64,000 nt of DNA from a virus. The notes below the pieces were generated by a model, which saw only the letters and a program-made list of their open reading frames with translations, did not search any database and was not told where the DNA came from. The number at the start of each line of letters is the position of its first letter. Position 1 is the first letter of the stretch. A program made the translations under genes and the position numbers. The stretch is taken from the IMG/VR virus record IMGVR_UViG_3300042991_001118, positions 1 through 64,000 of that record; one strand, written 5' to 3'. This document shows positions 1 through 64,000 of the stretch, one piece after another.

Positions 1-1784
1 AACTCAGTTTTCATCTTGTTCCATTCAGATTTCAACATCAATATCTCATTTTTATATCTTGCCATGACGATTGCGCGTTCTTTATCTTCAAAAAGCAGCC
101 CAGACGAGAACTCTGCTAAAAGTGATTTCCCATTTGATTTTTGGGCTAAACTCAATGATTCTTGAAGCTGCACAAAATCTGTCATGTCATTATAACACCT
201 GATTACGCAATCTTTCTTAGGAATAAATCCACATGATTGCTTCAATCCCCTAAACAATGCACCGATAATTCGCTCCGTGATAAGCGAATCAAAAGAAGAG
301 ATTACCACTTCACCTCTATCTGGAGAGGCGAAAATCCCACCACAGAGTGAATCAGACAGAACACTTTTTGAAGAAAAACAAACCCCCTCATTAAGCCCAA
401 TACTTTCAGAAAAATCCACGCCATCCACTTCGTGAATCTCTCCTTTTCTTTCGCCAGAAATAACCTCCAAAGAATATATTCTCTGTCCCATTGGAGGATT
501 GGGGTAGTCTCCCTGCCACTTAGCGGCATCGACACTGGACAAAACCTTAACTTCTGACCCTACTAAAATCCTACCGCCTAGCTCGGTCTTTCTATATAAA
601 GCCAAGAGTAAATCAGATTTTAAAACATAACTGGATCCATCCCGAATTTGAGATTCATACAGCTTTTCGATATCCATCGCAAAGGAAAAGCAATTACCCT
701 GAAAATATTCCTTCCCAGAAGAAAAAATCCGTAGAGAATTCTCGGATTCATTCAAATGTTTCAGATTCTTAAGACCTTCGGAAGTATTCTGGTAAAGACC
801 ATTAGAACGATGCATCAGCCTTCCAAGCCCTCTATGCATCATTCCAGAGAATGGGGATGCCTTATGCCACTGCTGCGCCTTCCTTAACGCACTGGATCGC
901 TGTAAAAGCTGCCTGGCACTCGTAATCTTAGAGGCGATACCCATCGTCCGATTCCGACGTGAAAGAATTTTCTTCTGAAAATCTCGAATTCTGCCAAGTG
1001 TTGCGTTCTTATCCTTAAGACGAAATCTAAAACCGCCACTGACCCAAGAGGCTTCCTTCTCCTTTGAATTCCAATTTAAATTACCAGGAATATCATTTTT
1101 CCAGATGCCCTCAAGAAGAGAATTCTCACATGACAACATAAGAGATGCATACGTTTTAGAATCCTCTCTAAGTCCATTCTTCATTGCAAAAAGATATGCC
1201 TCTGATAAAATTTGCAATGCCCGTGATGGGGAAAAAACTCTACCATGCAAATTTATTTCCTGATTCATCCAGGGGAGTGAATTCCGGCATAGCAACCAGA
1301 CATCAGAATGCTTTGGAGATTCAGACAAAATATAATCTGGATACAACTGGATTCCTCTAATCCATGTTTCTAAATCCTTGGTTTGGAAAGCCTCAGAAAG
1401 GATTCCCATTGCTGTCGCAGTGCAACTCCGATTACTTAAACGGAGGACAGAATTAGAAACTTCTAGTAAATCTTTTATTCCGCACTCCAAAAGGATTGGA
1501 GCACACCACATGTGCACAATATCAGATTTTATCCTATTTGGGGTCTCAGATATTTCAGACATGAATTTGTGCAGAGCAAAATACTCTTCTAAATTCTGGT
1601 AGTATTCAAGTCTGGTAGACTCGTCTACCGTATATAACTTACCACCACATGATGGACATTTGGTGGGATAGCGTCCTCGATAGACGGGTACATTCAATCC
1701 ACACTCGCATCGCAATTTTATCTTGGAACAAGCGCAAAACTTATTTGCCATGCCTGGCGTAATTTTTATACGACATGTACCCAT
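1..1784 (-). CDS. Hypothetical protein, >594 aa, truncated by the window edge; N-terminal Zn-ribbon; possibly head/core associated
   Basis: ATG at 1784 after AAGGA; manual translation MGTCRIKITPG...CECG...CPSCGG; the frame is open at both ends checked; absent from the ORF track because it has no stop in the window. Confidence 0.7.
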   Translation of the reverse strand, partial: MGTCRIKITPGMANKFCACSKIKLRCECGLNVPVYRGRYPTKCPSCGGKLYTVDESTRLEYYQNLEEYFALHKFMSEISETPNRIKSDIVHMWCAPILLECGIKDLLEVSNSVLRLSNRSCTATAMGILSEAFQTKDLETWIRGIQLYPDYILSESPKHSDVWLLCRNSLPWMNQEINLHGRVFSPSRALQILSEAYLFAMKNGLREDSKTYASLMLSCENSLLEGIWKNDIPGNLNWNSKEKEASWVSGGFRFRLKDKNATLGRIRDFQKKILSRRNRTMGIASKITSARQLLQRSSALRKAQQWHKASPFSGMMHRGLGRLMHRSNGLYQNTSEGLKNLKHLNESENSLRIFSSGKEYFQGNCFSFAMDIEKLYESQIRDGSSYVLKSDLLLALYRKTELGGRILVGSEVKVLSSVDAAKWQGDYPNPPMGQRIYSLEVISGERKGEIHEVDGVDFSESIGLNEGVCFSSKSVLSDSLCGGIFASPDRGEVVISSFDSLITERIIGALFRGLKQSCGFIPKKDCVIRCYNDMTDFVQLQESLSLAQKSNGKSLLAEFSSGLLFEDKERAIVMARYKNEILMLKSEWNKMKTE

Positions 1785-1796
1785 TTTAAATCCTTA

Positions 1797-2810
1797 TTAA
1801 AATTTTTCTTCTATTACAAAATTGTTAGTCGGTCCAAATAAATAACCACCCTCAACGCGTTCAACAGCAAAAATAAATTTCTCTTCCGATTTTTTCTCAT
1901 TTGGATCAGGTAATGGACTATCTCCTGGAATTTCTGACGATGGTTTTTTTGTTGAAATATCCACTAAATATGGGTCCAGCCATTTTAAAAAATTTCTTGC
2001 TAAAATATTTATGGTTTCTTTAGAATATTTTTTTATATGAGGTGCGAATACCCTGTATATCCCTCCACCATATTGTGTACATCCAAATCTAGTCATAACA
2101 AACGCCCATCGTCCAGTTACTATTTTTAAAACTGAAACAGTAGATAATTTCTCAAACGATTTAAAATCACTACTAGATGGAAAAGAAGATATATTATGCA
2201 ACTTTACTTTCCCTGTAAAAAATGCATTCAGTCTCTCATGCACAATATCGTCCGGATTATATTCCCCTTCCCAAAAAAAAGAATTGATATCTCCAGAAGA
2301 ATAATGATTGTGTATCGCAATCCACCTGGTACCCTCAAAAGAAAGCCGGAAAATATCAGGATTTGATTTGTTGATTTCCCTTAATAATAATTCTGTTGGA
2401 ATATCAAACGAAACGGTGTTTCTATTATTAGATGACGTTATAAAGCCGAATTCTACTAATCCATTTAAATTTGTGAAGACATCTAAATGGTATTCAATTT
2501 TTTTATTATAAAAAAATGGATAAAACGCATTGTATACCGACTCTGGATCTATTAAGGGTCTCGATATGTCTATTCCATTGTGAGCAAACGTTTCCTGTGG
2601 AAGAAAAAATAAAACGTTTGGATATTTGTTTTTTATTAAAGATAACGCGATTCCCTTTAAATCTGTCTTCGAAGATTTAAAAACTCCGAGAGATGGAACA
2701 TGCACGCGTTCAAAAAGAGAACGCAATGTCGCACTACGCGAAAAAGGAATCCTGCGAGGCTTTAAATCATCCTCGCAGACGCTATTCCAAAACGCAGACA
2801 AATCTAACAT
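1797..2810 (-). CDS. Divergent JAB/MPN-like domain protein
   Basis: E...IAIHNHY...FPSSSD motif with a long insert; similar to 26054-27307. Confidence 0.5.
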   Translation of the reverse strand: MLDLSAFWNSVCEDDLKPRRIPFSRSATLRSLFERVHVPSLGVFKSSKTDLKGIALSLIKNKYPNVLFFLPQETFAHNGIDISRPLIDPESVYNAFYPFFYNKKIEYHLDVFTNLNGLVEFGFITSSNNRNTVSFDIPTELLLREINKSNPDIFRLSFEGTRWIAIHNHYSSGDINSFFWEGEYNPDDIVHERLNAFFTGKVKLHNISSFPSSSDFKSFEKLSTVSVLKIVTGRWAFVMTRFGCTQYGGGIYRVFAPHIKKYSKETINILARNFLKWLDPYLVDISTKKPSSEIPGDSPLPDPNEKKSEEKFIFAVERVEGGYLFGPTNNFVIEEKF

Positions 2811-5800
2811 GGCTTACCAACCTTACCTAAATTGACCATGCGTGGATAGAACGACATGGCATTGGGATGTGCTTTCGCACCGAACGCCACCCCATGATAA
2901 AACACGACGATATCCGCATTAGACTCTGCTAAAATATAATTCCCTGGGACATCCACACATGGCATACATCTCTGTTGCGAAGAAACTTCAAAACTAGATT
3001 CATATAGAATGGAGGTATCAACTTCTGATAAATTTTCCCTCAAAGCATTCAGAAAGAATGGCAAATCTGTCAACTTATTACGTGAAGGAAGCGAATGCAT
3101 CCCCTTATTGGACTGCAAATAATCTTCCCATTTCTCTTGATACTTCCTCGCTAAGACATACGCCTTGGCATCGTACTCCTCAATCAACCTCTCAATATCT
3201 ACACCATATTTGTACAGAGCCTCCTCGTATGCGACATCCGCACTAATTTGGACACCACGACCTTCTGGATGTTTTAAATCAAGAGTTTTTGGACCAGAAG
3301 TCCTAACCGTTACCATATGCTTCGCCCTGTCCGATTTCCAAAGCTGAATGGCCGCATAAATATCACGGAAATTTATTGTAGGCTGCCCAGCAATAGGTCG
3401 TTTCCCCCACAAATCCTTAAAAATTTGGAATAGAGATAGAGATGGGCGATCCTTTGGCATAAAATTTTTGAATAACGGCCACAACTTGCGAGTCTCATCC
3501 TGGTGTGCTCGGTACTCATCATCAATCAGTTTTTGATACTCAGCTTTGTATTCCTCAATGAATTCCTGTCTCTTCCTACTAATTTCCTGGACACCATCAG
3601 ATTCACTCAATGATGAAGCAGTAAGCTCACTGGATAAAAGAATATTCCCTAACGAATCTCTCATGGATTCAGACTTATCCGTAAAAATATCAATTTTTTT
3701 TAATAATAATACAATCGCTAACCACATTGGAAGCGCACCGATAAGCCAAGTAACGCCACTAAAAATAGCAATCTGCATTATGATAGCGACTAAAATACAC
3801 CATGCAGGTAAAATCTTATCTATAAATCCACCAATCCAAAGTATTGTAGCCTCTATTGGACGAAGATACCATATGGATTGTATCCGTACAGCATCCTCAA
3901 TATCACTCTGGCTATACCCATACTTCTCGGCAAGGGAAAGAACTATCGATTTAATCTCCTCTGGACTTTTATCTTTAAGGTCTTGAGCTATTTCATTAAC
4001 ACGTTTTTGATGGTTCCCCTGGACGATTTTCTCCCACATTATCCGGAGCGATCCTATAACGTTGTCTACGACACCCTCGTTTAAACATTCTGGACGTATC
4101 GCGGAGCTACTTTCTAAAGTATCTTGATTTTTTAAATTGGGATACCTCTCAAAAATCACATTCTTGACCTCTTCCGTTTCGATTTGGGTCTGGGAATACA
4201 ACGCCAACATCGCGAGAGAATTCGCAGCCCAACGTTCCGTGTGCATTGGATATTTGCGATATTTTGGTAAGGCGAAATCTGAATCCGGTAGCTCGTCAAA
4301 ATCATCATCAGAATTTGTGAACTCAACACACTTAGAAACAATTACTACAAGCCAAAGGAACAAAAAGGATAATCCTGGAGTCAACGCTCCAATGGGAACA
4401 AGAGCATCAGCCGTTTTCAAAACCAAACCCAACGCCAAAAAACAAGCCATAATGAGACAAGCCGAAGCATTATTAAAGGTTTTCCAAAGCCATTTATAAA
4501 CAGAATCCCATGTCTTTGCAAACCAGCCCCAGCCTTCATTTATCGTAGCCTCATGCATGACATTCTCTGGAATATTTAAACTCTCTCGAATTTCATCTAA
4601 CGTATCCCGAAGCTCTTTTGGCTGCATCCGACGTAAACGAGAATACTCATTCAAAATATAACTCTTGTGGTCCTTAACTAGAGACCACAACTCAGATAAA
4701 GCCTCGTCTACTGTCCTTTCAGTGAGATACAAACGAGACATGGTAAATAAACTTTCATTGTTGGAAAATTTCTCTTTTCCACTAGAATCTCTCGATTTTT
4801 TCTGATCCTCCATGTCTTGTTTAACGATATTTAAAATATCCTGTTGCAATTCCTTTGATATCTCAGTATTCTTTTTCAGCAACACACGGGTGCGTATCTG
4901 AATCAAAAGATAAGCAACTATCCCCTTTTCCAATCCACCGAATAACCAAGAAAAAACATATAATTCAACAGCTAATACTAAACAACCCAGAACAAGTATA
5001 GACAACAATATTACAACAACAGATGTTGTACCAAAAAGTGTAGGCTTATCATGATAAACCTTGGCAAAAAGCCCAAGGACGTTATTATAAAAATCTTCCA
5101 TCATGGAAGATTCCGATAAGCTCTCATGTATTTTATTCTCTGATATTCCAAACTTCTGTTGTACGTAGGAAATTGCCTCTTCTTGCTTTTGTGGAGAATC
5201 CTTCAACTCCAAGAATTTATTCCAAATTGCGTCTTTGCTTTTCTCAATTGATGACAAAAAATTATCAAAAAATCTGGATGCAACATCCTCATTTAGATAA
5301 CTCTCGGTTGTATAAGACGCAAACCGTCCAGTTTTATAATCACTTTGCGTAAGCCTAGAAGGCTGCTGTAAATATTTTTTTTGTCCCAAAACCTCATCGA
5401 CGAATCCTTCAATTGAACTCTCGAGCCAGCCTATGAGTTTCCCTTGGATACCGTCATTATATTCATCTTCCGCCTCTGCCTGCGTGATATCTTTCTCTTT
5501 CGCGAGTCTATCTAACTCGTCTTCCTTTTGCTGCAACTTCTCTTCATATTCCTGTTTGATTCGTTCTAGTTCCTTCTTCGCTGCCTCTCCTTTACTCTTT
5601 TTATTCGAGTCATCCGAATTCACTAGAGAACTGATAAAAGTCTTTGCAGAATTCCACTTCTCCTTTACCTTGTCAGAAATATCGGATAGCCAGCCCTCAT
5701 CTAGGGAAATGGATTCATTAGCCACCATTCTTGTCTGCCATTCTAAATTAGCCTCCCAATTCTCAATTACTGTCTCAAGATCGCCAAGAACAGAATTTTC

Positions 5801-8041
5801 GCTAGTACCACTTAATGCTTTAACTAAATCAGCCCAAAACTTCTGTTCTTCATCTCCCTCGACACTCCTAAGAATTCTGGACTTTCTTTCCTTTAATTCT
5901 GCAAATTTCTTTTTATCAGAATCAGAAGACAAAGAAAGTCCTATGATAGGATTTATCCCGATAGTATCTATCAATCCATTCCAAATATTCAATGCTCCGC
6001 CTTTTATCCCATTAAAAAAATCTCTCATTATCCCTTCATCTAAAGAAATGGACTCTCCTAGCGACTCATTTTTCTTCACAGCAGGAGACAACTTCAACAT
6101 CCTCCGGAGAATCCCCATGGCATACCGATGCTTACTCTTAGCCTCCACTTTCTTCTTTTCAATTGCCTTTTCAGCCTGTTTAATCGCCTCCGCCCATAAC
6201 TTCTCAACTTCCTCTACGGACTTTCCACTGCGTTTAGCAAGGGATGCAATCACTGCGGTCGCCTCTGTTAAGGAAGACATGTCATAATTAAAAGACTCAT
6301 CATCTTGATACTTAGACAATAATTCAGACATCTTTTCTTCATATTTACCACGAAGTTCTAATATTTTAGACTCCATCTCATTCTCTAATTTTACCATCCT
6401 ATCTTGATATGTACGAACCTTTTCTTTATCCCCCTTTCTTGTATTATCAACTACTCTATCACTCAATATCTCCTCTTTTTCTTCATAAGAATCCCGTATA
6501 GCTTGCTCTTCTTCCTTATACTTCGCCTTTAACGCCGCTTTTTCTTCTTTATAAACCGCCTCTGTTAGAGAAGACATGTCGTAATCGAAGGACTCATCTT
6601 TCTTATCAAATTTTTCCGCAGCAGCAGATATGTCTTTCTTTAATTTCAACTTCAAGTTTGTTATTAAAGATTCGACACGTCCCTTAATAAGTCCCAATTC
6701 CTGTTTTTTCTTAGCAATACGCTTACCAAGTTCATTTTTCTTTTCGTCATCTTTTGCATCATTTTTAAGCTGTTCTATTTGTTTGATCTCATCGTTGATT
6801 CCTGCTATTTGCTCCTCGAAATCATCCCGTATTTCTGCCCGATCTTCCTCAAATTGGTCATATAAAAACTGCTTTTCATTACTAAATGTTTTCTTTGAAA
6901 GGAATCTATCAACTTTCCTTACGACCTTAGAGACACCATGAATAAAACCCTCATTAAACAAAAAAGGAACCTCAGATTGTTTCAACTCACCAATCTTCCG
7001 AACAAAAGCCAATCTTTCTGGAATAAAGGATAAGACCTCAACATCTCCAGAAACAGGAACCTCATAATTCAACAAAGGCTTTCTCTCAACTAATTTTCTT
7101 GGAACATATCCATTGAAAACCTTCGAGAGTTCAGACGTTAAATACCCAATGCGGGACTCAAATGCTGGTCCGTTCGTTCCATGGTTAATATAGGAACAGG
7201 GGACATCGACCATCAGGGTAGAATTTTCCTCACCTAGCCAACACTTAGACGCTGCACCATTCGTCACGACTTGATGTGTAAAAAGGGAGAATTTGCCCTG
7301 GTCAAAGGACTCTGGGAGATCAAATTGAACGGTATGCATACCATCAATTCTATCCGCAGGGAAAGTAGGTTTAGACTGGGACTCCATCTCCGTTAAGCAA
7401 TACGACGGAATGTAAAAAGCACATTCCAATTCTCGTGCCTCCTGAAAACATTTGGAAACGATAACGTTCGGGAAGACTTTCCTAAACCAAGAAGAAAATT
7501 CTGGTATGGCGTTCTTGTCCTCATGCAGCCTGAATCTGGAAATGCAAAATGGTGTCCTGTCCTTAGAACTCTCTAAAATAGAAAATCCGTACTGCTCACC
7601 TTCGATATTCGTACAACTCCAAATGCTTTGGAGTTGGTTTATGACGTGGCGATTCACCGATTCAGTTAGACGGAATTGCCCATTGATCGGAAAGACATCT
7701 CTATCACTGAGTGCCTCTTCCCGTAATGAATTCTGCCCTAATACGTCTTCGGAAAATCCAGATTCTCGTAGCCTCTTTTTTGTGAGAGCGAAAATCTGCC
7801 CCGATACATAGCATTCAAAATCTAAGTCTTTATGCGGTCTAGTATCCCAAGCGACCTCGGAAATCCTAGAATCATCAGAAAAAATCTTATCAATGATTTT
7901 GTGTGTGTCTTCCGATAATCCGCCATACTCGATTAAAACGGACGGGGTATCTTCAACAATCCCCCTATGTAAAAACGCACATCCATACGCCCTGTCATAA
8001 ATTTTTAACACTGGCGCATTCTTTGTAGGGATAAACTCCAT
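2804..8041 (-). CDS. 1745-aa modular putative internal head protein/polyprotein
   Basis: Repeated SLTEA, SISLDEG, LNED, INEG, LNEG motifs; coiled coils; three hydrophobic hairpins; SLAKRSGKSVEEVEKLW...YAMGILRRML segment of a type seen in phage head proteins. Confidence 0.6.
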   Translation of the reverse strand: MEFIPTKNAPVLKIYDRAYGCAFLHRGIVEDTPSVLIEYGGLSEDTHKIIDKIFSDDSRISEVAWDTRPHKDLDFECYVSGQIFALTKKRLRESGFSEDVLGQNSLREEALSDRDVFPINGQFRLTESVNRHVINQLQSIWSCTNIEGEQYGFSILESSKDRTPFCISRFRLHEDKNAIPEFSSWFRKVFPNVIVSKCFQEARELECAFYIPSYCLTEMESQSKPTFPADRIDGMHTVQFDLPESFDQGKFSLFTHQVVTNGAASKCWLGEENSTLMVDVPCSYINHGTNGPAFESRIGYLTSELSKVFNGYVPRKLVERKPLLNYEVPVSGDVEVLSFIPERLAFVRKIGELKQSEVPFLFNEGFIHGVSKVVRKVDRFLSKKTFSNEKQFLYDQFEEDRAEIRDDFEEQIAGINDEIKQIEQLKNDAKDDEKKNELGKRIAKKKQELGLIKGRVESLITNLKLKLKKDISAAAEKFDKKDESFDYDMSSLTEAVYKEEKAALKAKYKEEEQAIRDSYEEKEEILSDRVVDNTRKGDKEKVRTYQDRMVKLENEMESKILELRGKYEEKMSELLSKYQDDESFNYDMSSLTEATAVIASLAKRSGKSVEEVEKLWAEAIKQAEKAIEKKKVEAKSKHRYAMGILRRMLKLSPAVKKNESLGESISLDEGIMRDFFNGIKGGALNIWNGLIDTIGINPIIGLSLSSDSDKKKFAELKERKSRILRSVEGDEEQKFWADLVKALSGTSENSVLGDLETVIENWEANLEWQTRMVANESISLDEGWLSDISDKVKEKWNSAKTFISSLVNSDDSNKKSKGEAAKKELERIKQEYEEKLQQKEDELDRLAKEKDITQAEAEDEYNDGIQGKLIGWLESSIEGFVDEVLGQKKYLQQPSRLTQSDYKTGRFASYTTESYLNEDVASRFFDNFLSSIEKSKDAIWNKFLELKDSPQKQEEAISYVQQKFGISENKIHESLSESSMMEDFYNNVLGLFAKVYHDKPTLFGTTSVVVILLSILVLGCLVLAVELYVFSWLFGGLEKGIVAYLLIQIRTRVLLKKNTEISKELQQDILNIVKQDMEDQKKSRDSSGKEKFSNNESLFTMSRLYLTERTVDEALSELWSLVKDHKSYILNEYSRLRRMQPKELRDTLDEIRESLNIPENVMHEATINEGWGWFAKTWDSVYKWLWKTFNNASACLIMACFLALGLVLKTADALVPIGALTPGLSFLFLWLVVIVSKCVEFTNSDDDFDELPDSDFALPKYRKYPMHTERWAANSLAMLALYSQTQIETEEVKNVIFERYPNLKNQDTLESSSAIRPECLNEGVVDNVIGSLRIMWEKIVQGNHQKRVNEIAQDLKDKSPEEIKSIVLSLAEKYGYSQSDIEDAVRIQSIWYLRPIEATILWIGGFIDKILPAWCILVAIIMQIAIFSGVTWLIGALPMWLAIVLLLKKIDIFTDKSESMRDSLGNILLSSELTASSLSESDGVQEISRKRQEFIEEYKAEYQKLIDDEYRAHQDETRKLWPLFKNFMPKDRPSLSLFQIFKDLWGKRPIAGQPTINFRDIYAAIQLWKSDRAKHMVTVRTSGPKTLDLKHPEGRGVQISADVAYEEALYKYGVDIERLIEEYDAKAYVLARKYQEKWEDYLQSNKGMHSLPSRNKLTDLPFFLNALRENLSEVDTSILYESSFEVSSQQRCMPCVDVPGNYILAESNADIVVFYHGVAFGAKAHPNAMSFYPRMVNLGKVGKPC

Positions 8042-8519
8042 ATTTACTCATCCTTAAATACAACACCGCCAACCTCAATATCCTTCTTGAGACATTCCAA
8101 TGTGCATTGTTTCTCTGTTGGCCGAGACAAAACCCTTGCCCCGCCTAAATTCGGACGACTTTTAGAATCACAAATTTTCTTGGTCTCTCTCGGACTTTGT
8201 ATTTTCATACTTCACAATCCCCTTATATTTTATCTGGAAAATCAATTTTCCTTCCAGAATCCATGTCATACCATCCTGGAATAACCTGATCAGAAAAACA
8301 GAACAATGTCCTTTTCTTTTGTATCCCATGTCCAACAGCATGTTCAGAATTGATTAAATGTCCAACGCCATTCCCCTTATGATAATGCTTTATACTGTAT
8401 GGTATTTCTTTGATCGAGAAGAGCAATGGCTATATCCGTGTTCATAATTATGAAAATGCCACAGCACAGACCCAACAGATACCCGTGGATGACCATGTTT
8501 ATTTTCATAATCAAACCCC

Positions 8520-9746
8520 TCAGACATTCTTATCATTTTTTTTTGACTTTAATACAACTTGATCAAGAACTAATTGCCCGGTATCCCCGGCATGGAGAAG
8601 TTTTAAATTGATAAGAGGAATGAGACAATTCTTATCTTTATATGCCCCAATTTTGGGATTTATCAACATGAATTTTCTATTGTCTCCACCAGGAAATCTC
8701 AACTCAGCAAACGTAATGAAAGAAAATCTCTCACCCGCCAGCAAAGCAGAATTGTAAGAATTATAAAAAAGACCTAGAACTATAACAAAGACAGGCTCCG
8801 CAATAAAATATATTCTACCAGGATGTAATGTCAAACTCGCAATTTTTTCACGCTGCGGCATTTCTAAATTAACCTGGCTCGCAACTAAAGGCTTAATGGA
8901 CAATTTTTTAATTACCCAGGAAAAAATCTTTTTCTCCATCCAGCGGAATCCCTTCCACGATAACTCAGGGAGTAGCCCACCAATAATCATAATCGCGATA
9001 GTCAAAATGACTAAATTTGTAGCCGCACCATACTTCAATGTATCTATCATAGAACCCTGAAAAGAATTATAGGCTGCCGTAAAAGCAACCCTAAATGCTT
9101 CTATAATCGCAAGAGGATCAACTGCCTCGTTCATCCCCATTTCTTCCATGAAAATATTTAAAGCCTTCTTATAGTCCTCATTAGACGGACGTGGCAATGT
9201 GGATTGAACAAAATCTACAATCTGAGGCAATTCTCGATTCGCATCCTCCACACTCATGGGATTCCGTTTTGCTTCCCAAATCCGCCTTCTAAACTCTTCC
9301 CAAAAATCTTCACCTAACTCTGATTCATCAAGATCGTATATCGATTCATCAAGAAAATAATCTTCCTTGCTGGGTGATTCAATAATTTCCGAGGAGACCT
9401 TCCTATCCTCTAACCATTTTTGCGCAGAAGAGATATCCCATTTCTCTTTTTCAAAAAGAAAGGAATGTGTTTTCCAAATCCGACCTAACTGTATGCTCTG
9501 TTCTCGCACTCCATCTGCACATCTTTGTACTCGAACACGCCCATGCAAATTCTCAAAATTCTCAGATAATTTTGCGATAAATTCTCGTCCAGAACCAGTC
9601 ATGGGATGGGTACAAAAATAGACATTAGAAACAACTTGCAAAATGTCAGATGGCTGTAATCCCTGGATATTTTGTGCCGCATTGCGATATGATATCGCGT
9701 CAACTTGCCTTCTGTTTTCCTGACGTGAAAATGGTAAATTTTTCAT
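8520..9746 (-). CDS. Putative virion protein with L-D-E motifs and TM segments
   Basis: 408-aa ORF; FLDESIYDLDESELGE and MNEA motifs; hydrophobic segment. Confidence 0.55.
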   Translation of the reverse strand: MKNLPFSRQENRRQVDAISYRNAAQNIQGLQPSDILQVVSNVYFCTHPMTGSGREFIAKLSENFENLHGRVRVQRCADGVREQSIQLGRIWKTHSFLFEKEKWDISSAQKWLEDRKVSSEIIESPSKEDYFLDESIYDLDESELGEDFWEEFRRRIWEAKRNPMSVEDANRELPQIVDFVQSTLPRPSNEDYKKALNIFMEEMGMNEAVDPLAIIEAFRVAFTAAYNSFQGSMIDTLKYGAATNLVILTIAIMIIGGLLPELSWKGFRWMEKKIFSWVIKKLSIKPLVASQVNLEMPQREKIASLTLHPGRIYFIAEPVFVIVLGLFYNSYNSALLAGERFSFITFAELRFPGGDNRKFMLINPKIGAYKDKNCLIPLINLKLLHAGDTGQLVLDQVVLKSKKNDKNV

Positions 9747-9750
9747 ATTT

Positions 9751-10776
9751 TTACTTCTTTAAATCATATTTAAATCTGCACCACTGCAATGGATACGCAG
9801 GTAAAAAATTCTGATGTGCAACAATGACATCCCCAAATTTAGCAGAAAATCCAGTATTCGATCCACCAGACATCGTAACATCATCCAGGAACTCCCACAT
9901 TTCCGCCGCAATCTTCCGAATCAGCCCTAATCTTTCTAAATATTGAATCGGCACTGCAAAGAAATGCGGTTCGCAAATCTCTGGAGCAATAAATTGTGTC
10001 GGATACTCGAATGAAATGGGTTTTATCCCAGAAGAATAATCTCTTGCATAAAATTTTCGCAAAGAACCATGTGATGTAAAAACTCCAGAAACCTCTGTGG
10101 TCAAACGAAAAAATAAACATAAAGAGCTTTCTCCCTGAAAATCAATTTCTGACACCAAACTCCCAACATTATTGAATCCGACATACCCTTGTTTACCTGA
10201 TATCTTAACAGCGAATTCGTTGATATCATGATACAAAAAATCATCCTGGCTAGACTCTATTTTTGTCAAAACACAATTTTGTGAAGAAACTATGCTCATT
10301 TCATTACGTGGATTCCAACCATCTGTCTTTCTCCACGAAGAATATAGCAATCCTCCAATCCAATCCTGTATCTGATTCTTCCCACGACAACCAATTCCCA
10401 AATGGAATTCAAAACTGTCGAGGGAATTATCCCAATACTGAAAAGGATTCCCAAAGCTGGCTCGAGCCAAGACATCTTTACTGTGAAAAAATCCTGGAGA
10501 TGAATACATACCACGCTGATATGTATCACTACCTTGGATGTCTTCGGTATATTGAAATAATGCCAAACCAGAAGCAACACGATAAAAAATATCAGGAGAC
10601 GGCTCACCTACCATGCTTTTATCTCCGCCATTCGCAGTCTTTAAAGCAGCAAATCCAAACTCGTGTGGGAAACGGCCATCTTCTAATACTGTAAAATCGA
10701 AATTTACTTCTGACATTTTTTTCTTCCTTATAATTCCTAACCCTTTTAGTATCTTATTTTTTTGCATCTTTGTCAA
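9751..10776 (-). CDS. Hypothetical protein (possibly structural)
   Basis: 341-aa ORF in the same operon. Confidence 0.6.
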   Translation of the reverse strand: MTKMQKNKILKGLGIIRKKKMSEVNFDFTVLEDGRFPHEFGFAALKTANGGDKSMVGEPSPDIFYRVASGLALFQYTEDIQGSDTYQRGMYSSPGFFHSKDVLARASFGNPFQYWDNSLDSFEFHLGIGCRGKNQIQDWIGGLLYSSWRKTDGWNPRNEMSIVSSQNCVLTKIESSQDDFLYHDINEFAVKISGKQGYVGFNNVGSLVSEIDFQGESSLCLFFRLTTEVSGVFTSHGSLRKFYARDYSSGIKPISFEYPTQFIAPEICEPHFFAVPIQYLERLGLIRKIAAEMWEFLDDVTMSGGSNTGFSAKFGDVIVAHQNFLPAYPLQWCRFKYDLKK

Positions 10777-10911
10777 CTACAAATTTTTAGCCATATCTTG
10801 AATGGATATTTTAGTTGCATTTTTATAGCAGAAAGGGTAAACTACACGAATAGAGATAGCGTATGCCACGATATGAATGCAAGCATTATGCAAGAAAAAC
10901 AGAAAGGCAAA

Positions 10912-11132
10912 ATATGAAAAAATTCTTAACAGTATCTACCTGTGCCGAAATCTTCGAGGCTCCAATCAGCACAATTACAAGGTGGTGCAAAAAAGGGAAT
11001 ATCGCGATGGAATATAGTGATGGGAAGAACTGCTCTTATGTGCCGATTCTTGACCTGATCAATTGGCTCCACTCCACAGATAGACTCCCACGCCCTAAAA
11101 AACAAAAATCTGACAATATCCAAACAGATTAG
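10912..11132 (+). CDS. Excisionase/MerR-like helix-turn-helix DNA-binding protein
   Basis: FLTVSTCAEIF...STITRWCKKG HTH_17-like pattern; probable start MKKFLT after GAAAGG. Confidence 0.65.
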
Positions 11133-11232
11133 CCTAAAATGTAGTATAATTTACCTAGAGACATTTACAAGCAGTTTGCAATAAAAAATCCTCTAAAAAC
11201 CTTATAAATATTTAATTTTTTTACACTTTTTG

Positions 11233-11261
11233 TTGCAAACCGCTTGCAAATGTGGTATAAT
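11233..11261 (+). promoter_or_regulatory. Strong sigma70-type promoter for the early island
   Basis: TTGCAA-17 bp-TATAAT with an extended TGn and an AT-rich upstream element. Confidence 0.8.
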
Positions 11262-11269
11262 ATAGATAG

Positions 11270-12050
11270 TGAAAAATTAAATGAGTTTCACGTCTGGTGA
11301 AGAGCTAGAAAACTTAGCTTGGCAGCCCAGAACCCTTAAAAATGCCCAGAAGAATCCAAGATGGCACAAATAAGTGCAAGGATTAGGGCGGGTGGACGGG
11401 ATGAACGCTAAGAATACTCTAGCGACTCCAACCAGTGCAGAAGTCGGTTGCCCCACTATCCAGAAATGGAAGATGGTGAAAGAAAGACGAAAGTCTTTTA
11501 GAAACCTGAATGACAAGACTTCTAAAAAGGCGAGGCGCAAAGACACACAACGGTGGCTTGTAAGATGTGTGTCCAAAAGAAAAGCCTAAAGCGCAAAACC
11601 CTACATGTGAGTCCCGTAGACAATCAAGGAACTTAGAAAAATCCTCTGGTTGGGTACGAGGATGTCAAGTGAAAAGACTCGAAGACAGAGGTGCTAAGAC
11701 CGAATCTTCTCGAATGAGTCCGCACTGGCCGAACCACGAGGTTCAGGTACAATCTTTCAGTGCGCCGCTTCTTGGTACGCGCAATGCGAAAAAATGGGAA
11801 GACTTCCCAATACCACTAAGCGTAACCCAAGGTCATCTCAGGGAACTAAGCCCGAACGACCTTCCAGAGTACCTGGCGAAAGGGGAGATTGCGAAACACT
11901 CCTAAACGAAAGTTTAGGGCCGAACTCGAAAGAGGGAAGGATACCTGGCGAAGTGTGAAAGACACGAAGTAGCCATGAAGACAACGTAGGGTGTGATCTC
12001 CGAGGGTGGCTTGCCTAAGCCGAATCGGAAGAGCAAAAAAGAAACTCCTT
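11270..12050 (+). ncRNA. Candidate large structured ncRNA (~780 nt)
   Basis: No credible ORF; GAAA-capped hairpins (11483-11498, 11901-11918, 11925-11934); long-range stem 11598-11604/11986-11992; lies between a promoter and a terminator. Confidence 0.65.
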
Positions 12051-12065
12051 TGATTTAAAACTACA

Positions 12066-12118
12066 AAAAGTGGAGTGCTTTTTCAATAACCATACGAAAA
12101 AGCTATACTCCGCTTTTT
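12066..12118 (+). terminator. Terminator-like hairpin
   Basis: aaaagtggagt...actccgctttt stem followed by a T run. Confidence 0.55.
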
Positions 12119-12428
12119 GTATTAAATGGTTAATGTTTCGAGTAAGCAGAAAAAAAAATGCGATTATAAGTCCTGTTTCTAATGGTAGATAACAGGCAGA
12201 GAAGTAATGAATTTTCTGCCGTTGCGAAACAACAAAACAAATATGACAAGAATAGGCTGCGCCCTACTCCTCACGGAGTGTGCTGTGTATGTCTTGGTTC
12301 CCACGCGGTACCGAGACACGTCTGAGTTTACTCAGATGGGTTGGATTCCCCAGGTCATATTTCAGCAACCAATTAACAAATTTTTCTGAGGCATCCCAAT
12401 GCGGAGTAAGTCCTCAAAGGAGATTTTT

Positions 12429-12740
12429 ATGGAACTTGTTGTAATTATTTTTTCTAGTTTATCTTTTCTATTCACAATTTTTGGTTGGATAACTGCTATG
12501 TGGCAGCTAAAAGACCTGCGGAAACAACTGGCAGCCAACAAATATTCCATTTACCTCTTCATTGATGGTAAGTGGATTCTGGCACCACAAGAAGCAATAG
12601 ACGCAGGTCTTGCCCTCGTCGAGGGACGACAGGCGTATGGAGCTATCACAAGCGGATTGTGTGACCACATAGTGGACAGGAAAAAAGAAAAAATTTACAT
12701 GTTCCCTAAAGGAGCTAAGGTAGAGATACCTACCGAATAG
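12429..12740 (+). CDS. Hypothetical membrane-anchored protein
   Basis: AAGGAG RBS, N-terminal TM helix. Confidence 0.7.
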   Translation: MELVVIIFSSLSFLFTIFGWITAMWQLKDLRKQLAANKYSIYLFIDGKWILAPQEAIDAGLALVEGRQAYGAITSGLCDHIVDRKKEKIYMFPKGAKVEIPTE

Positions 12741-12904
12741 CTCCCATCCACTGAACGACAAGCGTTCTATCCTGGTGCAAGTCCAGGCAGTGGATCAATT
12801 AAGGCTTCGCCGTGATGCGCCATGAAGCACACGGCACAGGAAAAAAAGAACAAACAATTTTTGAGGCTTCCAGACAAATGGTATAAGTCCTCAAGGAGGT
12901 CATT

Positions 12905-12967
12905 ATGGGCTTCGTAATTGCTATGGCGGTTTGGGCCGCCATTGGCTATGCCCTCTTTGCGGCATAG
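12905..12967 (+). CDS. 20-aa hydrophobic microprotein MGFVIAMAVWAAIGYALFAA
   Basis: AGGAGG RBS within motif D; manual translation. Confidence 0.55.
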   Translation: MGFVIAMAVWAAIGYALFAA

Positions 12968-12969
12968 CT

Positions 12970-13923
12970 CAAACCCCTGTGACCCTAACACACGTTAGCG
13001 GTCGGCTCAGTTAAAAAACCACACTAAAGGGTACTGGGCGTTAAGTGTGGAACGGACGTGATTATGAGTTCTTCCGGTGGAAGCGATATCATTACGCGTA
13101 AGACAAGGTCTGAAACGTAATGGAGTTAAGTACACCAGAAGAAAAACGAGTAAGAATATCCGAATCCTGAACGTATTGGAAAGAAGACAGCATTTCTCGA
13201 TGTCGATTATAAGACCTGAATCTCACGAGAGAAACAGGCTGAGAAGCAAAGAAAACTGTTGTAAAAATTGGGAAAGAAAAAGCATTAGTAGGCGCGAATA
13301 ATATGGATTAGACGATAAGCCCTATCATTTTGAATTTTGGAACCATGCGGAAAGCCAAGACGTTCCGGAAACCTTTATATAATAAAACGAGAGCAAACCA
13401 GCTAAGGAGGGTTTGCTCCCAACGTGAATTACCCGTTGTTGCCACGCCCTACGTGATTATAATAGTCGCCTCTGTTGAGAAACAATCTCATGCTTATCTC
13501 AGAATAAGACCGAAGAGATATTAGCCTCAACATGCTGCCGCCAAGGCGTGCTGGACCCCATCGCAAAAAGTAAAACAATACTGGCAAGTTAATCCAAGTC
13601 TCCATAGAGAAGTTGGTTTTTTTGCGTGAGAAATGGAAAGCAAAACGAAAGAGACACCCAGCCGTGCGCACACCAAGAAGCGAAGCATGTGTTGCTCCTT
13701 ACTCCCTTGGAGGAGTAAACATTGGAAAATAGATTATCTGTATTCCAGTGGTTCCTTATGTGAACTGGACAATAAATCTGCTGCTCGATCTCGTTCGGAC
13801 AGTCTAAATAATTGTCGACTATAGGCACACTGTGCTTATCTGGGAGCATACCCCAGTTAGACTATCACGTTCTACACCCCTGGTACCGATCCTAATGTGG
13901 GACGGCGGCCAGGGTCTTTTTTT
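12970..13923 (+). ncRNA. Second candidate large structured ncRNA (~950 nt)
   Basis: ORF-poor; multiple hairpins; possible end-to-end pairing 13054-13062/13864-13872; ends in a hairpin plus T7 tract. Confidence 0.45.
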
Positions 13924-13972
13924 ATTCCATTTTTGAGGCAGTCATCGACATAAGTCCTCAAAGGAGTTTTGT

Positions 13973-14212
13973 ATGAAAAAGATAAAAAAATCGTTTATAG
14001 AAATATCTCCCAAACTTTTTGGGACGGAAGAAAAAGTAATTTTTAAAAATGTGGGAAAAAAATCCATCGAAATAGTGGGGATTTCCCCAATAATTCCAAG
14101 AGGGAGGCAGCTACGGAGTATCGAAATCTATTTCGTGGCACAGTTTATTATTCCACGAAAAAAAAACTGGAAAGAAAACGCAACCAGCGTGCTTAAAAAA
14201 TTAGGATGCTGA
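13973..14212 (+). CDS. Hypothetical protein
   Basis: AAGGAG RBS behind motif D. Confidence 0.65.
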   Translation: MKKIKKSFIEISPKLFGTEEKVIFKNVGKKSIEIVGISPIIPRGRQLRSIEIYFVAQFIIPRKKNWKENATSVLKKLGC

Positions 14213-14687
14213 TTCTTCAAGTTGTAAAACCCGATGCCCCACGGAGATGACTTCAATGTAACGGCAATACTAAGAAAAAGAATTCCATGCTGGAAGCCAA
14301 TGTCCGGCGCATGGAACGGAAGGCTGCACCGTGGACATGAAATGAAAGCAGGACGAATAATCCAATGCAATAAAGGCATTTATTGCATTGGATATATGGC
14401 ATGGACGTATGCAGGACATAAATTCAAATTTGACATCTTCACGGGCTGTTAAACTGAATTAGTATCCTCGACGACGTAAAAATAGATTTGGTTAGCTTTA
14501 GCTATATCTAACCATTCCATATAAAACTTCACGATAAATGCCATCGTGAAGACTAAAGCTAAAGGCACAATTTAACCCTCGTTAAACACGCCATTATAAA
14601 GACGTGTCCTGGAGAATAACCAGGATTGTGCAATACAAACCCTGCTAAAGTAGCAGGTACTTATCCCAAAATTTTAAGGAAAAATAA

Positions 14688-14927
14688 ATGGAAAAATTAA
14701 GTTTTCTTACCGAGGTACAAGGAATTTTGAGGTCCAAAGATGTTGGGCACCTATGCAGTCTAGAAAAAAAGTATGACGTACCCAACATAAAGTTGCATCC
14801 TCTAGAAAAAGTTTTGCTGGAAGTATGTTCACACCGCAGGATGCAACTCAAGCGGTCCAAAAATAATACGAGATTCAATGAGCAATATTGGTGGTGGCAA
14901 TACCTCCAGTATTGCAAAGACGAATAA
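14688..14927 (+). CDS. Hypothetical protein
   Basis: AAGGA RBS, 79 aa. Confidence 0.6.
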   Translation: MEKLSFLTEVQGILRSKDVGHLCSLEKKYDVPNIKLHPLEKVLLEVCSHRRMQLKRSKNNTRFNEQYWWWQYLQYCKDE

Positions 14928-14943
14928 CCCATCACGCAAAAAC

Positions 14944-15969
14944 ATGCACCGCAGAGATAACTTCAAAGCGCGTGCTCTATGTATCTAGCCCGTGAAGCTA
15001 AGACAAAAACACCTTAGTCTTCACGGGCTATTTTTTTATCTCTACAAATTTTTTACAGGGCTTCCCACACAGGATATAAGACCCTAAAGGAGTTTTTATG
15101 GTAACGTTTCTACGGGCATTATATAACGCCACACAGTGCACGGGACTGCAAGGTCATTACAACTTAAATAGTTGTATCCTGACACAAGACTCCGTCGCAG
15201 CCAGCGACGGAAAGAAATTGTATGTCTCTCACCCTACCGAATATCCCTGGAAAGAAATTTCTCAAGGAGAGGAAGAAATATTTCTGTTCCCCCTTGGGAA
15301 ACAGAAACAAGACTGGTCCACCCCGATAATCAAAAAAAATCAAAAGGAGCAACCAATACTCCAGGCACTAGGGTGTGACTGGGCAATCCAAACGCCACAA
15401 AACACCACATCTAAAATGTTGGGATTTAAAAAGATGATGTCCGTTTTCCCAACTATCGAAAATCCATACTATATGCCAGTTTTGGCAGCAGGATGGAAAG
15501 AAATAATGAAATGGAAAAAGAAACACGAAATGGGCAGAAAAAAGAAAGATTTCTGTCCCGTGGTGTTTTCTCAAGTGGACGGAGGGCTATACGCCCAGTG
15601 CTCACGAGAGCCAAATCACCATCCATCGGATGGTGAACCAAATTACGTACCAATAGATGAAATCCCCATAATCCATGTGGTGGAACGCTGCCGAACGACC
15701 GTAAAGGCGTTCGCGATAAACATGTGTCTTATTCCGAAGCACATGCCAGCACCACAAGAGTTGTGCGCCGATGCATCGTATGAGAACAGAACATCTGTGC
15801 TTCTGCGATGGGGTAGAGAAAAAATATTTCTGATCGGGCTTCCCCTGATCGAGGAATAAAAAAATGCACCGCAGAGATGACTTCAAAGCGCGTGCTCTAT
15901 GTATCCTAGCCCGTGAAGCAAAGATGAGTCACAACGTGACATGTCTGAAACTTCACGGGCTTTTTTTTT
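14944..15969 (+). repeat. Motif A: hairpin plus intrinsic terminator, 2 copies (14944-15037, 15864-15969)
   Basis: Near-identical atgcaccgcagagat...gcgcgtgc followed by the agcccgtgaag/cttcacgggct stem and a T tract. Confidence 0.8.
15098..15859 (+). CDS. Hypothetical protein, weak resemblance to a beta-clamp-like domain
   Basis: YNLNS...VAASDGKKL resembles Y-x-LNG...VATDGHRL. Confidence 0.5.
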   Translation: MVTFLRALYNATQCTGLQGHYNLNSCILTQDSVAASDGKKLYVSHPTEYPWKEISQGEEEIFLFPLGKQKQDWSTPIIKKNQKEQPILQALGCDWAIQTPQNTTSKMLGFKKMMSVFPTIENPYYMPVLAAGWKEIMKWKKKHEMGRKKKDFCPVVFSQVDGGLYAQCSREPNHHPSDGEPNYVPIDEIPIIHVVERCRTTVKAFAINMCLIPKHMPAPQELCADASYENRTSVLLRWGREKIFLIGLPLIEE

Positions 15970-16023
15970 GTTTCTACATTTTTACAGGGCAGTCTACGGA
16001 CATAAGACCCTAAAGGAGATTTT

Positions 16024-16200
16024 ATGTACAAAGTATTTGCAAGAACATGGTGGAAAAAGAATGAAAGCTGACCAGACGGACTAGATCCGCAGGCCGGAAA
16101 ACCCACCACCATAAAGAAAAACATTCCAAGCGGAGGCGTTCGCAATCGCCAAAGAGTGGAATAAAAAAAATAAACCGCATTGGCTTATCACCGATGCGGT
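16024..16200 (+). pseudogene. Disrupted small phage gene
   Basis: Good RBS; MYKVFARTWWKKNES*PDGLDP (TGA at 16069); plausible continuation AEAFAIAKEWNKKNKP in another frame. Confidence 0.45.
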
Positions 16201-16266
16201 TTTTTATTCCCTTTAACTTTTTTTTGCGTGAGTAGGAAAGCATTCCGAAAACGCAGGAGGAAAAAA

Positions 16267-16938
16267 ATGTTTATACATCTAAGCATGCCCAGTAAGATGC
16301 CTTGCCCAGCTTGGTCGCTTCCGACCAACATGTGCATCTCTGGGCAACGGTTCATTAGGGAAGGTGCTCTTCTCAATAAGCCCTACGTTTGCCGCGTTTG
16401 TTACGCAAACTGTGGGACGAGTTCTTTCCCTGTATCAATCGAACCATTGCAAAAAAACTGGGAGGCATACGCCTCCAACCCACAAAAGTGGGTAAGGGAA
16501 ATATCTACGAAAATATGGGCAGAGTGCAACTGCTTATATTTTCGCTGGTTCCATTGTGGAGACATACAAAGTCCAGATATGCTGGGGCATATCATGGATG
16601 TTGCCGAACGGTGTCCCAGAACGTCATTCTGGATTCCCACAATTGAAAAAGAAATGGTATTGATGGTCTTAAAAGACCGGAAAGTACCAAGCAACCTCAC
16701 AGTCAGAGTCTCTTCCCCAGAAGTTGACTCTATGCCACAGCCGTGGCAAACACCTGGGGTGTGCAACTCCATGGTGTCCTATAAAGAAAAATGGACATGC
16801 CCAGCGCATACAACCGGAAATCAATGCAAAACCTGTCGCGCCTGCTGGGATAGAAAGGTTGAACTTGTGGCGTACCCATTGCACACGGGATGCCATCTCC
16901 AATCCGATACGACAGCGCGGCGTATCGGACTCATCTAA
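16267..16938 (+). CDS. GP88-like Cys-rich phage protein
   Basis: SKMPCPAWSLP, CxxCYA, FRWFHCGD, WIPT, NLTVRVS, CPA, CxxCRACWD motifs; AGGAGG RBS. Confidence 0.75.
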   Translation: MFIHLSMPSKMPCPAWSLPTNMCISGQRFIREGALLNKPYVCRVCYANCGTSSFPVSIEPLQKNWEAYASNPQKWVREISTKIWAECNCLYFRWFHCGDIQSPDMLGHIMDVAERCPRTSFWIPTIEKEMVLMVLKDRKVPSNLTVRVSSPEVDSMPQPWQTPGVCNSMVSYKEKWTCPAHTTGNQCKTCRACWDRKVELVAYPLHTGCHLQSDTTARRIGLI

Positions 16939-17027
16939 AAAAACAGAGACATGTCAGGCAAACAATCTGATGTGTCTTCCATTTCCCCACTGTAAATCCA
17001 ATAAATTCTTTTTTGAAAGGAAAAGAT

Positions 17028-17828
17028 ATGGAAAACCAACAGCAGGAAAAAATCAGAAAAACACTGGACGGAATCATCCAGTTGTTCCAAACAGGGAACG
17101 TTCCCCAAGCGATTTCCATCGCGATGTTCCCTCAAAACGATGTCCCCTCAGCCAATTGGTCCCTGTCAAACAGAATCATCATGGCGATTAACGGGACATC
17201 AGATGCCAGAGGCTTCCAACAATGGAAGCAAGCTGGACGGAACGTCAAGGCAGGAGAGAAAGCATTTCACATCTTGGCTCCCAAGATGATTAAGAAGAAG
17301 ACAAAAACCGATGCAAATCAGGATCAGAAAGACGAATTTATGTGTATCGGATTCCTGACCATACCTGTGTTCAAAGTAGAACAGACGGAGGGAAAACCAG
17401 TCCAGTACGAAAAACTGGTTCTTCCAAATCTCCCATTACTGGCGAAAGCACTGGAATGGCACATCGATGTCATCCCAGTGTCTGCACATGGCGAATGGCG
17501 TGGCGCATACAGCTACAACGAGTTGGGAATTGAGAATATCAAGCTCGCCACGCCACATGAGAAAACATTTTTTCATGAACTTTCTCACGCCGCGCATAAA
17601 CGAGTGCTCGGAGAATTAAAAAAATGCCAAGACCCCAAACAAGAGATTGTTGCGGAACTGGCCGCGCAAACCCTGTCCCAACTCGTCGGAATCGAGACAG
17701 AAAGCTCTCTAGGAAATTCCTACGAATACATCAAAGAATATTCCGAGAAAATCGGTAAAGACGTAGGGAAGGCTTGCCTTTCAGTGCTTTCAGAGGTTGA
17801 GAAGATTTTAACCCTCATCCTCGAATAA
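17028..17828 (+). CDS. ardC: ArdC-family antirestriction protein (ssDNA-binding plus zincin-like domain)
   Basis: WSLSNR, RGFQQWKQAGRNVKAGEKA, HELSH, EIVAE motifs. Confidence 0.8.
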   Translation: MENQQQEKIRKTLDGIIQLFQTGNVPQAISIAMFPQNDVPSANWSLSNRIIMAINGTSDARGFQQWKQAGRNVKAGEKAFHILAPKMIKKKTKTDANQDQKDEFMCIGFLTIPVFKVEQTEGKPVQYEKLVLPNLPLLAKALEWHIDVIPVSAHGEWRGAYSYNELGIENIKLATPHEKTFFHELSHAAHKRVLGELKKCQDPKQEIVAELAAQTLSQLVGIETESSLGNSYEYIKEYSEKIGKDVGKACLSVLSEVEKILTLILE

Positions 17829-17993
17829 AACCCATGCACCGGAGCAGTGAAAAACCTGCCCGTGTGCAACACGCCACACCATTTAACGGAGCCGCATGTT
17901 GCGTTAGCACTTCGTTCCGCTTAGAGTGTAGACGAATGCCGTCGAAATAAGCTGTCATAGGAGTGCAACGCACGGAAAACTGCGGAAATCTAT

Positions 17994-18323
17994 ATGGAAA
18001 AAATCGAAATATTAAAAGTCCTAACAAAAGTATACGAGGCGACCACACCACAAGAAGCACAAAAAAAACTTTTTTTGGCAGAGAAACTATCAAAGTTCAC
18101 CCTTCCCTGTCCAATGTGTTTTTCCTCTGACTACGAAGGATCTCCAGAACGATCCCAGTTCGGGGAGAACATGCATTTTTCGTTCGAGACGCAGAGTTTT
18201 TTCTGTGAGGATTGTGGAAATGAATACTCGGCGGACGCGATTCTGACCGAGCTATCCGAAAAAATCGAGGAGTTTAGTAGGAACATTGAGGGCTTCGCTC
18301 TCCTCCTGCCCTTCCTCGAATAA
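17994..18323 (+). CDS. Zn-ribbon hypothetical protein
   Basis: CPMC...CEDC; start follows motif B. Confidence 0.7.
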   Translation: MEKIEILKVLTKVYEATTPQEAQKKLFLAEKLSKFTLPCPMCFSSDYEGSPERSQFGENMHFSFETQSFFCEDCGNEYSADAILTELSEKIEEFSRNIEGFALLLPFLE

Positions 18324-18399
18324 ACCAAAGGCAACGTCCAGGTGAAACATCCTGGATGTTGCAGCACGAATCAGTCTTCTCATGAAAGGAGAAAAAACC

Positions 18400-18861
18400 A
18401 TGAGAACACAACTCTTTGAGGATGCGAATGCATCCCACTCCCTCTTCGTAAATGCCATAGTGAATGAGGGTGGAGAGTTCAAAGCGCGGACCTTCACGAA
18501 GGTGGCGATTGAACTCGTGCAGAGAAATGGCGAAAACCAGGCAACCCAAAACGTGTCCTTCTTCTTGGACATGGGCGACGCTCTAGCCTGGTTCACAATG
18601 ATGTCCGATACAACCTGGACGATGGAGCTAACCCAGTTCAAAGAATTCTCTGGAAAAACTCGGGGTATAAAAATTTCCCCAACCGGAGGGAAGGGAGTCC
18701 GAGTCTCCATCCAGGAAACAAACGGAACCGAAAAAAAACTCATTTACTTTGACCTGAGTAAGGTCAAAGCATTGGAAATGGCACTCGTTGTGAGTGCCTT
18801 CACAAAGGTGTTTTTCAACAAAAAATTTAGCCAATTATTGGCTAAGGAGGAAATTCAATGA
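18400..18861 (+). CDS. Hypothetical protein
   Basis: AAGGAG RBS, start MRTQLF. Confidence 0.7.
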   Translation: MRTQLFEDANASHSLFVNAIVNEGGEFKARTFTKVAIELVQRNGENQATQNVSFFLDMGDALAWFTMMSDTTWTMELTQFKEFSGKTRGIKISPTGGKGVRVSIQETNGTEKKLIYFDLSKVKALEMALVVSAFTKVFFNKKFSQLLAKEEIQ

Positions 18862-19079
18862 ACGATAGAAACATGGATAGAAACAGTGACCCTGCCAATC
18901 TTTTAAAAAACCTAGGCATGTGCAAAACCATTCCAGAGTTGTTGGCGGACTCGGTCCGCAACAACGATTCCCTCGCGGTACGAATCGAGCAGCCATCCGG
19001 CTGCATAACGATCGGACATAAACCTAAGACCTCAAATTCTCGCCGCGAACTAATCATAAAGGTCGAAAGCGACGACTAA
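18858..19079 (+). CDS. Hypothetical protein
   Basis: AGGAGG RBS, ATGA overlap with the upstream gene. Confidence 0.6.
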   Translation: MNDRNMDRNSDPANLLKNLGMCKTIPELLADSVRNNDSLAVRIEQPSGCITIGHKPKTSNSRRELIIKVESDD

Positions 19080-19417
19080 GAAAAAAGGGACTGGACTGGA
19101 TAAAATCCTGGACAGTCCAACACGCGCCGAAGGCATATCGCCGAAGGCAAAACTGAAAGGATAATTATGTCTGAACAACGAAAAAAAATCATGTTGTCGC
19201 AGTTAGCGGAGGCAATCCGCAAGACAACACGGACGTGAAAAAAGAGCAGGGTCAGAGTGGAATATCTCTACCCTCGCTAACATATCCCGTACCATAATCA
19301 CACTATTTAATGGATCCACATGTTGCGTTAGCACATCGTGCTGCTTAGAGTGTAGGCGGATGCCGCCGAAATAAGCATGTAGCGGTCGTACAATGCACAG
19401 AAAACTGTGGAAATTTT

Positions 19418-19615
19418 ATGTCTGAAAAAAAGCAATATCTCTGCATGGTCATGGCGTATACCATAGTACCATGCTTATTGGGTCTTTTTGGAAAAGACGG
19501 ATTCCTGGCTTCTTTCACGGAAGCGGGAATCGCCATCCTGGCATTCATTGCCGGAGGCGTTGGATTTTTTCTGATCGGAAAAACTATCATAGCCATCGAA
19601 AAATGGCTTGATTAA
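19418..19615 (+). CDS. Small 2-TM membrane protein
   Basis: Hydrophobic 65 aa, between motifs B and C. Confidence 0.65.
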   Translation: MSEKKQYLCMVMAYTIVPCLLGLFGKDGFLASFTEAGIAILAFIAGGVGFFLIGKTIIAIEKWLD

Positions 19616-19806
19616 ATGAAAAAAGAGCAGGGTCAGAGCGAAATACCTCTACCCTTGCTACTAGGCACAGACAGGGTATTATGCCCTATCTGTCTTTTTT
19701 TAAGGACACAGGTGCAGAGCACATCGTGCTGCTTAGAGTGTAGGCGGATGCCGCCGAAATAAGCATGTAGCGGTCGTACAATGCACAGAAAACTGTGGAA
19801 ATTTGT

Positions 19807-20424
19807 ATGTTAAAGTTTATAACAAGACCAGCATCCAAGCTGGAAACAATTTCATCATTCAGGATTGAACAAATCACTGAGCATATCCACACAAATATCA
19901 GATCGTGGGAATGCGAATGTGTCGTCATCAACGAAACACAAACTGGGAAAGCCTGGTATGATGGAGTAGTAGTGGTATCTAATTTCGGACCAAATCATGG
20001 AATGGGATGGGAAACATGGATTCTCGCGAAAGAAATCCGTTCCAACAATCCCCAAACGCTATTCTGGTATAGCGAAGGAATCCGATGGGAATGGCTCCAC
20101 CACGAAACAAAACGTGATGTAAGGCAAGAGAAAATGGTTATACTGCCAATTTCGCAAAACAACAGGATGGACAATAGATTCCATCTAAAGGACATCCTGA
20201 AAAATAGAATGGCAACATGTCCAATCCCTATCGCTCCATCTATCCCAGGATTCTCCCTAGCGGAAATCCAAAATCCAGCGATGGTAAATGTTTCTGCGCG
20301 AAATGCGCAGAGGAAAGAAAAAACACATAAAAAACTAAGCGGAGGTCGGAGCGAAACGCTTCCCTTCGCTATCACGAAACAGAGAGGTCGAAACCTCTCA
20401 TTTTTTTTCAAAAAGGAAATTTTT
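19807..20424 (+). CDS. Hypothetical protein, open in frame into RadC
   Basis: Start follows motif B; the 3' part crosses hairpins and a T tract, so the true end is uncertain. Confidence 0.4.
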
Positions 20425-20919
20425 ATGAAAAAAGCAGAAATGGCGGACAGACTCCGCCTCCTGGAGATAGAAAATTCCTCTCTCAGAGAGGAATTAGAAA
20501 ATCTAAAAAGTCTATCTCCATCTCCCAAAAAGTGGCTCCAGCCACAAATGTATGGGAGTAAAACCGTAAACGAAAGATACCAGGTGCTCCTGCGAAACAA
20601 GATGCAGGAGTATTTCTACGTGATTCTGTTGGATACAAAAAACAGAATAACGCAAGAAAACCTGGTGTCTATAGGAACCCTTAATATGTCCCTCGTACAT
20701 CCACGCGAAGTTTTCGCCCCAGCCATCGAGGCCCGGGCTTGTTCAGTTATTTTGGTCCACAATCATCCGTCAGGTGACCCGACACCAAGCTATGATGACA
20801 TGGCTTTGACGGAACGGCTGGTCGAAGTCGGAAAAATGGTCGGGATCGAAGTCCTAGACCATATCGTCATCGGTGAAACATACTCAATGTCCTTAAAGGA
20901 ATTGGGTGTGATAAAATGA
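20425..20919 (+). CDS. radC: RadC-like JAB domain protein
   Basis: QEYF...LDTKN...GTLN.SLVHPREVF...HNHPSGDPTPS..D...LDHIVIG; own AAGGA RBS. Confidence 0.9.
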   Translation: MKKAEMADRLRLLEIENSSLREELENLKSLSPSPKKWLQPQMYGSKTVNERYQVLLRNKMQEYFYVILLDTKNRITQENLVSIGTLNMSLVHPREVFAPAIEARACSVILVHNHPSGDPTPSYDDMALTERLVEVGKMVGIEVLDHIVIGETYSMSLKELGVIK

Positions 20920-21013
20920 AAAAAGAGCAGGGTCAGAGTGGAATACCTCTACCCTCGCTAACATATCCCGACAGGGTAGTATGCCCTGTCTTTCTTTTTT
21001 TAAAGAATGTCCT

Positions 21014-21217
21014 ATGACACCAGAAAGAGCAAAACAGCTCATTGAATGGATGAAATGGGAAAATGGAATGTGCGGATGCTTAGGCGCAAAAAAGCCGCAA
21101 TTCCCAGAGGAAACCAAGCAAGAAAAAGAATTCCTCTTAGGTGAATTAAAGAAAAAATCTGGGGAATACTGTATGGCGTATCTCCTGTACGAGATCGCCA
21201 ATAGTAAAAACCAATAA
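21014..21217 (+). CDS. Hypothetical protein
   Basis: Short ORF, probable start MTPERA. Confidence 0.5.
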   Translation: MTPERAKQLIEWMKWENGMCGCLGAKKPQFPEETKQEKEFLLGELKKKSGEYCMAYLLYEIANSKNQ

Positions 21218-21375
21218 AAACACTGCCTCAGTGTGCCAATACCACATTGAGGCAAATACCACAATGTTTAAAGGAGCCGCAGGTGTAGAGCACTTCGTGC
21301 TGCTTAGAGTGTAGACGGATGCCGTCGAAATAAGCTGTAACAGGAGTGCAACGCACAGAAAACTGCGGAAATTTT

Positions 21376-21771
21376 ATGCATCCACCAATATATCCCCATT
21401 CTTACGAAGCAATATTGTGGGAAGGCAGTGTATACTGCCTGTCCTGCATCCCACCATGTGCTAGAGAATCCGAAATTTCCCCAATATACGCAGAATCCGT
21501 GTGGGATACCCCACCAGCCTGCGAAAATTGTGGAAAAATTCACGACTACATGGAGATCACTCAGAAAGAGTGCATCTCCTGTGGCACATGGCACGAGGAA
21601 AATCCCCAAGTCAAGGTCCAATGCGGACCCTGGGGAAGAGAAGGCATATGTCCAAATTGTTTTGAGAAGGCCAAGTGGCCGTTACACACAAAGACAAAAG
21701 GAACATACGACAGAGAACAAGGAGACCGCCAGAAATGGACGGTCTTCTATGTAGGACATATCCTCGAATAA
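21376..21771 (+). CDS. Cys-rich (multiple CxxC) hypothetical protein
   Basis: Four CxxC motifs; start follows motif B. Confidence 0.7.
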   Translation: MHPPIYPHSYEAILWEGSVYCLSCIPPCARESEISPIYAESVWDTPPACENCGKIHDYMEITQKECISCGTWHEENPQVKVQCGPWGREGICPNCFEKAKWPLHTKTKGTYDREQGDRQKWTVFYVGHILE

Positions 21772-21937
21772 AACCCATGCACCGGAGCAGTGAAAAACCT
21801 GCCCGTGTGCAACACGCCACACCATTTAACGGAGCCGCATGTTGCGTTAGCACTTCGTGCTGCTTAGAGTGTAAGAGGATGCCTCTGAAATAAGCTGTCA
21901 CGGAAGTGCAACGCATAGAAAAAATGCGGAAATTTGT

Positions 21938-22162
21938 ATGTCTGAAAAAATATATAAGGGATACTTGAAGATTGGATTCCAATACTTTCTTCAAATACCT
22001 GACCCATCATCAAGATGGGGATTCCAAATATACGACGATGACCAGGCGTGGGATGGGGGGATCGGTTTGTTTAATCTGATCCCTAGAATCCCAGTGAAAG
22101 AAAGCAAAGTCCCTAAAGAGGATAGAGAAAGGTTAGGTTGGATATTGAAAGAACCAACCTAA
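21938..22162 (+). CDS. Hypothetical protein
   Basis: Start follows motif B. Confidence 0.65.
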   Translation: MSEKIYKGYLKIGFQYFLQIPDPSSRWGFQIYDDDQAWDGGIGLFNLIPRIPVKESKVPKEDRERLGWILKEPT

Positions 22163-22163
22163 C

Positions 22164-22213
22164 AAAAAAAGACCCCTAACCGGAAAGAAATTTCCGGTTA
22201 GGGGTCTTTTTTT
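22164..22213. terminator. Bidirectional intrinsic terminator
   Basis: A7 - perfect 16-bp stem gacccctaaccggaaa/tttccggttaggggtc - T7, between convergent genes. Confidence 0.9.
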
Positions 22214-22224
22214 GTTTTCCCTCC

Positions 22225-23191
22225 CTATCCTTTTTCTCTACAACAATCAAAATTTTCACGATCTGGATTGCCGGAAATCCATGCGCGATTTAAATTCTCA
22301 ATATCCGTTAAGGTGTTCAATAAAACCGCAGATAAATCCTTCGGAATTTTAAATCTCTCAGAATTCTTCGAGATCAAAAAATGCAAAGCCTCTTGAGAAT
22401 TTTCCTTCTCATCCATCCCAGAAGACACAAACCAATCAGACAACATCTCAAAAATCTGAAAACATGACATGTCCTGCACGCCATTCAAAAAATGCTCAGG
22501 GTGATGGTCATTTACTCCATAATGATGCTTCAAAGCTGGGGATAGAGCTTCTAGTGCCTTCTTATATGCATCTCCTAAATAATCCTTTTTCCCCTCTTTT
22601 AAAAGCTTCCAGGACGACACAAAAATGCTCTTCTCCTCAACGGATAATTTAGACCTGTCATGCCTGGCAGCCCTATATTTTAACTCATCAGCAATAAAAT
22701 ATCCTAAAATTCTCTTAACCTTCTCTTGATGCTTTTGTAAAGACGAAGTGAATTCAAACTCATCTCGATTAAAATTCCTACCCAATATTAGACCATCGGA
22801 CAAACTAAACACCTCGCCCGGCACAGCTTCCCACTTCGCCCTCATATTCTCTATGACAATCTCTGGAACTGAGTGGATAGACTTGTGCTCTGAAACGATT
22901 GTACAAAGCTCATACGACGCATTGCAATCCTGCGCGATCGCAATGTATTTATCGATGTACTCCTTTAAGACAAAAGTATTCGCCACGACACAATCTGCAC
23001 CAGAAGCCAGTGTCGACCTGACAACCATCTCACATAAAGCAAATCTAGCTTTAAGCTTTTCCGAATCGAATTTGTATTCGCCCTGATCTATGCAAAACAT
23101 ATCCGCCTCAACAACGAGACATCGAAACCTCTTAGCAAAATAAGTCTTCCCTGACCCAGGCAACCCCCCTAACGATAGTTAAATGCGGCAT
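22225..23191 (-). CDS. P-loop kinase (AAA_33-like) fused to an HD-like (DUF5662-type) domain; apparent +1 frameshift near the start
   Basis: GLPGSGKT, EAD, VVANTF; HDRSK...HHY..NDHHPEH...EM..DW. Confidence 0.7.
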
Positions 23192-23210
23192 AAGATACTC
23201 CTAAAATTTT

Positions 23211-23561
23211 TTACCTGTCATCTCCTGAAGAATCAATCTTGGACTTCAATTTCTTTGCCATAGACAACATCTCGTGTACCATAGAATCGTATTCTGATTC
23301 ACTTGGAGAACCATACTCGTCTTTTATTTGAACAGAATGAGCCGATTTCTCGATCTGCTTAACAAACCTTTCGTACTCTAAATCCTCCAAATTATCATGT
23401 AACCACTTCTTTATATCCAAAAGCTCCTGGAGTTTCTTCGTGGTTTTTGGTCTGTAAAATATCGAGGATATTCTCTCACCCCAACGAGAAATCGTATGCC
23501 ATATGCTCTCGTCTACGCTAGACCTAACTTCCAATATAGAATGCCAATATTTTTTGTCCAT
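23211..23561 (-). CDS. Hypothetical protein with an N-terminal V-D-E motif
   Basis: ILEVRSSVDESIW. Confidence 0.55.
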   Translation of the reverse strand: MDKKYWHSILEVRSSVDESIWHTISRWGERISSIFYRPKTTKKLQELLDIKKWLHDNLEDLEYERFVKQIEKSAHSVQIKDEYGSPSESEYDSMVHEMLSMAKKLKSKIDSSGDDR

Positions 23562-23565
23562 ATCT

Positions 23566-23769
23566 CTATCCCATGAGTTTAAAATTGTTCATTTTTTGGT
23601 ACAATATACCAGACTGCACCACGACTACGGAGGATGCGCATTCCTTTGCTAATTCCTCAGCAGCCGCATCTAAAAATTCTTCGAGAGAACCGCCCTGGAC
23701 TGGCACAATATAATTCCATCCAGACTGCGATTGTTCGTTCCAATGACCTTTTCCAATTTTAATTTTCAT
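23566..23769 (-). CDS. Hypothetical protein
   Basis: GAGG RBS, operon context. Confidence 0.55.
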   Translation of the reverse strand: MKIKIGKGHWNEQSQSGWNYIVPVQGGSLEEFLDAAAEELAKECASSVVVVQSGILYQKMNNFKLMG

Positions 23770-23798
23770 ATAAACCTCTTTTCTTTAAAGGCAAAAAA

Positions 23799-24143
23799 AT
23801 GTCAAAAAAACATACCGAAACAGGGATGTCAATATTTTACCTGACGGCACCAACAAAACTCATAAAAAAAATCAAAAAAAACGTGGATACACTTAACCAC
23901 GCAATGCATCGAAAAGAAAAAGTCCGACTCCGAATCTCGGACATCATCGTAAAGGCAATCTATTTCTACTACGACACGATACACAAACTCCGCCAGGGGA
24001 AAATATCGGAGCCAGCACCGGACTTCTTGGTGTCTAAAAAAAACCGATCCAAATTATCTGCGAAAGAACTACTCAATATCTGCACAATACAGAAACAACA
24101 AAAAGAGCATAAAAAACATGCTGAGAAGAATAATAAGAAATAA
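23799..24143 (+). CDS. Possible ribbon-helix-helix-like basic protein
   Basis: 114-aa ORF; its 3' end overlaps the opposite-strand ORF. Confidence 0.4.
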   Translation: MSKKHTETGMSIFYLTAPTKLIKKIKKNVDTLNHAMHRKEKVRLRISDIIVKAIYFYYDTIHKLRQGKISEPAPDFLVSKKNRSKLSAKELLNICTIQKQQKEHKKHAEKNNKK

Positions 24144-24749
24144 AATGTACTGAGGCCAACGCCAGGAATCTGATAAAACAGTCTTCCATATTCGCTCTCC
24201 ATTTTTGACAACCGCTTTATACGCCTTCCGCCCTCCAATAATCGTATGGTAGACCTTCTTGAATGTAGAGGAAGAGGATACAGGAATACTAGGGACTGGA
24301 GTGGCAGCCTTCTTCTGTGGAGGCAAGGTGTACAGCTTCCTAGTCTGCGTCCGCCTTCTGCCATCTGGTGAGGCGAACTTCCAGGTCGATAAAGAAGCAG
24401 ATGAGTTATTCACCTCTGGATTCGCCTCTTTGGTCTCTCTTTTGACATGTTCTGCTGGGCGTTCCAAAGGACGGAACTTTTTCTCGTCCTTTTCTGCTCT
24501 CAATTTCCTCATTTCCTCTTTTCCAGAAAGGACGAGAGGGTTTTTATGAGACGACTCCTTCTTCTCTTTCTTTTGTTCTGGAATTGCCGTGGCATTCGAC
24601 AAAATTACAGTCTCATCGCATGAAGAGACCGGAACAACCTCTGGTAAATCACCCTGGGATGCGGAAACTGGAACAACGTCAATTTTTGTTTTTTCATTAT
24701 CCAAAAATTTCTTCTTTTGCATATCAATCCCAACCTCCTGGGCAGTCAA
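24069..24749 (-). CDS. Hypothetical protein with a C-terminal TM segment
   Basis: 226-aa ORF. Confidence 0.5.
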   Translation of the reverse strand: MTAQEVGIDMQKKKFLDNEKTKIDVVPVSASQGDLPEVVPVSSCDETVILSNATAIPEQKKEKKESSHKNPLVLSGKEEMRKLRAEKDEKKFRPLERPAEHVKRETKEANPEVNNSSASLSTWKFASPDGRRRTQTRKLYTLPPQKKAATPVPSIPVSSSSTFKKVYHTIIGGRKAYKAVVKNGERIWKTVLSDSWRWPQYILFLIILLSMFFMLFLLFLYCADIE

Positions 24750-25311
24750 TCTCTAAAGAGACGTGAGTCGTTTTAGCTCCACACCCCTGACACAAAGTTG
24801 GATATGTCGGTAGACTTCTATGGTCTACCTTTTGGTATATCTGAATCCGCAATCCGACAGACTCGACCTCTTGACTGTCATGACGATATGGGTCATATCC
24901 ACCTATAGAAAATTGGCTGTACAAGTCAATTAAATACTTTGGCCTGTCGTCAAAAATCCACCAGAGGGATTTTAGAGAATCTACAATCGGTTTGCATCCG
25001 CCATGAAGGTTTGGGATGTCATAAAATCCCCGATAATCTTTCTGGAACGCCGTAAGGCGGATGACCCTTTTATGCTTCGTCTCTTCTGGTGCCCGCCCCA
25101 AAACATATGCAATTCTATCCTGCCAGGGCTTTCTGAACTTCTCATGATATGTCCGCCAATGCCTGCCCTGGAAATCATTTTGAGAAGGGGCTCGTGAAAG
25201 AATGAACCCCTCTTTCTCTATCTTCAAAAAATTCAGTGGATAAGGGGAGTCTAATTTAACTGCACATTCCCAACACAAAAACATTCTTGCCTCCCTATAC
25301 CAGATATCCAA
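24724..25311 (-). CDS. RusA-like Holliday junction resolvase
   Basis: DIPNL.GG.K..VDSL.....DD motif. Confidence 0.6.
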   Translation of the reverse strand: MDIWYREARMFLCWECAVKLDSPYPLNFLKIEKEGFILSRAPSQNDFQGRHWRTYHEKFRKPWQDRIAYVLGRAPEETKHKRVIRLTAFQKDYRGFYDIPNLHGGCKPIVDSLKSLWWIFDDRPKYLIDLYSQFSIGGYDPYRHDSQEVESVGLRIQIYQKVDHRSLPTYPTLCQGCGAKTTHVSLEIDCPGGWD

Positions 25312-25513
25312 AAAATCTTAAGACAATGAGAAGAATCCCTGAGACAATACAAATCGCTGCACACGTAGCGTAGAAAAATGATTTAAAAAATTCCTTCGTG
25401 CTTTCGCCACTGTCGTCATGCCCATATTTCGCAGCCCGACTAAATCCACTTAGAAATAAAAAGACAAAACATACCCACGCGATAAAACAAATTCCAATCA
25501 GGATTAAGAACAT
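25295..25513 (-). CDS. Small 2-TM protein
   Basis: Hydrophobicity, overlap with neighbouring genes. Confidence 0.55.
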   Translation of the reverse strand: MFLILIGICFIAWVCFVFLFLSGFSRAAKYGHDDSGESTKEFFKSFFYATCAAICIVSGILLIVLRFFGYLV

Positions 25514-26037
25514 TTTGTATCCCTGCCTTCCAACTTGATGAGACTGAAAATCTGCGTGTCCGATAGGTGTTCAGAACTAAGCCATCCAGACGACACCACA
25601 CCAGGGAATCCCAGGAGAAACTTGCAGATCCCTGACCAGTCTGCACAATGCCAAACCCTCGCATTGTGACAAACCTCATACATCACGGCACCGTCCCGAA
25701 CTTTAAAATTCGATTCCAATTCGTTCTGAGAACCGAAATTCAAATACCTGGGAAATTCGGATAAAATATCTATTGGAGACTCTACACCACCACAGGACAT
25801 GACATACTTGTACACCACGGGAAATTTCTTGGAAAAGTCCTCCAAGAAACTCATGCTAGATTTGACTTTTCTTTGCTTCCTTGACGCAGCCATTTTGAAG
25901 TCTTTCTCACGAACCGAATGCCAAAATTCGGAGGATAAAATCCCATCATGCAAAAAATTCTTTATGTCTAAAACTGGAGAATTTGAGGACTCATCTCCAT
26001 TAAAACCCACCTTTAAATAGTACATAGCCTCACCCAT
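25504..26037 (-). CDS. Hypothetical protein
   Basis: 177-aa ORF. Confidence 0.6.
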   Translation of the reverse strand: MGEAMYYLKVGFNGDESSNSPVLDIKNFLHDGILSSEFWHSVREKDFKMAASRKQRKVKSSMSFLEDFSKKFPVVYKYVMSCGGVESPIDILSEFPRYLNFGSQNELESNFKVRDGAVMYEVCHNARVWHCADWSGICKFLLGFPGVVSSGWLSSEHLSDTQIFSLIKLEGRDTKCS

Positions 26038-26053
26038 AAGAATAAAACTCCCA

Positions 26054-27307
26054 TCACTTCTTTGACAACGGAGAAATTACCAATTTGTACCAAACAAACA
26101 CCAAAACTCCCTTTAATGGGAGTGGCAAGACCGCACCAACCACGGTTCCTGCCCCCAATAAAAAAATAACAGACGCGAGGAAATACAAAGCATACCCAAC
26201 ACTATGCCCAAGAATATACGAGAAATTCACGTCCTCTGGACCATCCGATTCTGAAAGGTAAACCGAATTTGGATCCAAAAAACCCTCGTCCATCTTGGAC
26301 AGAGAAACCGCCGCTTCATGATTCAACTCGTTTTCCGATATCCCCAACTTCTTGGCACATTCCAGAATGATGCTACGCAATTCCTCTATAGATTTTTGGC
26401 TTAAATCTTGCGCTAAGGATTTAATGCTGCGCTCTTCACCAAAAATCTTGTCTTTTATCCAGGTGTACATGTCCCCTATCCAGGACTCCGAAAGAATCGA
26501 GTAGGAAAAATATTGCCCGGAAGTTTTAATTTGCAAATTCTTCCCATTGTCCAAAGGAAGAACACGGCTAGAACCATTCCGGACGACTTCCTTCTCTTTC
26601 TTCGTCACGTCGTTATAAATATCCCATATGTCAGAATCTCCATAGGAGAAATACCTGGAACACCCATATGCACTGCATACAAAATCCCTAACGACCGGGA
26701 TGCTGGGCTGTTCGTGCCAACGATTTGCAGACTCGATATCCATTAAGCTGGGAAGCACGTACCCAGAGTACTCCGTGTTCATGTCCCGACGCACGGCAGA
26801 TATGGTTCCATCCGAGTTGAGAATCCCTTGTGTAAAGATCGGAGCAATTCCATATTTAGCATACGGATGATTGTGTACCGCGATGCAATTTCGTATCAAA
26901 GGTTCGTCCTGTGCTTTATAGCTCAATTCAATTGCCTGGTTGACATAATAAGACAGTTCCGTCATCCTCGCATTGTAATGCTGATGCCCAGAATCGACAA
27001 ATAATAATCCAGCATCTGCCTGGTCATGCTCGGAAAGGAGCAAGACCAAGAGAATCTCGGAATTCCTCTGCCTGGAAAAAAATTCTTTACAGGCGTTAAA
27101 GACATGCAGGGAAGATTTCAATGGCATGGAAATCTCGATTCCGTTAGAAGGCAATGCTGATTTTTGCAGGGAGAAAACTCCACGAACCTTCGATGCGGAT
27201 ATCTCGATAATACGCCATAACGTGTCAAAATCCCCAGAGACATGAGTCCTCTCGTAAAGTTTATTATGTTTCATATGCCCAATGCTCCTGTTCCTCATCA
27301 TTATCAT
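26054..27307 (-). CDS. JAB/MPN-like domain fused to an L-x-E-delimited helical/TM module
   Basis: IAVHNHP...LPSLMD; ILSES, MDEG, YLSES. Confidence 0.55.
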   Translation of the reverse strand: MIMMRNRSIGHMKHNKLYERTHVSGDFDTLWRIIEISASKVRGVFSLQKSALPSNGIEISMPLKSSLHVFNACKEFFSRQRNSEILLVLLLSEHDQADAGLLFVDSGHQHYNARMTELSYYVNQAIELSYKAQDEPLIRNCIAVHNHPYAKYGIAPIFTQGILNSDGTISAVRRDMNTEYSGYVLPSLMDIESANRWHEQPSIPVVRDFVCSAYGCSRYFSYGDSDIWDIYNDVTKKEKEVVRNGSSRVLPLDNGKNLQIKTSGQYFSYSILSESWIGDMYTWIKDKIFGEERSIKSLAQDLSQKSIEELRSIILECAKKLGISENELNHEAAVSLSKMDEGFLDPNSVYLSESDGPEDVNFSYILGHSVGYALYFLASVIFLLGAGTVVGAVLPLPLKGVLVFVWYKLVISPLSKK

Positions 27308-27851
27308 CTAAATAAGGGTTTCGCATTCCGAGCTTCTTACGCTCCCTCTCGATTTCATCGTCTCGTTCCATCTGCTCTGCGTCCATCGCGTTGTCTATCC
27401 TGTCATAGACCCGAAACCCAAATAGGGTCCAAAGAAATAGGAGAAAAACCTTCGCGACTTCTCCCCATTCCGCCAAGAGGATATACCCACCACCAGTGAG
27501 ATATACCAGGGCCGCTAAGAGAATGTATGGGGTGAACCCTTGTGTCGCCCAGGAATACATCGAAGTCAATTTTCCTTTCGTCCACTCCCAGACCCCACCA
27601 AGAAAATCACGGACAACACCTTCCGTCATGTTCCGGGGAATTTCATCCTGAAAATCACGTTCTTTCATCTTGTACTCGGATGAAACTTTTATGAGAACCT
27701 TTTTTAATTCTCCCGGGGACATCCCCTGGTATATCTTCGCAAGATTCTTAATCTCCGTTCCATGCATCTTAATCCCAGGCAGAAGAATTTCGGATATGAA
27801 ATCGCCGACCTTCCCTTCATTCAACATCATCATGATATAATCTCCAAACAT
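27264..27851 (-). CDS. L-x-E module membrane protein, paralogous to modules of the 1745-aa protein
   Basis: MLNEG...MTEG followed by two TM segments. Confidence 0.55.
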   Translation of the reverse strand: MFGDYIMMMLNEGKVGDFISEILLPGIKMHGTEIKNLAKIYQGMSPGELKKVLIKVSSEYKMKERDFQDEIPRNMTEGVVRDFLGGVWEWTKGKLTSMYSWATQGFTPYILLAALVYLTGGGYILLAEWGEVAKVFLLFLWTLFGFRVYDRIDNAMDAEQMERDDEIERERKKLGMRNPYLDDNDEEQEHWAYET

Positions 27852-27984
27852 TTCCTGTTGACTTTTCGTATAATTTTGATACTATATACATTATACCACA
27901 ACGATTTCATATCCGAAAATCCAAAAATTCCTTTGCATTGTTCTCGAAAAGTGAACCGCAACGATGTTGAGGTCCACTTTTTTT

Positions 27985-28626
27985 TTATTCACTCCTAAAC
28001 GTGAACCAATCCAAAAAATTATACGGGACACCATGTTCGTCCTTCGGCAAGTCGTCCTCTGATGCCTTTGCTTCAAAATCTACAACATCCGCCTTCTCTA
28101 CAACAATGGGTTCGTCGCAATCGTTTATGTAAATGGGGATCCCCTCAGAAATCATTGTAACAAGAATCTGTGCTGGTAGATCGCCATAAAATCCAGACGC
28201 AATCCTCTTTAGCCCAGCTTTATACCGATCAAAAAACTCTAACGTGTTCTTTTGAGCATCCCTACGGTTCTCAACTTCTTCCTTTTCCTCAGCATCACGC
28301 TCCGCGCACGCGCACACGCAACACATGGACTGCCCATCCTCTGCATACCCAACATCTAAATGGGCTTCGCAAAAAACCTTTTCACAATTGTCACAACGCG
28401 AAATATCGCCTTCACAGGTGCAGGCATCCGCTACGAAATTTCCACATTTTACATGATACTCTTTCCTCCGAAGCGATTCCGCACACTCCTGGGAACACGC
28501 CAGAAACTTCCCAAAATCACCAAGGATTGCGTCTACCTTTACCCAATCTTTAAGCGGCTTAGAATCCCAATCAATCCCACTCGACTTTAAATTCTTCCCG
28601 CAATTATCACAAATTAACTGGAACAT
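27985..28626 (-). CDS. Cys-rich Zn-finger protein
   Basis: Multiple CxxC motifs. Confidence 0.65.
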   Translation of the reverse strand: MFQLICDNCGKNLKSSGIDWDSKPLKDWVKVDAILGDFGKFLACSQECAESLRRKEYHVKCGNFVADACTCEGDISRCDNCEKVFCEAHLDVGYAEDGQSMCCVCACAERDAEEKEEVENRRDAQKNTLEFFDRYKAGLKRIASGFYGDLPAQILVTMISEGIPIYINDCDEPIVVEKADVVDFEAKASEDDLPKDEHGVPYNFLDWFTFRSE

Positions 28627-29453
28627 TTCCTGCTCTCCTTTTCATAAATCCTAACCCAATCGATAATCACTCGTTGTTGTTTTGGATACATATTCAGTAT
28701 GACAAAAATCTGATGCTGCCCATGCTTTTTTTGCAACTCGTATGCATCCTTAAACACACCATACGTCACTAAGAGATATTGCCGTGAAGACAACTTCACA
28801 GCAAAGGCTTGTTTATTCGCGTCTTCATACTCAGGAGAATTTGTAGCATTCTCCAGGTAAATCCTCCTGAGTAATTCGTCCCGAATCTCTTCTGTAAAAT
28901 CCGATGTCGAATAAAAAATATACTCGCCTACCATGCGAACTCCAATTGCGTCAACTTCTGAACCGCTAATTCACGTGGCGGAATCTCAAGATAAACCTTA
29001 TCTGGATTCTTTTTCTCTTCACCACAAAACGACACCTTCGATATACAATTGCGTCCTGAATGCCTGGATTTCCACTCCCTACGAAGCTGTTTCGCACAGG
29101 ATGCGAACACGTTCCCATGCCAAGATTTACCACAACTACATGTGCATTTAATCTCTATGATTCTCATGGACATCCTCCACGTAAATTCCTAAACCCGTTG
29201 CGGACGTATCTATCCTTAAATTCTTGAAATTACACAACCCCTGTAACACAGCAATCAATAAATTCCTTCGCATCGGCAGTTTCAGGAGAATGTCTGGGCG
29301 AACTCCTGGACTGTCCTCCACAACAACTCCTTCACTACTACATCCAGAACGCTTTAACCCTAACTCCTGCCAAAGCGTCTTTACATCCTCATCTAACGAA
29401 TCAAATCTCATCTCTAATTGCTCTACTCTCTCATTCATATCACGCAAATCCAT
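28614..29453 (-). CDS. Three small hypothetical proteins (28614-28934, 28928-29173, 29148-29453)
   Basis: Overlapping chain of ORFs. Confidence 0.55.
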
Positions 29454-29474
29454 CTTCCTTCCCCCATTAAATCT

Positions 29475-30020
29475 CTATTCCATCTTCCGATACATCGGAT
29501 TTTTTTTGTTCTTGGACAGGGCGTATTCGTTGTAGCCCTCCAAGATTCCTTCTAAAGCCTCACCCCAACGGATGAGCATGTCATAATTTTTCCGAATCTT
29601 CTCTAAGGTCTCAGAGGAAATCGACTTCAACTCCGATGCCTCAATGTCCTTTAATTCTGGACGCTCAGGAATGGAGTATTCCGGAATCCGTTCCGAAATA
29701 TACTTTACCTCTGGTTCACTAGACCCACTTCCTAAATTCAAAGAACACCCAGAATAAAAAATGGAAAGAGAAATCAAAAGAACTATCTTCTTACCACGTG
29801 AATTGAATTTCTTGAAGGACACCCCTCCAGAATCTATAATCTCTACCTTCGTGGGAGATGTCTTTGCCTTCGATACGAAGGCTTTCGCATTCTCCTCTTC
29901 TTCGTGAGAGGAGATAATCGACTCGGTCTCCTTTTCCTTCACGAGAGATACACCAGCACCTGAAAAAACCTTCGCGAAAATCTTTACCATGATTTCTAAA
30001 AACAATGTGAAGTATTTCAT
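29475..30020 (-). CDS. Lipoprotein with an o-spanin-like C-terminal half
   Basis: Internal lipobox LLISLSIFYSGC; IPERPEL and a following helical segment. Confidence 0.5.
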   Translation of the reverse strand: MKYFTLFLEIMVKIFAKVFSGAGVSLVKEKETESIISSHEEEENAKAFVSKAKTSPTKVEIIDSGGVSFKKFNSRGKKIVLLISLSIFYSGCSLNLGSGSSEPEVKYISERIPEYSIPERPELKDIEASELKSISSETLEKIRKNYDMLIRWGEALEGILEGYNEYALSKNKKNPMYRKME

Positions 30021-30572
30021 TTCCCATCACCCTCCACTCTAATTATCTTCATGCCAATCTCGTCTTTGCCATCCGGAATGAATTCAACAAAGAAATCGAA
30101 TGCCTTTGCTAGCAATAATATTGCCTTCTCTTCTCCTAATTCAGACTCCTTAGCCTTTGCCCGAAGGAGTCTGACTGTTATCTTTATGGAATCTCCTATC
30201 CCCTGACAACACTCATCTAGATTCTCATCTGGGATAGAGACAAAATCAACCAAACTCAAATGGATTGGATATTTCTTGACTTCATTTTTTTGATTTTCTG
30301 ACATCACATCCATCCTTTCCCATATCCAATTGGATAAATCTGTCATAATACCCTGGCGGAACAACTTTTAGTGGAGTAGAAATACCCTCCAGTGTGCCAG
30401 CAGATGAATCACCATGCCGAATATGTATGTCTATACCATCCTTAATTTTTTCTTGGATTTTCTTCTGGTAACATTTCTTGCAAAACACATCCAGAGACCG
30501 CGTAACCATCACGTTCTCTCCAGAAATCGGAAATCCACACGTGTAACAAGCCGTTGGGTTATTGTCTGGCAT
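30017..30572 (-). CDS. Two hypothetical proteins (30017-30364; Zn-finger 30282-30572)
   Basis: ORF track; CxxC pairs in the second. Confidence 0.5.
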
Positions 30573-30575
30573 AGC

Positions 30576-31382
30576 CTACTCCCAACTCCGGTCAAAACAC
30601 TTCAGAACCTCAGCATACACATTTTGCGCATCCTCAAAGGAAAAGTCCTTGTCCCTCGGAGTTCCACACGCCCTGGGATGCCCTGAAAATTGTATCCCAC
30701 ACCATATACGGCAAATTTCTGGTCCAGTAAATGGAGAAGAGTACATCGATATAGACTTCCTCTCATCGTTATACAGGACAACAATGTTCGTCCCATCCTG
30801 GTAAGACATCGATGGATCCAGCAACTCCTTCCCTGCACGCCAAAGCCCTATACCAGACTTCTTACAGACTAGACATTTATCTAAATTGTCCTTCAATGTC
30901 TTGAATACACCCTTCCCAATATTGATGATTTCCATGAGAGGCATGTCTAATATCCCCAAGACCATCTCAGTTACATCTACCTCTTCCTTTGAAGACTTCG
31001 GCAAGGACCTGGACAATTCCTTTATACCTAACATGAAATGGTATTCGGGGATATTGAAATTGTCCAGGATGGAAGACCCTGAAACATCAATCTTCTCAAT
31101 TATCGAAGTGATCAAAAGTTCATGGTGCCGCTTCCCCAATAACCTACTCAACCCCAAATGCCCGTCTGCATCATAATGTGTAATCCTGACCTTAACAAAA
31201 GGTATCTTCCATACCGAAATTGGCTGAATGGATAGGTCGTTCCCTGGGCACGGATTCTTAGAATGAATCCCGTGGTGGTCAAAATTTCGCCTGCTGTCAC
31301 ACTCCCCAGCCTCTATAGAATAGCAGTTCTCATTCGCCAAGAAATCCTTTGAAAGGGAATCAGAACATAATAAAATCCTCAT
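30576..31382 (-). CDS. DHH-like phosphoesterase domain protein
   Basis: FDHHG and THYDADG motifs; C-terminal SGH...GTPR. Confidence 0.5.
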   Translation of the reverse strand: MRILLCSDSLSKDFLANENCYSIEAGECDSRRNFDHHGIHSKNPCPGNDLSIQPISVWKIPFVKVRITHYDADGHLGLSRLLGKRHHELLITSIIEKIDVSGSSILDNFNIPEYHFMLGIKELSRSLPKSSKEEVDVTEMVLGILDMPLMEIINIGKGVFKTLKDNLDKCLVCKKSGIGLWRAGKELLDPSMSYQDGTNIVVLYNDERKSISMYSSPFTGPEICRIWCGIQFSGHPRACGTPRDKDFSFEDAQNVYAEVLKCFDRSWE

Positions 31383-31560
31383 GGCTTAATCTCCTTCAAT
31401 TCAAATCCAACTAACCTTGACTTTGCTTTGTGCTCCCTACGATCTCGCTCCAATGCTTCTCTATACCGATGCCTAGCCTTCTGTTCCTTTCGGATGGCTA
31501 GCTTCCTGTGAAATTCCCTTCTCGACTTCTTCTTACTTCTCATCTCCCATTATCCTCCAC

Positions 31561-31601
31561 TTGACAAGCCTGATTTTACATATTATAATCTGTCTTGTCA
31601 A
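31561..31601. promoter_or_regulatory. Overlapping divergent sigma70 promoters
   Basis: + strand TTGACA-17-TATAAT (31561-31589); - strand TTGACA-17-TAAAAT (31601-31573). Confidence 0.7.
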
Positions 31602-31620
31602 GAAAAAAAATAAAAAATTT

Positions 31621-31884
31621 TTATTTTAGCATCCGATGCTTCATGATTTTTATTGCGGTTTCCGTCCGCCCTAAACTCCGGGCTAATTCTGGACTCCTTT
31701 TCTCCTCATCCGACCACCGCCTACGGCGTAATCGCGTTAAAGCCCGGAGCTTTGAAGAAATCGACTTCTCAGTTCTATTCAACTTCTCCGCGATTTCTTT
31801 GTGTAGAAGGCCATGGTCGAAAAGCATCACGAGCACAGATACTTCCTTTTCAGTAAAGTGTCTGGTCATATACAATCTCCACAA
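31621..31884 (-). CDS. Small HTH repeat protein
   Basis: EIAEKLNRTEKSI and ELARSLGRTETAI. Confidence 0.65.
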   Translation of the reverse strand: MWRLYMTRHFTEKEVSVLVMLFDHGLLHKEIAEKLNRTEKSISSKLRALTRLRRRRWSDEEKRSPELARSLGRTETAIKIMKHRMLK

Positions 31885-31889
31885 TGTTC

Positions 31890-32102
31890 TTATCCGTTAC
31901 ACTCGTAGGTGTCAATTCCATTTAATGCCAAGACCGCTAAGGACAAAGTCTGAACTCGATTCCCCAAGACGCGTTCCGATCCAGAACTCTCCCCAGTATT
32001 CAATACAGAAATGTACCTCTCCGACGCATCCAATAATGCAGCGTGTATCCCCTGCTGCACCACCTCAATCCTCTTAACCTCTTCTTTTGTCCTCTTACTC
32101 AT
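31890..32102 (-). CDS. Hypothetical protein
   Basis: AAGGAG RBS. Confidence 0.55.
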   Translation of the reverse strand: MSKRTKEEVKRIEVVQQGIHAALLDASERYISVLNTGESSGSERVLGNRVQTLSLAVLALNGIDTYECNG

Positions 32103-32338
32103 TTGAATATCTCCTTATGCAAAACCTCAAATTGACTCTGGAATAAACTCAAAGAACAAATTAAATATAAAACGAAAATGGAAATGTAGTCAAAACTGTA
32201 GTCAACCCCAGAACCAATATCATGAGAAAATATAGAAATACCCAACTTGCTAGTTGGCAAAAATATTCTTGACTATGCAAAATAACTTATTATACTCCTA
32301 ATAATAAATCTAATATCAATAAAAATTAGGAGTTATAC

Positions 32339-33166
32339 ATGAAAAAAGATCAAGAAACAACTATCATCACAATTTACATAATCATTGACGCTCTTTGTGA
32401 AAATTTATTACGCCATCCAGCACAAAAACAGAAATTAACGGATGCTGAAATAATAACGATAGCAATATGTTCTGCCATTTTCTTCAACAGCAATCATGAC
32501 AAAGCTCTTTCCTGGCTGCGCATAGCTGGCTATTTCCCTGAGATGCTTAGTTTATCCAGGTTCAATCGAAGGATACATCGTCTAAAAGAGTTTATCAAAT
32601 TCTGTTTCGAGAGCGTCAGCGAGTTGTTTCTTACGAAAAAATTATACATCGCCGATTCTATGCCTTTGCCTGTATGCAAAAGAGTGCGGGCTTGTCGAAA
32701 TAAAAAAGTCCGAGGCAGAGAATACTATGGCTGCTGTGTTGCAAAAAATGAAAAATTCTTTGGATTCCGGCTGCATCTCATTGTGGATACCCAAGGAATT
32801 CCTGCATCTGTCGCCATTATGCCTGGAGCATACCACGATATCACTCCTGTGTATGAAGTTACGTCGCCGTTGCCGGAACAATCGACTGTCATGGGAGATA
32901 AAGCATACAACTGTAAAAATGTCGAAGATGCTTTGAAAGAATTCGGCACCACACTGATGCCCAAACGTCGTAAAAATATGAAAATGCAGTGGTCTTTGTT
33001 CGAGCAATATTTTATCATAGGTCAACACAGAAGGCAAATAGAAACATCGTTTAGCATTCTCTCCGACACTATGGGACTCAATCATATCAAAACTACGACA
33101 CTAAAAGGCTTTATGATTAAAACCTACGCTGCCGTGCTCGCTATGATTTTCTATATCGTTTTCTAA
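32339..33166 (+). CDS. IS982-family DDE transposase
   Basis: LTDAEII, SRFNRR, DSMP.PVC, FFGFRLH, HD, GDKAY, RRQIETSFS. Confidence 0.9.
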   Translation: MKKDQETTIITIYIIIDALCENLLRHPAQKQKLTDAEIITIAICSAIFFNSNHDKALSWLRIAGYFPEMLSLSRFNRRIHRLKEFIKFCFESVSELFLTKKLYIADSMPLPVCKRVRACRNKKVRGREYYGCCVAKNEKFFGFRLHLIVDTQGIPASVAIMPGAYHDITPVYEVTSPLPEQSTVMGDKAYNCKNVEDALKEFGTTLMPKRRKNMKMQWSLFEQYFIIGQHRRQIETSFSILSDTMGLNHIKTTTLKGFMIKTYAAVLAMIFYIVF

Positions 33167-33173
33167 AATCATC

Positions 33174-34646
33174 TTACAAACAAACCATACCTGCATTTTG
33201 CAACACGAGGCTGCACTCTTTAGATGGGACATAATCTTTTTGCATCGCAAAACCGACCCGCATGCCCATTTCTCCGTATCCTTTGATTACACAATATGTT
33301 CCCTTATATCGAACCACATCTCCTTTTCTCAGTTCGTCGTATCCGCTTCGTATGACTTTCTTTCCAGGCAGCACACGCAAACGTGCCAGAATTTGTTTGC
33401 CTTTTTTAGCGACTAGCTCTGTCAGGCTGTCAGACTTTTGTCCCGTTCTTTTGTTGCGATTTTTAGCCACGATTTTTGTGCCATCTTTATAGTTTCTCTC
33501 CCTTGTGGCATGGATAAGCTGGCGATGGTGCCTTCGGAACTGTTTGTATTCATATACGATAAGGTCGCTAGATTTTATCGAGCCTATTTTATCTTCGTCA
33601 GAAAAGGAGACCAGATATGCGTCTATGCAATGGCTTTTGGGAAGTCCCAGATTTTGCCGTTTTTCTTTGGTCTCGTATCCATAAGTTAGACAAACAGTTG
33701 AAACAATTTGCATCAACCATTCATAAAATAAAGGCATGATTGTGTTTAGAATCGTCGTATGAACATACTTCTTACACATGCCTGCAAATACAGCCTTGAC
33801 CTGGGCATCTACTTTCTCATGGCGATGCACTTTCTCATGGCATTTTGCGCAAAGGGTGATCAGATTTTCCGGATTGTCCCCGCCTTTCTGGCTTGCCCAT
33901 ATTACATGGTGTACGTGCAAATTCCCTTTTGTGTTACCACACAACTGGCACGTATGCTTGTCTCGGCAAAGCACGTATTCCTGGCTGTTGGCGTACCCTT
34001 TTTTTCTGCCGTTTTGGTACTGCACGCCTTGAACGGAGGGATTGTCAAGTTTGTGGATGTCGAATTTGCCATATTCCAGATGCACATGCGCTATAGGCAA
34101 TATTTTAGCTGCTTTGTCACTGAATCTTTTGTGCGTTTCCAACAAATGGCTGGCCGTAGGCGTGAGCCAACCTCTGTTTCGGCGGCGATTATGAAAGCGG
34201 ATCGGCTTAGGTTTTATCCCTTTGCAAAGCAAATTTTCGGCGGTATTCGATATTTTGTATCTCTTTTCACCAAAGTATGTTTGCGCTTTTTTCGCCCTGC
34301 GTTTTCTAACCAAACGACGATGCCTCCTTCTGCTTTGCCTGTGCATCCTGCGTTCGGCCATATTTTCGGACACTTCCTTGCTTCTAGCTTCCACATGTGC
34401 CGCAAATACTACTTCTCCATTCTCTTTTCTCACGACTAGCGCGATATCTTTTCCGCCTGGGTCAATTCCCATAATCAAAGGTTGAGTGTAGGATGTAGTA
34501 TCATATAAAAGTTGTATCGTGAATGGTTTACGACGTATTACTTTTGCAAGGCCGGCTTTTAGCAACTTTTTCACTTTGCCAAATCTTTTCGTCGGCATGA
34601 GTGGCTGGCCATTTTCCGATACGACATAAACGTAATTATTTTCCAT
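33174..34646 (-). CDS. iscB: IscB RNA-guided endonuclease (490 aa)
   Basis: PLMP, RuvC-I GIDPG, Arg-rich bridge helix, RuvC-II E, HNH (HHV...GG...NLITLC..CH), RuvC-III H..DA. Confidence 0.92.
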   Translation of the reverse strand: MENNYVYVVSENGQPLMPTKRFGKVKKLLKAGLAKVIRRKPFTIQLLYDTTSYTQPLIMGIDPGGKDIALVVRKENGEVVFAAHVEARSKEVSENMAERRMHRQSRRRHRRLVRKRRAKKAQTYFGEKRYKISNTAENLLCKGIKPKPIRFHNRRRNRGWLTPTASHLLETHKRFSDKAAKILPIAHVHLEYGKFDIHKLDNPSVQGVQYQNGRKKGYANSQEYVLCRDKHTCQLCGNTKGNLHVHHVIWASQKGGDNPENLITLCAKCHEKVHRHEKVDAQVKAVFAGMCKKYVHTTILNTIMPLFYEWLMQIVSTVCLTYGYETKEKRQNLGLPKSHCIDAYLVSFSDEDKIGSIKSSDLIVYEYKQFRRHHRQLIHATRERNYKDGTKIVAKNRNKRTGQKSDSLTELVAKKGKQILARLRVLPGKKVIRSGYDELRKGDVVRYKGTYCVIKGYGEMGMRVGFAMQKDYVPSKECSLVLQNAGMVCL

Positions 34647-34659
34647 ATTTTGCTCATTT

Positions 34660-34830
34660 ATAAAAAATTCCGAAGAATAATTCCACACGAAGGTGGTCGG
34701 TCTCCCTGAACTGGGTGCAGGATTGGCATAGAGCCTGGGATTGGGAAGTTCATCCCAGGGTACTACCTGCATCCGTGTGTCACGTCCCTACTCAACTAGC
34801 AAGCAGGGTAACCCTGATAACTACAGCGTT
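34660..34830 (-). ncRNA. omegaRNA scaffold with putative 5' guide
   Basis: tagttgagtag...taccctgggatg...cccaatcccaggctct...gggagac upstream of iscB, resembling omegaRNA scaffolds; boundaries approximate. Confidence 0.65.
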
Positions 34831-34933
34831 CAATCCTAAAAACTTCGTGATACAGACGAAAACTAAAGCAAAATTCAATAAAGTCTGCACCAGGGCGAAT
34901 CTCGATAAAAGCTCCTTTGCTTTTCCCTTGTCA

Positions 34934-35137
34934 TTATTCTTCTGCTGCTGTTCCATTCTTGTCCTCACTTATGTTTTTCCTTATCGGCCTACCAGTCCTG
35001 ACTACCTCATGAGGCATTTTATACCTGTCCTCTAAGGCCCTCCGAATTATCGTAACAACAGGGGACCCAGTCGCAAACATCTCCTCTTCGATTTTCTCGA
35101 AAATATTGTCCGGAATCCTTACAACCGTGTTTTTCAT
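34934..35137 (-). CDS. Ribbon-helix-helix-like regulator
   Basis: TVVRIPD...IIRRALE. Confidence 0.6.
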   Translation of the reverse strand: MKNTVVRIPDNIFEKIEEEMFATGSPVVTIIRRALEDRYKMPHEVVRTGRPIRKNISEDKNGTAAEE

Positions 35138-35321
35138 CTTTTTTTATTCCCCTTCTTTTATTATTTTCTTAATATAAACAATTTTAAATAATAAAACATA
35201 AAGATATTTATTTGTCAAGAAGAAAATAAAATATTTTATGCTTTATTATTTAAAATTTTTATGTTATAATATTCTATGCAATCTTATATGGCTTTGTTTA
35301 ATTTTATGTTAGGAGATAATA

Positions 35322-36098
35322 ATGGATAATAATATCTTAATGAAGATAGAGGAAAAATTGCTTGGTGGAGAGTTGGTTCGGACCGCAAATGCAAGAGAAC
35401 TTCATGAGAAATTGCAGGTGTCTACGTATTTCACTACGTGGATACAAAGAAGATTGTGTGAGGCTCAAGCGATTGAAGGACAAGACTTTATAAGCCTTTC
35501 AAATTTGGAAGCCTCTGGGCAGACTAGTAAAATGATATATGTCTCTGCAAATATGTGCCAGCACATCGCGATGTTGGAGCGAACCGAAATTGGTAGGAAG
35601 GTGCGCCAGTACTTTATCGATGTCGAGAAAAAAGTAAAGGATATCGTATTGGAACAGACCCTCAAGGAAAAGGCCATGAGGGACTTTAAAGTGTACAAAG
35701 AATTAGGCGAGATTGTACAATTGCCTACGTCCACGATTATTTCGGAAGCATCAAAACTCGTGGACAGAACCTACGGCACAAACTTCGTCGAGTTTATTTC
35801 TAAGTCCCCACTCCTCGATAACGTGAAAGAATCAGACGAATACCTGGAACCCACAGAACTCGGAAAAATTCTGGGGATATCTGCAATCTCCTTAAATAAA
35901 AACCTGGAATCGCTCGGACTTCAAGATAAAACCGGAAATTCCTGGACTCCTACAGCAATTGGGAAAAAATTCTGCTTTGTACACCAGTGGTCCACTAGGG
36001 CAAAATCTGGTTACAACTTGAAATGGAATGTCAGGGAAATCTCTAATCTCCTTTTGAACAGAAATCCAACCCCACGTGTGGTTGGTGATGGCGGATAA
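35322..36098 (+). CDS. AntA/AntB-type phage antirepressor
   Basis: NARELHEKL...WIQRR...HIAMLER...VRQYFI..EK; KilAC-like C-terminus. Confidence 0.85.
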   Translation: MDNNILMKIEEKLLGGELVRTANARELHEKLQVSTYFTTWIQRRLCEAQAIEGQDFISLSNLEASGQTSKMIYVSANMCQHIAMLERTEIGRKVRQYFIDVEKKVKDIVLEQTLKEKAMRDFKVYKELGEIVQLPTSTIISEASKLVDRTYGTNFVEFISKSPLLDNVKESDEYLEPTELGKILGISAISLNKNLESLGLQDKTGNSWTPTAIGKKFCFVHQWSTRAKSGYNLKWNVREISNLLLNRNPTPRVVGDGG

Positions 36099-36359
36099 TC
36101 GATAAAAGACGAGGGGTTTGCAGTCTGGGATAATTGAATTCCAAAATTCAATTTCAAAAATCAGAAAAAAGTTCTGGGGTGTAGCGACCCCCTCCACATC
36201 TTTTCCATCCGCCGTAAACCCTTCGGACACCCCTCTAAGCCAACCCCTGCCTAAGCCCCTGAGTGCCGCAAAGAGGGGACAAAAAAGACCCAACAAGACC
36301 AAAAGGAGACAAGGGGACACCTTTCACCACACTCGTACACTTCAATAGAAGCCAGTGGC

Positions 36360-38965
<2,606 letters not shown>

Positions 38966-39052
38966 AGATGTGCTAGGATATGGTGATTCGAGGTGCATGT
39001 GGATTAGAACCATTGGGGTTATTGGGATACAGGGGTATGTGGTTAGAATTCA

Positions 39053-39389
39053 TCCCCAAACCTTGTTATATTGGATGTTGTGTTGCAACCCGAATATGGA
39101 GTCAAAAGCCCAAGAGTGATAGGAAAAAGTCTCAACCCTTGTTATATTGGATGCTGGGTTGCAACAAAGAGACACAAGGAACATTGTTTGACCTATACTA
39201 TACGTCTCAAACCTTGTTATATTGGATGCTGGGTTTCAACATACATAAGGACACTGACGTTCACAGAGGAATTCATGTCTCAAACCTTGTTATATTGGAT
39301 GCTGGGTTGCAACTGACCACATAGAGAAAAAGATTGAAAAGGAGCTAGAATGGTCTCAAACCTTGTTATATTGGATGTTGTGTTGCAAC
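39053..39389 (-). CRISPR. Orphan CRISPR mini-array: 5 repeats of 37 bp, 4 spacers (36-39 bp)
   Basis: Repeat GTTGCAACCCAGCATCCAATATAACAAGGTTTGAGAC (minus strand) at 39053, 39129, 39204, 39277, 39353; the leftmost copy is degenerate. Confidence 0.92.
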
Positions 39390-39451
39390 CCCTAGTTCCA
39401 ATCTATCTCACATTTTATGATGCTTAATTGATAAAAGGAACTTCATCTTAA

Positions 39452-40592
39452 TTATATCTTTTTGGAATAAGAAGTCAAGAGAATTTTCCCCCTTAAGAAT
39501 CGGGATTCCATCCGCCTTTGACATTCTTCTCTGAGGTGTTCCCCTACCTTTTCCTCCTGCTTTAGCATGGCGAATTCGTCATTAGGGTTATGGGACTTCC
39601 TCTCTTTTTCCTGGAGGAATACGACTTCATGTTCCCAGAGGAACGCGAGGTTGATATGCTTTGACCCACAAAATGGACACGCAACGCGCGTTGCGTCCAA
39701 GATTTTTCTGTCTCTATCAAGAATTCCCTCAACAAAGGGTTTCCCACAGCGATAACAAAGAAAATTTGCCACATTACTCTCCTTTTTTGTGTTGAGGCTG
39801 CCCCGTCGTTGAGGACACCCAACAGTTTTTAATCCAGTTGAACTCCCAATCTCCTTGGGATTCGCCGCAGCATTTACACGGATTTTCTCCACAAAATTCA
39901 CATTTCATCTTTATCACGCCCTTTCATTTTCCGCTAATCTTGACGTTCAGTCCTGCTTTCAGCATCCCCTTATTGATTCCCTTTAAAGCCTCCGCAACGA
40001 CCTCGAAAGGGATTTCCGTCTTCCCAGGATCCCCCATGAATTTACCAAGGAGTACATGGAGTTCCTCCACAACGGTATATGGCACGACAACTTCTTTCAT
40101 GTTTTTTTTCGTCATATATGTTCCTTCTATTTTCTATCTGCTGATGTGGTGGTGTATGGCTGATTCATTTTTTTTATTTGGACAGGGAATCCAAGCCATT
40201 TCCCGGATGATCGAAGAAATTCCCAGTTTGCATCACGGGGATTCCCTGCAAAAACGATTATCTGCTCTGCATCTCCGGTATCCAGAATACAGATTGATCT
40301 GAATTCTGGTATGGCTATAGCTCTTTTTAAAAGATCCTTTGCGGCGGTTTCCAATTCTGCTCTTGACATCGGAATTCCCTCCTTAACATTCGCCTGTCTT
40401 TTCCTTATCCTGTTTGGGCTTGGACTTGCAGGATATTGACATATGCAACATGGTTTTTGCTTCACTAAAGCCTTTGTAGTAACAGGCTTTGCAATAAACA
40501 GAATACCATGGCGTGAACATAGCATTGTTTCCTATTATTTCTTTCCCGCACTTTTTACACTTTGTTGCTTTTGACATCAGTATTCCTTTCAT
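39452..40592 (-). CDS. Four small hypothetical proteins, two with Zn-ribbons (39452-39901, 39924-40115, 40127-~40369, 40383-40592)
   Basis: ORF track, RBS-like motifs, CxxC pairs. Confidence 0.55.
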
Positions 40593-40625
40593 CGTATAAT
40601 CCCAAAGGCTTTCAGGAATTCCCTT

Positions 40626-41006
40626 TCAGCCTCTGCATCCACACCTTTTTTGTCGATATACCATAGTTTGAATTTTCCCGTAGATAGAATTAGCATACTG
40701 TGGTTCTGTTTCTTCTACCATTCCAGAATTAAAGCATACTGGACATATATTGGCCTCGACCAATAATTGACCAGCCCTACAATCACAAAAGGTGCCATGT
40801 ACTATCCCTTTGCAATAGCACTTTGGACACGATTCCAATTTTCCCCCACGCATCTGATATTCCGAGATGATTTCATATGGCTGTATTAGCCTTTCTTCCC
40901 GTATGAACTTGGCTATTGTTGCTCCGTTCAATTTGTCCTGTTCCGTCCTGGTGGAAGCAGATTCTTCAGAGCTTTCATCAAAAATTTCATCGGATTTTTG
41001 CCTCAT
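40626..41006 (-). CDS. Cys-rich Zn-binding protein next to the primase
   Basis: CPKC...CDC...CPVC...CGC; probable start MRQKS. Confidence 0.55.
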   Translation of the reverse strand: MRQKSDEIFDESSEESASTRTEQDKLNGATIAKFIREERLIQPYEIISEYQMRGGKLESCPKCYCKGIVHGTFCDCRAGQLLVEANICPVCFNSGMVEETEPQYANSIYGKIQTMVYRQKRCGCRG

Positions 41007-41037
41007 ATCCAATCCTTTCACGTTTTTTTCCTGATCG

Positions 41038-43197
41038 TTAGGTTGTTCCGGGATTCCCGGTATCCAGAATTTCGATTTCCTTTCCATCGATGACCCAGAA
41101 TGCCATGTCCAGATCAACTAACTCCTGCATTTTCTCTCGCGCTTTCTTAGCGGATCCGCAGCCTCGTATCCTCGCGACGTATAGTGTCCTTGGTTTAATC
41201 CTAGAGAGTCCTTTTTTCTTTGCGAAGTCTATGATTGCGTTCTGTTCGACTTCCTCCGGGCTTTTCTTTGAAAGTCCTCTAGCCTTTTCATTGTGGCTTT
41301 CAAAGTACTGGGAAAATTCAATAGCCTTCTGGATGATTTGAACGTCGCATATCTTTGCGTCGTGCAGCAGGCAAAGGCATAGTGCAATGCGAAGGCAATG
41401 GGCCGGCATCTTTGACCAGAAGTCGCCTTCTTTTCCGTTGCACGCGTCGTAGTACTGTCCGAACACGGCCTCGGCTTCATCCGACATGATGATTCTTGGC
41501 GATTCCGTTTTGCAACATTCGTAGATGCTTCGGAGTTTGTCCTTGGCTTTTTCTCGGATCTCCGAATCAATTTTTTCGGAGTCCCATTTTCTTTGCATTG
41601 CTTCTGGATAGCAGCATACCAGACGGTCAAAGAATCCGTCATTGGCGTTCCCAGATAGCAGGGGAAGTTTGTCTGGAACGATTCCTCCGAGGATGGATAG
41701 GTGTGGGCTTCTAATAAAGATTGCGGGCTTTCCCTTCCTATCGATTTTCGCGAAGGTTCCAGACCAGGCAGACAAGTAGAATTCCTTGTCCGCACCTTTA
41801 CCTGCCCTGTACTGGTCCATGGAGTTTATCCAGGACGACAATTCATCCCGCATTAACAGGAGAGATGGGTTCCCATTAAGAATAGGACCCAAACTTTCCG
41901 TCGTCGCGTCCGTCGTGAGGAGGGTTTTGTCGCAAATTTCTTTAGGCGGTTCAGGTCGCTCTGTATCCGGGGATCCTTTTTTCGCGTTTTTCTTCCACTC
42001 TGCCAGGGCTTCCCGATACTCTTCCTTTTCCACCTCGAATTCATTCCGATTCGCCTCGTTTTCACCACGGAGTTCCTCCTCGATTTCAAAGACGACACCT
42101 AGCGTCTTTTCCATCGCCGGGGTTTTCCCGCTTCCTGGCGATCCGATTAACGCTGAGTACATTATCGCCTTGGTTGACCAGTCCTTGGATGGGATCGTTA
42201 TCGTAGCGTTCCCTGAGAGCAGGGAAACTGCGGACAATAAGGAAACCCCTGGGTAATCGATATTCGTCGAGAGATTTCCAGAGATGTTTTTCACGTATTT
42301 CTGGAACAGTTCCGGCAGTACATGTGTCGGAAATGGCTTTACCTTCACGTCCTCTCCTATGGACGCTTCTTTCCTGACCTCTTCCAGTATTTTCCCAAAC
42401 CTATCGCAGAATGTATCAGGACTTTGCACGTAAAAATCAGACGCGTCCTTCACAGGGAGTGTGACGACGTGCAGATTCCTATGCCATCCCAAAACCTTTA
42501 GGTGTTTCTTTAGACCAGATTCCATGGTATCCCCACCCTGGTCTGGGTCCTTCAAGAGGTATATCGTCTTTGCATGTTCCACCTGTGGGTAGTTCAATTT
42601 CGCGAACATCGAAGCCCCTGGTATCCCTAAAGCTGGGTATCCATTCAACCAGAGCGTCCAGCAGTTCGATTCGCCCTCACATATAATCAGTTCCGTGGCG
42701 CATTTATTCATCTCTAGCCATTGCCCATATACTCCGATGGGTAGGTCTCTTGTTCTTCCAGTCGTATCCCATCGCGAACCACTAGAACTTATACCTTTCC
42801 GGATTCTGTTCCGGAGTGCGTTTTTTCCATTCCCATCCAGATACGGGATGCATATACCATCTTCTTCGTTATAAACTCCCAACCCCTGGAGAAATTTCAA
42901 TGGAATGAATTTTTTCTTTGCCAGTTCTTCTGCGGTCGGGACGCATTTTACTTCCGAGTAAGTTTTTGTTTGTGTCGTGCTCGTCGGTCTCATATCTCCC
43001 CCGGTCAACCCCATAGACTTCACAATATCTTCAAAACTGCAACCTGCTTTGCAATTGAGCAGGATTTTACTTTCTTTCCCTTCCCCAATTACCAGGGAGT
43101 TATGCTTATCATCATGGCATGGGCATTTGGACGTGTACCCACCCGTCGTTAATCTTCGGACTCCATTTAATTTTTTCAGAACTTCTGTGATTTCCAT
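41038..43197 (-). CDS. Primase-helicase (Zn finger + TOPRIM + DUF3987/YfjI-like P-loop domain)
   Basis: CPCHDD..SL...C.AGC; CEGE; DPD.GG; GSPGSGKT; DEL; DGFFDR. Confidence 0.85.
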   Translation of the reverse strand: MEITEVLKKLNGVRRLTTGGYTSKCPCHDDKHNSLVIGEGKESKILLNCKAGCSFEDIVKSMGLTGGDMRPTSTTQTKTYSEVKCVPTAEELAKKKFIPLKFLQGLGVYNEEDGICIPYLDGNGKNALRNRIRKGISSSGSRWDTTGRTRDLPIGVYGQWLEMNKCATELIICEGESNCWTLWLNGYPALGIPGASMFAKLNYPQVEHAKTIYLLKDPDQGGDTMESGLKKHLKVLGWHRNLHVVTLPVKDASDFYVQSPDTFCDRFGKILEEVRKEASIGEDVKVKPFPTHVLPELFQKYVKNISGNLSTNIDYPGVSLLSAVSLLSGNATITIPSKDWSTKAIMYSALIGSPGSGKTPAMEKTLGVVFEIEEELRGENEANRNEFEVEKEEYREALAEWKKNAKKGSPDTERPEPPKEICDKTLLTTDATTESLGPILNGNPSLLLMRDELSSWINSMDQYRAGKGADKEFYLSAWSGTFAKIDRKGKPAIFIRSPHLSILGGIVPDKLPLLSGNANDGFFDRLVCCYPEAMQRKWDSEKIDSEIREKAKDKLRSIYECCKTESPRIIMSDEAEAVFGQYYDACNGKEGDFWSKMPAHCLRIALCLCLLHDAKICDVQIIQKAIEFSQYFESHNEKARGLSKKSPEEVEQNAIIDFAKKKGLSRIKPRTLYVARIRGCGSAKKAREKMQELVDLDMAFWVIDGKEIEILDTGNPGTT

Positions 43198-43216
43198 TGG
43201 AAATTCCTTTATCTCC

Positions 43217-43245
43217 TTGACACTACACGATAAATGTCGTATAAT
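43217..43245 (+). promoter_or_regulatory. Consensus sigma70 promoter, antisense to the local genes
   Basis: TTGACA-17-TATAAT. Confidence 0.6.
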
Positions 43246-43313
43246 GTCATCGTAATAGACGCTTTAGTATAGTAACCCAGGGTATACACACCCTGGGTTT
43301 ATTTTCCTTCTGT

Positions 43314-43565
43314 CTATACCATAGTCCATAACGAATCCCCAAGCAAATCCATTTCCAAAAACTTTACAAGCCTTAGCAGAGCCAGTCCAGATGGCTCTCT
43401 ATTTCCATTCTCCCAATTACTCAAGTGGTTGGCACTATAGCCAACAGCCTTGGCAACATCCGATATTAACAGCCCTTTTTTTACCCTGGACTTCCGAATC
43501 AGCAAGCCAAGCTGCTTTTTATCCTCTTCTTTTCTTTTCCCGATAACTTTGATCGACTTTCTCAT
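43314..43565 (-). CDS. XRE-family HTH regulator
   Basis: DVAKAVG...LSNWENGNREP. Confidence 0.85.
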   Translation of the reverse strand: MRKSIKVIGKRKEEDKKQLGLLIRKSRVKKGLLISDVAKAVGYSANHLSNWENGNREPSGLALLRLVKFLEMDLLGDSLWTMV

Positions 43566-43610
43566 TTCTATTCTCCAAAAATAAAACTTCTGTAACCCTT
43601 AATTTCCTTG

Positions 43611-43639
43611 ATTATATCTCTCATTTTGAGATTGGTCAA
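43611..43639 (-). promoter_or_regulatory. sigma70 promoter for the HTH/primase operon
   Basis: TTGACC-17-TATAAT. Confidence 0.65.
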
Positions 43640-43832
43640 GATAAATTTAGGAATTATTTTGTTTTTTTTGCGGGTTTGATTAGTTCTTAGGATTTATGGG
43701 GGTTCGTGAGAGGGGGAAAAAGCACGCAGCAAAGGAGAAAATGGACATTATTATTGAGAGAGTTATGTTGGGACATGAAGGTATTCGATTCATGTCAGGA
43801 GATGATTGCTGCGTGCTTGTAATTTTAGTCTG

Positions 43833-44408
43833 CTAATCCGAGTAGTCAACCTTATCGGAATCCATATAATCTTTGGCTTTAGCCCAGTATTCTATGTTAT
43901 ATTCCAAAACGTCTGGTTTTTTGAACCAGGCTTCTTTTATTTTAGATTCCGAATCCGCATCTAAAACGTTGTGATTTTTGTATAATGTCAGGATTTCATT
44001 TCCAGCCTTTTTGTATATCGCATCCAGCTTCGCTGCATATTTTTCATAGATGTCGTCTTCGTATTCCCCGAATATTTTCCGATATTTCCCGCCTTTTTGT
44101 GCCGAAGCAGCCTCTTTCTTAGCCTTCTCTTTAGCCGAACTAATTTCATCCTGTACCGAATTGATAATTTTCCACTTTTCCTCTTGGAATACTTCCTGAA
44201 TTTTTTCTATATCAGGACGTATCGCTTTCAGGATTTTTTCCTTTGAATTTGCTTCTTTTCTATCCTTTGCCGCAGCCTCTTTCTTTGCCTTCGCAGCCTG
44301 TTCTTTATCGTATGCGGCCTTGTACTTCTTGATGTCTTCTGGGCTATCTGCTTCATCCAGACGATGTGTTCCGAGAATCCTAGCGATTTCTTCATCTTTC
44401 CTCAGCAT
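43833..44408 (-). CDS. Putative internal virion protein, paralog 1
   Basis: Leader MLRKDEEIARILGTHRLDE. Confidence 0.65.
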   Translation of the reverse strand: MLRKDEEIARILGTHRLDEADSPEDIKKYKAAYDKEQAAKAKKEAAAKDRKEANSKEKILKAIRPDIEKIQEVFQEEKWKIINSVQDEISSAKEKAKKEAASAQKGGKYRKIFGEYEDDIYEKYAAKLDAIYKKAGNEILTLYKNHNVLDADSESKIKEAWFKKPDVLEYNIEYWAKAKDYMDSDKVDYSD

Positions 44409-44417
44409 TTTCGTCTC

Positions 44418-44969
44418 CTATTGTCCTGTCATATTTTTCCTATTGATAGCTTCTGCCCAACGTTCTAATTTGGATTTTAGAATGTCTTCTGTTAGGAACC
44501 AGGTACTTTTTATCTTGTCTTCCATTTCTTTACTTAAGGCGTTATTTTTTTTATATAGTGAAAGCATCTCAGTCCCAGCTTGTCTATATGCGTCTTCTAA
44601 TTTGGGGAGGTATTCCTTGAAGAGAATCTCTATATATTCCATAAATATTTTTCGATATTTTTTTCCCCCTTGGGATACTTCGGCTTCTTTCTTGGCTTTT
44701 TCTTTTGCCAAGATTTTACGATTAGCAAATTCTTCAATTATGGAATACCTATTTTTTTTAAATTTATTTTCTATCTCTTTTTTTTCTATAGATTTATCAA
44801 CTTTACTTTTTGCTATTTGGTTTCTCAGTTGATGCGATCTTGATAGTATGCTTTTTGTTACAGAAGATTCAAAATCTTTGTCTTCTGTTTCGGCAGCTTC
44901 GTCCATATCGGATTCGTCCAGACGATGTGTTCCGAGAATCCTAGCGATTTCTTCATCTTGCCTCAGCAT
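44418..44969 (-). CDS. Putative internal virion protein, paralog 2
   Basis: Leader MLRQDEEIARILGTHRLDE; shared AKEKAKKEA...GGK.YRKIF. Confidence 0.65.
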   Translation of the reverse strand: MLRQDEEIARILGTHRLDESDMDEAAETEDKDFESSVTKSILSRSHQLRNQIAKSKVDKSIEKKEIENKFKKNRYSIIEEFANRKILAKEKAKKEAEVSQGGKKYRKIFMEYIEILFKEYLPKLEDAYRQAGTEMLSLYKKNNALSKEMEDKIKSTWFLTEDILKSKLERWAEAINRKNMTGQ

Positions 44970-45538
44970 TTTCGTCTCCTATTGTCCTTTAATATCTCCT
45001 GATATCTCTTGTAATATCCCTCTTTGCATTTATCGCACACATTGATGTAGTGGTCGCCCACTCTCTCAATTGTGCTCCCATCATTTGCGCTGTAATAGAC
45101 ATGTTTATCATTTCCACATGGGCAGGGGTTCATAGAGGAGAGCAAGTGGCATGTTGATACGGGGGCGATCCTCTCCCAGATTTGGAAGGGTCTATAATGA
45201 TCATAGAAGTCGAAATAGATTCCGGACAATATGCATTTTGTCCTGGTGGAATCAGCCGTTTTCAATGTGTCGAGCAGGACATGTTCATTTTTAAACACGG
45301 CATACAGATGTACCTCATCGAAAATGACGAGGTCATAATTTCCGATATCTACGGCTTCCTGTAGTCGTAGCACTCCGGGTAAGATATTTGAGATATCCCG
45401 TTTACTATTTCTTGTGTTTCCCGGATGATCGAATACCTCCACTTTCTTTTTCAAAGACACCGCGTTATCGAAGGCTATTTTTAGCCTTGTAGTCTTTCCA
45501 GACATCCAAGGACCAACGAGGCATTCACATTCAAGCAT
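44963..45538 (-). CDS. tdk: Thymidine kinase (divergent)
   Basis: GPWMSGKTT, IFDEVH, SG..DF...PF, C-terminal Cys pairs. Confidence 0.7.
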   Translation of the reverse strand: MLECECLVGPWMSGKTTRLKIAFDNAVSLKKKVEVFDHPGNTRNSKRDISNILPGVLRLQEAVDIGNYDLVIFDEVHLYAVFKNEHVLLDTLKTADSTRTKCILSGIYFDFYDHYRPFQIWERIAPVSTCHLLSSMNPCPCGNDKHVYYSANDGSTIERVGDHYINVCDKCKEGYYKRYQEILKDNRRRKC

Positions 45539-45557
45539 AAAAATACTCCATAACTTG

Positions 45558-45627
45558 GGACATGGACTCCATACCTTTGGACATGGACTCCATACCTTTG
45601 GACATGGACTCCATACCTTTTGGACAT
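45558..45627. repeat. 21-bp tandem repeat x3.3
   Basis: ggacatggactccataccttt. Confidence 0.9.
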
Positions 45628-46443
45628 TTATTTTTCATTATAGCGTTCTCTTAGTTTTTTTTCCACAATATTGTAGTATTCCGCCTCGATTTCTATCCCG
45701 AAGGCATCCCGACCTAAATCTATTGCGGCGTATAAAGAGGTTCCGGATCCCATGAATGGGTCTAATATGGAATCGCCTTCACGTGTAAACAGTTTAATGA
45801 ACCACTCAGGCAGAGCGTACGGGAATGTGGCGCAATGATTTTTATTTCCGCATTCCGTCGAGATGTGTAGGACGTTTGTTGGATACACCAGGGTTTTATC
45901 TTTCCAGTTGGAGATATTCTTTCCAAATCCGCTTCCAACAGAAGATTCTTGGCGTTGCATATCCTTTGCACTAAGGGTTTTCAACCTAGATTTAGACCAA
46001 GAACCTATTTGGACTTTAACTGCGTCTTGATACATCGCGAATTTCTTGTTTTTATTGAATTGGAGCACCCTTTCCCATGCATCTCGGAACCTGTTAGGCC
46101 ATTTCCCAGGGAAGCTATTCTTTTTATGCCAAATAAATTCCTCTGTCCATCTCCATCCCTGCTGTTTCAATGCGAGGATTAGCTCTAAAACGTATGTGCT
46201 TCGTTCACCCTGGACGACGTTTTCCTTGATGTTCAGGATGAACGTGCCATCCATTCGCAAAACTCTAAAGAGTTCCTTCGAGATTGGCAGAAACCAATCG
46301 ATGTATTCCCCGTGGTGTATCCCAGGATATCTGGATTTCCGTTGCATTGCATATGGTGGAGACGTAATGATGAGGTTGACTGAGTTGTCTGGAAAATTTT
46401 TTAGAACTTCCAGACAATCACCATGGTAAATTTTATGTCTCAT
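45628..46443 (-). CDS. DNA methyltransferase, N4C/N6A beta class
   Basis: TSPPY ... DPFMGSGT. Confidence 0.9.
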   Translation of the reverse strand: MRHKIYHGDCLEVLKNFPDNSVNLIITSPPYAMQRKSRYPGIHHGEYIDWFLPISKELFRVLRMDGTFILNIKENVVQGERSTYVLELILALKQQGWRWTEEFIWHKKNSFPGKWPNRFRDAWERVLQFNKNKKFAMYQDAVKVQIGSWSKSRLKTLSAKDMQRQESSVGSGFGKNISNWKDKTLVYPTNVLHISTECGNKNHCATFPYALPEWFIKLFTREGDSILDPFMGSGTSLYAAIDLGRDAFGIEIEAEYYNIVEKKLRERYNEK

Positions 46444-46903
46444 TTCGTTTCACTGCCCAATCTTTCACGAGTTGATTTAGCTTTTCTAATGCTTGGTCTG
46501 GGTGTATAAACTTCCATTTAGACGAAACCAATCTATCGCCATCTATCGCTGTGAGCATTTCTAGTTCCGATAATCCGCCTCTTCTGTCGAGTTCTTCTAG
46601 GGTTTGCCCGTGATTATTTTGGATTTCCTTCTCGTATTGCTTCGCAAATTCCCAAGGGATGGATAATTTTGAACGGGAATAATTAGAAGATTGAATATTG
46701 AATCTCTTCCCTGTGAGATTCTTGGCATTGATAACCACACACATTTCTGGAACTTTCTCTTTGCACCATGCTAGAACTTCTTCTCGGCATGTTTCGTCTA
46801 TGATTTCAATTTCTAGAGTTGGCTTCATCTTAATCTTTGCTGCAATCACCCCACGTTTATTCAAGACATTGTGGATAATTTGTAATTTAGCATCTTGCTC
46901 CAT
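46433..46903 (-). CDS. Hypothetical protein
   Basis: 156-aa ORF with NHGQTLEELDRRGGLS. Confidence 0.6.
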   Translation of the reverse strand: MEQDAKLQIIHNVLNKRGVIAAKIKMKPTLEIEIIDETCREEVLAWCKEKVPEMCVVINAKNLTGKRFNIQSSNYSRSKLSIPWEFAKQYEKEIQNNHGQTLEELDRRGGLSELEMLTAIDGDRLVSSKWKFIHPDQALEKLNQLVKDWAVKRNET

Positions 46904-46914
46904 TGTCCATTTCC

Positions 46915-47703
46915 TTAAAAATCGAACGTCAGTTGCATTATGAGTTTCTTCTCAGCAATGAGTCTCTTCACACTTCGCAGTTTAGGGAAGCTCTCTTCGT
47001 GCATTGTCTTGAATGCTTCGATGTCATAGCGGCTTCCACGGATAAGTCCAATCATCGCGAATGAATGCGAACGAAGCCAATCTTTTGTATAGTCCGTCAT
47101 GTACTGGGTATACTTGTTCTTCCGTCTCCAAAACGTCCCAGCACATCTCTCGGTCAATTCTTCATAGACCTGCTGCGGCATGCATTGGTACACATACCGT
47201 TGAATGAAATTCCCTATAATTGGCTGGAACTTTCCTGGAACACAATTTTCTTTTCCATACAGCTTTCCGACTTCTTTCCAGAGTTGCTTCGGGATGACAC
47301 CTTTTTGGAGTTCTCCTGGGCATGGTAGCAGGCACGAATCGATGAGTTCCTTTTCCAGCATTCTGTACCTGGCTTCCGCCTCTCGAGCCGCTTTCTCGAC
47401 ATCGATAAAGTACTGGCGTACCTCCCGACCCTTTTCCGAGCGTTCCAACATCGCGATGTGCTTCGCAATGTCCAGGGCGAGGATGTATTCATTCATAGGT
47501 CTACCGCCAACAGGGTTTTCGCCAGATTTGGCGAAAACTGTAAAGTCTTTATCTTTAACAGCTTGTGAATCCTCTAATCTTTGTTTTATCCAGTTTGAAA
47601 AGTCTCGTTTTACTTCCAACTTTTCATGCAATTCCCTCGCATCCACGGCATTTAATTTTTCTTTTCCGATTTCGACTTCGCTAATCTTGATGAGTTCCTT
47701 CAT
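46915..47703 (-). CDS. AntA/AntB antirepressor with a P63C-like C-terminus
   Basis: VDARELH...FSNWIK...AKHIAMLER...RQYFI. Confidence 0.85.
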
Positions 47704-47962
47704 TTTGTTCCCTTTCTGCTATTTGTTTTCCAAGAAAATTCCTTATCCAGACGATTTGTTTTGACCTTTTGGTTGGGCTATATTGGTATTGGAAATATGT
47801 ACCACCTCGTTCCCATTTCCCCCTCTCTTTCCTCTCTTGGTATTCTGCATCTTCTAAAATTTTGAGAAGGAAATCAATATACCATCGAGGAATTTGTATA
47901 GGAATTAGCTCGTTTTTATCTTTGATTAGACTTTTTAAATAGTCATTGATTTTGTCACACAT
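47681..47962 (-). CDS. Hypothetical protein
   Basis: 93-aa ORF. Confidence 0.45.
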
Positions 47963-48145
47963 TTTTCGTTTCTTTCAAGAAAATAATTTTTCCACGGCAA
48001 TAATTGCACTCACAGTCGTAATTATGTACACATTCAGAATTGCAGCAATCTATTGCATCCTCTATTGCGTTATAGACATCACCACAAAGAGAGCATTTAT
48101 ATTTCATAGTTTTTATTGATGTTTTCTGTATCACTTTTATTTATC

Positions 48146-48712
48146 CTAATCTCCCGAAACATGAAGATTAGGGTCTTTATTTTCTAGACGTTGTTTTTCT
48201 GCAAGATAGATACAGCGTTTGTACCAGGGGTGCTTGCGGGGTACACCTAGTTTCTCTTTTTTCTTCTCACGACTCTTTCTTGCATATCCGTTTACTTTGT
48301 CTCTATTTTTCTCGCGCCATAGCCTTTGTAGTTCTCTCACCTTTTCCTTATTTTTCTCGCGCCACAGCCTTTGTTTTTCTCTCACCTTATCCCTGTGTTT
48401 TTCGCTCCATCGCTTTTGTGCTTTTTTTGCATATTCCTTTACCTTTTCCTTATTTTCCGCACACCATTTCTTGTTTTTTTCTCTTACCCTTTCCCTATTT
48501 TCCTTCTGCCATTTCTTAGCCCTTTCGCTTTCTTGTTTTCTATGTTTACTTTGCCATTTCTTGGTTCTTTCATTTTCTTGCTCCCTGTGTGCCTCTCGCC
48601 ATTTCTTTTGACACTCTCTTACTCTTTCCCTGTGTTCCTCTCTCCACCTCTTTTGATACTCCCTGTTTTTCTTTATTTTTTCCACGCTTTCATTTAAGAT
48701 TTCCTCAGACAT
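48146..48712 (-). CDS. Basic helical repeat protein (15-aa repeats)
   Basis: Repeated KKWRE.N/H.E.VRE units; no nuclease domain seen. Confidence 0.65.
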   Translation of the reverse strand: MSEEILNESVEKIKKNREYQKRWREEHRERVRECQKKWREAHREQENERTKKWQSKHRKQESERAKKWQKENRERVREKNKKWCAENKEKVKEYAKKAQKRWSEKHRDKVREKQRLWREKNKEKVRELQRLWREKNRDKVNGYARKSREKKKEKLGVPRKHPWYKRCIYLAEKQRLENKDPNLHVSGD

Positions 48713-48725
48713 ACCTTATCTCCTC

Positions 48726-50496
48726 TTAGCATTGATTAGTTCTGTATCCATGAAGTAGAACGGACTCCAGACTTTCACCTCCTAGAAATTCTCCCACGAA
48801 ACAAGTTGCAACATCATGTGAAATGTACAGCATATTTTCCTTTGCGAAATCGTGGAGGTATTTTGTTTCGGCGTAGTGATACATTTTTTCTCTTTTCACA
48901 ACGACGTGGTCTTCAAAAAAGATTATCTCGTTACGAAGTATCCACGTTGTTTTTATCACGTTGTAAACTTTCTTCATATTTTCCTTATCTCCTCTTCCAT
49001 TTCATGTATTGCTTGTCTCCAGCCTTCTCGGACATATTCAGGCAACCTAGTGTCCGTTGTTAGACGAAACAACGTTTCTTTAAGACCTGGTATCCGTTTC
49101 AACAAAGATAGAGACTTAGACATGTCTTGCGGGTCAAAGGGGGAATCCCGCCCTGGGAAGATTTTGTTGAATCCGCATAGCCAGAACAGTGTATTGCTTG
49201 ATGCCGAATGCCTTCCCTCAAATATATAGTCTATCGCATTGACTAGTTCTTCTCGTGTCAGATAAATCGAATCTGTTTTTTTACTCATCGTCATCGGAAC
49301 ACGCCTCCTCATCGTCATCGGAACACGCCTCCTCATCGTCATCGGAACACGCCTCCTCATCGTCATCGGAACACGCCTCCTCATCGTCATCGGCATAAGT
49401 ATCTTTATTGTAATGATATAGAAGCATTTGGATTACGTCTCCATACTGCTCTATACTTCCATCTTTCCATGTTTTGCCCTGGTCCATGCTGATTTTTACG
49501 ATATACTTCGCATCTCGAAAGCATATCGCAACGTATTCATTATCGGGAGTTTTTAGTTCCGCAATACAAATTTCTCCATCTATTTTTACAAAATTATCGT
49601 GAATTTTTAACATTTATTTCCCAATCTAACGAGAATTCTATGAGAGATATCTTAGAATATTTTTTCTCACAGTTTAGGCAAGTGAGTATGTCCTCATCTT
49701 GTCCTTTCAATATCCACCCACAGTGGGGACAGCAAAACATTTTAGTCTTAGGCAAATTATTTCCCTTCAAGATTTTTCTTTCTCGCCTTAAGCATCTCGT
49801 TAAGGCGGATGGCGTATTCGTATAAATTTTGTAAATATTCAGATTCCTTCCCATCTCCTACGGCATTTTCTATTTCTTCTGTGTCAATTGTTACTTTTAT
49901 CTTCAAGTTTGTCCTCCTTTTCATACTCTTTTACAAGATTTCGTACAAACTCTGCAAATCCAGGAGATTTGCCATCCCGTTTCTCCGCGAGATATCTGGA
50001 ATAGATTTTTCCGAAAAATTTTGATCTCCTCTCGTTGTATTCACAAGTTTCTCCTGTGTAGACAGGCTTAACTGTGGATATCATTATTTTCCCTCTTTCC
50101 CCATCAAATCCTTCCATCGCAGAGCGTATCGCTATGGATATTTCCTTTAGCGTTTTCTCCTCAGACTTTATAGGAGTTGACGATCGACCGCCCCAGGATA
50201 CCTCCGACACGATTATTTGAGAATTTTTCAGAACATTCTCTACGATTGCACGGATTTGTCTTTCTATTTCACCGTATTCATATGCTTGTTTTAATTCTTC
50301 CAATATATTATTCCCTCTCTTCTGGTGGCAATCCCATTTTTTTTCTCTTAGAAATTGGACATGTTTTACATTGGTTTTCTCCGGATGCACACCCACAACA
50401 AAGTCTCCAACCTGATGCTGTGAGTCGTTTTATTTCTAGGAAAAAGGCTGTCCCGTCCGTTGGTGTCAAATTTTCCTGACGATATTTATCAATCAT
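48726..50496 (-). CDS. Chain of small hypothetical proteins (48726-48977, 48974-~49294, 49281-49613, 49594-49854, 49884-50396, 50308-50496)
   Basis: Overlapping ORF chain. Confidence 0.5.
49284..49393. repeat. 24-bp tandem repeat x4.6
   Basis: ctcatcgtcatcggaacacgcctc. Confidence 0.9.
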
Positions 50497-50526
50497 TTCC
50501 CTTCCTCCTACTTATCCTTCGTTATT

Positions 50527-51447
50527 TCATAGATCAGTTTTGTTCCTAAAAGAGCAAAAACTAGTATTATCATTATTGCTTGCGTTTCTGGTGACATCGT
50601 CCATTTCCTCCAAAAATTTTTGTATTCTAATTTTCCCGACATCTATGTATTTGGATTCTTTCTCCACACCAATAGCTTTTCTACCATGCTTTATTGTGGC
50701 AACTATTGTCGTAGATACTCCGGCATATGGGTCTAAAACCAACTCTCCGATATTGCTCATCGCGAGAATACAACGCTCTGCGAGTTCAATCGGGTACTGA
50801 CATGGGTGAATCGTCTTTTCTGGGTGATTGTGTTTCACATTGGGAATACACCACACTTCATTGTGTGTTGTATCCAGTTGGAACTCCCAAAAATCAGACG
50901 GATTTTTCCCTAAAGGATTACAGGATAATTGCCCTTTCCTTGGACCTTTGAAATGTTTTTTCCCTGGATATTTTTGTGGAACCCTGACTTGGTCCAAATT
51001 GAACGTCGAAGTCTTTGACTTGGCAAAGCACAAGATCGTCTCATACCGACCTGAAAATTTATGTTTTGCATGCAGTCCATGTCCAAAATGCCACACCACG
51101 CGATTTCTCAAGAATAAAGGGGCTTTAAAAGATTTGAATATGTGGTAGTAGAAAATATCTAGAGGAAACAATTCACCGTCCTCTATGTAATTACCTACTT
51201 GCCAGCAGATGTTCCCATCTGGCTTTAGCACCCTTATGATTTCCTGGATTACTCCACGTTGTTCTGCTAAATATGTGAATAGTGGGGCTTTATTTTCATA
51301 CTCCTTTTGCATATTATATGGCGGAGATGAGACCACGAGATGCACAGATTCGTTTGACATGGTCTTTAGAAACGACAGGGCATCCCCGTGGTACAGGGTT
51401 ATTTTATTGTCTTCGTGATATTCGTTATGGATTTCAATGTTTTTCAT
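50527..51447 (-). CDS. DNA methyltransferase, N4C/N6A beta class
   Basis: SSPPY ... HPCQYP ... DPYAG. Confidence 0.9.
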   Translation of the reverse strand: MKNIEIHNEYHEDNKITLYHGDALSFLKTMSNESVHLVVSSPPYNMQKEYENKAPLFTYLAEQRGVIQEIIRVLKPDGNICWQVGNYIEDGELFPLDIFYYHIFKSFKAPLFLRNRVVWHFGHGLHAKHKFSGRYETILCFAKSKTSTFNLDQVRVPQKYPGKKHFKGPRKGQLSCNPLGKNPSDFWEFQLDTTHNEVWCIPNVKHNHPEKTIHPCQYPIELAERCILAMSNIGELVLDPYAGVSTTIVATIKHGRKAIGVEKESKYIDVGKIRIQKFLEEMDDVTRNASNNDNTSFCSFRNKTDL

Positions 51448-51991
51448 GTTTTGAATTCTTTTTCATTTTTTTAGACAGGTATCCAAACCAATATGCTCCA
51501 TAATCCTTAGCGCATTGGGATAGCTCAAATCCATGCTTTTTATAAAATTCTTTGGCTGTTTCAGGACACAGGACGCAAAACATTTTCATACTTGGCGCAG
51601 ATGTTAGGACATGAGAAATTAGGTATTTCACGATGTAGTCCCCTACGCCTTTACTTTGAAACTCAGGCTTTACTACGACATCCTGGAGATAAAAATATAC
51701 CCCATCTCCGATGACCCTACCCATCCCAGCAATTCCATCCTCGGTTTTTACCAAGATGAGAGAGAGTGTGTTCTGTATGGCTTTTTTTGTTGCTTCCGGA
51801 TCTAATTTGTCCCAACCAACAGATTCTCTCAATTTGTTGAAATCTTGGCATGTTATGCCATAGCTCAAGAAAATATGGAGTCCTTTCCTCGTATATGTTT
51901 CAAACATCTTTCTACCTTGAGATTCTCTTTCTATTTGCCTCTTCACGTCTTCTTTAATTTTTATTCTTGACATACAATCTATATCTCCCAT
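51434..51991 (-). CDS. GNAT acetyltransferase
   Basis: GMGRVIGDG..YLQDVVVKPEFQSKGVG...FYKKHGF. Confidence 0.85.
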   Translation of the reverse strand: MGDIDCMSRIKIKEDVKRQIERESQGRKMFETYTRKGLHIFLSYGITCQDFNKLRESVGWDKLDPEATKKAIQNTLSLILVKTEDGIAGMGRVIGDGVYFYLQDVVVKPEFQSKGVGDYIVKYLISHVLTSAPSMKMFCVLCPETAKEFYKKHGFELSQCAKDYGAYWFGYLSKKMKKNSKHEKH

Positions 51992-52109
51992 GTGGATATG
52001 GCTTTTCTTGTGCCTGCAAAATTCCGATTTTTCTTAGCATATCATAGAGAATGCATCGCGAAAACTCGTCTAGTTGGATATACGACATTTCTAAATCCAT
52101 CCTAGAAAA

Positions 52110-52783
52110 TTATGATACATGATAAACAGTCTCATTCCTTGGCAGGCAACTAGTTACCTGCCTTATCTCACAACTGAATGGATTATATTCAATTTTTGGT
52201 TTTTTTATGGTCTGCTGGATAATAATCCATTCAGTTGTGTCCATTGAGACACGTATTGATATCTTAAGGGAATATGTCTCCCCGATATCTACGCTTTGCC
52301 TTCTCAATTCGTCCCCCAACATTTTAATCAGAGCGCATTTCATAATAGTTTCCCTCTAAATATTTTTGCTGTCACGATGGTGTATTCTTCCAGGATTTCA
52401 AAACACTTTTTTATAATTGGTGTCCCGTCGGGTATTCCATCCGATGCATAAAGTATCCAGTCTTCTTTCTGGATTTTATCGAATTTTTGATAGATATCAG
52501 GGGCATCGGTCGATGCCCAAATTTTTATGCATTTACCCGGATTGCCTTTTTGTGAAAATATCTGGATCGGAATTTTTTGGTTTGTCTTTGTTATCACGAT
52601 ATCCCCTATAAGAGATATCCTTCGTGCGAAAAACGATGTACCACGCTTTTCGAGATATTGCACCCTTTCACTTTTTTCTCGATTTTTAGATTTTGCATTC
52701 CTCCTCAACGCAATCTTTTGTTTCTTGAGATTTCGTGCGCTCTGATTGCGTATCCTTTGTTTTTTTAGACGTGGATTCTCCAT
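52110..52783 (-). CDS. Two hypothetical proteins (52110-52343, 52340-52783)
   Basis: ORF chain. Confidence 0.5.
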
Positions 52784-52791
52784 GTTCCCTC

Positions 52792-53403
52792 TTATTTTCT
52801 TATTGATGTATTTGAAAGAGTCAATGCCCTATTGTGGCGAATACAGGATTGGCATTCGCCACATGGTCTGGATTCGTCTCCTTGGCAAAACCAAATGTTT
52901 TCTAGGCATTTTTTTTGTACTTTGTCAGACATCATATTCTCTATGATTTCCGATTTTTCCATGTTAATTATTGGAAAGGAAATAGAGATGCCTTTTCTTG
53001 TTATCGAATTGTACTCAGAAGCGATCCCTTTAATTTCGTGGAGATATTGGATCGCCACATCTCCCGAAACATACCCAAGATAAAGAGTCTCTTCTGGCAT
53101 TGCATGTATTAGTCCTAAAAAAGCCCATATCGCGGGTTGTGCTATTCCATCTTCACCTGCTGGTCCAAGCCAGTATCTTTTGCTTTCATAAGAAAGAGAT
53201 ATTTCAGTATGAAAGAATTTCCAGCCCTCGTCATTGAGAATTTTTTTGATTTTATTTCGACTTCCCCTGCATTTCTTCGATCCAGATATCTGCGGGCAAT
53301 TGAGAGAAATTGTTCTAATTACATGTGGAGAATCTTGCTGTTCTATGAGCGTCTTTATCAAGAGATATGTACTGTCTAGTCCACCAGACCATAAAATCAA
53401 CAT
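52792..53403 (-). CDS. QueC-like PP-loop ATPase
   Basis: WSGGLDST, KSEI, WFC...PCGECQSC. Confidence 0.75.
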   Translation of the reverse strand: MLILWSGGLDSTYLLIKTLIEQQDSPHVIRTISLNCPQISGSKKCRGSRNKIKKILNDEGWKFFHTEISLSYESKRYWLGPAGEDGIAQPAIWAFLGLIHAMPEETLYLGYVSGDVAIQYLHEIKGIASEYNSITRKGISISFPIINMEKSEIIENMMSDKVQKKCLENIWFCQGDESRPCGECQSCIRHNRALTLSNTSIRK

Positions 53404-53416
53404 GTTTTATTTTCCT

Positions 53417-54633
53417 TTATGATATTGGGTTTGGTACCACTGGTTTTGGTTCAAGAAAAAATTCGATGAATTCAGCAGATGTTACCTTGTCTATATCTTT
53501 GGGATCGTCCGATGAGGTTTTTATTTTATAACCTAAAACATACATGTCTGAGACATTCAGACTTTTGGACTCGTACAGTGCCTTCGCGATATATCTGCAC
53601 GCCGAGTTTTTTCTGGGGCTGTCCAGTATCAATTGGCACTGAACAGATTCTATAACGGAATTTTTTGGTTTGTCTTTATATGTGCAGAGAAACGAAAATT
53701 CCTTTAGTATACCGATTGGATGTCCCTCCAGAAGAATGGGAATTTCTCCATGGTATTTTGCCACGATTTTAACAAATTCTTTATGCCAATCAATGCCCTG
53801 AATAGGCATTGGCAGCTTGATATTTACATATTCCATCGCTAATTTTCTCCTAACTTTTCCATCCTCTTATCAATTTCCATGGCGCATTCCATACAGCAAG
53901 TATGCATCTCTAGGATAGAGATTGCGCTAAATTTTACGGTACGGATATACCAATCTTTAGGCTGTATGGAACTCCCGTTAATATTTATCCTGGCAGGTTC
54001 CTGCTTTCCACATGCGTCACACTGGTATTTTACAGACATATTGTGTCCTTTTTACTGAGCCAACAAGAGTGTTGTCTTATCAGCCCAGATATCGTATTCG
54101 CTCGCATTCTTTTCGTAATCGATATATTTCTTCTCAATTTCTTGTAAAACATCTTGGTATTCATTTACATCAAGATGTTTTATTTGAGTTCTCTCCATCT
54201 GCTTTTCAATGAACTCTCTCTGCTTTTGTAAGGTTAAAATGTTGTCTTTTTGATATGGGAACAGAGGCAGAGTTTCCAATATTTCCACGGCATTTTTAAA
54301 TCCTTTTACATGCCTTCCCGTCCAGGTTTGGAGCAGATATGTATAGGCTTCTAAGAGGTATCCCAATAGTCGAAGACTCTTTATTATTGGTTCTATTTTT
54401 CGATGTGGTGGATCGACATCTTCTGTGGCATATGTCTTGTCTTTTTTATATTCTCCCTGTTCCAAATCCAGGGAATTTTTGATTCCATATATTAGAGGGA
54501 GAACCCTTGATTTTTTGTCAAGGAATCTGACGTTGATATATGGAATCAAAGATTCTATTTTTTCTGTTTTCATGTTTTGTCTTTTACCAGGAGAATATAT
54601 CCTGGCGTTCCTTCCCTGAAATATGCAGAACAA
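53417..54633 (-). CDS. Three hypothetical proteins (53417-53836, 53839-54039, 54052-54633)
   Basis: ORF chain. Confidence 0.55.
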
Positions 54634-55285
54634 CTTCTGTTGTCTTTTTCCTTAATCCTACGATTTCTCCCAGTTTAGACTTAAATGGCATCCAGTTTGC
54701 GCCAAGAGATTCGCATACTATTTTTTGTCCAAGTCTTGTTTCAATCCAGAATGCCAGGGCTTTATAGTCCAGGTTGTTCCCGACCTTATAGTTTTTCCCT
54801 GCAACTTGGTAAGGCGGATCGATGAACCAAGTTGCTTTTATGTCAGGTGACAGAAGATAACTGCCCTGGACGAATTTCCAATGGCGTATCTTATAGAGAT
54901 TTTCCGCTATGTATTTCAATCGTTTCCCTTGGGATTCTGGTCTATCTATCGTCCGCCATCTCGTAGGCATTCTCCTTGGACTTTCAGGCGCAGCCGAAAT
55001 AATAAAGCCAACTAGGTCTTTCTGTTCTTTGCAATCCCAGGAGAAGTCATCCACGCATTCTCCTAATTTCATTTGGCGTATCCCAAGGATATCTTTCTCG
55101 GTACACCCCTGTAGCCATTTCCAAAGATTGATAATGACATCATATGCGTCAACTAGAATGACATCATTCTCCCAATATCTCAAGGAATATTGTGCGCTTC
55201 CGGCGAATGGTTCAATGATCGTCGAGAATTCTGGTTTTGGATATTTTTTGGCCAGACGAAATTTAGAACCAAAATATGGGAACAT
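54584..55285 (-). CDS. Dam-like DNA adenine methyltransferase
   Basis: YFGSK, EPFAGS, DPPY. Confidence 0.85.
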   Translation of the reverse strand: MFPYFGSKFRLAKKYPKPEFSTIIEPFAGSAQYSLRYWENDVILVDAYDVIINLWKWLQGCTEKDILGIRQMKLGECVDDFSWDCKEQKDLVGFIISAAPESPRRMPTRWRTIDRPESQGKRLKYIAENLYKIRHWKFVQGSYLLSPDIKATWFIDPPYQVAGKNYKVGNNLDYKALAFWIETRLGQKIVCESLGANWMPFKSKLGEIVGLRKKTTEVVLHISGKERQDIFSW

Positions 55286-55289
55286 ATCT

Positions 55290-57119
55290 TTACTCCTTCA
55301 ACAAGGATTCCATTTTTTTAATGATTTCCAGCAGTTTTTCCTTTTCGCTCCTAATCTCTCTGGAAAGCAGGTAATGCGCAACGCTATATTCCACAGCCCA
55401 TTCGTCTACTTTGTACATTTTTGAACCAACTTTCAATTGACCTTTTCTTGGGGCATTGAAGTTTACTATGACGATTTTCTTTCCATTTTGGTATTGAGCA
55501 TAGCCTTCACTAATATCTTCTTTCACGAATTTTATTTTTTGCAATCCATTTTTACATGGATTTTTGAGCAAAAATAGTTCATTTGGGTATTCCATATTTA
55601 GTCCTTTAAATAGGCTGCAAAATATTCCATTTTCCCTGGTCCATAAGTGTGCGATTTTACTCTAATTTTTACGGAGGAATCTTCTATAACATGAAAAGAA
55701 TCAAAGAGCATTTCTGTACTTAGAATATTTTCTAATGCTTTAAGACATGGCAGAAATAATTTCGTCCTGTCTATAAATTCTGTTTTCAAAATAGGTTCAA
55801 AATTCATATAAAATATATGGTGAACTACTGGGGGATTCCCCACAAGGGAACTTTCGTTTTCATATTTTGAGTAGTGGGAAAACAATATATGGTTTTCTCT
55901 TGCCTTTAAATAACTGAAGAGAAACGACCTATTTTGTGGCTTATTGTCTATTTCTTCCTTTCCGTTTCCACCCTCTCGTTCTATACATAGTTTTTCTAAC
56001 GCTCTCTCATCCATTTAGCATCCTCTCTTTCCATCTTTATCGCTTCTTGTTCTGCCTCGTATCTGATAAACCACCACCAGAACTTTCCATCTTCTGTTGT
56101 TTCCCATTCCCCAGTTTTCCAGGATTCCCATTTCTTCTCCCATTTGCGCACCATTGCTTCGTCGCTCATGGTGTCGCATCCTTCGCAAGTGATGGGATTC
56201 CCAAAGATTTTTTTATGATTTGTCGTGATGATTCGGAAATAATCTCCCAGAACGAATTTCTTTCCACAGAATGCACACCTACAATACTCTCCAGGCTTAC
56301 CACGAAGCCACCTAGATTTTAAATGTGATTCCGCTATGCGTTGTGGTTTTCCATGAAATTGCATTTTTTCCAATCCTTCTCTGCAATAATTTTGCTGCGT
56401 AACAAGAATTCTTCTACGTCCTGTAGAAGCGTTTTCTTGATGGATGCTGATTTGGTAATCGCAAAGCGCACTTTGTTTTCCTGTAAAGAATTTTCTACAG
56501 GGACATATATCAGGGTGCAGAGGAATCCAGTGGTTCCAAGTCCCAATTTTGGAACCGTGCATTGCAGCAAATTTGGGACAAAAACTACTTCTAGTCTTAC
56601 CCGATAAAGTCTAGATTTCAAATGGGATTCTAAGTTTTCTAAAATATCCATATTCCTCCTATGAGGTCGCGTATTGCGACCTCTCCTTTAGAATGGGCAT
56701 TCAGGTTTTGTTGACGGTTGGAGAATTTTTTCTTCTGTTTGTGGATATTCTATCCCAGATATTTGTGCTGTTTTTAGTGGTAAAGGTATCTTTAAAGGCA
56801 CTTCTTGTTTTACGATTTTTTTTGGCTTTGTCTTGTGTTTTTGTTCTTCCGCTGAGACGTACGAATACGAAAGAACAATCCCATCCTTCAATTGAAGGAA
56901 AAATTTTGCGATTAAATAAACATCTCCCGTAGAATACTCCACAGTGGAACTCTCATGAATTCCCTTCCCGCATAAGTATCCCACTCTCTCATCAGATGGG
57001 GAGTCCTCGGCAATTACCTTCCCACCCGACATGATTTTAAAGGTACCTGGGACTATCGGAGTAAACTCCGTCTTCCCAATAATTTTGGTTTGGCACATTG
57101 ATTCTTTCTTGATATTCAC
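55290..57119 (-). CDS. Five hypothetical proteins (55290-55595, 55598-56014, 55996-56364, 56334-56651, 56688-57119)
   Basis: ORF chain; the third has CxxC pairs. Confidence 0.5.
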
Positions 57120-57228
57120 TTATTTTTCCTCCAGGTTAAGATGTTTTCTTGCATCTCATACAAAAAACTTTGTTATTTTGTCTCTCTATCGTCATACGAG
57201 ACCCACAATTTGGACAAGGTTTCATTTT

Positions 57229-57924
57229 TTATCCCCAAAATAATCTTTTGATTTCCTCACAAGAAGTGTTTAAAACCTCTTCTTGTCCCTTCGCTGCGTC
57301 TATCTCTACAATTTTCGTCATGGGCGGGACATGAGAGAAGACGTACTTGTAGTTTTCCTTCACATTTTCGAGTGTCGCATCGAAAATGTCGCTATGTTGC
57401 CCATCTCGCGATTTTCTTCTTTTCCCTGCGACCTCAATCGGCAAATTGAGATACAGCACGATATCTGGTAGAGGTATTGAAGAGAAAGACATTCCATTTA
57501 TTCCGATCAGCCAAGACCAAAGACTCCGGTCCTTGTCCAGTTGGTATGCTAGCGTTGAGTATACATACCTGTCACAGATAATGTTGTACCCAGACAATAA
57601 TGCCGGGCGCAGCACGTTATTGATATGATCTATCCTGTCAGCCGCAAAGAGCAGCGATAGCTCGGCGATTGCTAATTCATTGTATGTTTTTGCTGCTGAT
57701 GGGTTATTTAAACCCTCTGCCGTAAAGAGGGAAGTCCTTCCCGTGATGAATTGCTTTAAAAGACATCCAACCGGACCGTCCGTTGGCTCTTTTGTTCCTA
57801 ATATTGGGACTTCTTTACTTTTAAAGTATGACACGATCCCTTTTTGGAGCGTCGTGATTCCGCTACCATCAATACCTTCTATCACGATAAATTTCCCAAT
57901 ATTCATACGTATTCCTCTTTCCAT
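57229..57924 (-). CDS. tmk: Thymidylate kinase
   Basis: FIVIEGIDGSG.TT, EPT, LLFAADR, CDRY..S.LAYQ, PD. Confidence 0.85.
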   Translation of the reverse strand: MERGIRMNIGKFIVIEGIDGSGITTLQKGIVSYFKSKEVPILGTKEPTDGPVGCLLKQFITGRTSLFTAEGLNNPSAAKTYNELAIAELSLLFAADRIDHINNVLRPALLSGYNIICDRYVYSTLAYQLDKDRSLWSWLIGINGMSFSSIPLPDIVLYLNLPIEVAGKRRKSRDGQHSDIFDATLENVKENYKYVFSHVPPMTKIVEIDAAKGQEEVLNTSCEEIKRLFWG

Positions 57925-58202
57925 CTTGGTCGTAATAGAGGGAAGGCGTTCTTGTGGTTCCCCTTTAGCATGTCAAATAACATATACCCTAGTCCTAGTG
58001 ACTTCAATCCAAAATCTCCTTTCAATTCTTTCAAAAACTCTTTACACAAATCCTCCGGTGGTTCAGATTTAAACACCAAGATTCCATTGATGTTTAAATC
58101 TGGATTTTTTAAAAACATTACAAAACCACCGCCACTTTCTAAATTTGGCTTTGGATCGAATACAAGCCTTTTATATTGGCTTTGTTGTTCTAGAATAGGC
58201 AT
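57903..58202 (-). CDS. Hypothetical protein
   Basis: 99-aa ORF in the chain. Confidence 0.45.
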   Translation of the reverse strand: MPILEQQSQYKRLVFDPKPNLESGGGFVMFLKNPDLNINGILVFKSEPPEDLCKEFLKELKGDFGLKSLGLGYMLFDMLKGNHKNAFPLLRPRWKEEYV

Positions 58203-59089
58203 TTTTTGCCCTCCATGTAACTAAAAATATGCGCAACTACATCTACGGTCCACCCATTCCCCAGCATTTTATACCTCTGAAAATTTGATACACCATAGGT
58301 GTACCCAATCGGGACGGTCTGTAATTTTTCGCACTCTTCCGGGGTGAACTTCCGTAGCTCTCCGTGGACGTTTATTTTATTATTTTCTATCCAACTACCG
58401 TTGGATGTAATGGTTGGTGTAATGTCAAAAAACTTTTTACCTTTGTTGTATCCATGTGCCCTTTGGTCTACATAGACCATCGTCCTCTGCGATCTACCTC
58501 GCAGATAGTCGTTTCTCCCACATTTAGCATACGTTGCCGTTAAGCAGTATGCTAACTGTCGGTCTACCATGCCGGATTCGATTATGTCTTCCAGCACGAC
58601 ATTTCTCTTATCCGGTTGCGGAAAAGGCCAATTCGCCCAATACATTCTTTTCCTAGACTGTGCTGAGACTAAGGAGGAATCGACCTTTACTGGACGTATC
58701 CCTATCCTGTCTGAAATCACATCTAGCCATTCTTGTTTCATGCATACGTTTTCTAAAAAAACGTATTTTGGCTTTATCGCTTGGACAATAGAGATAAATT
58801 CCAGAACCAACTGACTTCTTGGGTCTTTAAATCCCAGGGATTTACCACATATTGAAAACCCCTGGCATGGAGACCCACCCATGACTAAATCGATTTTCGG
58901 TAGCGTTCCGATCCAATCACTCCACTCCTTGATATCTCCAAGCTGAATCGTGGAGGGGAAATTTTTCTGGGTAATCGAAATACAATATTTATCGGTCTCT
59001 GACGAAAAATATTGATCTACCGGAATCCCTGCTTTTTTTAGTGCTATCTGTCCACACGACATCCCATCGAAACAAGACAAAACATTCAT
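58190..59089 (-). CDS. C5 cytosine DNA methyltransferase
   Basis: FDG, GGSPCQ, ENV, Q.R.R, LGNGW. Confidence 0.92.
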   Translation of the reverse strand: MNVLSCFDGMSCGQIALKKAGIPVDQYFSSETDKYCISITQKNFPSTIQLGDIKEWSDWIGTLPKIDLVMGGSPCQGFSICGKSLGFKDPRSQLVLEFISIVQAIKPKYVFLENVCMKQEWLDVISDRIGIRPVKVDSSLVSAQSRKRMYWANWPFPQPDKRNVVLEDIIESGMVDRQLAYCLTATYAKCGRNDYLRGRSQRTMVYVDQRAHGYNKGKKFFDITPTITSNGSWIENNKINVHGELRKFTPEECEKLQTVPIGYTYGVSNFQRYKMLGNGWTVDVVAHIFSYMEGKKCLF

Positions 59090-59113
59090 GTCTAATCCTC
59101 CTTTCTAAGGATG

Positions 59114-59142
59114 ATTGTACCTGTTTTGTCTTGTATTGTCAA
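59114..59142 (-). promoter_or_regulatory. sigma70 promoter
   Basis: TTGACA-17-TACAAT. Confidence 0.7.
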
Positions 59143-59211
59143 GAATAAAATTATAAAAAATATAGCATAAAGGTTAAGAAAATTTTATATGCTATATTTT
59201 TTATTAGGATG

Positions 59212-61114
59212 TTATCCGTTTAGGATTTGCCGGATAAAATTCTGTTTCTGTCGTGATAGTAAATGTTCCAATATCTCGAAGACATCTGGTTCTATTGCAT
59301 AAAGCAATTCTAGGATTCTAGCATGTGCGGATACCTGCCCAAATTCTTTATCTATTGCTTTTGGCAGAAGTATCGGACCTGGTGTATAGAGCGCGTCTAC
59401 TTTGATTTCATAGCTGGTGTAAATCCATGGGAGTTTGAATTTTTTTGCTAAAATCAATTCTGGATATTTCTCCAGGTATACATCTTTTTCATATCCAACT
59501 GGCAAGACCGTCGTCCCGATTGGAAGGATTTGCCATGTGGATTTTTTCCATTTTTTATTTTTTGCCCAGTACTGGACATGCAGAGCCTCTTTTAACAAAA
59601 TCCACTCGTTATTTTTTGTACACCATTTCCCCCAATATTCAAGCCTTTCCGCCACGGTATTAAATGAAATTAAGTCTCCAATAGAAGCTACAGAGATTTT
59701 ATCTTCTGTGATATTCCTGTTTTTAATAACAGAATTTACCCAATCAATCGAGCTTCCTCGTGGAATAGAAAATCCTATCATATCAATTTCCTTGGCCAAT
59801 ATTGTACACATTCATGTCCATTGGCTAAAAAACACTCCGTTGTATGGAACCTATTTAGTTTAATAGCAAAATCGATATCGTCTTTTTTTGCGATTAAATC
59901 TGGGAGAACGCCAGAAAACAAACGCTCTTCTGGCATCCTGCAATCGAAACAACGTACACATATAAATTTTCGGAACACTACCATTTTGGATATTGGGACA
60001 TCTTTGTCTAAATTTGGGACATTTTTGTCTGGAGTAGATGCCGTGGTATACCAAGCCTTCTGTGGAATTTTGTTCCCAGACAATGCGATAATGCAGAGAA
60101 TTTCATTACAAGAATCAATAAAGCCTAAATCTAGCATGGCTTTGTGTATTTCGTTAGGTTTACTGATTGGTGATATTCCAATTTTTTTATTCAATACATG
60201 TTCGGACATGACATGCCACATTGCCTTACCCTCGAAATATATCCTTTAGTCTACTTGGTGGTGATTCTTGTTCTTTTTGTTTTTGCTTGCCAGTTTCTTG
60301 TTCCGGTTGTTCGACGGTTGCGCCACTATTTAGCAACAAGAGAGAGACAATTGAGTCTAGTGAATCTTTGATTTCCTGCAAAGTCTTCATGACTTTGTCG
60401 TCTGTTTCATGTGAAAGGATGGCTGAAATAACTTTGCAAACGTATACTTTGTCCTGGCTATTGCCATTCTTGGCATACAAAATCAATTCTGGAATTAACC
60501 CAGCCAGATCAAATCCGGTATCTTTAAGCTGTACTTTTATCCCAGTTCCATAGAGAAGTTGTAGGGCAGATTCTTTTTCATCATGCACCTGGCTAAACAT
60601 CATTTCTTTCAGAAAATTTAACAAATTATCCATTTCCGAACTCCAATATTTCCGTAAGGACTTCCTTTGATTTTTGTTTTGACTTTGGAATAGATTCCTG
60701 AGATTTGGAAATTGTATTTTCCAATACCTTCACGCTTTTCCAAAGCTGCATGATTTGCATTTCTTGTTTCACGTCTTCTGAGTTTAGATTCCCTGCCATG
60801 GATTTCAATGATTCGATAGATAGAGTTGTTTCCCTAACGGAGGATAATTCATGTCCCAATGAGGACACCTTTTGCTCCAATATAGAAACCCTAGAAATCA
60901 AAGCTATCACCTCCTGCGATAGCTTGTCGTTAATAATGACTTCTAGCCTTTCCCTTGTTAGGGAGTCTAGTCTTTTTAACAGTGCTTCGGATTCTGGGTC
61001 TTTGTCGCTTTTGATTTCAGTATTGAATGCCTGGAAAATTGGCTTTATGATAGTCCGCATAATCCAAACGATAATTCCTACTTTGTCCGACATAAATACA
61101 CCTTCCCATATCAC
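59212..61114 (-). CDS. Four hypothetical proteins (59212-59811, 59778-60221, 60226-60633, 60626-61114)
   Basis: ORF chain downstream of the kinase. Confidence 0.55.
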
Positions 61115-62163
61115 TTTGTTTCGTCCTTAATTGGGGCAAAATTTAGGACGTTTTCCTTGGCCATTTGCATTAGAAGTTCCCATTCGGCCAAATTCATGTT
61201 AAATATTTTTTTTACCTTTCCCGTGTTCCCCCCACACAGGATTAAAAAATCAGAAAATGCCCTAGCTACAGACAACGCATCTTGCGCTATGATTTTCTTT
61301 TCTTCTCCAAGATTAAATTCTGGGAATGCGTCTATAATGTCCTGAAAAAATTCGACAGTATTTCCTGGTCTTCGTTCTCTATCATCTTGCCATGCTTTTG
61401 GCAAGGTCATTAGGAGTTCTACCGGGAGATTTTCTGGGGCAAATTCATCGTCATTCGCAACCATGAAATAACATATCTTTGCGAGTGCAAAGATATCTGC
61501 TCTTTCATCGACATTCCCAGCGTCCTCCATCTGTTCTGGTGCGGCATATCCAGGCGTGCCAAGAATTGCATTAGTCCTCGTCAGGACATTTTCTATTCCA
61601 GACATCGCTATACCGAAATCTATGAGCTTTGCCTGTCCAGATTCCGTTATGATGATATTGTCAGGTTTTAAGTCCCGATGCACGACGTTATATGAATGCA
61701 GTAGCCCGACTCCCTGCACTATTTGTTTAAATAACAACAACTTGTCTTTTAGAGACAAGGACGCACCCTGTGTTTGTATATATTTTCTTAGGTTGCTTCC
61801 TTTGCAATACTCGCATACAAAGTAGAATGGGGATTCTCTTAAGTCATATACCAGGGGGAATGGAGGAATTCTTCCAGACAAGATTTCACTATCTGATATC
61901 GTTGCCATTATTCTAGTGCTTCTGATAAACCTTTTTTCGTTCTCTTGACTGAGGTCAGGGAGTCTAATATTGAGAACTCTCTTTTGATTCAAAAGCATGT
62001 CTTTGTATAAAATGACTAGTTTTTCAGATCCCATTCCGAGGGTTTCTAAATACTCTCCCTGTGGTACGCAATCCCGTATCATGGAATTTGCATACATATC
62101 GACATTCCCAGCCATGAAGAGTTTTAATTTTTCGTAAAAATTTTTGTCTTTTCTCCCCAACAT
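61111..62163 (-). CDS. Hanks-type Ser/Thr protein kinase with an atypical N-lobe
   Basis: HRDLKPDN, DFG, GTPGYAAPE, DIFA, RRP. Confidence 0.9.
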   Translation of the reverse strand: MLGRKDKNFYEKLKLFMAGNVDMYANSMIRDCVPQGEYLETLGMGSEKLVILYKDMLLNQKRVLNIRLPDLSQENEKRFIRSTRIMATISDSEILSGRIPPFPLVYDLRESPFYFVCEYCKGSNLRKYIQTQGASLSLKDKLLLFKQIVQGVGLLHSYNVVHRDLKPDNIIITESGQAKLIDFGIAMSGIENVLTRTNAILGTPGYAAPEQMEDAGNVDERADIFALAKICYFMVANDDEFAPENLPVELLMTLPKAWQDDRERRPGNTVEFFQDIIDAFPEFNLGEEKKIIAQDALSVARAFSDFLILCGGNTGKVKKIFNMNLAEWELLMQMAKENVLNFAPIKDETK

Positions 62164-62173
62164 AGTTCGCTCC

Positions 62174-63658
62174 TCATTTACTTGGTGTGGGGTTTTTCTT
62201 TTCTTCTATTGGTGTCCATTTACAGACAACTCCACCAGAATTTTTTAAAAGCAAATCTTTAAATTCGATTGGAGTTTTTTTCTTATCGAAATAATCTACC
62301 AAAGTTTGTGGATCCGTGGTGGACAGAACACATATCGTCTCTTCTGTTAATCCAGAAAATTGAGATTCTGCATTGACCTTGTCTTTTATCCCAGAACCCC
62401 ATTTTGCCCTAGACTCTGAATAGAACGCCGAGTTTTTATTTTTTGTTTTTAATACGATATTGCATTCTTCAAGTCCTATAAAATTGGCAGAATTTCCTAA
62501 AATAGAGACGATTCCGATAGAGCAAATAGCTTTTCCGCGAAGTTGGGGACACCAGTACGAGTCTAATTTATGCAAAAATAATGGGCCAGAACTATAAACA
62601 AATTCTGTAGTTTGTATCAGAGAGAATAGCCCAGCGAATAGCATAAGCTGTGTTGTAAAATCTCCTCCTGTTTGGTTCTGGAAGGAACAAAAAATTAAAT
62701 TATTGCTGTTGTCTACGCCTTTCTTCCCTATCGAAAAATTTTGCAATTGCTTATCAAATGCAGTACACGTGATATTGGTATCCACATCGAATCTTTGCAG
62801 CGATAAAATCATTGTTGCAGCTTGTTGTCTCACGGTTTCTTGATATAGCAAGACAGAGAAAACCCCTTCCATTCCGGGCATTAAGGCACTTAAAAGCAAT
62901 AAGTCTTCTTGTGTTAGGGCTTCTTTGTCCTCTAATGTGTCAATGTATAGAATTCCGATAAGTGTATCGCTATGGAACATAGGAAAGCATATGGAGCTAC
63001 AAACCTTATTTTCAACAATGCTCCTGGATAGGTCGTCAGGGTCTTCGACTTCTGTTGTCGAGAATCTTTTTGCTTCTTTCGTCTCCCAAACTTGATCTAA
63101 GATATACCGTGGCGGAACGAAGTTTTGTGGTGCTTTTGCTACGATAGGTATCCATTTTTTATTATCTACACGGTATACCACGCCACGATTGATATGGAAA
63201 TTTTGTTCTAGGAAGTCCAATAAAAATTTTGAAAATTGTGAAAGACTCCTGGGCATCCGGTTAAAAAAATCGCGTGACAATTTTTCTGCCACGTTCTTTT
63301 TATTGATTAGCTCCACGCCAATAGCCCGGACCTTACTTGTCTCCATTCTCCTGGTAGCCTGAGCTTCGTCTTTAAAAATTACAATGCACCCCTGTTTGGG
63401 ATGCCCCAAGACAATCACGTCGTTGTGATTTATCTTTATCGTGCTACTTGGTGCGATGGATACCCCATTGACCCAGGTGGATCCATCTAGAGTTTCCATT
63501 ATGACGCTTTCTGAATCGCGTCGTATTCTCGCATGTGCTGCCGATACGTTTTTACATTTTAATCCTAATGCTTGTAGCCATTCTAGGCTAAAAATGACAG
63601 GGTCATCACCTAGTATGATATTTTTCCCTGATTCTTGCAAGACGATATATGCGGGCAT
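62174..63658 (-). CDS. FHA-like + GAF + degenerate C-terminal (SpoIIE-like?) protein
   Basis: VSAAHARI...GSTWVNG...DVIVLG; SSICFPM...IGILYID...TQEDL. Confidence 0.7.
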   Translation of the reverse strand: MPAYIVLQESGKNIILGDDPVIFSLEWLQALGLKCKNVSAAHARIRRDSESVIMETLDGSTWVNGVSIAPSSTIKINHNDVIVLGHPKQGCIVIFKDEAQATRRMETSKVRAIGVELINKKNVAEKLSRDFFNRMPRSLSQFSKFLLDFLEQNFHINRGVVYRVDNKKWIPIVAKAPQNFVPPRYILDQVWETKEAKRFSTTEVEDPDDLSRSIVENKVCSSICFPMFHSDTLIGILYIDTLEDKEALTQEDLLLLSALMPGMEGVFSVLLYQETVRQQAATMILSLQRFDVDTNITCTAFDKQLQNFSIGKKGVDNSNNLIFCSFQNQTGGDFTTQLMLFAGLFSLIQTTEFVYSSGPLFLHKLDSYWCPQLRGKAICSIGIVSILGNSANFIGLEECNIVLKTKNKNSAFYSESRAKWGSGIKDKVNAESQFSGLTEETICVLSTTDPQTLVDYFDKKKTPIEFKDLLLKNSGGVVCKWTPIEEKKNPTPSK

Positions 63659-63662
63659 GCCT

Positions 63663-63935
63663 TTACCCCTTTCTCTTCGTCACCCAGACCTTTACTTTGT
63701 CTTCACGCTCTTCTGATGCGTTTAATTGCAAACATCTGATGACGCAAACAACAAAAACACCATGCAACGCGATGTATTTTGTATTGTTAGACGAAAAGTC
63801 AATCCCGAATAAAATTGCGGAGAACATGAGAAGGAAAATCAACAACATGAATGTTGAAGACCACAAAACAAACATAAATCCTTTCGTCGCTACGATAAAT
63901 TCGTACAACAAGGAAGCAAATTTTTTCTGCACCAC
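63663..63935 (-). CDS. Small membrane protein
   Basis: Two hydrophobic segments; start uncertain. Confidence 0.45.
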   Translation of the reverse strand: MVQKKFASLLYEFIVATKGFMFVLWSSTFMLLIFLLMFSAILFGIDFSSNNTKYIALHGVFVVCVIRCLQLNASEEREDKVKVWVTKRKG

Positions 63936-64000
63936 AACGCAATTATCCGTACGCTTTTTTTGTTCTGTATGATTTTCCTTTTGTGTTTCTTGTGATGTTT

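What the first reader, a model, noticed from the sequence alone, without database searches (positions are those of the whole stretch)
10863..22213. Early island run by one promoter and a toolkit of repeated RNA-like structures
Seen: an 11-kb plus-strand block in a minus-strand context, from a strong promoter (11233) to a perfect terminator (22164). Most genes are bracketed by motifs A/C (after stops) and B/D (before starts). Internal terminators exist, but I saw no internal consensus promoters. Repeat homology extends into the last codons (ATCCTCGAATAA ends both the ArdC and 21376 ORFs). Known analogies: PeSL cassettes that shuffle genes in T4-type phages, HK022 put antitermination RNA, and hairpin ssDNA promoters of plasmid leading regions. 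Inference: an undescribed RNA-controlled, recombination-shuffled anti-defence cassette array.
Basis: partly seen in the sequence, partly recalled or inferred. Interest (0 to 1): 0.85.

Follow-up and report, generated by a model that had tools for sequence, protein, structure and literature searches.

The report
Hyper-structured phage early anti-defence operon
An 11-kb early operon of an uncultured tailed phage carries anti-restriction genes between re-used folded spacer elements, and the whole transcript, coding parts included, is far more self-paired than the rest of the genome, a trait I found no description of for a DNA phage.

Summary
Window 11233-22216 is a plus-strand unit inside minus-strand genes of a 116-kb myovirus contig. 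It starts at a near-consensus sigma-70 promoter and ends at a perfect 26-bp terminator. Between unrelated ORFs (ArdC, RadC-JAB, GP88 and orphans) lie re-used modules:
- 12-13-bp hairpins 6-8 nt after stop codons;
- 7-8 internal intrinsic terminators;
- two leader types before start codons, a small hairpin abutting AAAGGAG and a ~95-nt domain between a GGAG and the AUG.

The repeats occur nowhere else in the genome or in the searched collections.

New here: the whole unit is hyper-structured. Mean z is -3.1 against -0.4 for other genes of the phage. Synonymous-codon shuffles give a median z of -5.6 against -1.4. The signal switches on at the promoter and off at the terminator.

The "RNA toolkit" reading is partly supported. 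A few compensatory changes exist, and the 95-nt domain folds better on the sense strand. The flanked genes are not paralogues, so the modules spread separately from the genes. "Anti-defence" rests on ArdC and RadC only.

The closest known systems are EGeRS1 leaders of pLS20 plasmids and PeSL cassettes of T4-type phages. It is a member of neither.

The parts
10863..11132 (+). 89-aa ORF upstream of the promoter. By eye it looks helix-turn-helix-like, and it may be a regulator. It lies outside the hyper-structured unit.
   Evidence: ORF. No Pfam or PHROG hit. Positive codon score. Windows here have z of +0.6 to +1.5.
11233..11261 (+). Main promoter, TTGCAA-17-TGgTATAAT, with an A/T-rich upstream stretch. 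A ~19-bp inverted repeat (11170-11250) covers its -35 element.
   Evidence: 10/12, TG present. Sequence read.
11266..12428 (+). Long ORF-poor structured leader or ncRNA candidate 1. It contains a terminator-like hairpin at 12064-12125, motif E at 12161-12211 and leader D1 at 12384-12428.
   Evidence: z of -5.44 for 11266-12130. ORFs inside have negative codon scores. No Rfam match. 3 of 11 tetraloops are GNRA.
12429..12740 (+). 103-aa ORF with a hydrophobic N-terminus, of unknown function.
   Evidence: Positive codon score and AAAGGAG 7 nt upstream. No family.
12969..13972 (+). Long ORF-poor structured leader or ncRNA candidate 2. It contains motif E copy 2 (13204-13253), a terminator at 13880-13926 and leader D3 (13930-13972).
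   Evidence: z of -3.26. ORFs inside have negative codon scores. E copies aligned.
12384..16023 (+). Span holding five copies of leader D: a small two-tier hairpin with RTAAGWCC in its 3' side, abutting AAAGGAG and then the ATG. The TAAG core starts at 12407, 12884, 13951, 15077 and 16003.
   Evidence: (D5, D9). Two stem pairs switch GAGG/CCUC to AGGG/CCCU. The motif is confined to the island.
14938..15040 (+). Module A (48 nt) plus a strong terminator (17-bp stem, U7). A second copy lies at 15858-15972 and a decayed copy at 14234-14460.
   Evidence: D11, 96%. (z of -6.7 and -4.9).
14332..14395 (+). Internal promoter-like site TGGACA-18-AATAAT, overlapped by a 34-nt palindrome (14360-14393).
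15098..15859 (+). 253-aa orphan ORF.
   Evidence: Finds only itself among 5.8 billion proteins. Nearest Atlas clusters are unnamed viral clusters.
16024..16164 (+). 46-codon mini-ORF with an in-frame TGA at codon 16, followed by a terminator at 16172-16208.
   Evidence: TGA is a normal stop elsewhere in the genome.
16267..16938 (+). GP88-family protein (PF17338), of unknown function.
   Evidence: E 4.7e-19. (phrog_1392).
17028..17828 (+). ArdC-type antirestriction protein with an ssDNA-binding N-domain and a zincin-like C-domain that keeps the HExxH motif.
   Evidence: 783 homologues, the best 60% identical, many named ArdC.
16946..21811 (+). Span holding post-stop hairpins H1: 12-13-bp stems with 7-8-nt loops, starting 6-8 nt after the stop codon. 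They lie at 16946-16978, 17835-17868, 18331-18362, 19245-19278, 19626-19659, 20926-20959, 21224-21254 and 21778-21811.
   Evidence: dG of -15 to -22 kcal/mol. There are five different stem sequences. Loops in three stem families fit YGRAAWAY. Only 8% of other ORF ends in the genome have a hairpin at or below -14.
17872..17993 (+). Leader B copy 1, a ~95-nt three-helix domain between a GGAG and the AUG. Other copies lie at 19296-19417, 19690-19806, 21257-21375 and 21815-21937.
   Evidence: 92.7% of cells pair, against 23-44% when partners are slid. 5 pairs change on both sides. All five copies fold 4-8 kcal/mol better on the plus strand.
17994..19615 (+). Orphan ORFs at 17994-18323, 18400-18861, 18858-19079, 19167-19238 (23 codons) and 19418-19615 (membrane-like).
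19807..20919 (+). 370-codon open frame. An orphan N-part reads through a terminator-like hairpin (20382-20408) and an SD into an in-frame ATG at 20425, which starts a RadC-like JAB domain.
   Evidence: RadC, E 1.3e-40, residues 256-371. Sequence read..
19663..19702 (+). Internal terminator. A paralogue lies at 20968-21006.
   Evidence: D4, 85%..
21014..22162 (+). Orphan ORFs at 21014-21217, 21376-21771 (Cys-rich) and 21938-22162.
22161..22216 (.). Bidirectional end terminator: 26-bp perfect arms, with A-run and T-run flanks.
   Evidence: (I1).

Best explanation
This is the host-RNA-polymerase-driven early operon of a tailed phage. It is transcribed from one strong sigma-70 promoter as a long, deliberately hyper-structured RNA.

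Two ~1-kb untranslated structured leaders come first. About 16 mostly orphan genes follow, among them ArdC and RadC counter-defence functions. The genes are separated by a small set of re-usable RNA modules:
1. A 12-13-bp hairpin placed 6-8 nt after the stop codon. It would act as a 3' barrier or processing mark, or as a protein-binding site through its conserved loop.
2. Leaky intrinsic terminators that grade expression down the operon.
3. A leader that sets translation. It is either a small hairpin abutting a strong SD, or a ~95-nt domain whose closing helix brings an upstream GGAG next to the AUG (a split ribosome-binding site), or whose mini-ORF opens it.

Shown:
- the anatomy;
- the excess structure, including at synonymous sites;
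- its coincidence with the promoter-terminator span;
- the modules being far more alike than the unrelated genes they flank.

Inferred:
- that the structure acts in RNA;
- that it serves transcript survival, for example against RNases, Rho or RNA-targeting immunity;
- that terminators are read through;
- that module homology lets genes be swapped.
For: Unit boundaries.

Hyper-structure:
- 200-nt windows inside the unit have mean z of -3.06, with 51% at or below -3.
- Sense windows of other genes have mean z of -0.37, with 2% at or below -3.
- The tool's own 200-shuffle runs give z of -6.2 and -5.9 inside two ORFs.
- z flips from about +1 to -3.9 at the promoter, and from -8.3 to +1.4 at the terminator.
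- Synonymous-codon shuffles give island ORFs z of -1.7 to -9.0 (median -5.6), against a control median of -1.4.
- 20 ArdC homologues elsewhere have median z of -0.36, against -5.3 here.
- Another ArdC phage contig is flat.
- Perfect-hairpin density is 2-2.5 times the rest of the genome.

Modules:
- Hairpins sit at a fixed distance after stops, which is rare elsewhere in the genome.
- Leader B pairing and compensatory changes, with a plus-strand advantage in 5 of 5 copies.
- Leader D shows two compensated pairs.
- The island ORFs are not paralogues, while their flanks are 80-100% identical.

Gene content: ArdC, RadC.
Against: - No related genome exists in the data. Covariation therefore rests on 5 or fewer paralogous copies, that is, few independent events.
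- The excess structure is about equal on both strands (z of -3.06 vs -2.58), so RNA is not distinguished from single-stranded DNA, except for leader B.
- Leader D hairpins are weak (-6.6 to -11 kcal/mol) and show no strand advantage.
- With 7-8 good internal terminators, one promoter would need read-through or antitermination. Neither is shown.
- One internal promoter-like site exists (14332).
- 'Early' timing is inferred from the promoter type and the gene content only.
- Most genes have no known function.
Confidence: 0.5

Rival explanations
1. The D and B elements are promoters for a phage-encoded or phage-modified RNA polymerase. Together with the terminators in front of them they would form terminator-promoter cassettes of the PeSL kind, so each gene would be its own middle-phase transcription unit.
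For: - Terminators are followed within 30-60 nt by D and a start codon.
- One D copy reads TTTACA-17-TATAAG.
- The conserved core RTAAGWCC looks like a -10 element and is confined to the island.
- B also carries ATAAGC.
- Very large proteins of unknown function (1745 and 2189 aa) could hide a polymerase.
- PeSL variants with degraded or mis-spaced boxes are described (PMC4122927).
Against: - The spacing between the -35-like and -10-like parts varies from 13 to 18 nt, and 4 of 5 D copies fail a sigma-70 reading (my reading).
- The -10-like hexamer ends in G.
- B has no conserved boxes.
- Promoter-like hits are not above chance.
- This reading does not explain the excess structure inside ORFs, nor its exact fit to the outer promoter and terminator.
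Confidence: 0.2
2. The structure acts in single-stranded DNA rather than in RNA. Possible roles are hairpin promoters, priming or recombination sites (integron attC-like or plasmid leading-region-like), or protection of a strand exposed at entry or during replication.
For: - Both strands show the excess.
- H1 hairpins show no strand preference.
- ArdC binds ssDNA, and ArdC islands in plasmids sit in regions that enter as ssDNA (PMC11541004, PMC8708921).
- The one-promoter array with structured sites that overlap ORF ends recalls integron cassettes.
Against: - The genome is that of a contractile-tailed phage (sheath, portal, major head protein). Such phages inject double-stranded DNA (established knowledge).
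- Pfam scans of the island's larger ORFs and of the flanking and other large ORFs found no integrase, the only recombinase-type hit being the IscB at 33-35 kb. I read no GTTRRRY-type core sites.
- No -35/-10 pair forms within the B stems.
- Leader B favours the sense strand in 5 of 5 copies.
- The signal's limits are transcription signals.
Confidence: 0.12
3. The repeats and hairpins are neutral by-products. They would arise from gene conversion among intergenic copies and from template-switch mutations that perfect quasi-palindromes in a heavily transcribed region, with no dedicated function.
For: - Copies that are 100% and 98% identical suggest recent conversion.
- Both strands are equally affected.
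- There is no conservation outside this genome to show selection.
Against: - Module position is exact relative to stop and start codons.
- Stems differ while shape and loop are kept.
- Pairs change on both sides.
- The bias at synonymous sites is strong in 7 of 9 ORFs and stops exactly at the unit's ends.
Confidence: 0.08

Closest known systems
EGeRS1 leaders of the pLS20 family of Bacillus conjugative plasmids (PMC8708921)
   Same: - A repeated, GC-richer region full of inverted repeats lies directly upstream of the ribosome-binding sites of several establishment or anti-defence operons, ardC among them.
- It is predicted to fold in RNA or ssDNA.
- It has no sigma-A promoter inside.
- It blocks read-through in one orientation only.
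- Its mechanism is unknown.
   Different: - EGeRS1 is 400-600 bp and heads five separate operons of a plasmid. Here the modules are 45-165 nt, of several kinds, between nearly every gene of one phage operon, plus two ~1-kb leaders.
- ArdC itself is not preceded by B or D.
- No sequence similarity to plasmids was found, and the pLS20 record could not be fetched.
- Excess structure inside ORFs is not reported for pLS20.
PeSL (promoter-early stem-loop) cassettes of T4-type phages (PMC2839356, PMC4122927)
   Same: - Repeated composite intergenic elements sit between orphan genes in a plastic early region of a large myovirus.
- Homology between elements offers sites for cassette gain, loss and swap.
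   Different: - A PeSL is a stem-loop plus a sigma-70-type promoter with N17 spacing. Here only one of ten leader copies reads so.
- The elements here are larger and structured, and they overlap the first and last codons.
- Indels between relatives, which define PeSL function, could not be examined.
T7 class I (early) region with RNase III sites (established knowledge, not checked here)
   Same: - Strong host promoters at the start and one terminator at the end.
- A polycistronic early RNA beginning with an anti-restriction gene.
- A hairpin between each pair of cistrons, which after cutting stabilises the pieces.
   Different: - T7 sites are about 20-bp or longer irregular duplexes cut by RNase III. 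Here stems are 12-13 bp with a conserved loop.
- Here there are also internal terminators and 5' leader domains.
- T7 coding regions are not known to be hyper-structured.
Split ribosome-binding sites of T4 genes 38 and 25 (established knowledge, not checked here)
   Same: A hairpin between the Shine-Dalgarno sequence and the AUG brings the two to working distance when folded. In all five B copies a GGAG/GGAU/AGGA directly precedes the closing helix, and the AUG lies 7-8 nt after it.
   Different: - The intervening fold here is ~95 nt with three helices, against ~20-27 nt in T4.
- It is present in five copies.
- It carries a 1-17-codon mini-ORF, so a leader-ORF switch is an equal alternative.
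Lambda nut (boxA-boxB) and HK022 put antitermination RNAs (established knowledge, not checked here)
   Same: - Cis-acting RNA hairpins in an early operon that contains terminators.
- H1 loops (UGAAAAAC and the like) recall the GAAAA loop of boxB.
- Motif E is a conserved linear stretch followed by a hairpin.
   Different: - Nut and put sites occur once per operon, upstream of the terminators, with 5-bp stems.
- Here the hairpins follow each gene.
- No N-like protein is identified.
- Nothing tested here supports antitermination.

Membership tests
PeSL cassette (T4-type phages) | A stem-loop followed by a sigma-70-type early promoter (-35, N17, -10) in the intergenic space | tested here: not met
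   Only 15045-15081 reads TTTACA-17-TATAAG. In the other four D copies the spacing is 13-18 nt with poor -35 elements, and B has no conserved boxes. The definition comes from PMC4122927.
PeSL cassette (T4-type phages) | Repeated between variable or orphan genes of a plastic region | tested here: met
   Modules flank unrelated orphan ORFs.
PeSL cassette (T4-type phages) | Indels or replacements between close relatives map to the elements | not testable with these tools
EGeRS1 (pLS20 family) | A conserved repeat immediately upstream of the RBS of several establishment genes, rich in inverted repeats and with higher GC than the replicon | tested here: met
   D and B end at the RBS or AUG of ten genes. 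Island GC is 0.42-0.46 over most of its length (0.40 in the first 2 kb) against 0.38-0.40 in the flanks. Hairpin excess is shown.
EGeRS1 (pLS20 family) | Length of 400-600 bp and sequence similarity to pLS20 EGeRS1 | tested here: not met
   Modules are 45-165 nt. blastn of the two long leaders against 72,556 plasmids found no match. A direct comparison failed because the record is absent from the collection.
EGeRS1 (pLS20 family) | Orientation-dependent block of read-through, with no constitutive promoter | not testable with these tools
   This needs reporter fusions. It was shown for pLS20 in PMC8708921.
T7-type RNase III-punctuated early operon | Intercistronic duplexes of about two helical turns cut by RNase III | tested here: not met
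   H1 stems are 12-13 bp. Cleavage itself is not testable.
Split RBS (T4 gene 38/25 type) | A fold between the SD and the AUG that restores working spacing | tested here: inconclusive
   A closing helix is predicted in 5 of 5 copies, with one compensated pair (GC to AU). The SD-like tract is directly 5' of it and the AUG lies 7-8 nt 3' of it. Function is untested, and a mini-ORF model fits equally well.
Any Rfam family (GOLLD, ROOL, ribozymes, riboswitches, leaders) | A covariance-model match | tested here: not met
   There were no gathering-score hits in 64 kb. Only noise appeared at E up to 10 in 10.7-22.4 kb, 11.2-14.0 kb and one B copy.
Integron cassette array | An IntI integrase with attI/Pc next to the array, and attC sites with R''/R' cores | tested here: not met
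   The Pfam scans of the island's larger ORFs and of the flanking and other large ORFs found no tyrosine recombinase. No GTTRRRY/RYYYAAC pair brackets the elements (read). No attC model was available.
Plasmid ssDNA promoter (Frpo type) | A long imperfect hairpin whose stem recreates -35 and -10 boxes, on DNA that enters single-stranded | tested here: not met
   No box pair forms in the B or H1 stems. The genome is a tailed phage.
ArdC antirestriction protein | An ArdC N-domain plus a C-terminal zincin-like domain with HExxH | tested here: met
   PF08401 at 1.3e-07, a weak PF18818 hit, and HELSH present. Identity is 60% to proteins that sources name ArdC. Activity was not tested.

The most novel reading that the evidence does not exclude
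A double-stranded DNA phage has shaped an entire 11-kb early operon, synonymous sites included, into ordered RNA structure, in the way some RNA viruses shape their genomes. This would let its first counter-defence messages survive host RNases, Rho or RNA-targeting immunity. Translation of individual cistrons would be gated by a new family of modular riboregulators: a 95-nt split-RBS domain and loop-conserved post-stop hairpins bound by a phage or host factor.
Probability: 0.3. Interest if true: 0.85.

Novelty: new variant of a known kind. Interest (0 to 1): 0.62.

Why it matters
Early counter-defence regions decide whether an infection succeeds, yet their regulation is known for only a few model phages and plasmids.

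This island offers three things:
- A compact, testable case in which nucleic-acid structure is selected across a whole operon, coding sequence included.
- Three or four short module types that could be tested as portable parts for transcript stability and translation control.
- A phage counterpart to the unexplained EGeRS1 leaders of pLS20 plasmids. This hints that structured leaders in front of ArdC-type establishment genes may be a wider solution.

If the structure shields messages from RNA-directed defences or RNases, that would be a new layer of the phage-host arms race.

Tried and rejected
Searches for relatives:
- Motif B patterns in viral and metagenome contigs gave 0 hits.
- The neighbour protein at 9751-10776 has no relative in viral contigs.
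- The 253-aa ORF finds only itself.
- The major head protein finds one 4-kb contig at 68% identity and nothing in GTDB genomes.
- 89 loci were fetched, 85 through ArdC, one through the head protein and three from the phage's own contig. Only ArdC coding DNA is shared.
- megablast and blastn against GenBank phages and PLSDB plasmids found no match.

Family searches:
- Rfam gave nothing, at three levels of stringency. There are no tRNAs.
- PHROGs and Pfam left most island ORFs unnamed. The Atlas gave no usable lead.

Ideas rejected:
- Tandem gene duplication as the source of the repeats. The ORFs are unrelated.
- An alternative genetic code as the explanation for the in-frame TGA. TGA ends 24 of 105 long ORFs.
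- Hyper-structure as a general property of ArdC genes or of phage DNA.
- GNRA-loop enrichment as an RNA signature in the coding part. It is absent there and appears only weakly in leader 1.
- Using the z-score of the ~0.9-kb leaders as proof that they are special RNAs. They are no more structured than the island's ORFs.

Full report
CONTEXT
The window is the first 64 kb of a 116,166-base IMG/VR virus record, which CheckV rates 61% complete. The rest of the record encodes a tail sheath, tape measure, portal and major head protein. It is therefore a large contractile-tailed phage. All supported genes left of 10776 and right of 22225 run on the minus strand, and everything between runs on the plus strand.

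THE OBSERVATION
- Promoter. It sits at 11233-11261 (TTGCAA, 17 nt, TATAAT, with TG) and is the best plus-strand match in the region.
- End terminator. The block ends in a 26-bp perfect inverted repeat with A and T runs.
- Repeats. They are real, with self-BLAST E-values down to 1e-66. None lies outside 12.4-22.2 kb of the 116-kb contig.
- Overlap with codons. Repeat homology runs into the last three codons of three ORFs and into the first four codons of two.
- Terminators. Terminator-like sites are three times the shuffled expectation. I read 7-8 good internal plus-strand terminators, near 13880-13926, 14986-15040, 15908-15972, 16172-16208, 19663-19702, 20382-20408 and 20968-21006, perhaps also 12064-12125.
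One internal site scores 10/12 as a promoter (14332-14361) and is overlapped by a 34-nt palindrome. Promoter-like hits as a whole are below the shuffled mean.

ANATOMY
After the promoter come two ORF-poor stretches of about 1 kb (11266-12428 and 12969-13972). The ORFs inside them score negative on the phage's own codon usage. Each stretch ends in a D leader and a real gene.

The intergenic spaces are then built from four kinds of part:

1. H1, a post-stop hairpin.
- It has a 12-13-bp stem and a 7-8-nt loop and begins 6-8 nt after the stop codon.
- Eight copies carry five unrelated stem sequences.
- The loops of three stem families fit YGRAAWAY.
- Only 8% of other long ORFs in the genome are followed by a comparable hairpin.

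2. Intrinsic terminators with U runs.

3. Leader D, five copies.
- It is a small two-tier hairpin whose 3' arm abuts AAAGGAG, with RTAAGWCC conserved.
- Two stem pairs are compensated between the two subtypes.
- The core motif is enriched only in the island.

4. Leader B, five copies of about 95 nt.
- 92.7% of cells pair, against 23-44% when partners are slid by 1-3 columns.
- Five pairs change on both sides, and 0 of 500 shuffles reach the observed covariation score.
- All five copies fold 4-8 kcal/mol better on the plus strand than on its complement.
- A GGAG/GGAU/AGGA always lies directly 5' of the closing helix, and the AUG lies 7-8 nt 3' of it.
- The same purine tract could instead serve a mini-ORF of 1-17 codons that overlaps the 5' arms.

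A fifth motif, E, occurs once in each long leader. It is a conserved linear stretch followed by a hairpin with one compensated pair.

A NEW FINDING
The whole unit is hyper-structured.

Window scans:
- 200-nt windows between 11250 and 22000 have a mean z of -3.06 against dinucleotide shuffles, and 51% are at or below -3.
- Sense-strand windows of other genes of the same phage have a mean of -0.37, with 2% at or below -3.
- The tool's own 200-shuffle runs give z of -6.2 and -5.9 inside two ORFs, against -2.8 for a control gene.
- The signal is absent up to 11000 (z of +0.6 to +1.5). It appears at the promoter and vanishes just after the terminator.

Synonymous-codon shuffles (protein and codon usage kept):
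- Island ORFs give z of -1.7 to -9.0, with a median of -5.6.
- Nine control genes give a median of -1.4.
- Twenty ArdC homologues from other contigs give a median of -0.36, against -5.3 for this ArdC.
- Another phage contig that carries ArdC is flat.

Other measures:
- Perfect-hairpin density is 2-2.5 times that of the rest of the genome.
- The excess is similar on both strands. Watson-Crick hairpins would give that result in any case, so the scan alone cannot separate RNA from single-stranded DNA.
- Because the ORFs are as structured as the two long leaders, the leaders' z-scores do not by themselves mark them as special RNAs. Their lack of coding potential does, along with a weak GNRA-loop excess in leader 1.

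GENES
- ArdC is clear.
- A RadC-like JAB domain begins at an in-frame ATG at 20425, inside a 370-codon open frame that reads through a terminator-like hairpin.
- A GP88-family protein of unknown function is present.
- The rest are orphans.
- No two island proteins are related, although their flanks are 80-100% identical.

The modules therefore did not spread by duplication of gene-plus-flank. They were either moved or homogenised by recombination, or are held by selection. Their combinations are mosaic:
- The C2 hairpin at 19236 is 98% identical to the one at 20917, but only 80% identical to the copy lying between them.
- The B copies on either side of that middle hairpin are 100% identical.

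This is internal evidence for exchange between copies. It is not evidence for gene shuffling between genomes.

WHAT COULD NOT BE DONE
No relative carrying this region exists in the searched data. So I could not test gene order in relatives, module gain or loss, or covariation across genomes.

MECHANISM
I commit to the following reading at about 0.5.
- Host polymerase fires once from a strong early promoter.
- The transcript is built to last and to be partitioned. Post-stop hairpins act as 3' barriers or recognition sites, leaky terminators give a promoter-proximal gradient, and D and B leaders set translation.
- The pervasive pairing protects the message, or keeps Rho from loading on long untranslated stretches.

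Rivals:
- D and B are promoters for a phage-specific polymerase, making PeSL-like cassettes (0.2).
- The structure acts in single-stranded DNA (0.12).
- The features are neutral conversion and quasi-palindrome by-products (0.08).

COMPARISON WITH KNOWN SYSTEMS
- EGeRS1. The nearest described thing is the EGeRS1 leader of pLS20-family plasmids. It is a repeated, GC-richer, inverted-repeat-rich region directly upstream of the RBS of five establishment operons including ardC. It has no sigma-A promoter, blocks read-through in one orientation only, and its mechanism is unknown (PMC8708921). The present elements are shorter, of several kinds, in a phage, and share no detectable sequence with plasmids.
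- PeSL. PeSL cassettes (PMC2839356, PMC4122927) share the idea of repeated regulatory spacers between orphan genes. They are defined by a sigma-70 promoter with N17 spacing, which nine of the ten leader copies here lack.
- Others. The T7 early region, the T4 split ribosome-binding sites and lambda nut are functional analogies from established knowledge. I tested none of them here beyond geometry.

VERDICT
This is a real and unusual regulatory architecture. It is a new variant of the repeated structured spacers seen in early or establishment gene islands, with one feature I found no description of in two full-text paper searches: operon-wide selected secondary structure. The evidence comes from a single genome, so functional claims remain inferences.

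The scan's earlier notes on this genome (the ncRNA candidate, motif B as a split RBS, motif D as a covarying hairpin) concern the same DNA, not other genomes.

Noticed in passing
window 16024-16164: A 46-codon mini-ORF has a perfect D leader and its own terminator but carries an in-frame TGA at codon 16 (…KKNES*PDGLDP…). TGA is an ordinary stop elsewhere in the genome. It could be a pseudogene or a programmed read-through.
   Followed up: partly
window 19807-20919: One open frame of 370 codons runs through a terminator-like hairpin with a U8 run (20382-20408), an SD and an in-frame ATG (20425) that starts the RadC JAB domain. This looks like two cassettes fused by loss of a stop codon.
   Followed up: partly
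window 14332-14395: A promoter-like site (TGGACA-18-AATAAT) is overlapped by a 34-nt near-perfect palindrome. It resembles an operator-controlled internal promoter in front of the 14688 ORF.
   Followed up: no
window 11170-11250: An inverted repeat of about 19 bp has its right arm over the -35 element of the main promoter. It may be an operator for the 89-aa ORF at 10863-11132.
   Followed up: no
window 33174-34772 (minus strand): A 532-aa protein has RRXRR and HNH domains (IscB-like). It lies next to a plus-strand ORF that another reader called an IS982 transposase.
   Followed up: no
window 36098-38980: A 2.9-kb stretch has no ORF of 100 aa or more on either strand. It is the largest such gap in the contig.
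   Followed up: no
window 2804-8041 (minus strand) and L088:3816-10385 (minus strand): Proteins of 1745 aa and 2189 aa lack a meaningful family match. The first was scanned against Pfam and PHROGs; the second was not scanned. They are candidates for a virion or phage polymerase, or for other giant structural proteins.
   Followed up: no
window 45580-45627: A tandem 22-nt unit (…ATGTCCAAAGGTATGGAGTCC…) lies just downstream of a minus-strand ORF end and forms a strong hairpin.
   Followed up: no
window 12905-12967: A 20-codon hydrophobic mini-ORF (MGFVIAMAVWAAIGYALFAA) sits behind a full D leader. It may be a small membrane peptide or a leader peptide for the 1-kb stretch that follows.
   Followed up: no

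What the first reader, a model, noticed from the sequence alone, without database searches (positions are those of the whole stretch)
11270..12050. Large ornate ncRNA candidate directly behind the strongest promoter
Seen: ~780 nt with no RBS-supported ORF, several GAAA-capped hairpins, stems such as gacacaca/tgtgtgtc and tgggaag/cttccca, and a long-range helix ACCCTAC/GTAGGGT closing ~380 nt. Known: phages carry GOLLD- and ROOL-class RNAs of this size. I cannot assign it to a family; it may be new, or a processive antiterminator for the island.
Basis: partly seen in the sequence, partly recalled or inferred. Interest (0 to 1): 0.8.

Follow-up and report, generated by a model that had tools for sequence, protein, structure and literature searches.

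The report
Orphan large structured early phage RNA
An uncultured cave-metagenome phage carries, behind a near-consensus promoter, a gene-free stretch of about 860 bases that looks like a self-contained, intricately folded RNA gene. It has no relative in any database searched, so its reality rests on this one sequence and its function is unknown.

Summary
Window 11270-12060 has stops of all three kinds in all six frames, no ribosome-binding-site-supported ORF and no protein homologue. It is richer in G+C than the contig (0.47 vs 0.40) and folds better than shuffles (z -4.4 to -5.2).

New here: the unit is bounded. Its parts are a sigma-70 promoter (11233-11261, predicted start ~11268), a 15-18 bp helix joining the first bases (11268-11289) to 12041-12062, five internal domains, and directly after them a long-stem intrinsic terminator (12063-12125). 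The best reading is a discrete ~860-nt early non-coding RNA.

It matches no Rfam 15 family, GOLLD and ROOL included. No homologue turned up in phage, plasmid, IMG/VR, JGI-metagenome or species-genome collections, so covariation could not be tested and no RNA data exist.

Weak points:
- GAAA hairpins are only mildly enriched.
- The 7-bp long-range helix is chance-level on its own.
- One coding window folds equally well.
- The promoter is not the strongest on the contig.

The processive-antiterminator idea has no support: there is no ConAn1 or NusG-like gene, and the RNA is followed at once by a long-stem terminator.

The scan has noted similar-looking large early phage RNAs in other genomes, but none is related in sequence to this one.

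The parts
11161..11253 (.). Inverted repeat with 27-nt arms (11161-11187 and 11227-11253, 89% complementary, 39 nt apart). The right arm covers the -35 box and spacer of the promoter. Candidate operator pair.
   Evidence: I1. The gene just upstream (10914-11132) encodes a small MerR/Xis-like winged-helix protein: HTH_17 below threshold at E 0.027, low-confidence model nearest to BldC/MerR folds.
11233..11261 (+). Sigma-70-type promoter TTGCAA-17-TATAAT with an extended TG. The start is predicted at about A11268/G11269.
   Evidence: The start site is inferred from the spacing to the -10 box and was not measured.
11268..12125 (+). Whole proposed RNA, about 860 nt: 5' end, closing helix, five domains, terminator.
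11268..11289 (+). 5' strand of closing helix P1. It pairs with 12041-12062: 8 + 7 bp around one U.C mismatch, plus 3 outer bp that begin at the predicted first base.
   Evidence: Pair probabilities are 0.84-0.99. The duplex is shown. A 15-bp end pairing is reached by 4 of 7688 genome window pairs at the same spacing and by 1 of 3000 shuffles.
11332..11393 (+). Domain I: extended hairpin of four stacked helices.
   Evidence: P 0.74-0.97
11439..11523 (+). Domain II: a 7-bp stem enclosing two GAAA-capped hairpins (loops at 11463 and 11489).
11528..11587 (+). Domain III: AGGC/GCCU plus the 8-bp GACACACA/UGUGUGUC hairpin with a 16-nt loop.
   Evidence: P 0.83-0.97
11599..11991 (+). Domain IV: a ~390-nt multi-branched domain closed by CCCUAC/GUAGGG. 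It holds two GGN..CUAAG.NCC hairpins (11690-11701, 11841-11853), two GAAA hairpins (loops at 11908 and 11928) and an 11-nt word, UACCUGGCGAA, present twice (starting near 11869 and 11941).
   Evidence: (z -3.46)
12000..12028 (+). Domain V: short hairpin (CCGA/UCGG and UGGCUU/AAGCCG).
12041..12062 (+). 3' strand of closing helix P1. It abuts the terminator hairpin with no gap.
12063..12125 (+). Intrinsic-terminator-like hairpin: a 15-bp G+C-containing stem with a 3-nt bulge, extended to 22 bp by A-tract/U-tract pairing, followed by UUUUUGUAUU.
   Evidence: -30.1 kcal/mol, z -5.16; P >=0.96. The consensus scan missed it because its loop is 11 nt.

Best explanation
Window ~11268-12125 (+) is a self-contained gene for a large, highly structured non-coding RNA of about 860 nt, in an uncultured contractile-tailed phage.

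Inferred course of events: host sigma-70/sigma-A RNA polymerase starts at the near-consensus promoter soon after infection. The promoter sits inside an operator-like inverted repeat beside a small MerR/Xis-like winged-helix gene. The transcript folds into five domains, and its first bases pair with the bases just before the terminator (helix P1). Most transcripts stop at the long-stem intrinsic terminator that directly abuts P1.

The product would have both ends buried in helices, as in stable RNAs, and would act in trans as a folded particle, for example a scaffold or decoy for a protein, or an RNA-only assembly as in GOLLD and ROOL. Read-through of the terminator may also feed the downstream early genes.

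Shown from the sequence: the non-coding status, the promoter and terminator motifs, the closing helix and the above-chance folding. Inferred: transcription, the exact ends, stability and any trans function.
For: - Not coding: stops of all three kinds in all six frames, no ribosome-binding-site-supported ORF, no Pfam hit, and no protein relative among 5.8e9 sequences.
- Composition: G+C 0.470 against 0.402 for the contig, which is the top 1.65% of windows. A is 0.35 and T 0.18.
- Folding: z -4.43 and -5.16. 200-nt windows from 11100 to 12200 mostly score z about -2 to -5.6 (one is near 0), against +1.5 to -1.2 in the coding DNA just upstream. The ensemble is better defined than all 39 shuffles.
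- Boundaries: promoter at 11233-11261. P1 joins 11268-11289 to 12041-12062 with P 0.84-0.99. That pairing is matched by 4/7688 genomic window pairs and 1/3000 shuffles.
- Terminator at 12063-12125 directly after P1.
- Strand: GNRA hairpins number 4 on + against 1 on -. The promoter and terminator are both on +.
- Precedent for the kind: GOLLD and ROOL are phage or prophage RNAs of 600 to over 800 nt (PMC12286853). Staphylococcus phage K makes abundant long ncRNAs, one of them reported to have its own early promoter (PMC9241854).
Against: - There is no homologue, so no covariation and no evidence of conservation.
- There are no expression data.
- The fold z-score is not unique: one coding window reaches z -4.86 and the minus strand folds as well.
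- GNRA enrichment is weak.
- P1 was found after folding, so its significance is partly post hoc.
- No good sigma-70 promoter lies between the terminator and the next gene at 12429. The stretch may therefore double as, or simply be, the leader of the early operon.
- No RNA-binding partner protein is recognisable in the island.
Confidence: 0.55

Rival explanations
1. The stretch is a cis-acting leader of the early island. It is the 5' untranslated region of one long early transcript (11268 to ~22200) and controls downstream expression by attenuation at the 12063-12125 terminator, or by making RNA polymerase terminator-resistant (put, EAR or conAn2-like processive antitermination).
For: - It has the only good plus-strand sigma-70 promoter for the 11-22 kb block; promoter-like sites there number 13, fewer than in shuffles (mean 19.5).
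- Several terminator-like hairpins lie inside the block, and it ends in a 20-bp perfect-stem terminator at 22165-22212. That is the kind that ends antiterminated operons (PMC10325885).
- conAn2 regions are 260-600 bp, and a 456-nt structured leader precedes the pLS20 conjugation operon (PMC8191782 and PMC13401043).
- The next 300 nt (12127-12415) are also structured leader-like RNA.
Against: - The contig has no ConAn1 (PF17362) or NusG/LoaP-like gene, although it is only 61% complete.
- No antiterminator RNA family matched in Rfam.
- The first terminator met is itself long-stemmed (15-22 bp), the class that resists conAn antitermination.
- P1 and the terminator do not overlap, so no alternative antiterminator pairing is evident.
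- At 860 nt it is far larger than put or EAR (the size comparison with those two is from my own knowledge).
Confidence: 0.25
2. The stretch is a protein sponge or decoy. The RNA would display repeated CUAAG/UAAGNCC loop motifs that also sit beside the Shine-Dalgarno sequences of the island's genes, and would titrate the factor that binds them, in the manner of CsrB.
For: - CTAAG occurs 5 times against 1.15 expected (12/2000 shuffles reach it). CGAA occurs 15 times against 6.4, and AAGAC 9 times against 2.2.
- TAAGNCC occurs 32 times on the + strand of the 116-kb contig. Thirteen of these lie in 11.7-16.4 kb: two in small GGN..CUAAG.NCC hairpins of the RNA and five directly before AAAGGAG-ATG.
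Against: - The motif counts are only marginal after correction for the many words tested.
- Only two of the five CUAAG sites share a common hairpin context.
- No candidate binding protein was identified.
- It is a sub-case of the best explanation, not an independent one.
Confidence: 0.1
3. There is no functional RNA. The stretch is a decayed gene or spacer, or a DNA-level element such as an origin or packaging site, that happens to lie between a promoter and a terminator.
For: - It is an orphan sequence with no sign of conservation.
- Its purine-rich composition resembles the sense strand of neighbouring genes.
- A weak 3-periodic Markov model gives the 112-aa frame scores like those of real small genes.
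- A coding window can fold as well.
Against: - Every frame is broken by all three stop codons, and no protein relative exists.
- There are no iterons or direct repeats.
- The 5'-3' closing helix is placed exactly between the predicted start and the terminator.
- The ensemble is well defined.
- Phage genomes rarely keep 0.8 kb of junk (general knowledge).
Confidence: 0.1

Closest known systems
GOLLD (Rfam RF02032) and ROOL (RF03087), the large 'ornate' RNAs of phages and prophages
   Same: - Phage-encoded.
- Comparable size: ROOL's Rfam model has 574 positions, and many GOLLD members exceed 800 nt.
- Multi-domain folds rich in A and in GNRA-type loops.
- No ORF and function unknown (PMC12286853).
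   Different: - No covariance-model match even at E <= 10.
- No tRNA genes in the 64-kb window, whereas GOLLD and ROOL often sit by tRNA islands.
- Sits at the head of an early block behind a sigma-70 promoter.
- Oligomerisation and pseudoknots were not testable.
lnc001 / lnc002 of Staphylococcus phage K (Kayvirus; PMC9241854)
   Same: - Long (635 and 1154 nt), abundant, uncharacterised ncRNAs of a large contractile-tailed phage with a Gram-positive host; one is reported to have its own early promoter.
- Also absent from Rfam: only the neighbouring tRNAs matched.
   Different: - No sequence similarity.
- The phage K RNAs lie next to tRNA genes.
- The capsid protein of this phage is only ~23-25% identical to those of the nearest cultured phages, which infect Listeria and Bacillus.
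conAn2 RNA / pLS20 conjugation-operon leader (PMC8191782, PMC13401043), and the put and EAR antiterminator RNAs
   Same: - A structured non-coding RNA of hundreds of nt at the start of a long operon.
- The operon holds internal terminators and ends in a long-stem terminator.
   Different: - No ConAn1 protein.
- The RNA lies directly behind the promoter, not downstream of a conAn1 gene.
- It is followed at once by a long-stem terminator.
- It is larger than all of these.
End-paired stable RNAs (6S RNA, RNase P RNA; rRNA precursors with 5'/3' processing stems)
   Same: The 5' and 3' ends pair into one closing helix that encloses the whole fold. This comparison rests on my own knowledge.
   Different: No Rfam match to any of them, and no evidence of processing.

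Membership tests
GOLLD (RF02032) | Match to the family covariance model (gathering score 150 bits) | tested here: not met
   No match at gathering on the whole window. None at E <= 10 with lax filters on 11000-12500. None at E <= 10 on the 116-kb contig, with 19 candidates scored.
GOLLD / ROOL | Frequent location beside tRNA genes or tRNA islands in phages and prophages | tested here: not met
   ARAGORN finds no tRNA gene in the 64-kb window. This context is typical of the families but not obligatory (PMC12286853).
ROOL (RF03087) | Match to the family covariance model (gathering score 99.1 bits) | tested here: not met
   In one search the control genomes also gave nothing, so that call alone is weak; the cmscan calls stand on their own.
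GOLLD / ROOL | RNA-only homo-oligomeric nanocage held by kissing loops and A-minor contacts | not testable with these tools
   I saw no self-complementary hairpin loop among the high-probability hairpins. That is not evidence against oligomerisation.
conAn bipartite antitermination system | ConAn1 protein (Pfam pXO2-34, PF17362) encoded at the start of the operon next to the RNA | tested here: not met
   No match at E <= 1 in six frames of the contig. The adjacent 72-aa protein matches only HTH_17, below threshold.
Processive antiterminator RNAs (put, EAR, conAn2) | Read-through of downstream terminators that depends on the RNA in cis | not testable with these tools
   Context only: internal terminators, a single promoter and a long-stem final terminator. 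No Rfam family matched.
Any Rfam 15 family (OLE, raiA, HEARO, 6S, RNase P, tmRNA, group I/II introns, riboswitches and others) | Covariance-model match | tested here: not met
   Zero matches at gathering in 64 kb. At E <= 10 the only hits were chance-level plant and animal miRNA models on the AT-rich promoter palindrome.
Protein-coding gene (standard or recoded) | An open frame with a start signal, or homologues that conserve a frame | tested here: not met

The most novel reading that the evidence does not exclude
This would be the founding member of an undescribed class of ~0.86-kb 'ornate' phage RNA. It would be made immediately after infection and closed by a 5'-3' helix next to a long-stem terminator. 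It opens an early region that is about 80% non-coding over 3.8 kb (11268-15098), with a second ~690-nt closed RNA domain at 13255-13942 and recurring UAAGNCC hairpins at ribosome-binding sites. On this reading the phage's takeover programme is driven largely by structured RNA, with this RNA as a trans-acting particle or decoy.
Probability: 0.4. Interest if true: 0.7.

Novelty: new variant of a known kind. Interest (0 to 1): 0.5.

Why it matters
Large structured RNAs of phages (GOLLD, ROOL, the phage K lncRNAs) are few, and their functions are unknown. Another class, made at the very start of infection and with clean promoter, closing-helix and terminator boundaries, would be a compact and easily synthesised object for structure work such as SHAPE and cryo-EM. 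It could also be used to ask what such RNAs do in host takeover.

The early region also gives the RNA an unusual setting. Most of its first 3.8 kb is folded non-coding RNA, and that may point to RNA-based control of early phage genes. At present the RNA is a single orphan sequence, so its value is that of a well-bounded lead and not a demonstrated RNA class.

Tried and rejected
- Stop-codon recoding: rejected. All three stops occur in all frames.
- Rfam: nothing credible. One search used RF01998, recalled from memory as GOLLD. In this library that accession is group-II-D1D4-1; GOLLD is RF02032.
- Nucleotide homologues: none by blastn against phages and plasmids.
- IMG/VR pattern scans built on internal words gave only collagen-like or other repeats and unrelated DNA, with no blastn similarity.
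- Pseudo-ORF trick: the spurious ORFs 11567-11905 (+) and 11277-11576 (-) were used as degenerate multi-pattern probes.
  - In IMG/VR: nothing.
  - In JGI metagenomes: one hit, L037, which is a G-rich kinase gene and spurious.
  - In species genomes: nothing.
- An IMG/VR scan for the hairpin motif that sits beside the ribosome-binding sites of the island's genes gave only single chance-like hits.
- Flanking small proteins and the primase gave no close relatives in IMG/VR. The five distant primase-bearing contigs hold nothing like the RNA.
- Cultured relatives: capsid and portal proteins are at most 25% identical to anything.
- Paralogues or antisense targets within the contig: none significant.
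- Sequencing runs: no RNA holder was listed. Two older soil and biofilm runs each hold a single low-depth contig identical to 11749-11990 or 11798-11990. The two runs share other contigs, probably sample the same phage population, and give no variation.
- A 3-periodic Markov coding score proved too weak to separate genes from non-genes.
- One script was killed and was redone.
- The structure model of the neighbouring winged-helix protein has low confidence (pLDDT 61). Its fold matches are weak, with the best E at 0.012.

Full report
**Source and setting.** The window is the first 64 kb of a 116-kb linear IMG/VR virus record with estimated completeness 61%. The only run holding the whole stretch is a cave metagenome that may be its source. 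PHROG matches to portal, terminase, capsid, tail sheath and tape-measure proteins show a contractile-tailed phage. The best cultured matches are only 22-25% identical in capsid or portal protein, so the phage has no close known relative. Genes on either side of the finding run on the minus strand. A plus-strand block from about 10.9 to 22.2 kb holds small genes plus GP88-like, ArdC-like and RadC-like genes, which is an early or anti-defence type of island.

**Check of the observation.**
- The stretch 11270-12060 contains TAA, TAG and TGA in every one of the six frames, so neither the standard code nor any stop reassignment opens it.
- A scan for start codons preceded by a Shine-Dalgarno-like word finds nothing credible inside it. 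The next gene with AAAGGAG-ATG starts at 12429.
- The longest ORF (112 aa, GTG, 11567-11905) has no Pfam match. Among 5.8 billion proteins it matches only the contig's own call.
- G+C is 0.470 against 0.402 for the contig, in the top 1.65% of windows, with A 0.35 and T 0.18.
- The minimum free energy is -246.4 kcal/mol, with z -4.43 and -5.16 in two shuffle sets.
- In 200-nt windows, z is mostly -2 to -5.6 from 11100 to 12200 (near 0 in one window) and +1.5 to -1.2 in the coding DNA upstream.
- The ensemble is better defined than every one of 39 shuffles. Diversity is 111 against 181 +/- 36, and 226 bases have a partner at P >= 0.9 against 112 +/- 54.

**Weak points of the observation.**
- Strict GNRA hairpins are only mildly enriched: 3 with >= 4 bp against 0.65 expected, reached by 31/1000 shuffles.
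- By my own estimate, the 7-bp ACCCUAC/GUAGGGU helix would arise by chance many times in 800 nt.
- The complementary strand folds as well.
- One of ten coding control windows, in the primase gene, reaches z -4.86.
- Three promoters elsewhere match the consensus 12/12, so this is not the strongest promoter on the contig. It is the only good plus-strand promoter of the island.

**Anatomy found here.**
- The promoter TTGCAA-17-TG-n-TATAAT lies at 11233-11261 and predicts a start at about 11268.
- It lies in the right arm of a 27-nt inverted repeat, 11161-11187 and 11227-11253.
- The gene just upstream (10914-11132) encodes a 72-aa protein with a near-full-length but sub-threshold HTH_17 match. 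Its low-confidence model has beta-alpha-alpha-beta-alpha topology and is nearest to BldC and MerR-type winged helices. It is a plausible regulator of this promoter; that link is inferred.
- A partition-function fold of 11268-12130 pairs 11274-11289 with 12041-12056 (8 + 7 bp around one U.C mismatch, P 0.84-0.99). Three more outer pairs join 11268-11270 to 12060-12062.
- The predicted first base of the transcript is therefore the first base of a closing helix (P1). The other strand of P1 ends exactly where the next hairpin begins.
- A 15-bp pairing of this quality between two 30-nt windows at this spacing occurs in 4 of 7688 window pairs across the contig and in 1 of 3000 shuffles of the two ends. 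By duplex energy alone it is less exceptional, because it is AU-rich: 550 of 15376 window pairs reach it.
- Inside P1 lie five domains with high-probability helices: 11332-11393, 11439-11523, 11528-11587, 11599-11991 and 12000-12028.
- Directly after P1 comes a hairpin at 12063-12120. It has a 15-bp stem with a 3-nt bulge, extended to 22 bp by A-tract/U-tract pairing, followed by UUUUUGUAUU (-30.1 kcal/mol, z -5.16). This is a canonical intrinsic terminator with an unusually long stem.
- The unit is therefore promoter, closed ~790-nt fold, then terminator: about 860 nt in all.

**Search for relatives.** None was found. The searches were:
- blastn against GenBank phages and PLSDB plasmids;
- three IMG/VR pattern scans;
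- degenerate multi-pattern scans of IMG/VR, JGI metagenomes and 185,579 species genomes, using the two spurious ORFs as probes;
- a search of five distantly related contigs;
- the scan's own index of earlier findings.

The single metagenome hit is a G-rich kinase gene. Covariation, the decisive test, is therefore not available.

**Comparison with known systems.**
- No Rfam 15 family matches. GOLLD (RF02032) and ROOL (RF03087) were also tested directly on the whole contig at E <= 10, with no result.
- Unlike those RNAs, which often lie by tRNA islands (PMC12286853), this one has no tRNA gene within 64 kb.
- Phage K's abundant lncRNAs, one reported to have its own early promoter (PMC9241854), are the nearest analogue in kind. 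They are also absent from Rfam, but they share no sequence with this RNA and sit beside tRNAs.
- For the processive-antiterminator idea I tested the protein partners: no ConAn1 (PF17362) and no NusG-like domain in the contig.
- The island does look like an operon that needs read-through. It has one promoter, several internal terminator-like hairpins and a 20-bp-stem final terminator. In the conAn system, stems longer than 14 bp resist antitermination (PMC10325885).
- By the same rule, the 15-22 bp terminator that follows this RNA should stop even modified polymerase. P1 does not compete with it. Both points favour a stand-alone RNA over a cis antiterminator.
- Against a purely stand-alone reading, no convincing promoter lies between 12125 and the gene at 12429. 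Some read-through, or a phage-specific promoter, must be assumed.

**Possible function.** Word statistics give a weak lead. CGAA (15 against 6.4), AAGAC (9 against 2.2) and CTAAG (5 against 1.15) are enriched. TAAGNCC occurs 13 times in 11.7-16.4 kb, out of 32 on the plus strand of the contig. Two of these lie in small hairpins of this RNA, and five lie immediately before AAAGGAG-ATG of island genes. This allows a sponge or decoy model, but the numbers are marginal and no binding protein is recognisable.

**Verdict.** The main rival is a cis-acting leader of the early island (about 0.25). It is not a member of GOLLD, ROOL or any other Rfam family. Because it is an orphan without covariation or expression data, it remains a lead. 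The scan's earlier notes describe similar-looking large early RNAs in other phages. They are unchecked, and the look-up by this stretch's own sequence found no look-alike outside this genome.

Noticed in passing
window 13255-13942 (within 12970-13950): A second large closed RNA-like domain. 13255-13282 pairs with 13916-13942 (23 bp in four blocks, P 0.73-0.93) and encloses ~630 nt with many hairpins. It overlaps a terminator hairpin (13878-13914) and its U-run. No Rfam match.
   Followed up: partly
window 11268-15098: Only three ribosome-binding-site-supported genes (12429-12740, 13973-14212, 14688-14927; 103, 79 and 79 aa) lie in 3.8 kb. About 80% of the start of this early block is therefore non-coding, and much of it folds better than shuffles.
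   Followed up: partly
window 11695-16377 and contig-wide: The word TAAGNCC occurs 32 times on the plus strand of the 116-kb contig, and 13 of these lie in 11.7-16.4 kb. Five sit in a GAGGC/AGGGC...TAAG(T/A)CC(TC/CT) hairpin directly before an AAAGGAG or AAGGAGG ribosome-binding site and its ATG (12407, 12884, 13951, 15077, 16003).
   Followed up: partly
window 12161-12210 and 13204-13250: A repeated element, CGATTATAAG-N-CCTG...CAGGC-(A/T)-GAGAAG, with different inner stems (CCTGTT/AACAGG against CCTG/CAGG). One copy lies after the terminator of this RNA and one lies inside the second non-coding region (family D2).
   Followed up: no
window 12905-12967: A 20-codon hydrophobic ORF (MGFVIAMAVWAAIGYALFAA) with a good Shine-Dalgarno sequence. 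The same bases form two strong hairpins (12924-12941 and 12945-12968, P >= 0.9), so it is unclear whether it is a gene.
   Followed up: no
window 11749-11990: A soil run of 2012 and a biofilm run of 2014 each hold one low-depth contig (242 and 193 nt) that is 100% identical to this part of the RNA and ends at the same base, 11990. They hold nothing else of 10800-14000. The two runs share other contigs, so this is probably one phage population sampled thinly.
   Followed up: partly
window 41200-41990 (minus strand, inside the primase-helicase gene 41038-43197): This is the most G+C-rich part of the contig (0.48-0.51). As sense-strand RNA it folds with z -4.86, as strongly as the candidate ncRNA. 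This is unexplained.
   Followed up: no
window 36100-38980: About 2.9 kb with no ORF of 90 aa or more on either strand. No tRNA and no Rfam match.
   Followed up: no
window 33174-34772 (minus strand): A 532-aa HNH-endonuclease-family protein. No HEARO/omega-RNA match reached the gathering score in the window.
   Followed up: no
Rfam accession used in earlier notes of this scan: Several earlier follow-up notes cite 'GOLLD (RF01998)'. In the Rfam 15 copy used here RF01998 is group-II-D1D4-1, and GOLLD is RF02032.
   Followed up: yes
L041 and L042 (Staphylococcus phage K, NC_005880.2: 13595-14229 and 37679-38832): The two published phage K lncRNA regions match no Rfam family at gathering; only the adjacent tRNAs match.
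   Followed up: partly

What the first reader, a model, noticed from the sequence alone, without database searches (positions are those of the whole stretch)
17885..21940. Motif B: a folded ~95-nt domain inserted between Shine-Dalgarno and start codon (split RBS), five copies
Seen: in every copy an SD-like sequence (CGGAG, TGGA, AAGGA, AAGGAG, CGGAG) lies immediately 5' of the closing helix (CCGCA/TGCGG or CACA/TGTG, covarying). AAAT(T/C)T..ATG follows immediately 3', with no strong SD near the ATG. Removing the domain gives e.g. AAAGGAG-AAATTTTATG, like the island's ordinary RBS (AAAGGAGATTTTATG). An inner helix covaries (GACG/CGTC, GGCG/CGCC, AGAG/CTCT) beside a conserved GAGTGTA/GAAA loop-E-like internal loop. 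Known: simple hairpins bridge SD and AUG in T4 genes 25 and 38. Inference: a new multi-branched cis-RNA that licenses translation only when folded (riboswitch or protein switch) or when excised.
Basis: partly seen in the sequence, partly recalled or inferred. Interest (0 to 1): 0.9.

Follow-up and report, generated by a model that had tools for sequence, protein, structure and literature searches.

The report
Phage leader hairpin splitting ribosome site
Five unrelated small genes of an uncultivated phage each carry the same folded 91-95-base RNA hairpin between a ribosome-binding-like sequence and the start codon; it matches no known RNA family, and it may be an unusually large "split" ribosome-binding site, but its function is untested.

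Summary
The element occurs five times on the + strand (hairpins 17892-17985, 19316-19410, 19707-19797, 21277-21368, 21835-21929). There are no other copies in the 116-kb phage record.

Each hairpin is flanked 5' by UUUAA-N-GGA(G). It is followed 3' by a 7-9-nt A/U-rich spacer and the ATG of an unrelated gene. The two downstream proteins I searched have no relatives.

Evidence for a folded RNA:
- Helices keep pairing through compensatory changes: 92.7% of cells are paired, six pairs change on both sides, and slid controls give almost none.
- The + strand folds 5-9 kcal/mol better than the - strand.
- All 14 columns of the 7x4 internal loop and the apical triloop are invariant.

I found no Rfam family and no homologue in viral, metagenome, genome, phage or plasmid collections. 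The scan has not seen it on other DNA.

- The minimum-energy fold is an unbranched rod in four of five copies.
- Copy 2's distal SD is only GGA.
- A weak GGA sits 9-10 nt before every ATG, with its two G's paired in the closing helix.

Best reading (about 0.45): a noncontiguous translation-initiation region, like T4 genes 25/38 or thrS/rpmE, probably serving as a shared operator and spread as a cassette. RNase III-type processing, SD masking and a tolerated palindromic insertion remain open. Nothing supports excision. Only four independent sequences exist, and there are no RNA data.

The parts
17888..17891 (+). c1 distal SD-like tract GGAG, preceded by AUUUAAC
   Evidence: -5.4 kcal/mol to a generic anti-SD
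17892..17985 (+). c1 hairpin, 94 nt (P1 CCGCA/UGCGG to P5 GACG/CGUC)
17986..17996 (+). c1 spacer AAAUCUAU plus AUG
17994..18323 (+). c1 gene, 109 aa, Cys-rich, no relatives found
19312..19315 (+). c2 distal tract GGAU (weak: GGA only)
   Evidence: -3.1 kcal/mol
19316..19410 (+). c2 hairpin, 95 nt (P1 CCACA/UGUGG, P5 GGCGG/CCGCC)
19411..19420 (+). c2 spacer AAAUUUU plus AUG
19418..19615 (+). c2 gene, 65 aa, hydrophobic small protein (my reading), no family match
19702..19706 (+). c3 distal tract AAGGA, directly after the U-run of an intrinsic terminator
   Evidence: -5.2 kcal/mol
19707..19797 (+). c3 hairpin, 91 nt (P1 CACAG/CUGUG; P2 replaced by GUGCA/UGCAC)
19798..19809 (+). c3 spacer GAAAUUUGU plus AUG
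19807..20919 (+). c3 reading frame; it runs without a stop into the RadC-like JAB gene, which has its own RBS and ATG at 20425
21271..21276 (+). c4 distal SD AAGGAG (strongest of the five)
   Evidence: -7.5 kcal/mol
21277..21368 (+). c4 hairpin, 92 nt (P1 CCGCAG/CUGCGG; P2 replaced by GUGU/GCAC)
21369..21378 (+). c4 spacer AAAUUUU plus AUG
21376..21771 (+). c4 gene, 131 aa, Cys-rich, no relatives found
21831..21834 (+). c5 distal SD-like tract GGAG
   Evidence: -5.4 kcal/mol
21835..21929 (+). c5 hairpin, 95 nt (P1 CCGCAU/AUGCGG, P5 AGAGG/CCUCU); most stable copy, z = -4.97
21930..21940 (+). c5 spacer AAAUUUGU plus AUG
21938..22162 (+). c5 gene, 74 aa, no family match; followed by the island's strong bidirectional terminator

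Best explanation
Motif B is a cis-acting structured leader in the + strand mRNA. A 91-95-nt hairpin is embedded inside the translation-initiation region of five unrelated early genes with no family match.

When the hairpin folds, its closing helix P1 places a single-stranded UUUAA-N-GGA(G) tract next to an unstructured A/U-rich spacer of 7-9 nt and the AUG. Together these form a noncontiguous (split) ribosome-binding site. The 30S subunit would contact both flanks while the rod projects away.

The invariant 7x4 internal loop (GAGUGUA/GAAA), the apical G-G-AUG-C-C and the A-rich bulge (AGAAAA) are the likely recognition surface for one shared trans-acting factor. That factor is most plausibly a phage or host protein. 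This would make the five genes a translational regulon.

The whole unit (SD-like tract, hairpin, spacer, ATG) is spread as a cassette by recombination among genes of the early island.

Shown: the copies, the fold, its strand, the compensatory changes, the invariant loops, the geometry and the lack of known relatives.
Inferred: that it acts on translation, that the distal tract is used by the ribosome, and that a factor binds the loops.
For: Copies and position:
- There are five copies and no more.
- Each ends 7-9 nt before the first ATG of its reading frame. Gene calls in the public protein collection use the same starts for c1 and c4.

Fold:
- 92.7% of cells are paired and 6 pairs carry compensatory changes. 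No shuffle of 500 reached the covariation score, and slid controls give about none.
- In c3 and c4, P2 is rebuilt in another register (GUGCA/UGCAC, GUGU/GCAC).
- The + strand is 5-9 kcal/mol more stable than the - strand in all five copies. Several pairs are G-U. This points to an RNA in mRNA sense, not a duplex-DNA palindrome.
- Variation sits in stems (25 of 68 columns). None of the 14 internal-loop and apical-loop columns varies (P = 0.0035, chosen after the fact).

Ribosome-binding context:
- About 75% of the phage's long ORFs have an SD core near a candidate start.
- Ordinary island RBSs pair with a generic anti-SD at -5.4 to -12.1 kcal/mol. The proximal GGA of Motif B genes gives only -3.3 to -3.5. 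The distal tracts of c1, c3, c4 and c5 give -5.2 to -7.5, the range of the ArdC and RadC RBSs.
- In c3, homology to the other copies begins just at UUUAAGGA, right after a terminator's U-run, so the tract belongs to the unit.
- No sigma-70-like promoter lies in the motif, so it is transcribed as a leader.

Precedent:
- T4 gene 38 (22 nt brought to 5) and gene 25 (27 nt brought to 11) use hairpins between SD and AUG (PMC3014915).
- thrS and rpmE have operator hairpins flanked by a single-stranded A/U-rich enhancer (UUUUAACAU in rpmE). Long stable stem-loops are tolerated in the ribosome's mRNA track (PMC7297116).
Against: - There are no expression, probing or reporter data. The only public run holding this DNA is a DNA run.
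- All evidence comes from about four independent paralogous copies in one genome. Shared ancestry inflates conservation.
- c2's distal tract is only GGA.
- A proximal GGA at -9/-10 could be the real, weak SD. Its two G's are buried in P1, which argues for masking rather than bridging.
- The insert is about four times longer than any proven SD-AUG bridging hairpin. Steric tolerance on the 30S platform is unknown.
- In the thermodynamic ensemble the distal tract is only 17-76% unpaired. c3's minimum-energy fold does not form P1.
- No candidate binding protein was identified.
Confidence: 0.45

Rival explanations
1. RNA processing and stability signal. The rod is a double-strand-specific (RNase III-type) cleavage site that cuts the long early transcript into single-gene mRNAs, as the T7 early R0.3-R1.3 sites do. 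It may also act as a 5' hairpin, with the upstream SD-like tract serving as a STAB-SD-type stabiliser against 5' decay.
For: P2, P3 and P4 give about 20 near-contiguous base pairs with small internal loops, in intercistronic positions of what looks like one transcription unit. There is a single strong promoter at 11233-11261 and none in the motif. Every gene in this stretch also has a 3' hairpin (Motif A, hairpin C), so each gene is bracketed by structures. The T7 RNase III sites and the STAB-SD/SP82 stabilisers are from my own knowledge of the literature. I did not look them up here.
Against: Cleavage within the rod would separate the only decent SD from the AUG. That would leave an mRNA with a GGA-only RBS. 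T7 sites lie upstream of the SD, not between SD and AUG. Invariant loops with covarying stems suggest sequence-specific recognition rather than generic dsRNA recognition. The host and its RNases are unknown.
Confidence: 0.2
2. Negative switch. The true RBS is the proximal GGA plus the A/U-rich spacer. P1 masks it, and translation needs P1 to open, triggered by a factor, a ligand, temperature or an upstream ribosome. The distal GGAG would then be a standby or loading site, or incidental.
For: The two G's of the proximal GGA are the last pairs of P1 in all copies. In c2 the extra U-A pair buries the A as well. A competing local 3' hairpin exists: CACAG-AAAA-CUGUG in c2 and c3, and CGCAU-AGAAAAA-AUGCG in c5. 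It wins in c3's minimum-energy fold, so alternative conformers are available. The RadC RBS AAAGGAAAUUUUUAUG resembles the motif's 3' end GCGGAAAUUUUAUG.
Against: GGA alone is far weaker than ordinary RBSs of this phage (-3.3 to -3.5 versus -5.4 to -12.1 kcal/mol). The alternative 3' hairpin is not in the same register in all copies and shows no independent covariation. It is unclear why a 90-nt conserved rod would be kept to mask 2-3 nt.
Confidence: 0.15
3. Mainly a DNA-level cassette. An imperfect palindromic element landed in an ordinary RBS and was tolerated because it folds out of the way. The resulting repeat now serves as a homology patch for shuffling genes of the early island, like PeSL cassettes of T4-type phages. 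It has no regulatory role of its own.
For: c4 without its hairpin reads UUUAAAGGAG-AAAUUUUAUG, the island's standard RBS. The repeats precede unrelated genes with no family match. A 163-nt repeat (17817-17979 and 21760-21922, 91% identical) starts inside the last codons of two unrelated genes. PeSLs likewise end in an SD and ATG and flank ORFans (PMC2839356).
Against: Compensatory changes, a P2 rebuilt in a new register, the + strand bias and invariant loops all show selection on the RNA fold itself. There is no sigma-70 promoter and no U-tract terminator in the motif, and both define PeSLs. There are no target-site duplications. No recombinant joints were seen, although contigs cannot show their absence.
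Confidence: 0.1
4. A new self-cleaving or excised RNA, or a small-molecule riboswitch.
For: The invariant internal loops flanked by covarying helices are of the general kind seen in ribozymes and aptamers. That small ribozymes cluster among small phage genes is my own recollection; I did not check it here.
Against: No Rfam ribozyme, riboswitch or intron model matches, even at E = 10. I see no pseudoknot or multi-helix junction in the folds. There are no homologues in any collection, so no conserved ligand pocket can be inferred. No ligation system or splice-like boundary is evident.
Confidence: 0.05

Closest known systems
Split translation-initiation regions of phage T4 genes 38 and 25 (Gold 1988; Nivinskas et al. 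1999; Malys and Nivinskas 2009; reviewed in PMC3014915)
   Same: An SD lies too far from the AUG, and a stable hairpin between them closes the gap (22 to 5 nt, 27 to 11 nt). These are phage genes, and the hairpin is a positive element.
   Different: Here the insert is 91-95 nt (SD to AUG 98-104 nt) with five helices and conserved internal loops. It is used by five unrelated genes in one genome. The distal SD is weak in one copy. Nothing has been tested.
Noncontiguous TIRs with an operator hairpin: E. coli thrS, rpmE and rpsA (PMC7297116 and references there)
   Same: A long irregular hairpin with conserved bulges sits inside the ribosome-binding region. A single-stranded A/U-rich tract 5' of it (UUUUAACAU in rpmE, UUUAAC here) enhances initiation. 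The hairpin is the binding site of a repressor protein.
   Different: In thrS and rpmE the canonical SD lies 3' of the hairpin. Here the better SD lies 5' of it. Those are single-gene autoregulatory operators, whereas this is a five-gene repeat with no known binding protein.
PeSL (promoter-early stem-loop) cassettes of T4-type phages (PMC2839356, PMC4122927)
   Same: Repeated intergenic modules that end in an SD and start codon. They flank small ORFans in a plastic early region and probably act as homology patches for modular shuffling.
   Different: PeSLs are defined by a sigma-70 promoter plus a terminator-like stem-loop. Motif B has neither. Its hairpin lies between SD and ATG and is under RNA-level selection.
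Phage T7 early RNase III processing sites R0.3-R1.3 (own knowledge)
   Same: Several copies of a similar irregular hairpin with an internal loop lie between genes of one early polycistronic transcript, next to anti-restriction genes.
   Different: T7 sites lie upstream of the whole RBS, and cleavage there is proven. Here cleavage would detach the SD, and it is untested.

Membership tests
Split TIR with bridging hairpin (T4 gene 25/38 type) | SD-like sequence at a supra-optimal linear distance from the start codon | tested here: met
   98-104 nt lie between the distal tract and the AUG in all five copies. Tract strength is -3.1 to -7.5 kcal/mol and is weak in c2.
Split TIR with bridging hairpin (T4 gene 25/38 type) | A stable intervening structure whose closure brings SD and AUG to a functional spacing | tested here: met
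   P1 starts 0 nt after the tract and ends 7-9 nt before the AUG. Whole-unit minimum free energies are -33.5 to -42.8 kcal/mol. Compensatory changes occur in P1. c3's P1 is not in its minimum-energy fold.
Split TIR with bridging hairpin (T4 gene 25/38 type) | No functional SD at canonical distance | tested here: inconclusive
   Only GGA is present at -9/-10 (-3.3 to -3.5 kcal/mol), with its G's paired in P1. Whether it is used cannot be told from sequence.
Split TIR with bridging hairpin (T4 gene 25/38 type) | Destabilising the hairpin lowers translation, and compensatory restoration rescues it | not testable with these tools
   This needs reporter or toeprint assays.
Any Rfam 15 family (riboswitches, ribozymes, leaders, sRNAs) | Score at or above the family's gathering threshold | tested here: not met
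   No hit in the whole window at gathering thresholds. Nothing overlaps the copies at E <= 5. The best hit on c5 alone is SNORD16 at 17.7 bits against a threshold of 45.
PeSL cassette | Sigma-70-like early promoter inside the repeat | tested here: not met
   The promoter scan finds none within any copy. TTGCGT-17-TAGAGT exists only in c1, c2 and c5, and falls below the scan's threshold.
PeSL cassette | Stem-loop acting as terminator or attenuator | tested here: not met
   No U-tract abuts the hairpin (AAAUUU follows it). The terminator scan flags only the minor 5-bp local hairpin of c2.
PeSL cassette | Repeat ends in SD plus ATG and flanks ORFans in a plastic early region | tested here: met
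RNase III processing site (T7 R-site type) | Irregular hairpin of about two helical turns between cistrons of one transcript | tested here: met
   P2-P3-P4 give about 20 bp with a 1-nt bulge and a small internal loop. The island has a single strong promoter.
RNase III processing site (T7 R-site type) | Specific cleavage by RNase III | not testable with these tools
   No RNA run holds this sequence.
Integron attC site | RYYYAAC at one end and GTTRRRY at the other end of a folded recombination site | tested here: not met
   By reading the copies: ATTTAAC occurs only in c1 and c5, and there is no GTTRRRY at the 3' end. I found no integrase gene among the proteins scanned.

The most novel reading that the evidence does not exclude
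A new class of phage cis-regulatory RNA. A roughly 95-nt folded domain must adopt its native structure to assemble a ribosome-binding site from two halves about 100 nt apart. This would be by far the longest SD-AUG bridge known. The invariant loops would be read by one phage-encoded factor or ligand, which would switch a set of anti-defence-island genes on or off together.
Probability: 0.25. Interest if true: 0.8.

Novelty: new variant of a known kind. Interest (0 to 1): 0.55.

Why it matters
If the distal tract really is the SD in use, the 30S subunit can accommodate a 95-nt rod between SD and start codon. That would widen the known limits of bacterial initiation. It would also affect gene callers and RBS calculators, which assume a contiguous RBS.

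A single structured operator shared by five genes next to ArdC- and RadC-like genes would be a compact post-transcriptional regulon in a phage early or anti-defence island.

It could also serve as a portable part for synthetic biology: a cassette of SD, hairpin, spacer and ATG.

If instead it is a processing site or a tolerated insertion, it is an ordinary kind of feature, though still an undescribed RNA motif.

Tried and rejected
Homologue hunts, all empty:
- Exact core pattern in viral contigs: 0 hits.
- Looser patterns in viral contigs: 1 hit in a coding region. A two-gap pattern gave 115 hits, and none of the 80 fetched loci was confirmed by the model.
- Metagenome contigs: 3 hits, all reading as unrelated sequence with no whole-motif match.
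- Genome contigs: 0 hits, then 50 hits with only local pattern-sized matches.
- blastn against phages and plasmids: no match.

Relatives of the phage:
- The nearest ArdC-bearing viral contig (47% identity) has no Motif B, in the fetched locus or in the whole record.
- The only capsid relative is a 4-kb contig.
The 60%-identical ArdC contigs found could therefore not be inspected.

RNA evidence: no RNA holder is listed, and one DNA run (a cave metagenome) is probably the source. Laying its contigs shows unitigs that break at the repeats and no joints. This says nothing about excision.

Ideas dropped:
- ssDNA (Frpo-like) promoter or hairpin promoter: no -35/-10 in the right arm, and the element is a tailed phage.
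- K-turn: the loop strands do not fit the pattern of a 3-nt bulge followed by tandem G-A pairs.
- Hairpin-ribozyme-like loop A: the 5' side of that loop is not conserved as unpaired in c3 and c4.
- tRNA-like: ARAGORN finds none.
- Trans-complementarity search: it found only the copies' own antisense.
- Upstream ORF 17834-17950: it is present only where the 163-nt repeat is.

Full report
**Setting.** The window is the first 64 kb of a 116,166-bp IMG/VR virus record estimated to be 61% complete. I used the putative capsid ORF as a query and found one 68%-identical relative. The finding lies at the distal end of an 11-kb + strand island (about 10.9-22.2 kb). The island is full of short genes and repeated hairpins. 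It includes a GP88-family gene, an ArdC-like anti-restriction gene (17013-17828) and a RadC-like JAB gene (20425-20919). The promoter scan finds one strong sigma-70-type promoter at 11233-11261 and none within Motif B. Several intrinsic terminators lie inside the island, and a strong bidirectional one ends it at 22165-22212.

**The observation.** Repeat finding, BLAST and pattern search against the whole record, and a covariance model all give the same five + strand copies and no others. Script-checked anatomy: a distal purine tract (GGAG, GGAU, AAGGA, AAGGAG, GGAG) preceded by UUUAA; then, with no gap, a hairpin of 94, 95, 91, 92 and 95 nt; then AAAUCUAU, AAAUUUU, GAAAUUUGU, AAAUUUU or AAAUUUGU; then ATG. 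In c1, c2 and c5 that ATG is the first possible start of its reading frame. In c3 and c4 only an in-frame GTG inside the hairpin precedes it. The five downstream products (109 aa, 65 aa, a frame that runs on into RadC, 131 aa, 74 aa) are unrelated to each other by my reading. They match no Pfam or PHROG family apart from the RadC domain and sub-threshold hits. For the 109-aa and 131-aa proteins, a search of 5.8 billion proteins returned only themselves.

**Is it a fold?** In four of the five copies the minimum-energy structure is the same unbranched rod. It runs P1, an asymmetric A-rich loop (AGAAAA on the 3' side), P2, a 1-nt bulge, P3, a small loop, P4, a 7x4 internal loop (GAGUGUA/GAAA), P5, and an apical AUG loop closed by G-C pairs. 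In c3 the minimum-energy fold breaks into local hairpins. Z-scores against shuffles run from -1.6 to -5.0.

On the alignment, 92.7% of pair cells are standard pairs and six pairs show changes on both sides. These are two in P1, three in P5 and one in P3. No shuffle of 500 reaches the covariation score, and sliding the partners by 1-3 columns removes the signal. In c3 and c4 the 5' strand of P2 was replaced, and pairing is restored in another register (GUGCA/UGCAC, GUGU/GCAC). The + strand folds 5-9 kcal/mol better than its complement in all five copies, partly through conserved G-U pairs. So the selected molecule is the sense RNA, not duplex DNA or an antisense transcript.

Variation is concentrated in stems (25 of 68 paired columns). 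None of the 14 columns of the internal loop and apical loop varies (P = 0.0035, a comparison chosen after the fact). A four-way-junction alternative is possible, with extra arms AGCAC-UUC-GUGCU and GUGC-AAC-GCAC. Those arms show no compensatory change and are broken in c1 and in c2/c3 respectively. The rod has one three-state covarying pair in that region. Firm support therefore exists for P1 and P5. P4 never varies. The middle is probably a rod.

The limits are serious. c2 and c3 are identical over 87 nt, so there are about four independent sequences, all paralogues in one genome.

**Is it known?** No Rfam family reaches threshold in the window. Nothing overlaps the copies at E <= 5. The best hit on c5 alone is noise. 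Pattern scans designed to tolerate stem covariation, followed by the covariance model, found no homologue. I searched IMG/VR, JGI metagenomes, one genome per prokaryote species, and GenBank phages and plasmids. The nearest ArdC-bearing viral contig has ordinary RBSs and no such element. The scan's own notes list it only on this stretch. The motif is so far confined to this phage.

**How it most likely works.** The phage is an SD user. About three quarters of its long ORFs have an SD core near a candidate start. Ordinary island RBSs pair with a generic anti-SD at -5.4 to -12.1 kcal/mol. Motif B genes have only GGA at -9/-10 (-3.3 to -3.5 kcal/mol), and its G's are the last pairs of P1. The tract just 5' of P1 gives -5.2 to -7.5 kcal/mol in four copies, the range of the ArdC and RadC RBSs, but only -3.1 in c2. 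In c3, homology with the other copies starts exactly at UUUAAGGA, straight after a terminator's U-run, so the tract is part of the unit. Removing the hairpin from c4 in silico yields UUUAAAGGAG-AAAUUUUAUG, the island's standard RBS form.

This geometry is that of the split or noncontiguous initiation regions described for T4 genes 38 and 25 (spacing reduced from 22 to 5 nt and from 27 to 11 nt; PMC3014915). It also resembles thrS, rpmE and rpsA. There an operator hairpin sits within the ribosome-binding region, a single-stranded A/U-rich tract 5' of it enhances initiation, and long stable stem-loops are tolerated in the ribosome's mRNA track (PMC7297116).

I therefore rate highest (about 0.45) a noncontiguous initiation region whose folded hairpin juxtaposes the two single-stranded halves. 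Its invariant loops would serve as a common operator for a trans-acting factor. The strict version, in which the distal GGAG is the SD used, is about 0.25-0.3.

**Rivals.**
- An RNase III-type processing or stabilising hairpin, like the T7 early sites, fits the roughly 20-bp core and the single-promoter, hairpin-bracketed gene layout. However, it would cut the SD off the gene (0.2).
- A masking switch, in which P1 hides the weak proximal RBS, is suggested by the buried GGA. A competing 3' hairpin also forms in c2, c3 and c5 and wins in c3's minimum-energy fold (0.15).
- A tolerated palindromic insertion that now acts mainly as a recombination patch, like a PeSL (PMC2839356), fits the cassette pattern. 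It also fits the 163-nt repeat that begins inside the last codons of two unrelated genes. It does not explain selection on the fold, and the defining PeSL promoter and terminator are absent (0.1).
- A ribozyme, an excised element or a metabolite riboswitch has no positive evidence (0.05).

**What could not be done.** No RNA data exist for this sequence. The single DNA run is probably the source sample. Its contigs merely break at the repeats.

**Verdict.** This is a real, apparently new structured RNA motif in a position that is rare but has precedent. The mechanism is inferred, not shown. It is a new variant of a known kind (split initiation regions, operator hairpins). It is of moderate to good interest and is readily testable with reporters.

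Noticed in passing
window 19236-19289, 19617-19670, 20917-20970 (degenerate fourth about 20337-20375): A second repeated hairpin (AGCAGGGUCAGAG...CUCUACCCUCGCU) starts at the stop codon of three genes. At 19671-19700 and 20970-21003 it is followed at once by an intrinsic terminator. Genes here are thus bracketed by a 5' Motif B and a 3' hairpin.
   Followed up: partly
window 17817-17979 and 21760-21922; variant at 18313-18347: A 163-nt repeat (91% identical) begins inside the last codons (..ILE-stop, TCCTCGAATAA) of two unrelated genes. It carries a U-less hairpin (GCACCGGAGCAG-UGAAAAAC-CUGCCCGUGUGC) and then Motif B. It looks like a recombination junction for cassette shuffling.
   Followed up: partly
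window 19807-20919: The frame that starts after Motif B copy 3 runs 370 codons without a stop. It passes through a terminator-like hairpin (20382-20409) and the RadC gene's own RBS and ATG (20425). This could be a fusion, a chance open linker, or an indel error near the A-runs at 20310-20335. A TAA in another frame ends at 20330.
   Followed up: no
window 11233-16202 and 19671-21003: There is one strong promoter (TTGCAA-17-TATAAT with a TG extension) but at least five intrinsic terminators inside the same-strand island. Either they are leaky, or the island needs processive antitermination. Promoters of an unrecognised type are also possible.
   Followed up: no
window about 11270-12400, 12970-13960, 14215-14685: These are long stretches without a convincing ORF, directly behind the strong promoter and between small genes. 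No Rfam family matches them at gathering thresholds.
   Followed up: no
window 19393-19410, 19780-19797, 21912-21929: A local 3' hairpin (CACAG-AAAA-CUGUG in c2 and c3; CGCAU-AGAAAAA-AUGCG in c5) competes with P1 for the same 3' strand. It could be an expression-platform-like alternative conformer, or a by-product of the P1 5' strand and the P2 3' strand sharing GCA.
   Followed up: partly
loci L133-L182 (genome contigs pattern hits): About a third of the 50 hits for TAGAGTGTA-N5-ATG-N5-GAAATA come from Flavobacterium or Flavobacteriaceae genomes. None is a whole-motif match. The cause could be a conserved gene segment or simply A/T-rich composition.
   Followed up: no

What the first reader, a model, noticed from the sequence alone, without database searches (positions are those of the whole stretch)
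32240..34830. IS982 DDE transposon that appears to have captured an IscB/omegaRNA module
Seen: IS982-type IRs enclose a transposase and a convergent, catalytically intact iscB (stops 7 bp apart). The right IR coincides with the 5' start of the omegaRNA scaffold, so the guide would come from flanking DNA (34810 onward). Known: IscB is normally tied to IS200/IS605 (Y1 TnpA) ends, which are not IRs. Inference: RNA-guided homing or retention co-opted by a DDE element, here in a phage. Caveat: no target-site duplication is visible.
Basis: partly seen in the sequence, partly recalled or inferred. Interest (0 to 1): 0.85.

Follow-up and report, generated by a model that had tools for sequence, protein, structure and literature searches.

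The report
IS982 transposon carrying IscB guide-RNA nuclease
A 2.57-kb jumping gene in a phage-like contig joins an ordinary cut-and-paste type (IS982) transposase to IscB, the RNA-guided ancestor of Cas9, inside one pair of inverted repeats; relatives show that the whole unit moves, so IscB has switched to a carrier type not found described for it.

Summary
Window 32240-34809 is one element bounded by IS982-type inverted repeats (IRs; consensus ACCCTRATTGCTAGT). It holds an intact IS982 transposase, an intact IscB and a structured omegaRNA.

The pairing is not a chance adjacency.
- All 8 loci of the transposase clade (60% identity or more) with enough sequence carry iscB between the same IRs, and none has an inner IR.
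- Two gene orders occur, and in both the omegaRNA 5' end abuts an IR.
- The next clade (about 45% identity) is plain IS982 of about 905 bp with nearly the same IRs and no iscB.
- IR bases 2-9 form the first omegaRNA hairpin, with compensatory changes.

Evidence that the unit moves:
- perfect 6-bp target duplications around an IscB derivative (L062) and a 222-bp omega-only derivative (L099);
- three contig ends in one genome with an identical 140-nt IR+omega start and different flanks.

New here: ATATTT lies exactly 6 bp beyond the IR far from omega (5/14 exact, 8/14 within one mismatch) and never at that offset on the omega side. In an empty site this is where an IscB TAM would sit next to a flank-derived guide.

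The window copy has no duplication. Cleavage, guide use and homing are inferred. IscB with a DDE transposase was not found in the searched literature; TnpB with DDE is known, and this scan noted IscB on ISAzo13-type ends elsewhere.

The parts
32228..32233 (-). ATATTT motif in flanking DNA (AAATAT on the + strand), 6 bp outside the omega-distal IR. Candidate TAM or target motif.
   Evidence: The same hexamer sits at the same offset in L062, L086, L099 and L091. It is within one mismatch in 8 of 14 distal flanks and absent at that offset in 16 omega-side flanks. In 5000 shuffles no hexamer reached more than 3 identical copies at one offset.
32234..32239 (.). Six bases where one copy of a 6-bp target duplication is expected. 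There is no matching copy at 34810-34815.
   Evidence: The 6-bp duplication length is taken from L062 and L099.
32240..32255 (+). Omega-distal terminal inverted repeat (IS982-type, on the transposase 5' side).
   Evidence: It is nearly identical to the IRs of the plain 905-bp relatives.
32269..32296 (+). Promoter-like site for the transposase (TTGACT, 16 nt, TATACT).
   Evidence: 10 of 12 matches. Similar hexamers lie upstream of the transposase gene in L044 and L017. This is a consensus match only.
32339..33166 (+). IS982-family DDE transposase, 275 aa, intact.
   Evidence: D106, D187 and E235 are invariant in the 22-sequence clade alignment.
33174..34646 (-). iscB, 490 aa, with RuvC and HNH catalytic residues kept.
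34647..34809 (-). omegaRNA scaffold of about 160 nt. It may run into the iscB start.
   Evidence: conserved blocks, and 14 of 37 predicted pairs show compensatory change across 5 loci. The Rfam HEARO model gives only a partial hit at 34729-34762, 19 bits.
34786..34808 (-). Hairpin P1. IR bases 2-9 pair with the 8 bases that follow a 7-nt loop.
   Evidence: 95% of cells paired, 3 of 8 pairs with compensatory change, and the covariation score exceeds all 500 shuffles. Slid controls pair in only 21-51% of cells.
34794..34809 (-). Omega-side terminal inverted repeat.
   Evidence: These are the only two IR copies in the 116-kb record.
34810..34825 (-). Predicted guide segment, the 16 nt of flank immediately 5' of the scaffold.
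   Evidence: Inferred from the known IscB omegaRNA layout (my own knowledge, plus the OMEGA review read). The sequence is unique in the record.

Best explanation
Window 32240-34809 is a member of a family of autonomous IS982-type DDE transposons that carry an IscB-omegaRNA module as a fixed passenger.

Shown:
- One pair of IS982 inverted repeats (IRs) encloses both genes.
- The IR on the iscB side is at the same time the 5' strand of the first omegaRNA hairpin.
- The unit and its deletion derivatives transpose with these IRs and make 6-bp target duplications.
- The element is multi-copy in at least one genome.

Inferred:
- The omegaRNA is transcribed from outside the element; in the window this would be read-through of the leftward phage operon that starts near 35160-35300.
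- The RNA therefore carries about 16 nt of flank, including the duplicated 6 bp, as its guide.
- In an unoccupied or excised site that sequence is followed directly by ATATTT, which serves as the TAM. In the occupied site it is followed by the IR, so the resident copy is spared.
- IscB then cuts empty alleles, and recombination with an occupied copy restores or spreads the element. This is the IS200/IS605 retention and homing logic moved onto a DDE carrier.
For: Linkage:
- All 8 close-clade transposase loci with enough sequence carry iscB, in two arrangements. In arrangement A the two genes are convergent (window, L002, L003, L005, L043). In arrangement B iscB lies upstream of the transposase gene on the same strand (L017, L044, L045). 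The IRs are only at the outer ends, and the omegaRNA 5' end always abuts an IR.
- Canonical relatives of about 905 bp have the same IR and no iscB.
- Protein hits for transposase and IscB share contig lengths and sources: 5552, 2356, 2769 and 2600.

Mobility:
- L062 is a 1971-bp arrangement-B element with only a transposase remnant, flanked by a perfect 6-bp duplication.
- L099 is a 222-bp omega-only derivative with the duplication CAACAC.
- L086 has an internally deleted transposase gene.
- In G003 three contig ends share an identical 140-nt IR+omega start with three different flanks.
- The IR pattern occurs 10 times in G076 and 5 times in G003, against 0 for the reversed control pattern.

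RNA:
- The scaffold is conserved and shows compensatory changes.
- Hairpin P1 covaries.

TAM-like motif:
- ATATTT occupies positions 7-12 beyond the omega-distal IR in 5 of 14 flanks exactly and 8 of 14 within one mismatch.
- It is absent at that offset on the omega side.
- It follows omega polarity in both arrangements, not transposase polarity.
- It is exact in none of 27 canonical-clade end flanks listed.

Both proteins are intact.
Against: - The window copy, L043 and L086 have no target duplication, and L044 is ambiguous. Canonical relatives lack one about as often.
- Only one copy is present in the phage record.
- No empty site was recovered.
- There are no RNA data, so the 5' end of the omegaRNA and the guide are not observed.
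- ATATTT could be a transposase target preference rather than a TAM. L043 and L005 have CTGCAG and CTGTAG there instead.
- P1 also persists in derivatives that lack the rest of omega (L093-L095), so it could serve the transposase at the DNA level.
- A DDE cut-and-paste event already leaves a break, so the benefit of IscB is less obvious than for IS200/605, as the review read argues.
Confidence: 0.7

Rival explanations
1. Nested or chance adjacency. An ordinary IS982 landed beside an independent IS200/IS605-type IscB element, and the IR-like sequence at the omegaRNA start is a coincidence.
For: There is only one copy in the phage and no target duplication around it. IscB is normally tied to IS200/605 ends (review read).
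Against: The same architecture is found in about 10 loci at 55-72% protein identity. The IR is always at the omega start, there is never an IR between the genes, and there is no space for an IS200/605 right end. Target duplications enclose omega-bearing units. An identical omega end lies at three sites in one genome.
Confidence: 0.03
2. The composite moves as a unit, but IscB and omegaRNA do not use a flank-derived guide for homing. ATATTT is simply the transposase's polar target preference, and P1 is part of an extended transposase-binding end. IscB would then be a passenger with another role, such as defence or competition between phages using a guide set in some other way.
For: P1 is kept in derivatives without the omega body. 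The canonical relatives L006 and L009 have ATAT-rich bases after the duplication on one side. No transcript data exist.
Against: The motif follows omega polarity in both gene orders, and it sits exactly where a 3' TAM would lie in the empty site. The omega scaffold and the IscB catalytic residues are conserved across the family. The flanks next to omega differ at every copy, as expected for a guide that is reset by each insertion.
Confidence: 0.2
3. The phage copy is a decaying or immobile relic that no longer transposes. Its missing duplication reflects rearrangement after insertion.
For: No duplication is present. The omega-side flank 34811-34826 looks like a partial inverted IR, matching 10 of the first 13 bases of the window's own IR (p about 0.015; 11 of 16 against L043's IR by eye). 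The copy is single.
Against: Both ORFs are full length with all conserved residues, and both IRs are good. The closest relatives elsewhere are 92% (transposase) and 87% (IscB) identical.
Confidence: 0.07

Closest known systems
ISC / IS200-IS605 IscB-omegaRNA (OMEGA) elements, for example OgeuIscB (PDB 7xht, 7utn)
   Same: The IscB domain set and catalytic residues match (E 2e-92 to OgeuIscB). A structured RNA lies upstream of iscB and starts at the element boundary, so the guide would be flank-derived. A short conserved motif sits where a TAM would lie in the empty site.
   Different: The carrier is a DDE IS982 with terminal inverted repeats and 6-bp target duplications, not hairpin left and right ends moved by a Y1 TnpA without any duplication. 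The Rfam HEARO model matches only one hairpin, at 19 bits. The C-terminal region after residue 425 did not align to OgeuIscB, so its NWRRNA TAM (recalled from memory) cannot be transferred.
Canonical IS982-family insertion sequences, here the ~905-bp relatives L007, L009, L012 and L013
   Same: The transposase family is the same (NF033520). The 16-nt IR is nearly identical (ACCTTGATTGCTAGTT). Target duplications are 5-7 bp.
   Different: The canonical elements carry one gene and are about 0.9 kb. The window family carries a 1.6-kb IscB-omega module between the transposase gene and one IR, has a hairpin extension on that IR, and has a polar ATATTT next to the target.
TnpB associated with DDE transposases (IS630, ISL2, IS1031; branches DDE-1 to DDE-6 of Altae-Tran et al. 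2023, PMC10691335)
   Same: An OMEGA nuclease sits inside a DDE transposon with inverted terminal repeats, and its guide-RNA end lies near a transposon end.
   Different: Those cases involve TnpB (RuvC only, 3' guide at the right end). This one is IscB (RuvC plus HNH, 5' guide) in IS982. No paper in the searched library pairs IscB with a DDE transposase or with IS982.
IscB cassettes with ISAzo13-type inverted-repeat ends, noted earlier in this scan (e1-5752259, e1-5752258, e1-5883110)
   Same: IscB lies between terminal inverted repeats in phage contigs, and the repeat forms the first omegaRNA stem (unchecked AI notes).
   Different: Those cassettes lack a transposase gene and use a different IS family. 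Here the transposase is encoded in cis, and deletion derivatives are seen alongside.

Membership tests
IS982 family insertion sequence | Transposase matches the IS982 family model above its curated cut-off | tested here: met
   NF033520 at 189 bits against a cut-off of 130. Pfam DDE_Tnp_1_3 at E 7e-19.
IS982 family insertion sequence | DDE catalytic residues present | tested here: met
   D106, D187 and E235 are invariant in the 22-sequence clade alignment. Their assignment as the triad rests on motif position, not on a structure.
IS982 family insertion sequence | Terminal inverted repeats beginning with AC | tested here: met
   32240-32255 and 34809-34794. The same IR bounds the plain relatives. 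The family description of 18-35 bp IRs with AC ends is recalled from ISfinder.
IS982 family insertion sequence | Short target-site duplication | tested here: inconclusive
   None in the window copy. A perfect 6-bp duplication is present in the relatives L062 and L099, and 5-7 bp duplications in 4 canonical relatives.
IS982 family insertion sequence | About 1 kb long with a single ORF | tested here: not met
   The element is 2570 bp with two genes and an RNA.
IscB / OMEGA system | IscB architecture (RuvC split by a bridge helix and HNH) with catalytic residues | tested here: met
IscB / OMEGA system | Structured omegaRNA encoded upstream of iscB | tested here: met
   Conserved structure with compensatory pairs. 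The Rfam HEARO model is not reached (19 bits against 83), so this is a divergent scaffold.
IscB / OMEGA system | Guide derived from the DNA flanking the element end, with a TAM beside the target in the empty site | tested here: inconclusive
   The flanks differ at every copy and ATATTT is at the predicted TAM position. No RNA ends or cleavage data exist.
IscB / OMEGA system | RNA-guided DNA cleavage | not testable with these tools
   This needs a biochemical or in-cell assay.
IS200/IS605 (ISC) transposon | Asymmetric hairpin ends, Y1 TnpA, and insertion without duplication next to a fixed motif | tested here: not met
   The ends are symmetric IRs, the transposase is a DDE enzyme in cis, duplications are 6 bp, and no IS200/605 right end fits between the genes.

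The most novel reading that the evidence does not exclude
A DDE transposon has independently rebuilt the IS200/IS605 coupling of insertion site and nuclease TAM. IS982-IscB inserts in a fixed polarity 6 bp from ATATTT. Each insertion therefore automatically creates an omegaRNA guide whose target, in the empty allele, is followed by a TAM, and this gives a DDE element RNA-guided homing or retention. The transposon's own inverted repeat doubles as the first omegaRNA stem.
Probability: 0.45. Interest if true: 0.85.

Novelty: new variant of a known kind. Interest (0 to 1): 0.77.

Why it matters
IscB is the ancestor of Cas9. Its biology has been understood through one carrier, the single-strand IS200/IS605 transposons.

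A recurrent, mobile family in which IscB and its guide RNA are built into a DDE inverted-repeat transposon shows that the 'guide from the flank' strategy does not depend on that carrier. It also gives a natural system for asking how a nuclease TAM and a transposase target preference become matched.

The ATATTT prediction and the 2.57-kb autonomous unit can be tested directly.

The finding also matters for annotation: the 45%-identity clade of IS982 relatives examined here carried no IscB, so these longer composites are worth flagging separately.

Tried and rejected
Tools that were not available or gave nothing:
- One script call was lost.

Searches that found no relatives:
- The viral collection gave nothing by protein, alignment or omega motif.
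- The phage DNA database gave no match.
- Flank genes found no close phage, so no empty site.
- Relatives of G003 gave no empty site for L062.
- A phylum-level search around G001 added nothing.

Idea tested and not kept: that omega-side flanks are generally inverted partial IR copies. This is nominally significant only in the window (p about 0.015). The other loci gave p values of 0.13, 0.14, 0.69 and 0.99.

Idea rejected: that ATATTT belongs to the element itself. In L062 and L099 the duplication lies between the IR and the motif.

G001, G002 and G003 each showed a single match to the transposase alignment. The contig-end copies in G003 show that repeats of this element are broken or collapsed in the assembly, so a single match is not a reliable copy number.
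Full report
**What is in the window**

The transposase gene lies at 32339-33166 (+) and iscB at 33174-34646 (-). The longest iscB ORF runs to 34772, but homologues place the start at 34646. The stop codons are 7 nt apart.

The transposase matches IS982 family model NF033520 above its cut-off and Pfam DDE_Tnp_1_3. D106, D187 and E235 are invariant in a 22-sequence clade alignment.

IscB matches RRXRR plus HNH, NF040563, and OgeuIscB (7xht) at E 2e-92. The aligned RuvC and HNH motifs are kept.

An inverted repeat pair lies at 32239-32256 and 34793-34810, 16 of 18 complementary. These are the only two copies of the IR pattern in the 116-kb IMG/VR record. The element spans 32240-34809, 2570 bp, and its GC content equals that of its surroundings.

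**Is the pairing real?**

Protein searches gave a tight transposase clade at 60-92% identity and an IscB clade at 57-87%. Several hits from the two searches share contig length and source.

DNA was obtained for the JGI metagenome loci L002-L005 and L017 and for three MAG loci: L043, L044 (Actinomycetota) and L045 (Planctomycetota). All 8 loci of the close transposase clade (window, L002, L003, L005, L017, L043, L044, L045) have iscB next to the transposase gene; L004 is too short to tell. No locus of the clade at about 45% identity has it.

Two arrangements occur.
- Arrangement A: IR, transposase gene, then convergent iscB, omega, IR. Seen in the window, L002, L003, L005, L043 and later L086.
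- Arrangement B: IR, omega, iscB, transposase gene, IR. Seen in L017, L044, L045 and later L062.

In both arrangements the IR (consensus ACCCTRATTGCTAGT) is found only at the two outer ends. One IR abuts the omegaRNA 5' end and the other abuts the far side of the transposase gene. There is no IR between the genes.

In B the IR supplies the last codons of the transposase (..LVIN). In A the usual IR, promoter and transposase gene order is kept. So each arrangement keeps one canonical IS982 half.

A FastTree tree (SH-like support only) splits the clade into two subclades that largely follow the two arrangements. L003, an A-type locus, sits inside the B subclade, so the gene order probably changed more than once.

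**Control clade**

The relatives at about 45% identity are plain IS982 elements of about 905 bp. Their IR is ACCTTGATTGCTAGTT on both sides of the transposase gene alone. Duplications of 5-7 bp are present in four of them (L006, L009, L011, L013) and absent in several others.

This shows two things. The IR in the window is a genuine IS982-clade end. And a missing duplication is common in this group.

**Mobility of the composite**

- L062, in the same MAG as L045, is a 1971-bp B-type element that keeps only the last roughly 50 codons of the transposase gene. It is flanked by a perfect 6-bp duplication, TTCTCC on the locus + strand.
- L086 (G076, drawn from the phylum of G003, i.e. Planctomycetota) is a 2204-bp A-type element whose transposase gene lacks codons 82-216.
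- The IR pattern occurs 10 times in G076 and 5 times in G003. The reversed control pattern occurs 0 times.
- In G003 three contigs (C44, C77, C78) each end exactly 140 nt into an identical IR+omega sequence, with three unrelated flanks. This is the signature of a repeat broken by the assembler.
- L099 is a 222-bp IR-bounded derivative holding only the start of omega, with a perfect 6-bp duplication, CAACAC.
- L093 (126 bp) and L094 (209 bp) are further small derivatives.

**The RNA**

Between the IR and the iscB start lie 150-206 nt with conserved blocks. The consensus structure has 37 predicted pairs, and 14 of them show compensatory change across 5 loci. Rfam HEARO matches only one internal hairpin, below threshold.

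In the first hairpin (P1), IR bases 2-9 pair with the 8 bases that follow a 7-nt loop. Across 10 ends:
- 95% of cells are paired;
- 3 of 8 pairs show compensatory change;
- the covariation score exceeds all 500 shuffles;
- controls with the partner slid by 1-3 columns pair in only 21-51% of cells.

The scaffold therefore begins at the element boundary. A 5' guide, as in known IscB RNAs, would have to come from the flank; in the window that is 34810-34825. A caveat: P1 also survives in derivatives that lack the rest of omega, so it may also act at the DNA level.

No promoter-like site lies between 34810 and the upstream 67-aa gene. Candidates lie at 35160-35300 on the minus strand, so read-through transcription is plausible but not shown.

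**A polar flank motif**

I read the flanks outward from each end.

| Flank set | ATATTT at positions 7-12 (just past the 6-bp duplication) |
|---|---|
| Omega-distal, 14 flanks | Exact in 5 (window, L062, L086, L099, L091); within one mismatch in 8; exact but shifted by 1 nt in L044 and by 2 nt in L094 |
| Omega-side, 16 flanks | None at that offset, exact or within one mismatch |
| Shuffled distal flanks, 5000 trials | No hexamer ever exceeded 3 identical copies at one offset |

The motif follows omega polarity in both arrangements. In A it lies next to the transposase 5' side and in B next to the transposase 3' side. It is exact in none of the 27 canonical-clade end flanks listed.

In L062 and L099 the duplication lies between the IR and the motif, so the motif is target DNA and not part of the element.

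In the omega sense, an empty site reads: flank, the 6-bp target, then ATATTT. The predicted guide would be the last 16 nt before the IR. Its match in an empty site would be followed by ATATTT, the position of an IscB TAM. In the occupied site it is followed by the IR. This is the geometry needed for retention or homing of the IS200/605 kind.

It remains open whether the transposase inserts with this polarity or whether selection keeps only such insertions. L043 and L005 have CTGCAG and CTGTAG at the same place.

**What is not shown**

- The window copy, L043 and L086 lack a duplication, and L044 is ambiguous.
- No empty site, RNA end or cleavage datum was obtained.
- The window's omega-side flank resembles an inverted partial IR, but this does not generalise to other loci.

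**Literature**

- No paper in the searched library holds both IS982 and IscB.
- Papers that mention both IscB and DDE do not describe such a pairing.
- TnpB inside DDE transposons with inverted terminal repeats is described in PMC10691335.
- A 2026 review calls DDE-OMEGA pairings rare in prokaryotes and lists only TnpB cases (PMC13565253).
- Altae-Tran et al. 2021 could not be read here.
- Earlier notes of this scan report IscB between ISAzo13-type repeats in other phages, with the repeat forming the first omega stem. This finding is therefore a second carrier family for IscB, and the first of these with the transposase in cis.

**Verdict**

It is a new variant of a known kind: an OMEGA nuclease on a DDE transposon, here IscB on IS982. 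Confidence is about 0.9 that this is a composite mobile unit and about 0.5 for the guide, TAM and homing mechanism.

Noticed in passing
window 34811-34826: The flank that abuts the omega-side IR is an inverted partial copy of the IR (palindrome CAGGGT-T-ACCCTG). The best local alignment matches 10 of the first 13 bases of the window's own IR (p about 0.015 against random 20-mers); read by eye it matches 11 of 16 bases of L043's IR. It could be the remnant of another element end or of an IR-IR junction, and it may explain the missing duplication. It is not seen generally in relatives.
   Followed up: partly
L043:5868-5873 and L005:90-95 (positions 7-12 beyond the distal IR): These two loci have CTGCAG and CTGTAG where the others have ATATTT. 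This may be a second target or TAM type within the family.
   Followed up: no
L043:6845-8683 (-): The IscB of this MAG copy is 613 aa. It has an insertion of about 115 aa between residues about 126 and 122 of the window protein's numbering (two tblastn segments).
   Followed up: no
L050:993-1922 (G001 contig 4): A 930-bp element bounded by the same IRs, with no transposase or IscB hit. It is filled with short repeats that also occur near L043:4636-4795. It lies in the same genome as the L043 composite.
   Followed up: partly
L101:1500-1678 (G076 contig 530): An 83-bp IR+omega fragment is followed directly by a second IR+omega start of a different subtype that resembles the window's. The contig ends inside it. 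This looks like nested or tandem insertion.
   Followed up: no
L045:1045-1866 and L005:241-1040: The transposase gene has an in-frame TAG in L045 and a frameshift near codon 188 in L005. Some composites are therefore decaying.
   Followed up: no
window 35177-35273: AT-rich overlapping inverted repeats (37 and 42 nt arms, 84% and 74% complementary) lie in the divergent region between the 67-aa gene and the Ant-like gene. They look like an operator. This region holds the likely promoter that would read into the omegaRNA.
   Followed up: no
(hit tables): Many transposase and IscB hits sit on contigs of about 2.55-2.65 kb, which is the length of the composite. Several IscB hits sit on contigs of 1.6-2.1 kb, the length of transposase-less derivatives such as L062. 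This suggests repeats that assembled as their own contigs.
   Followed up: no
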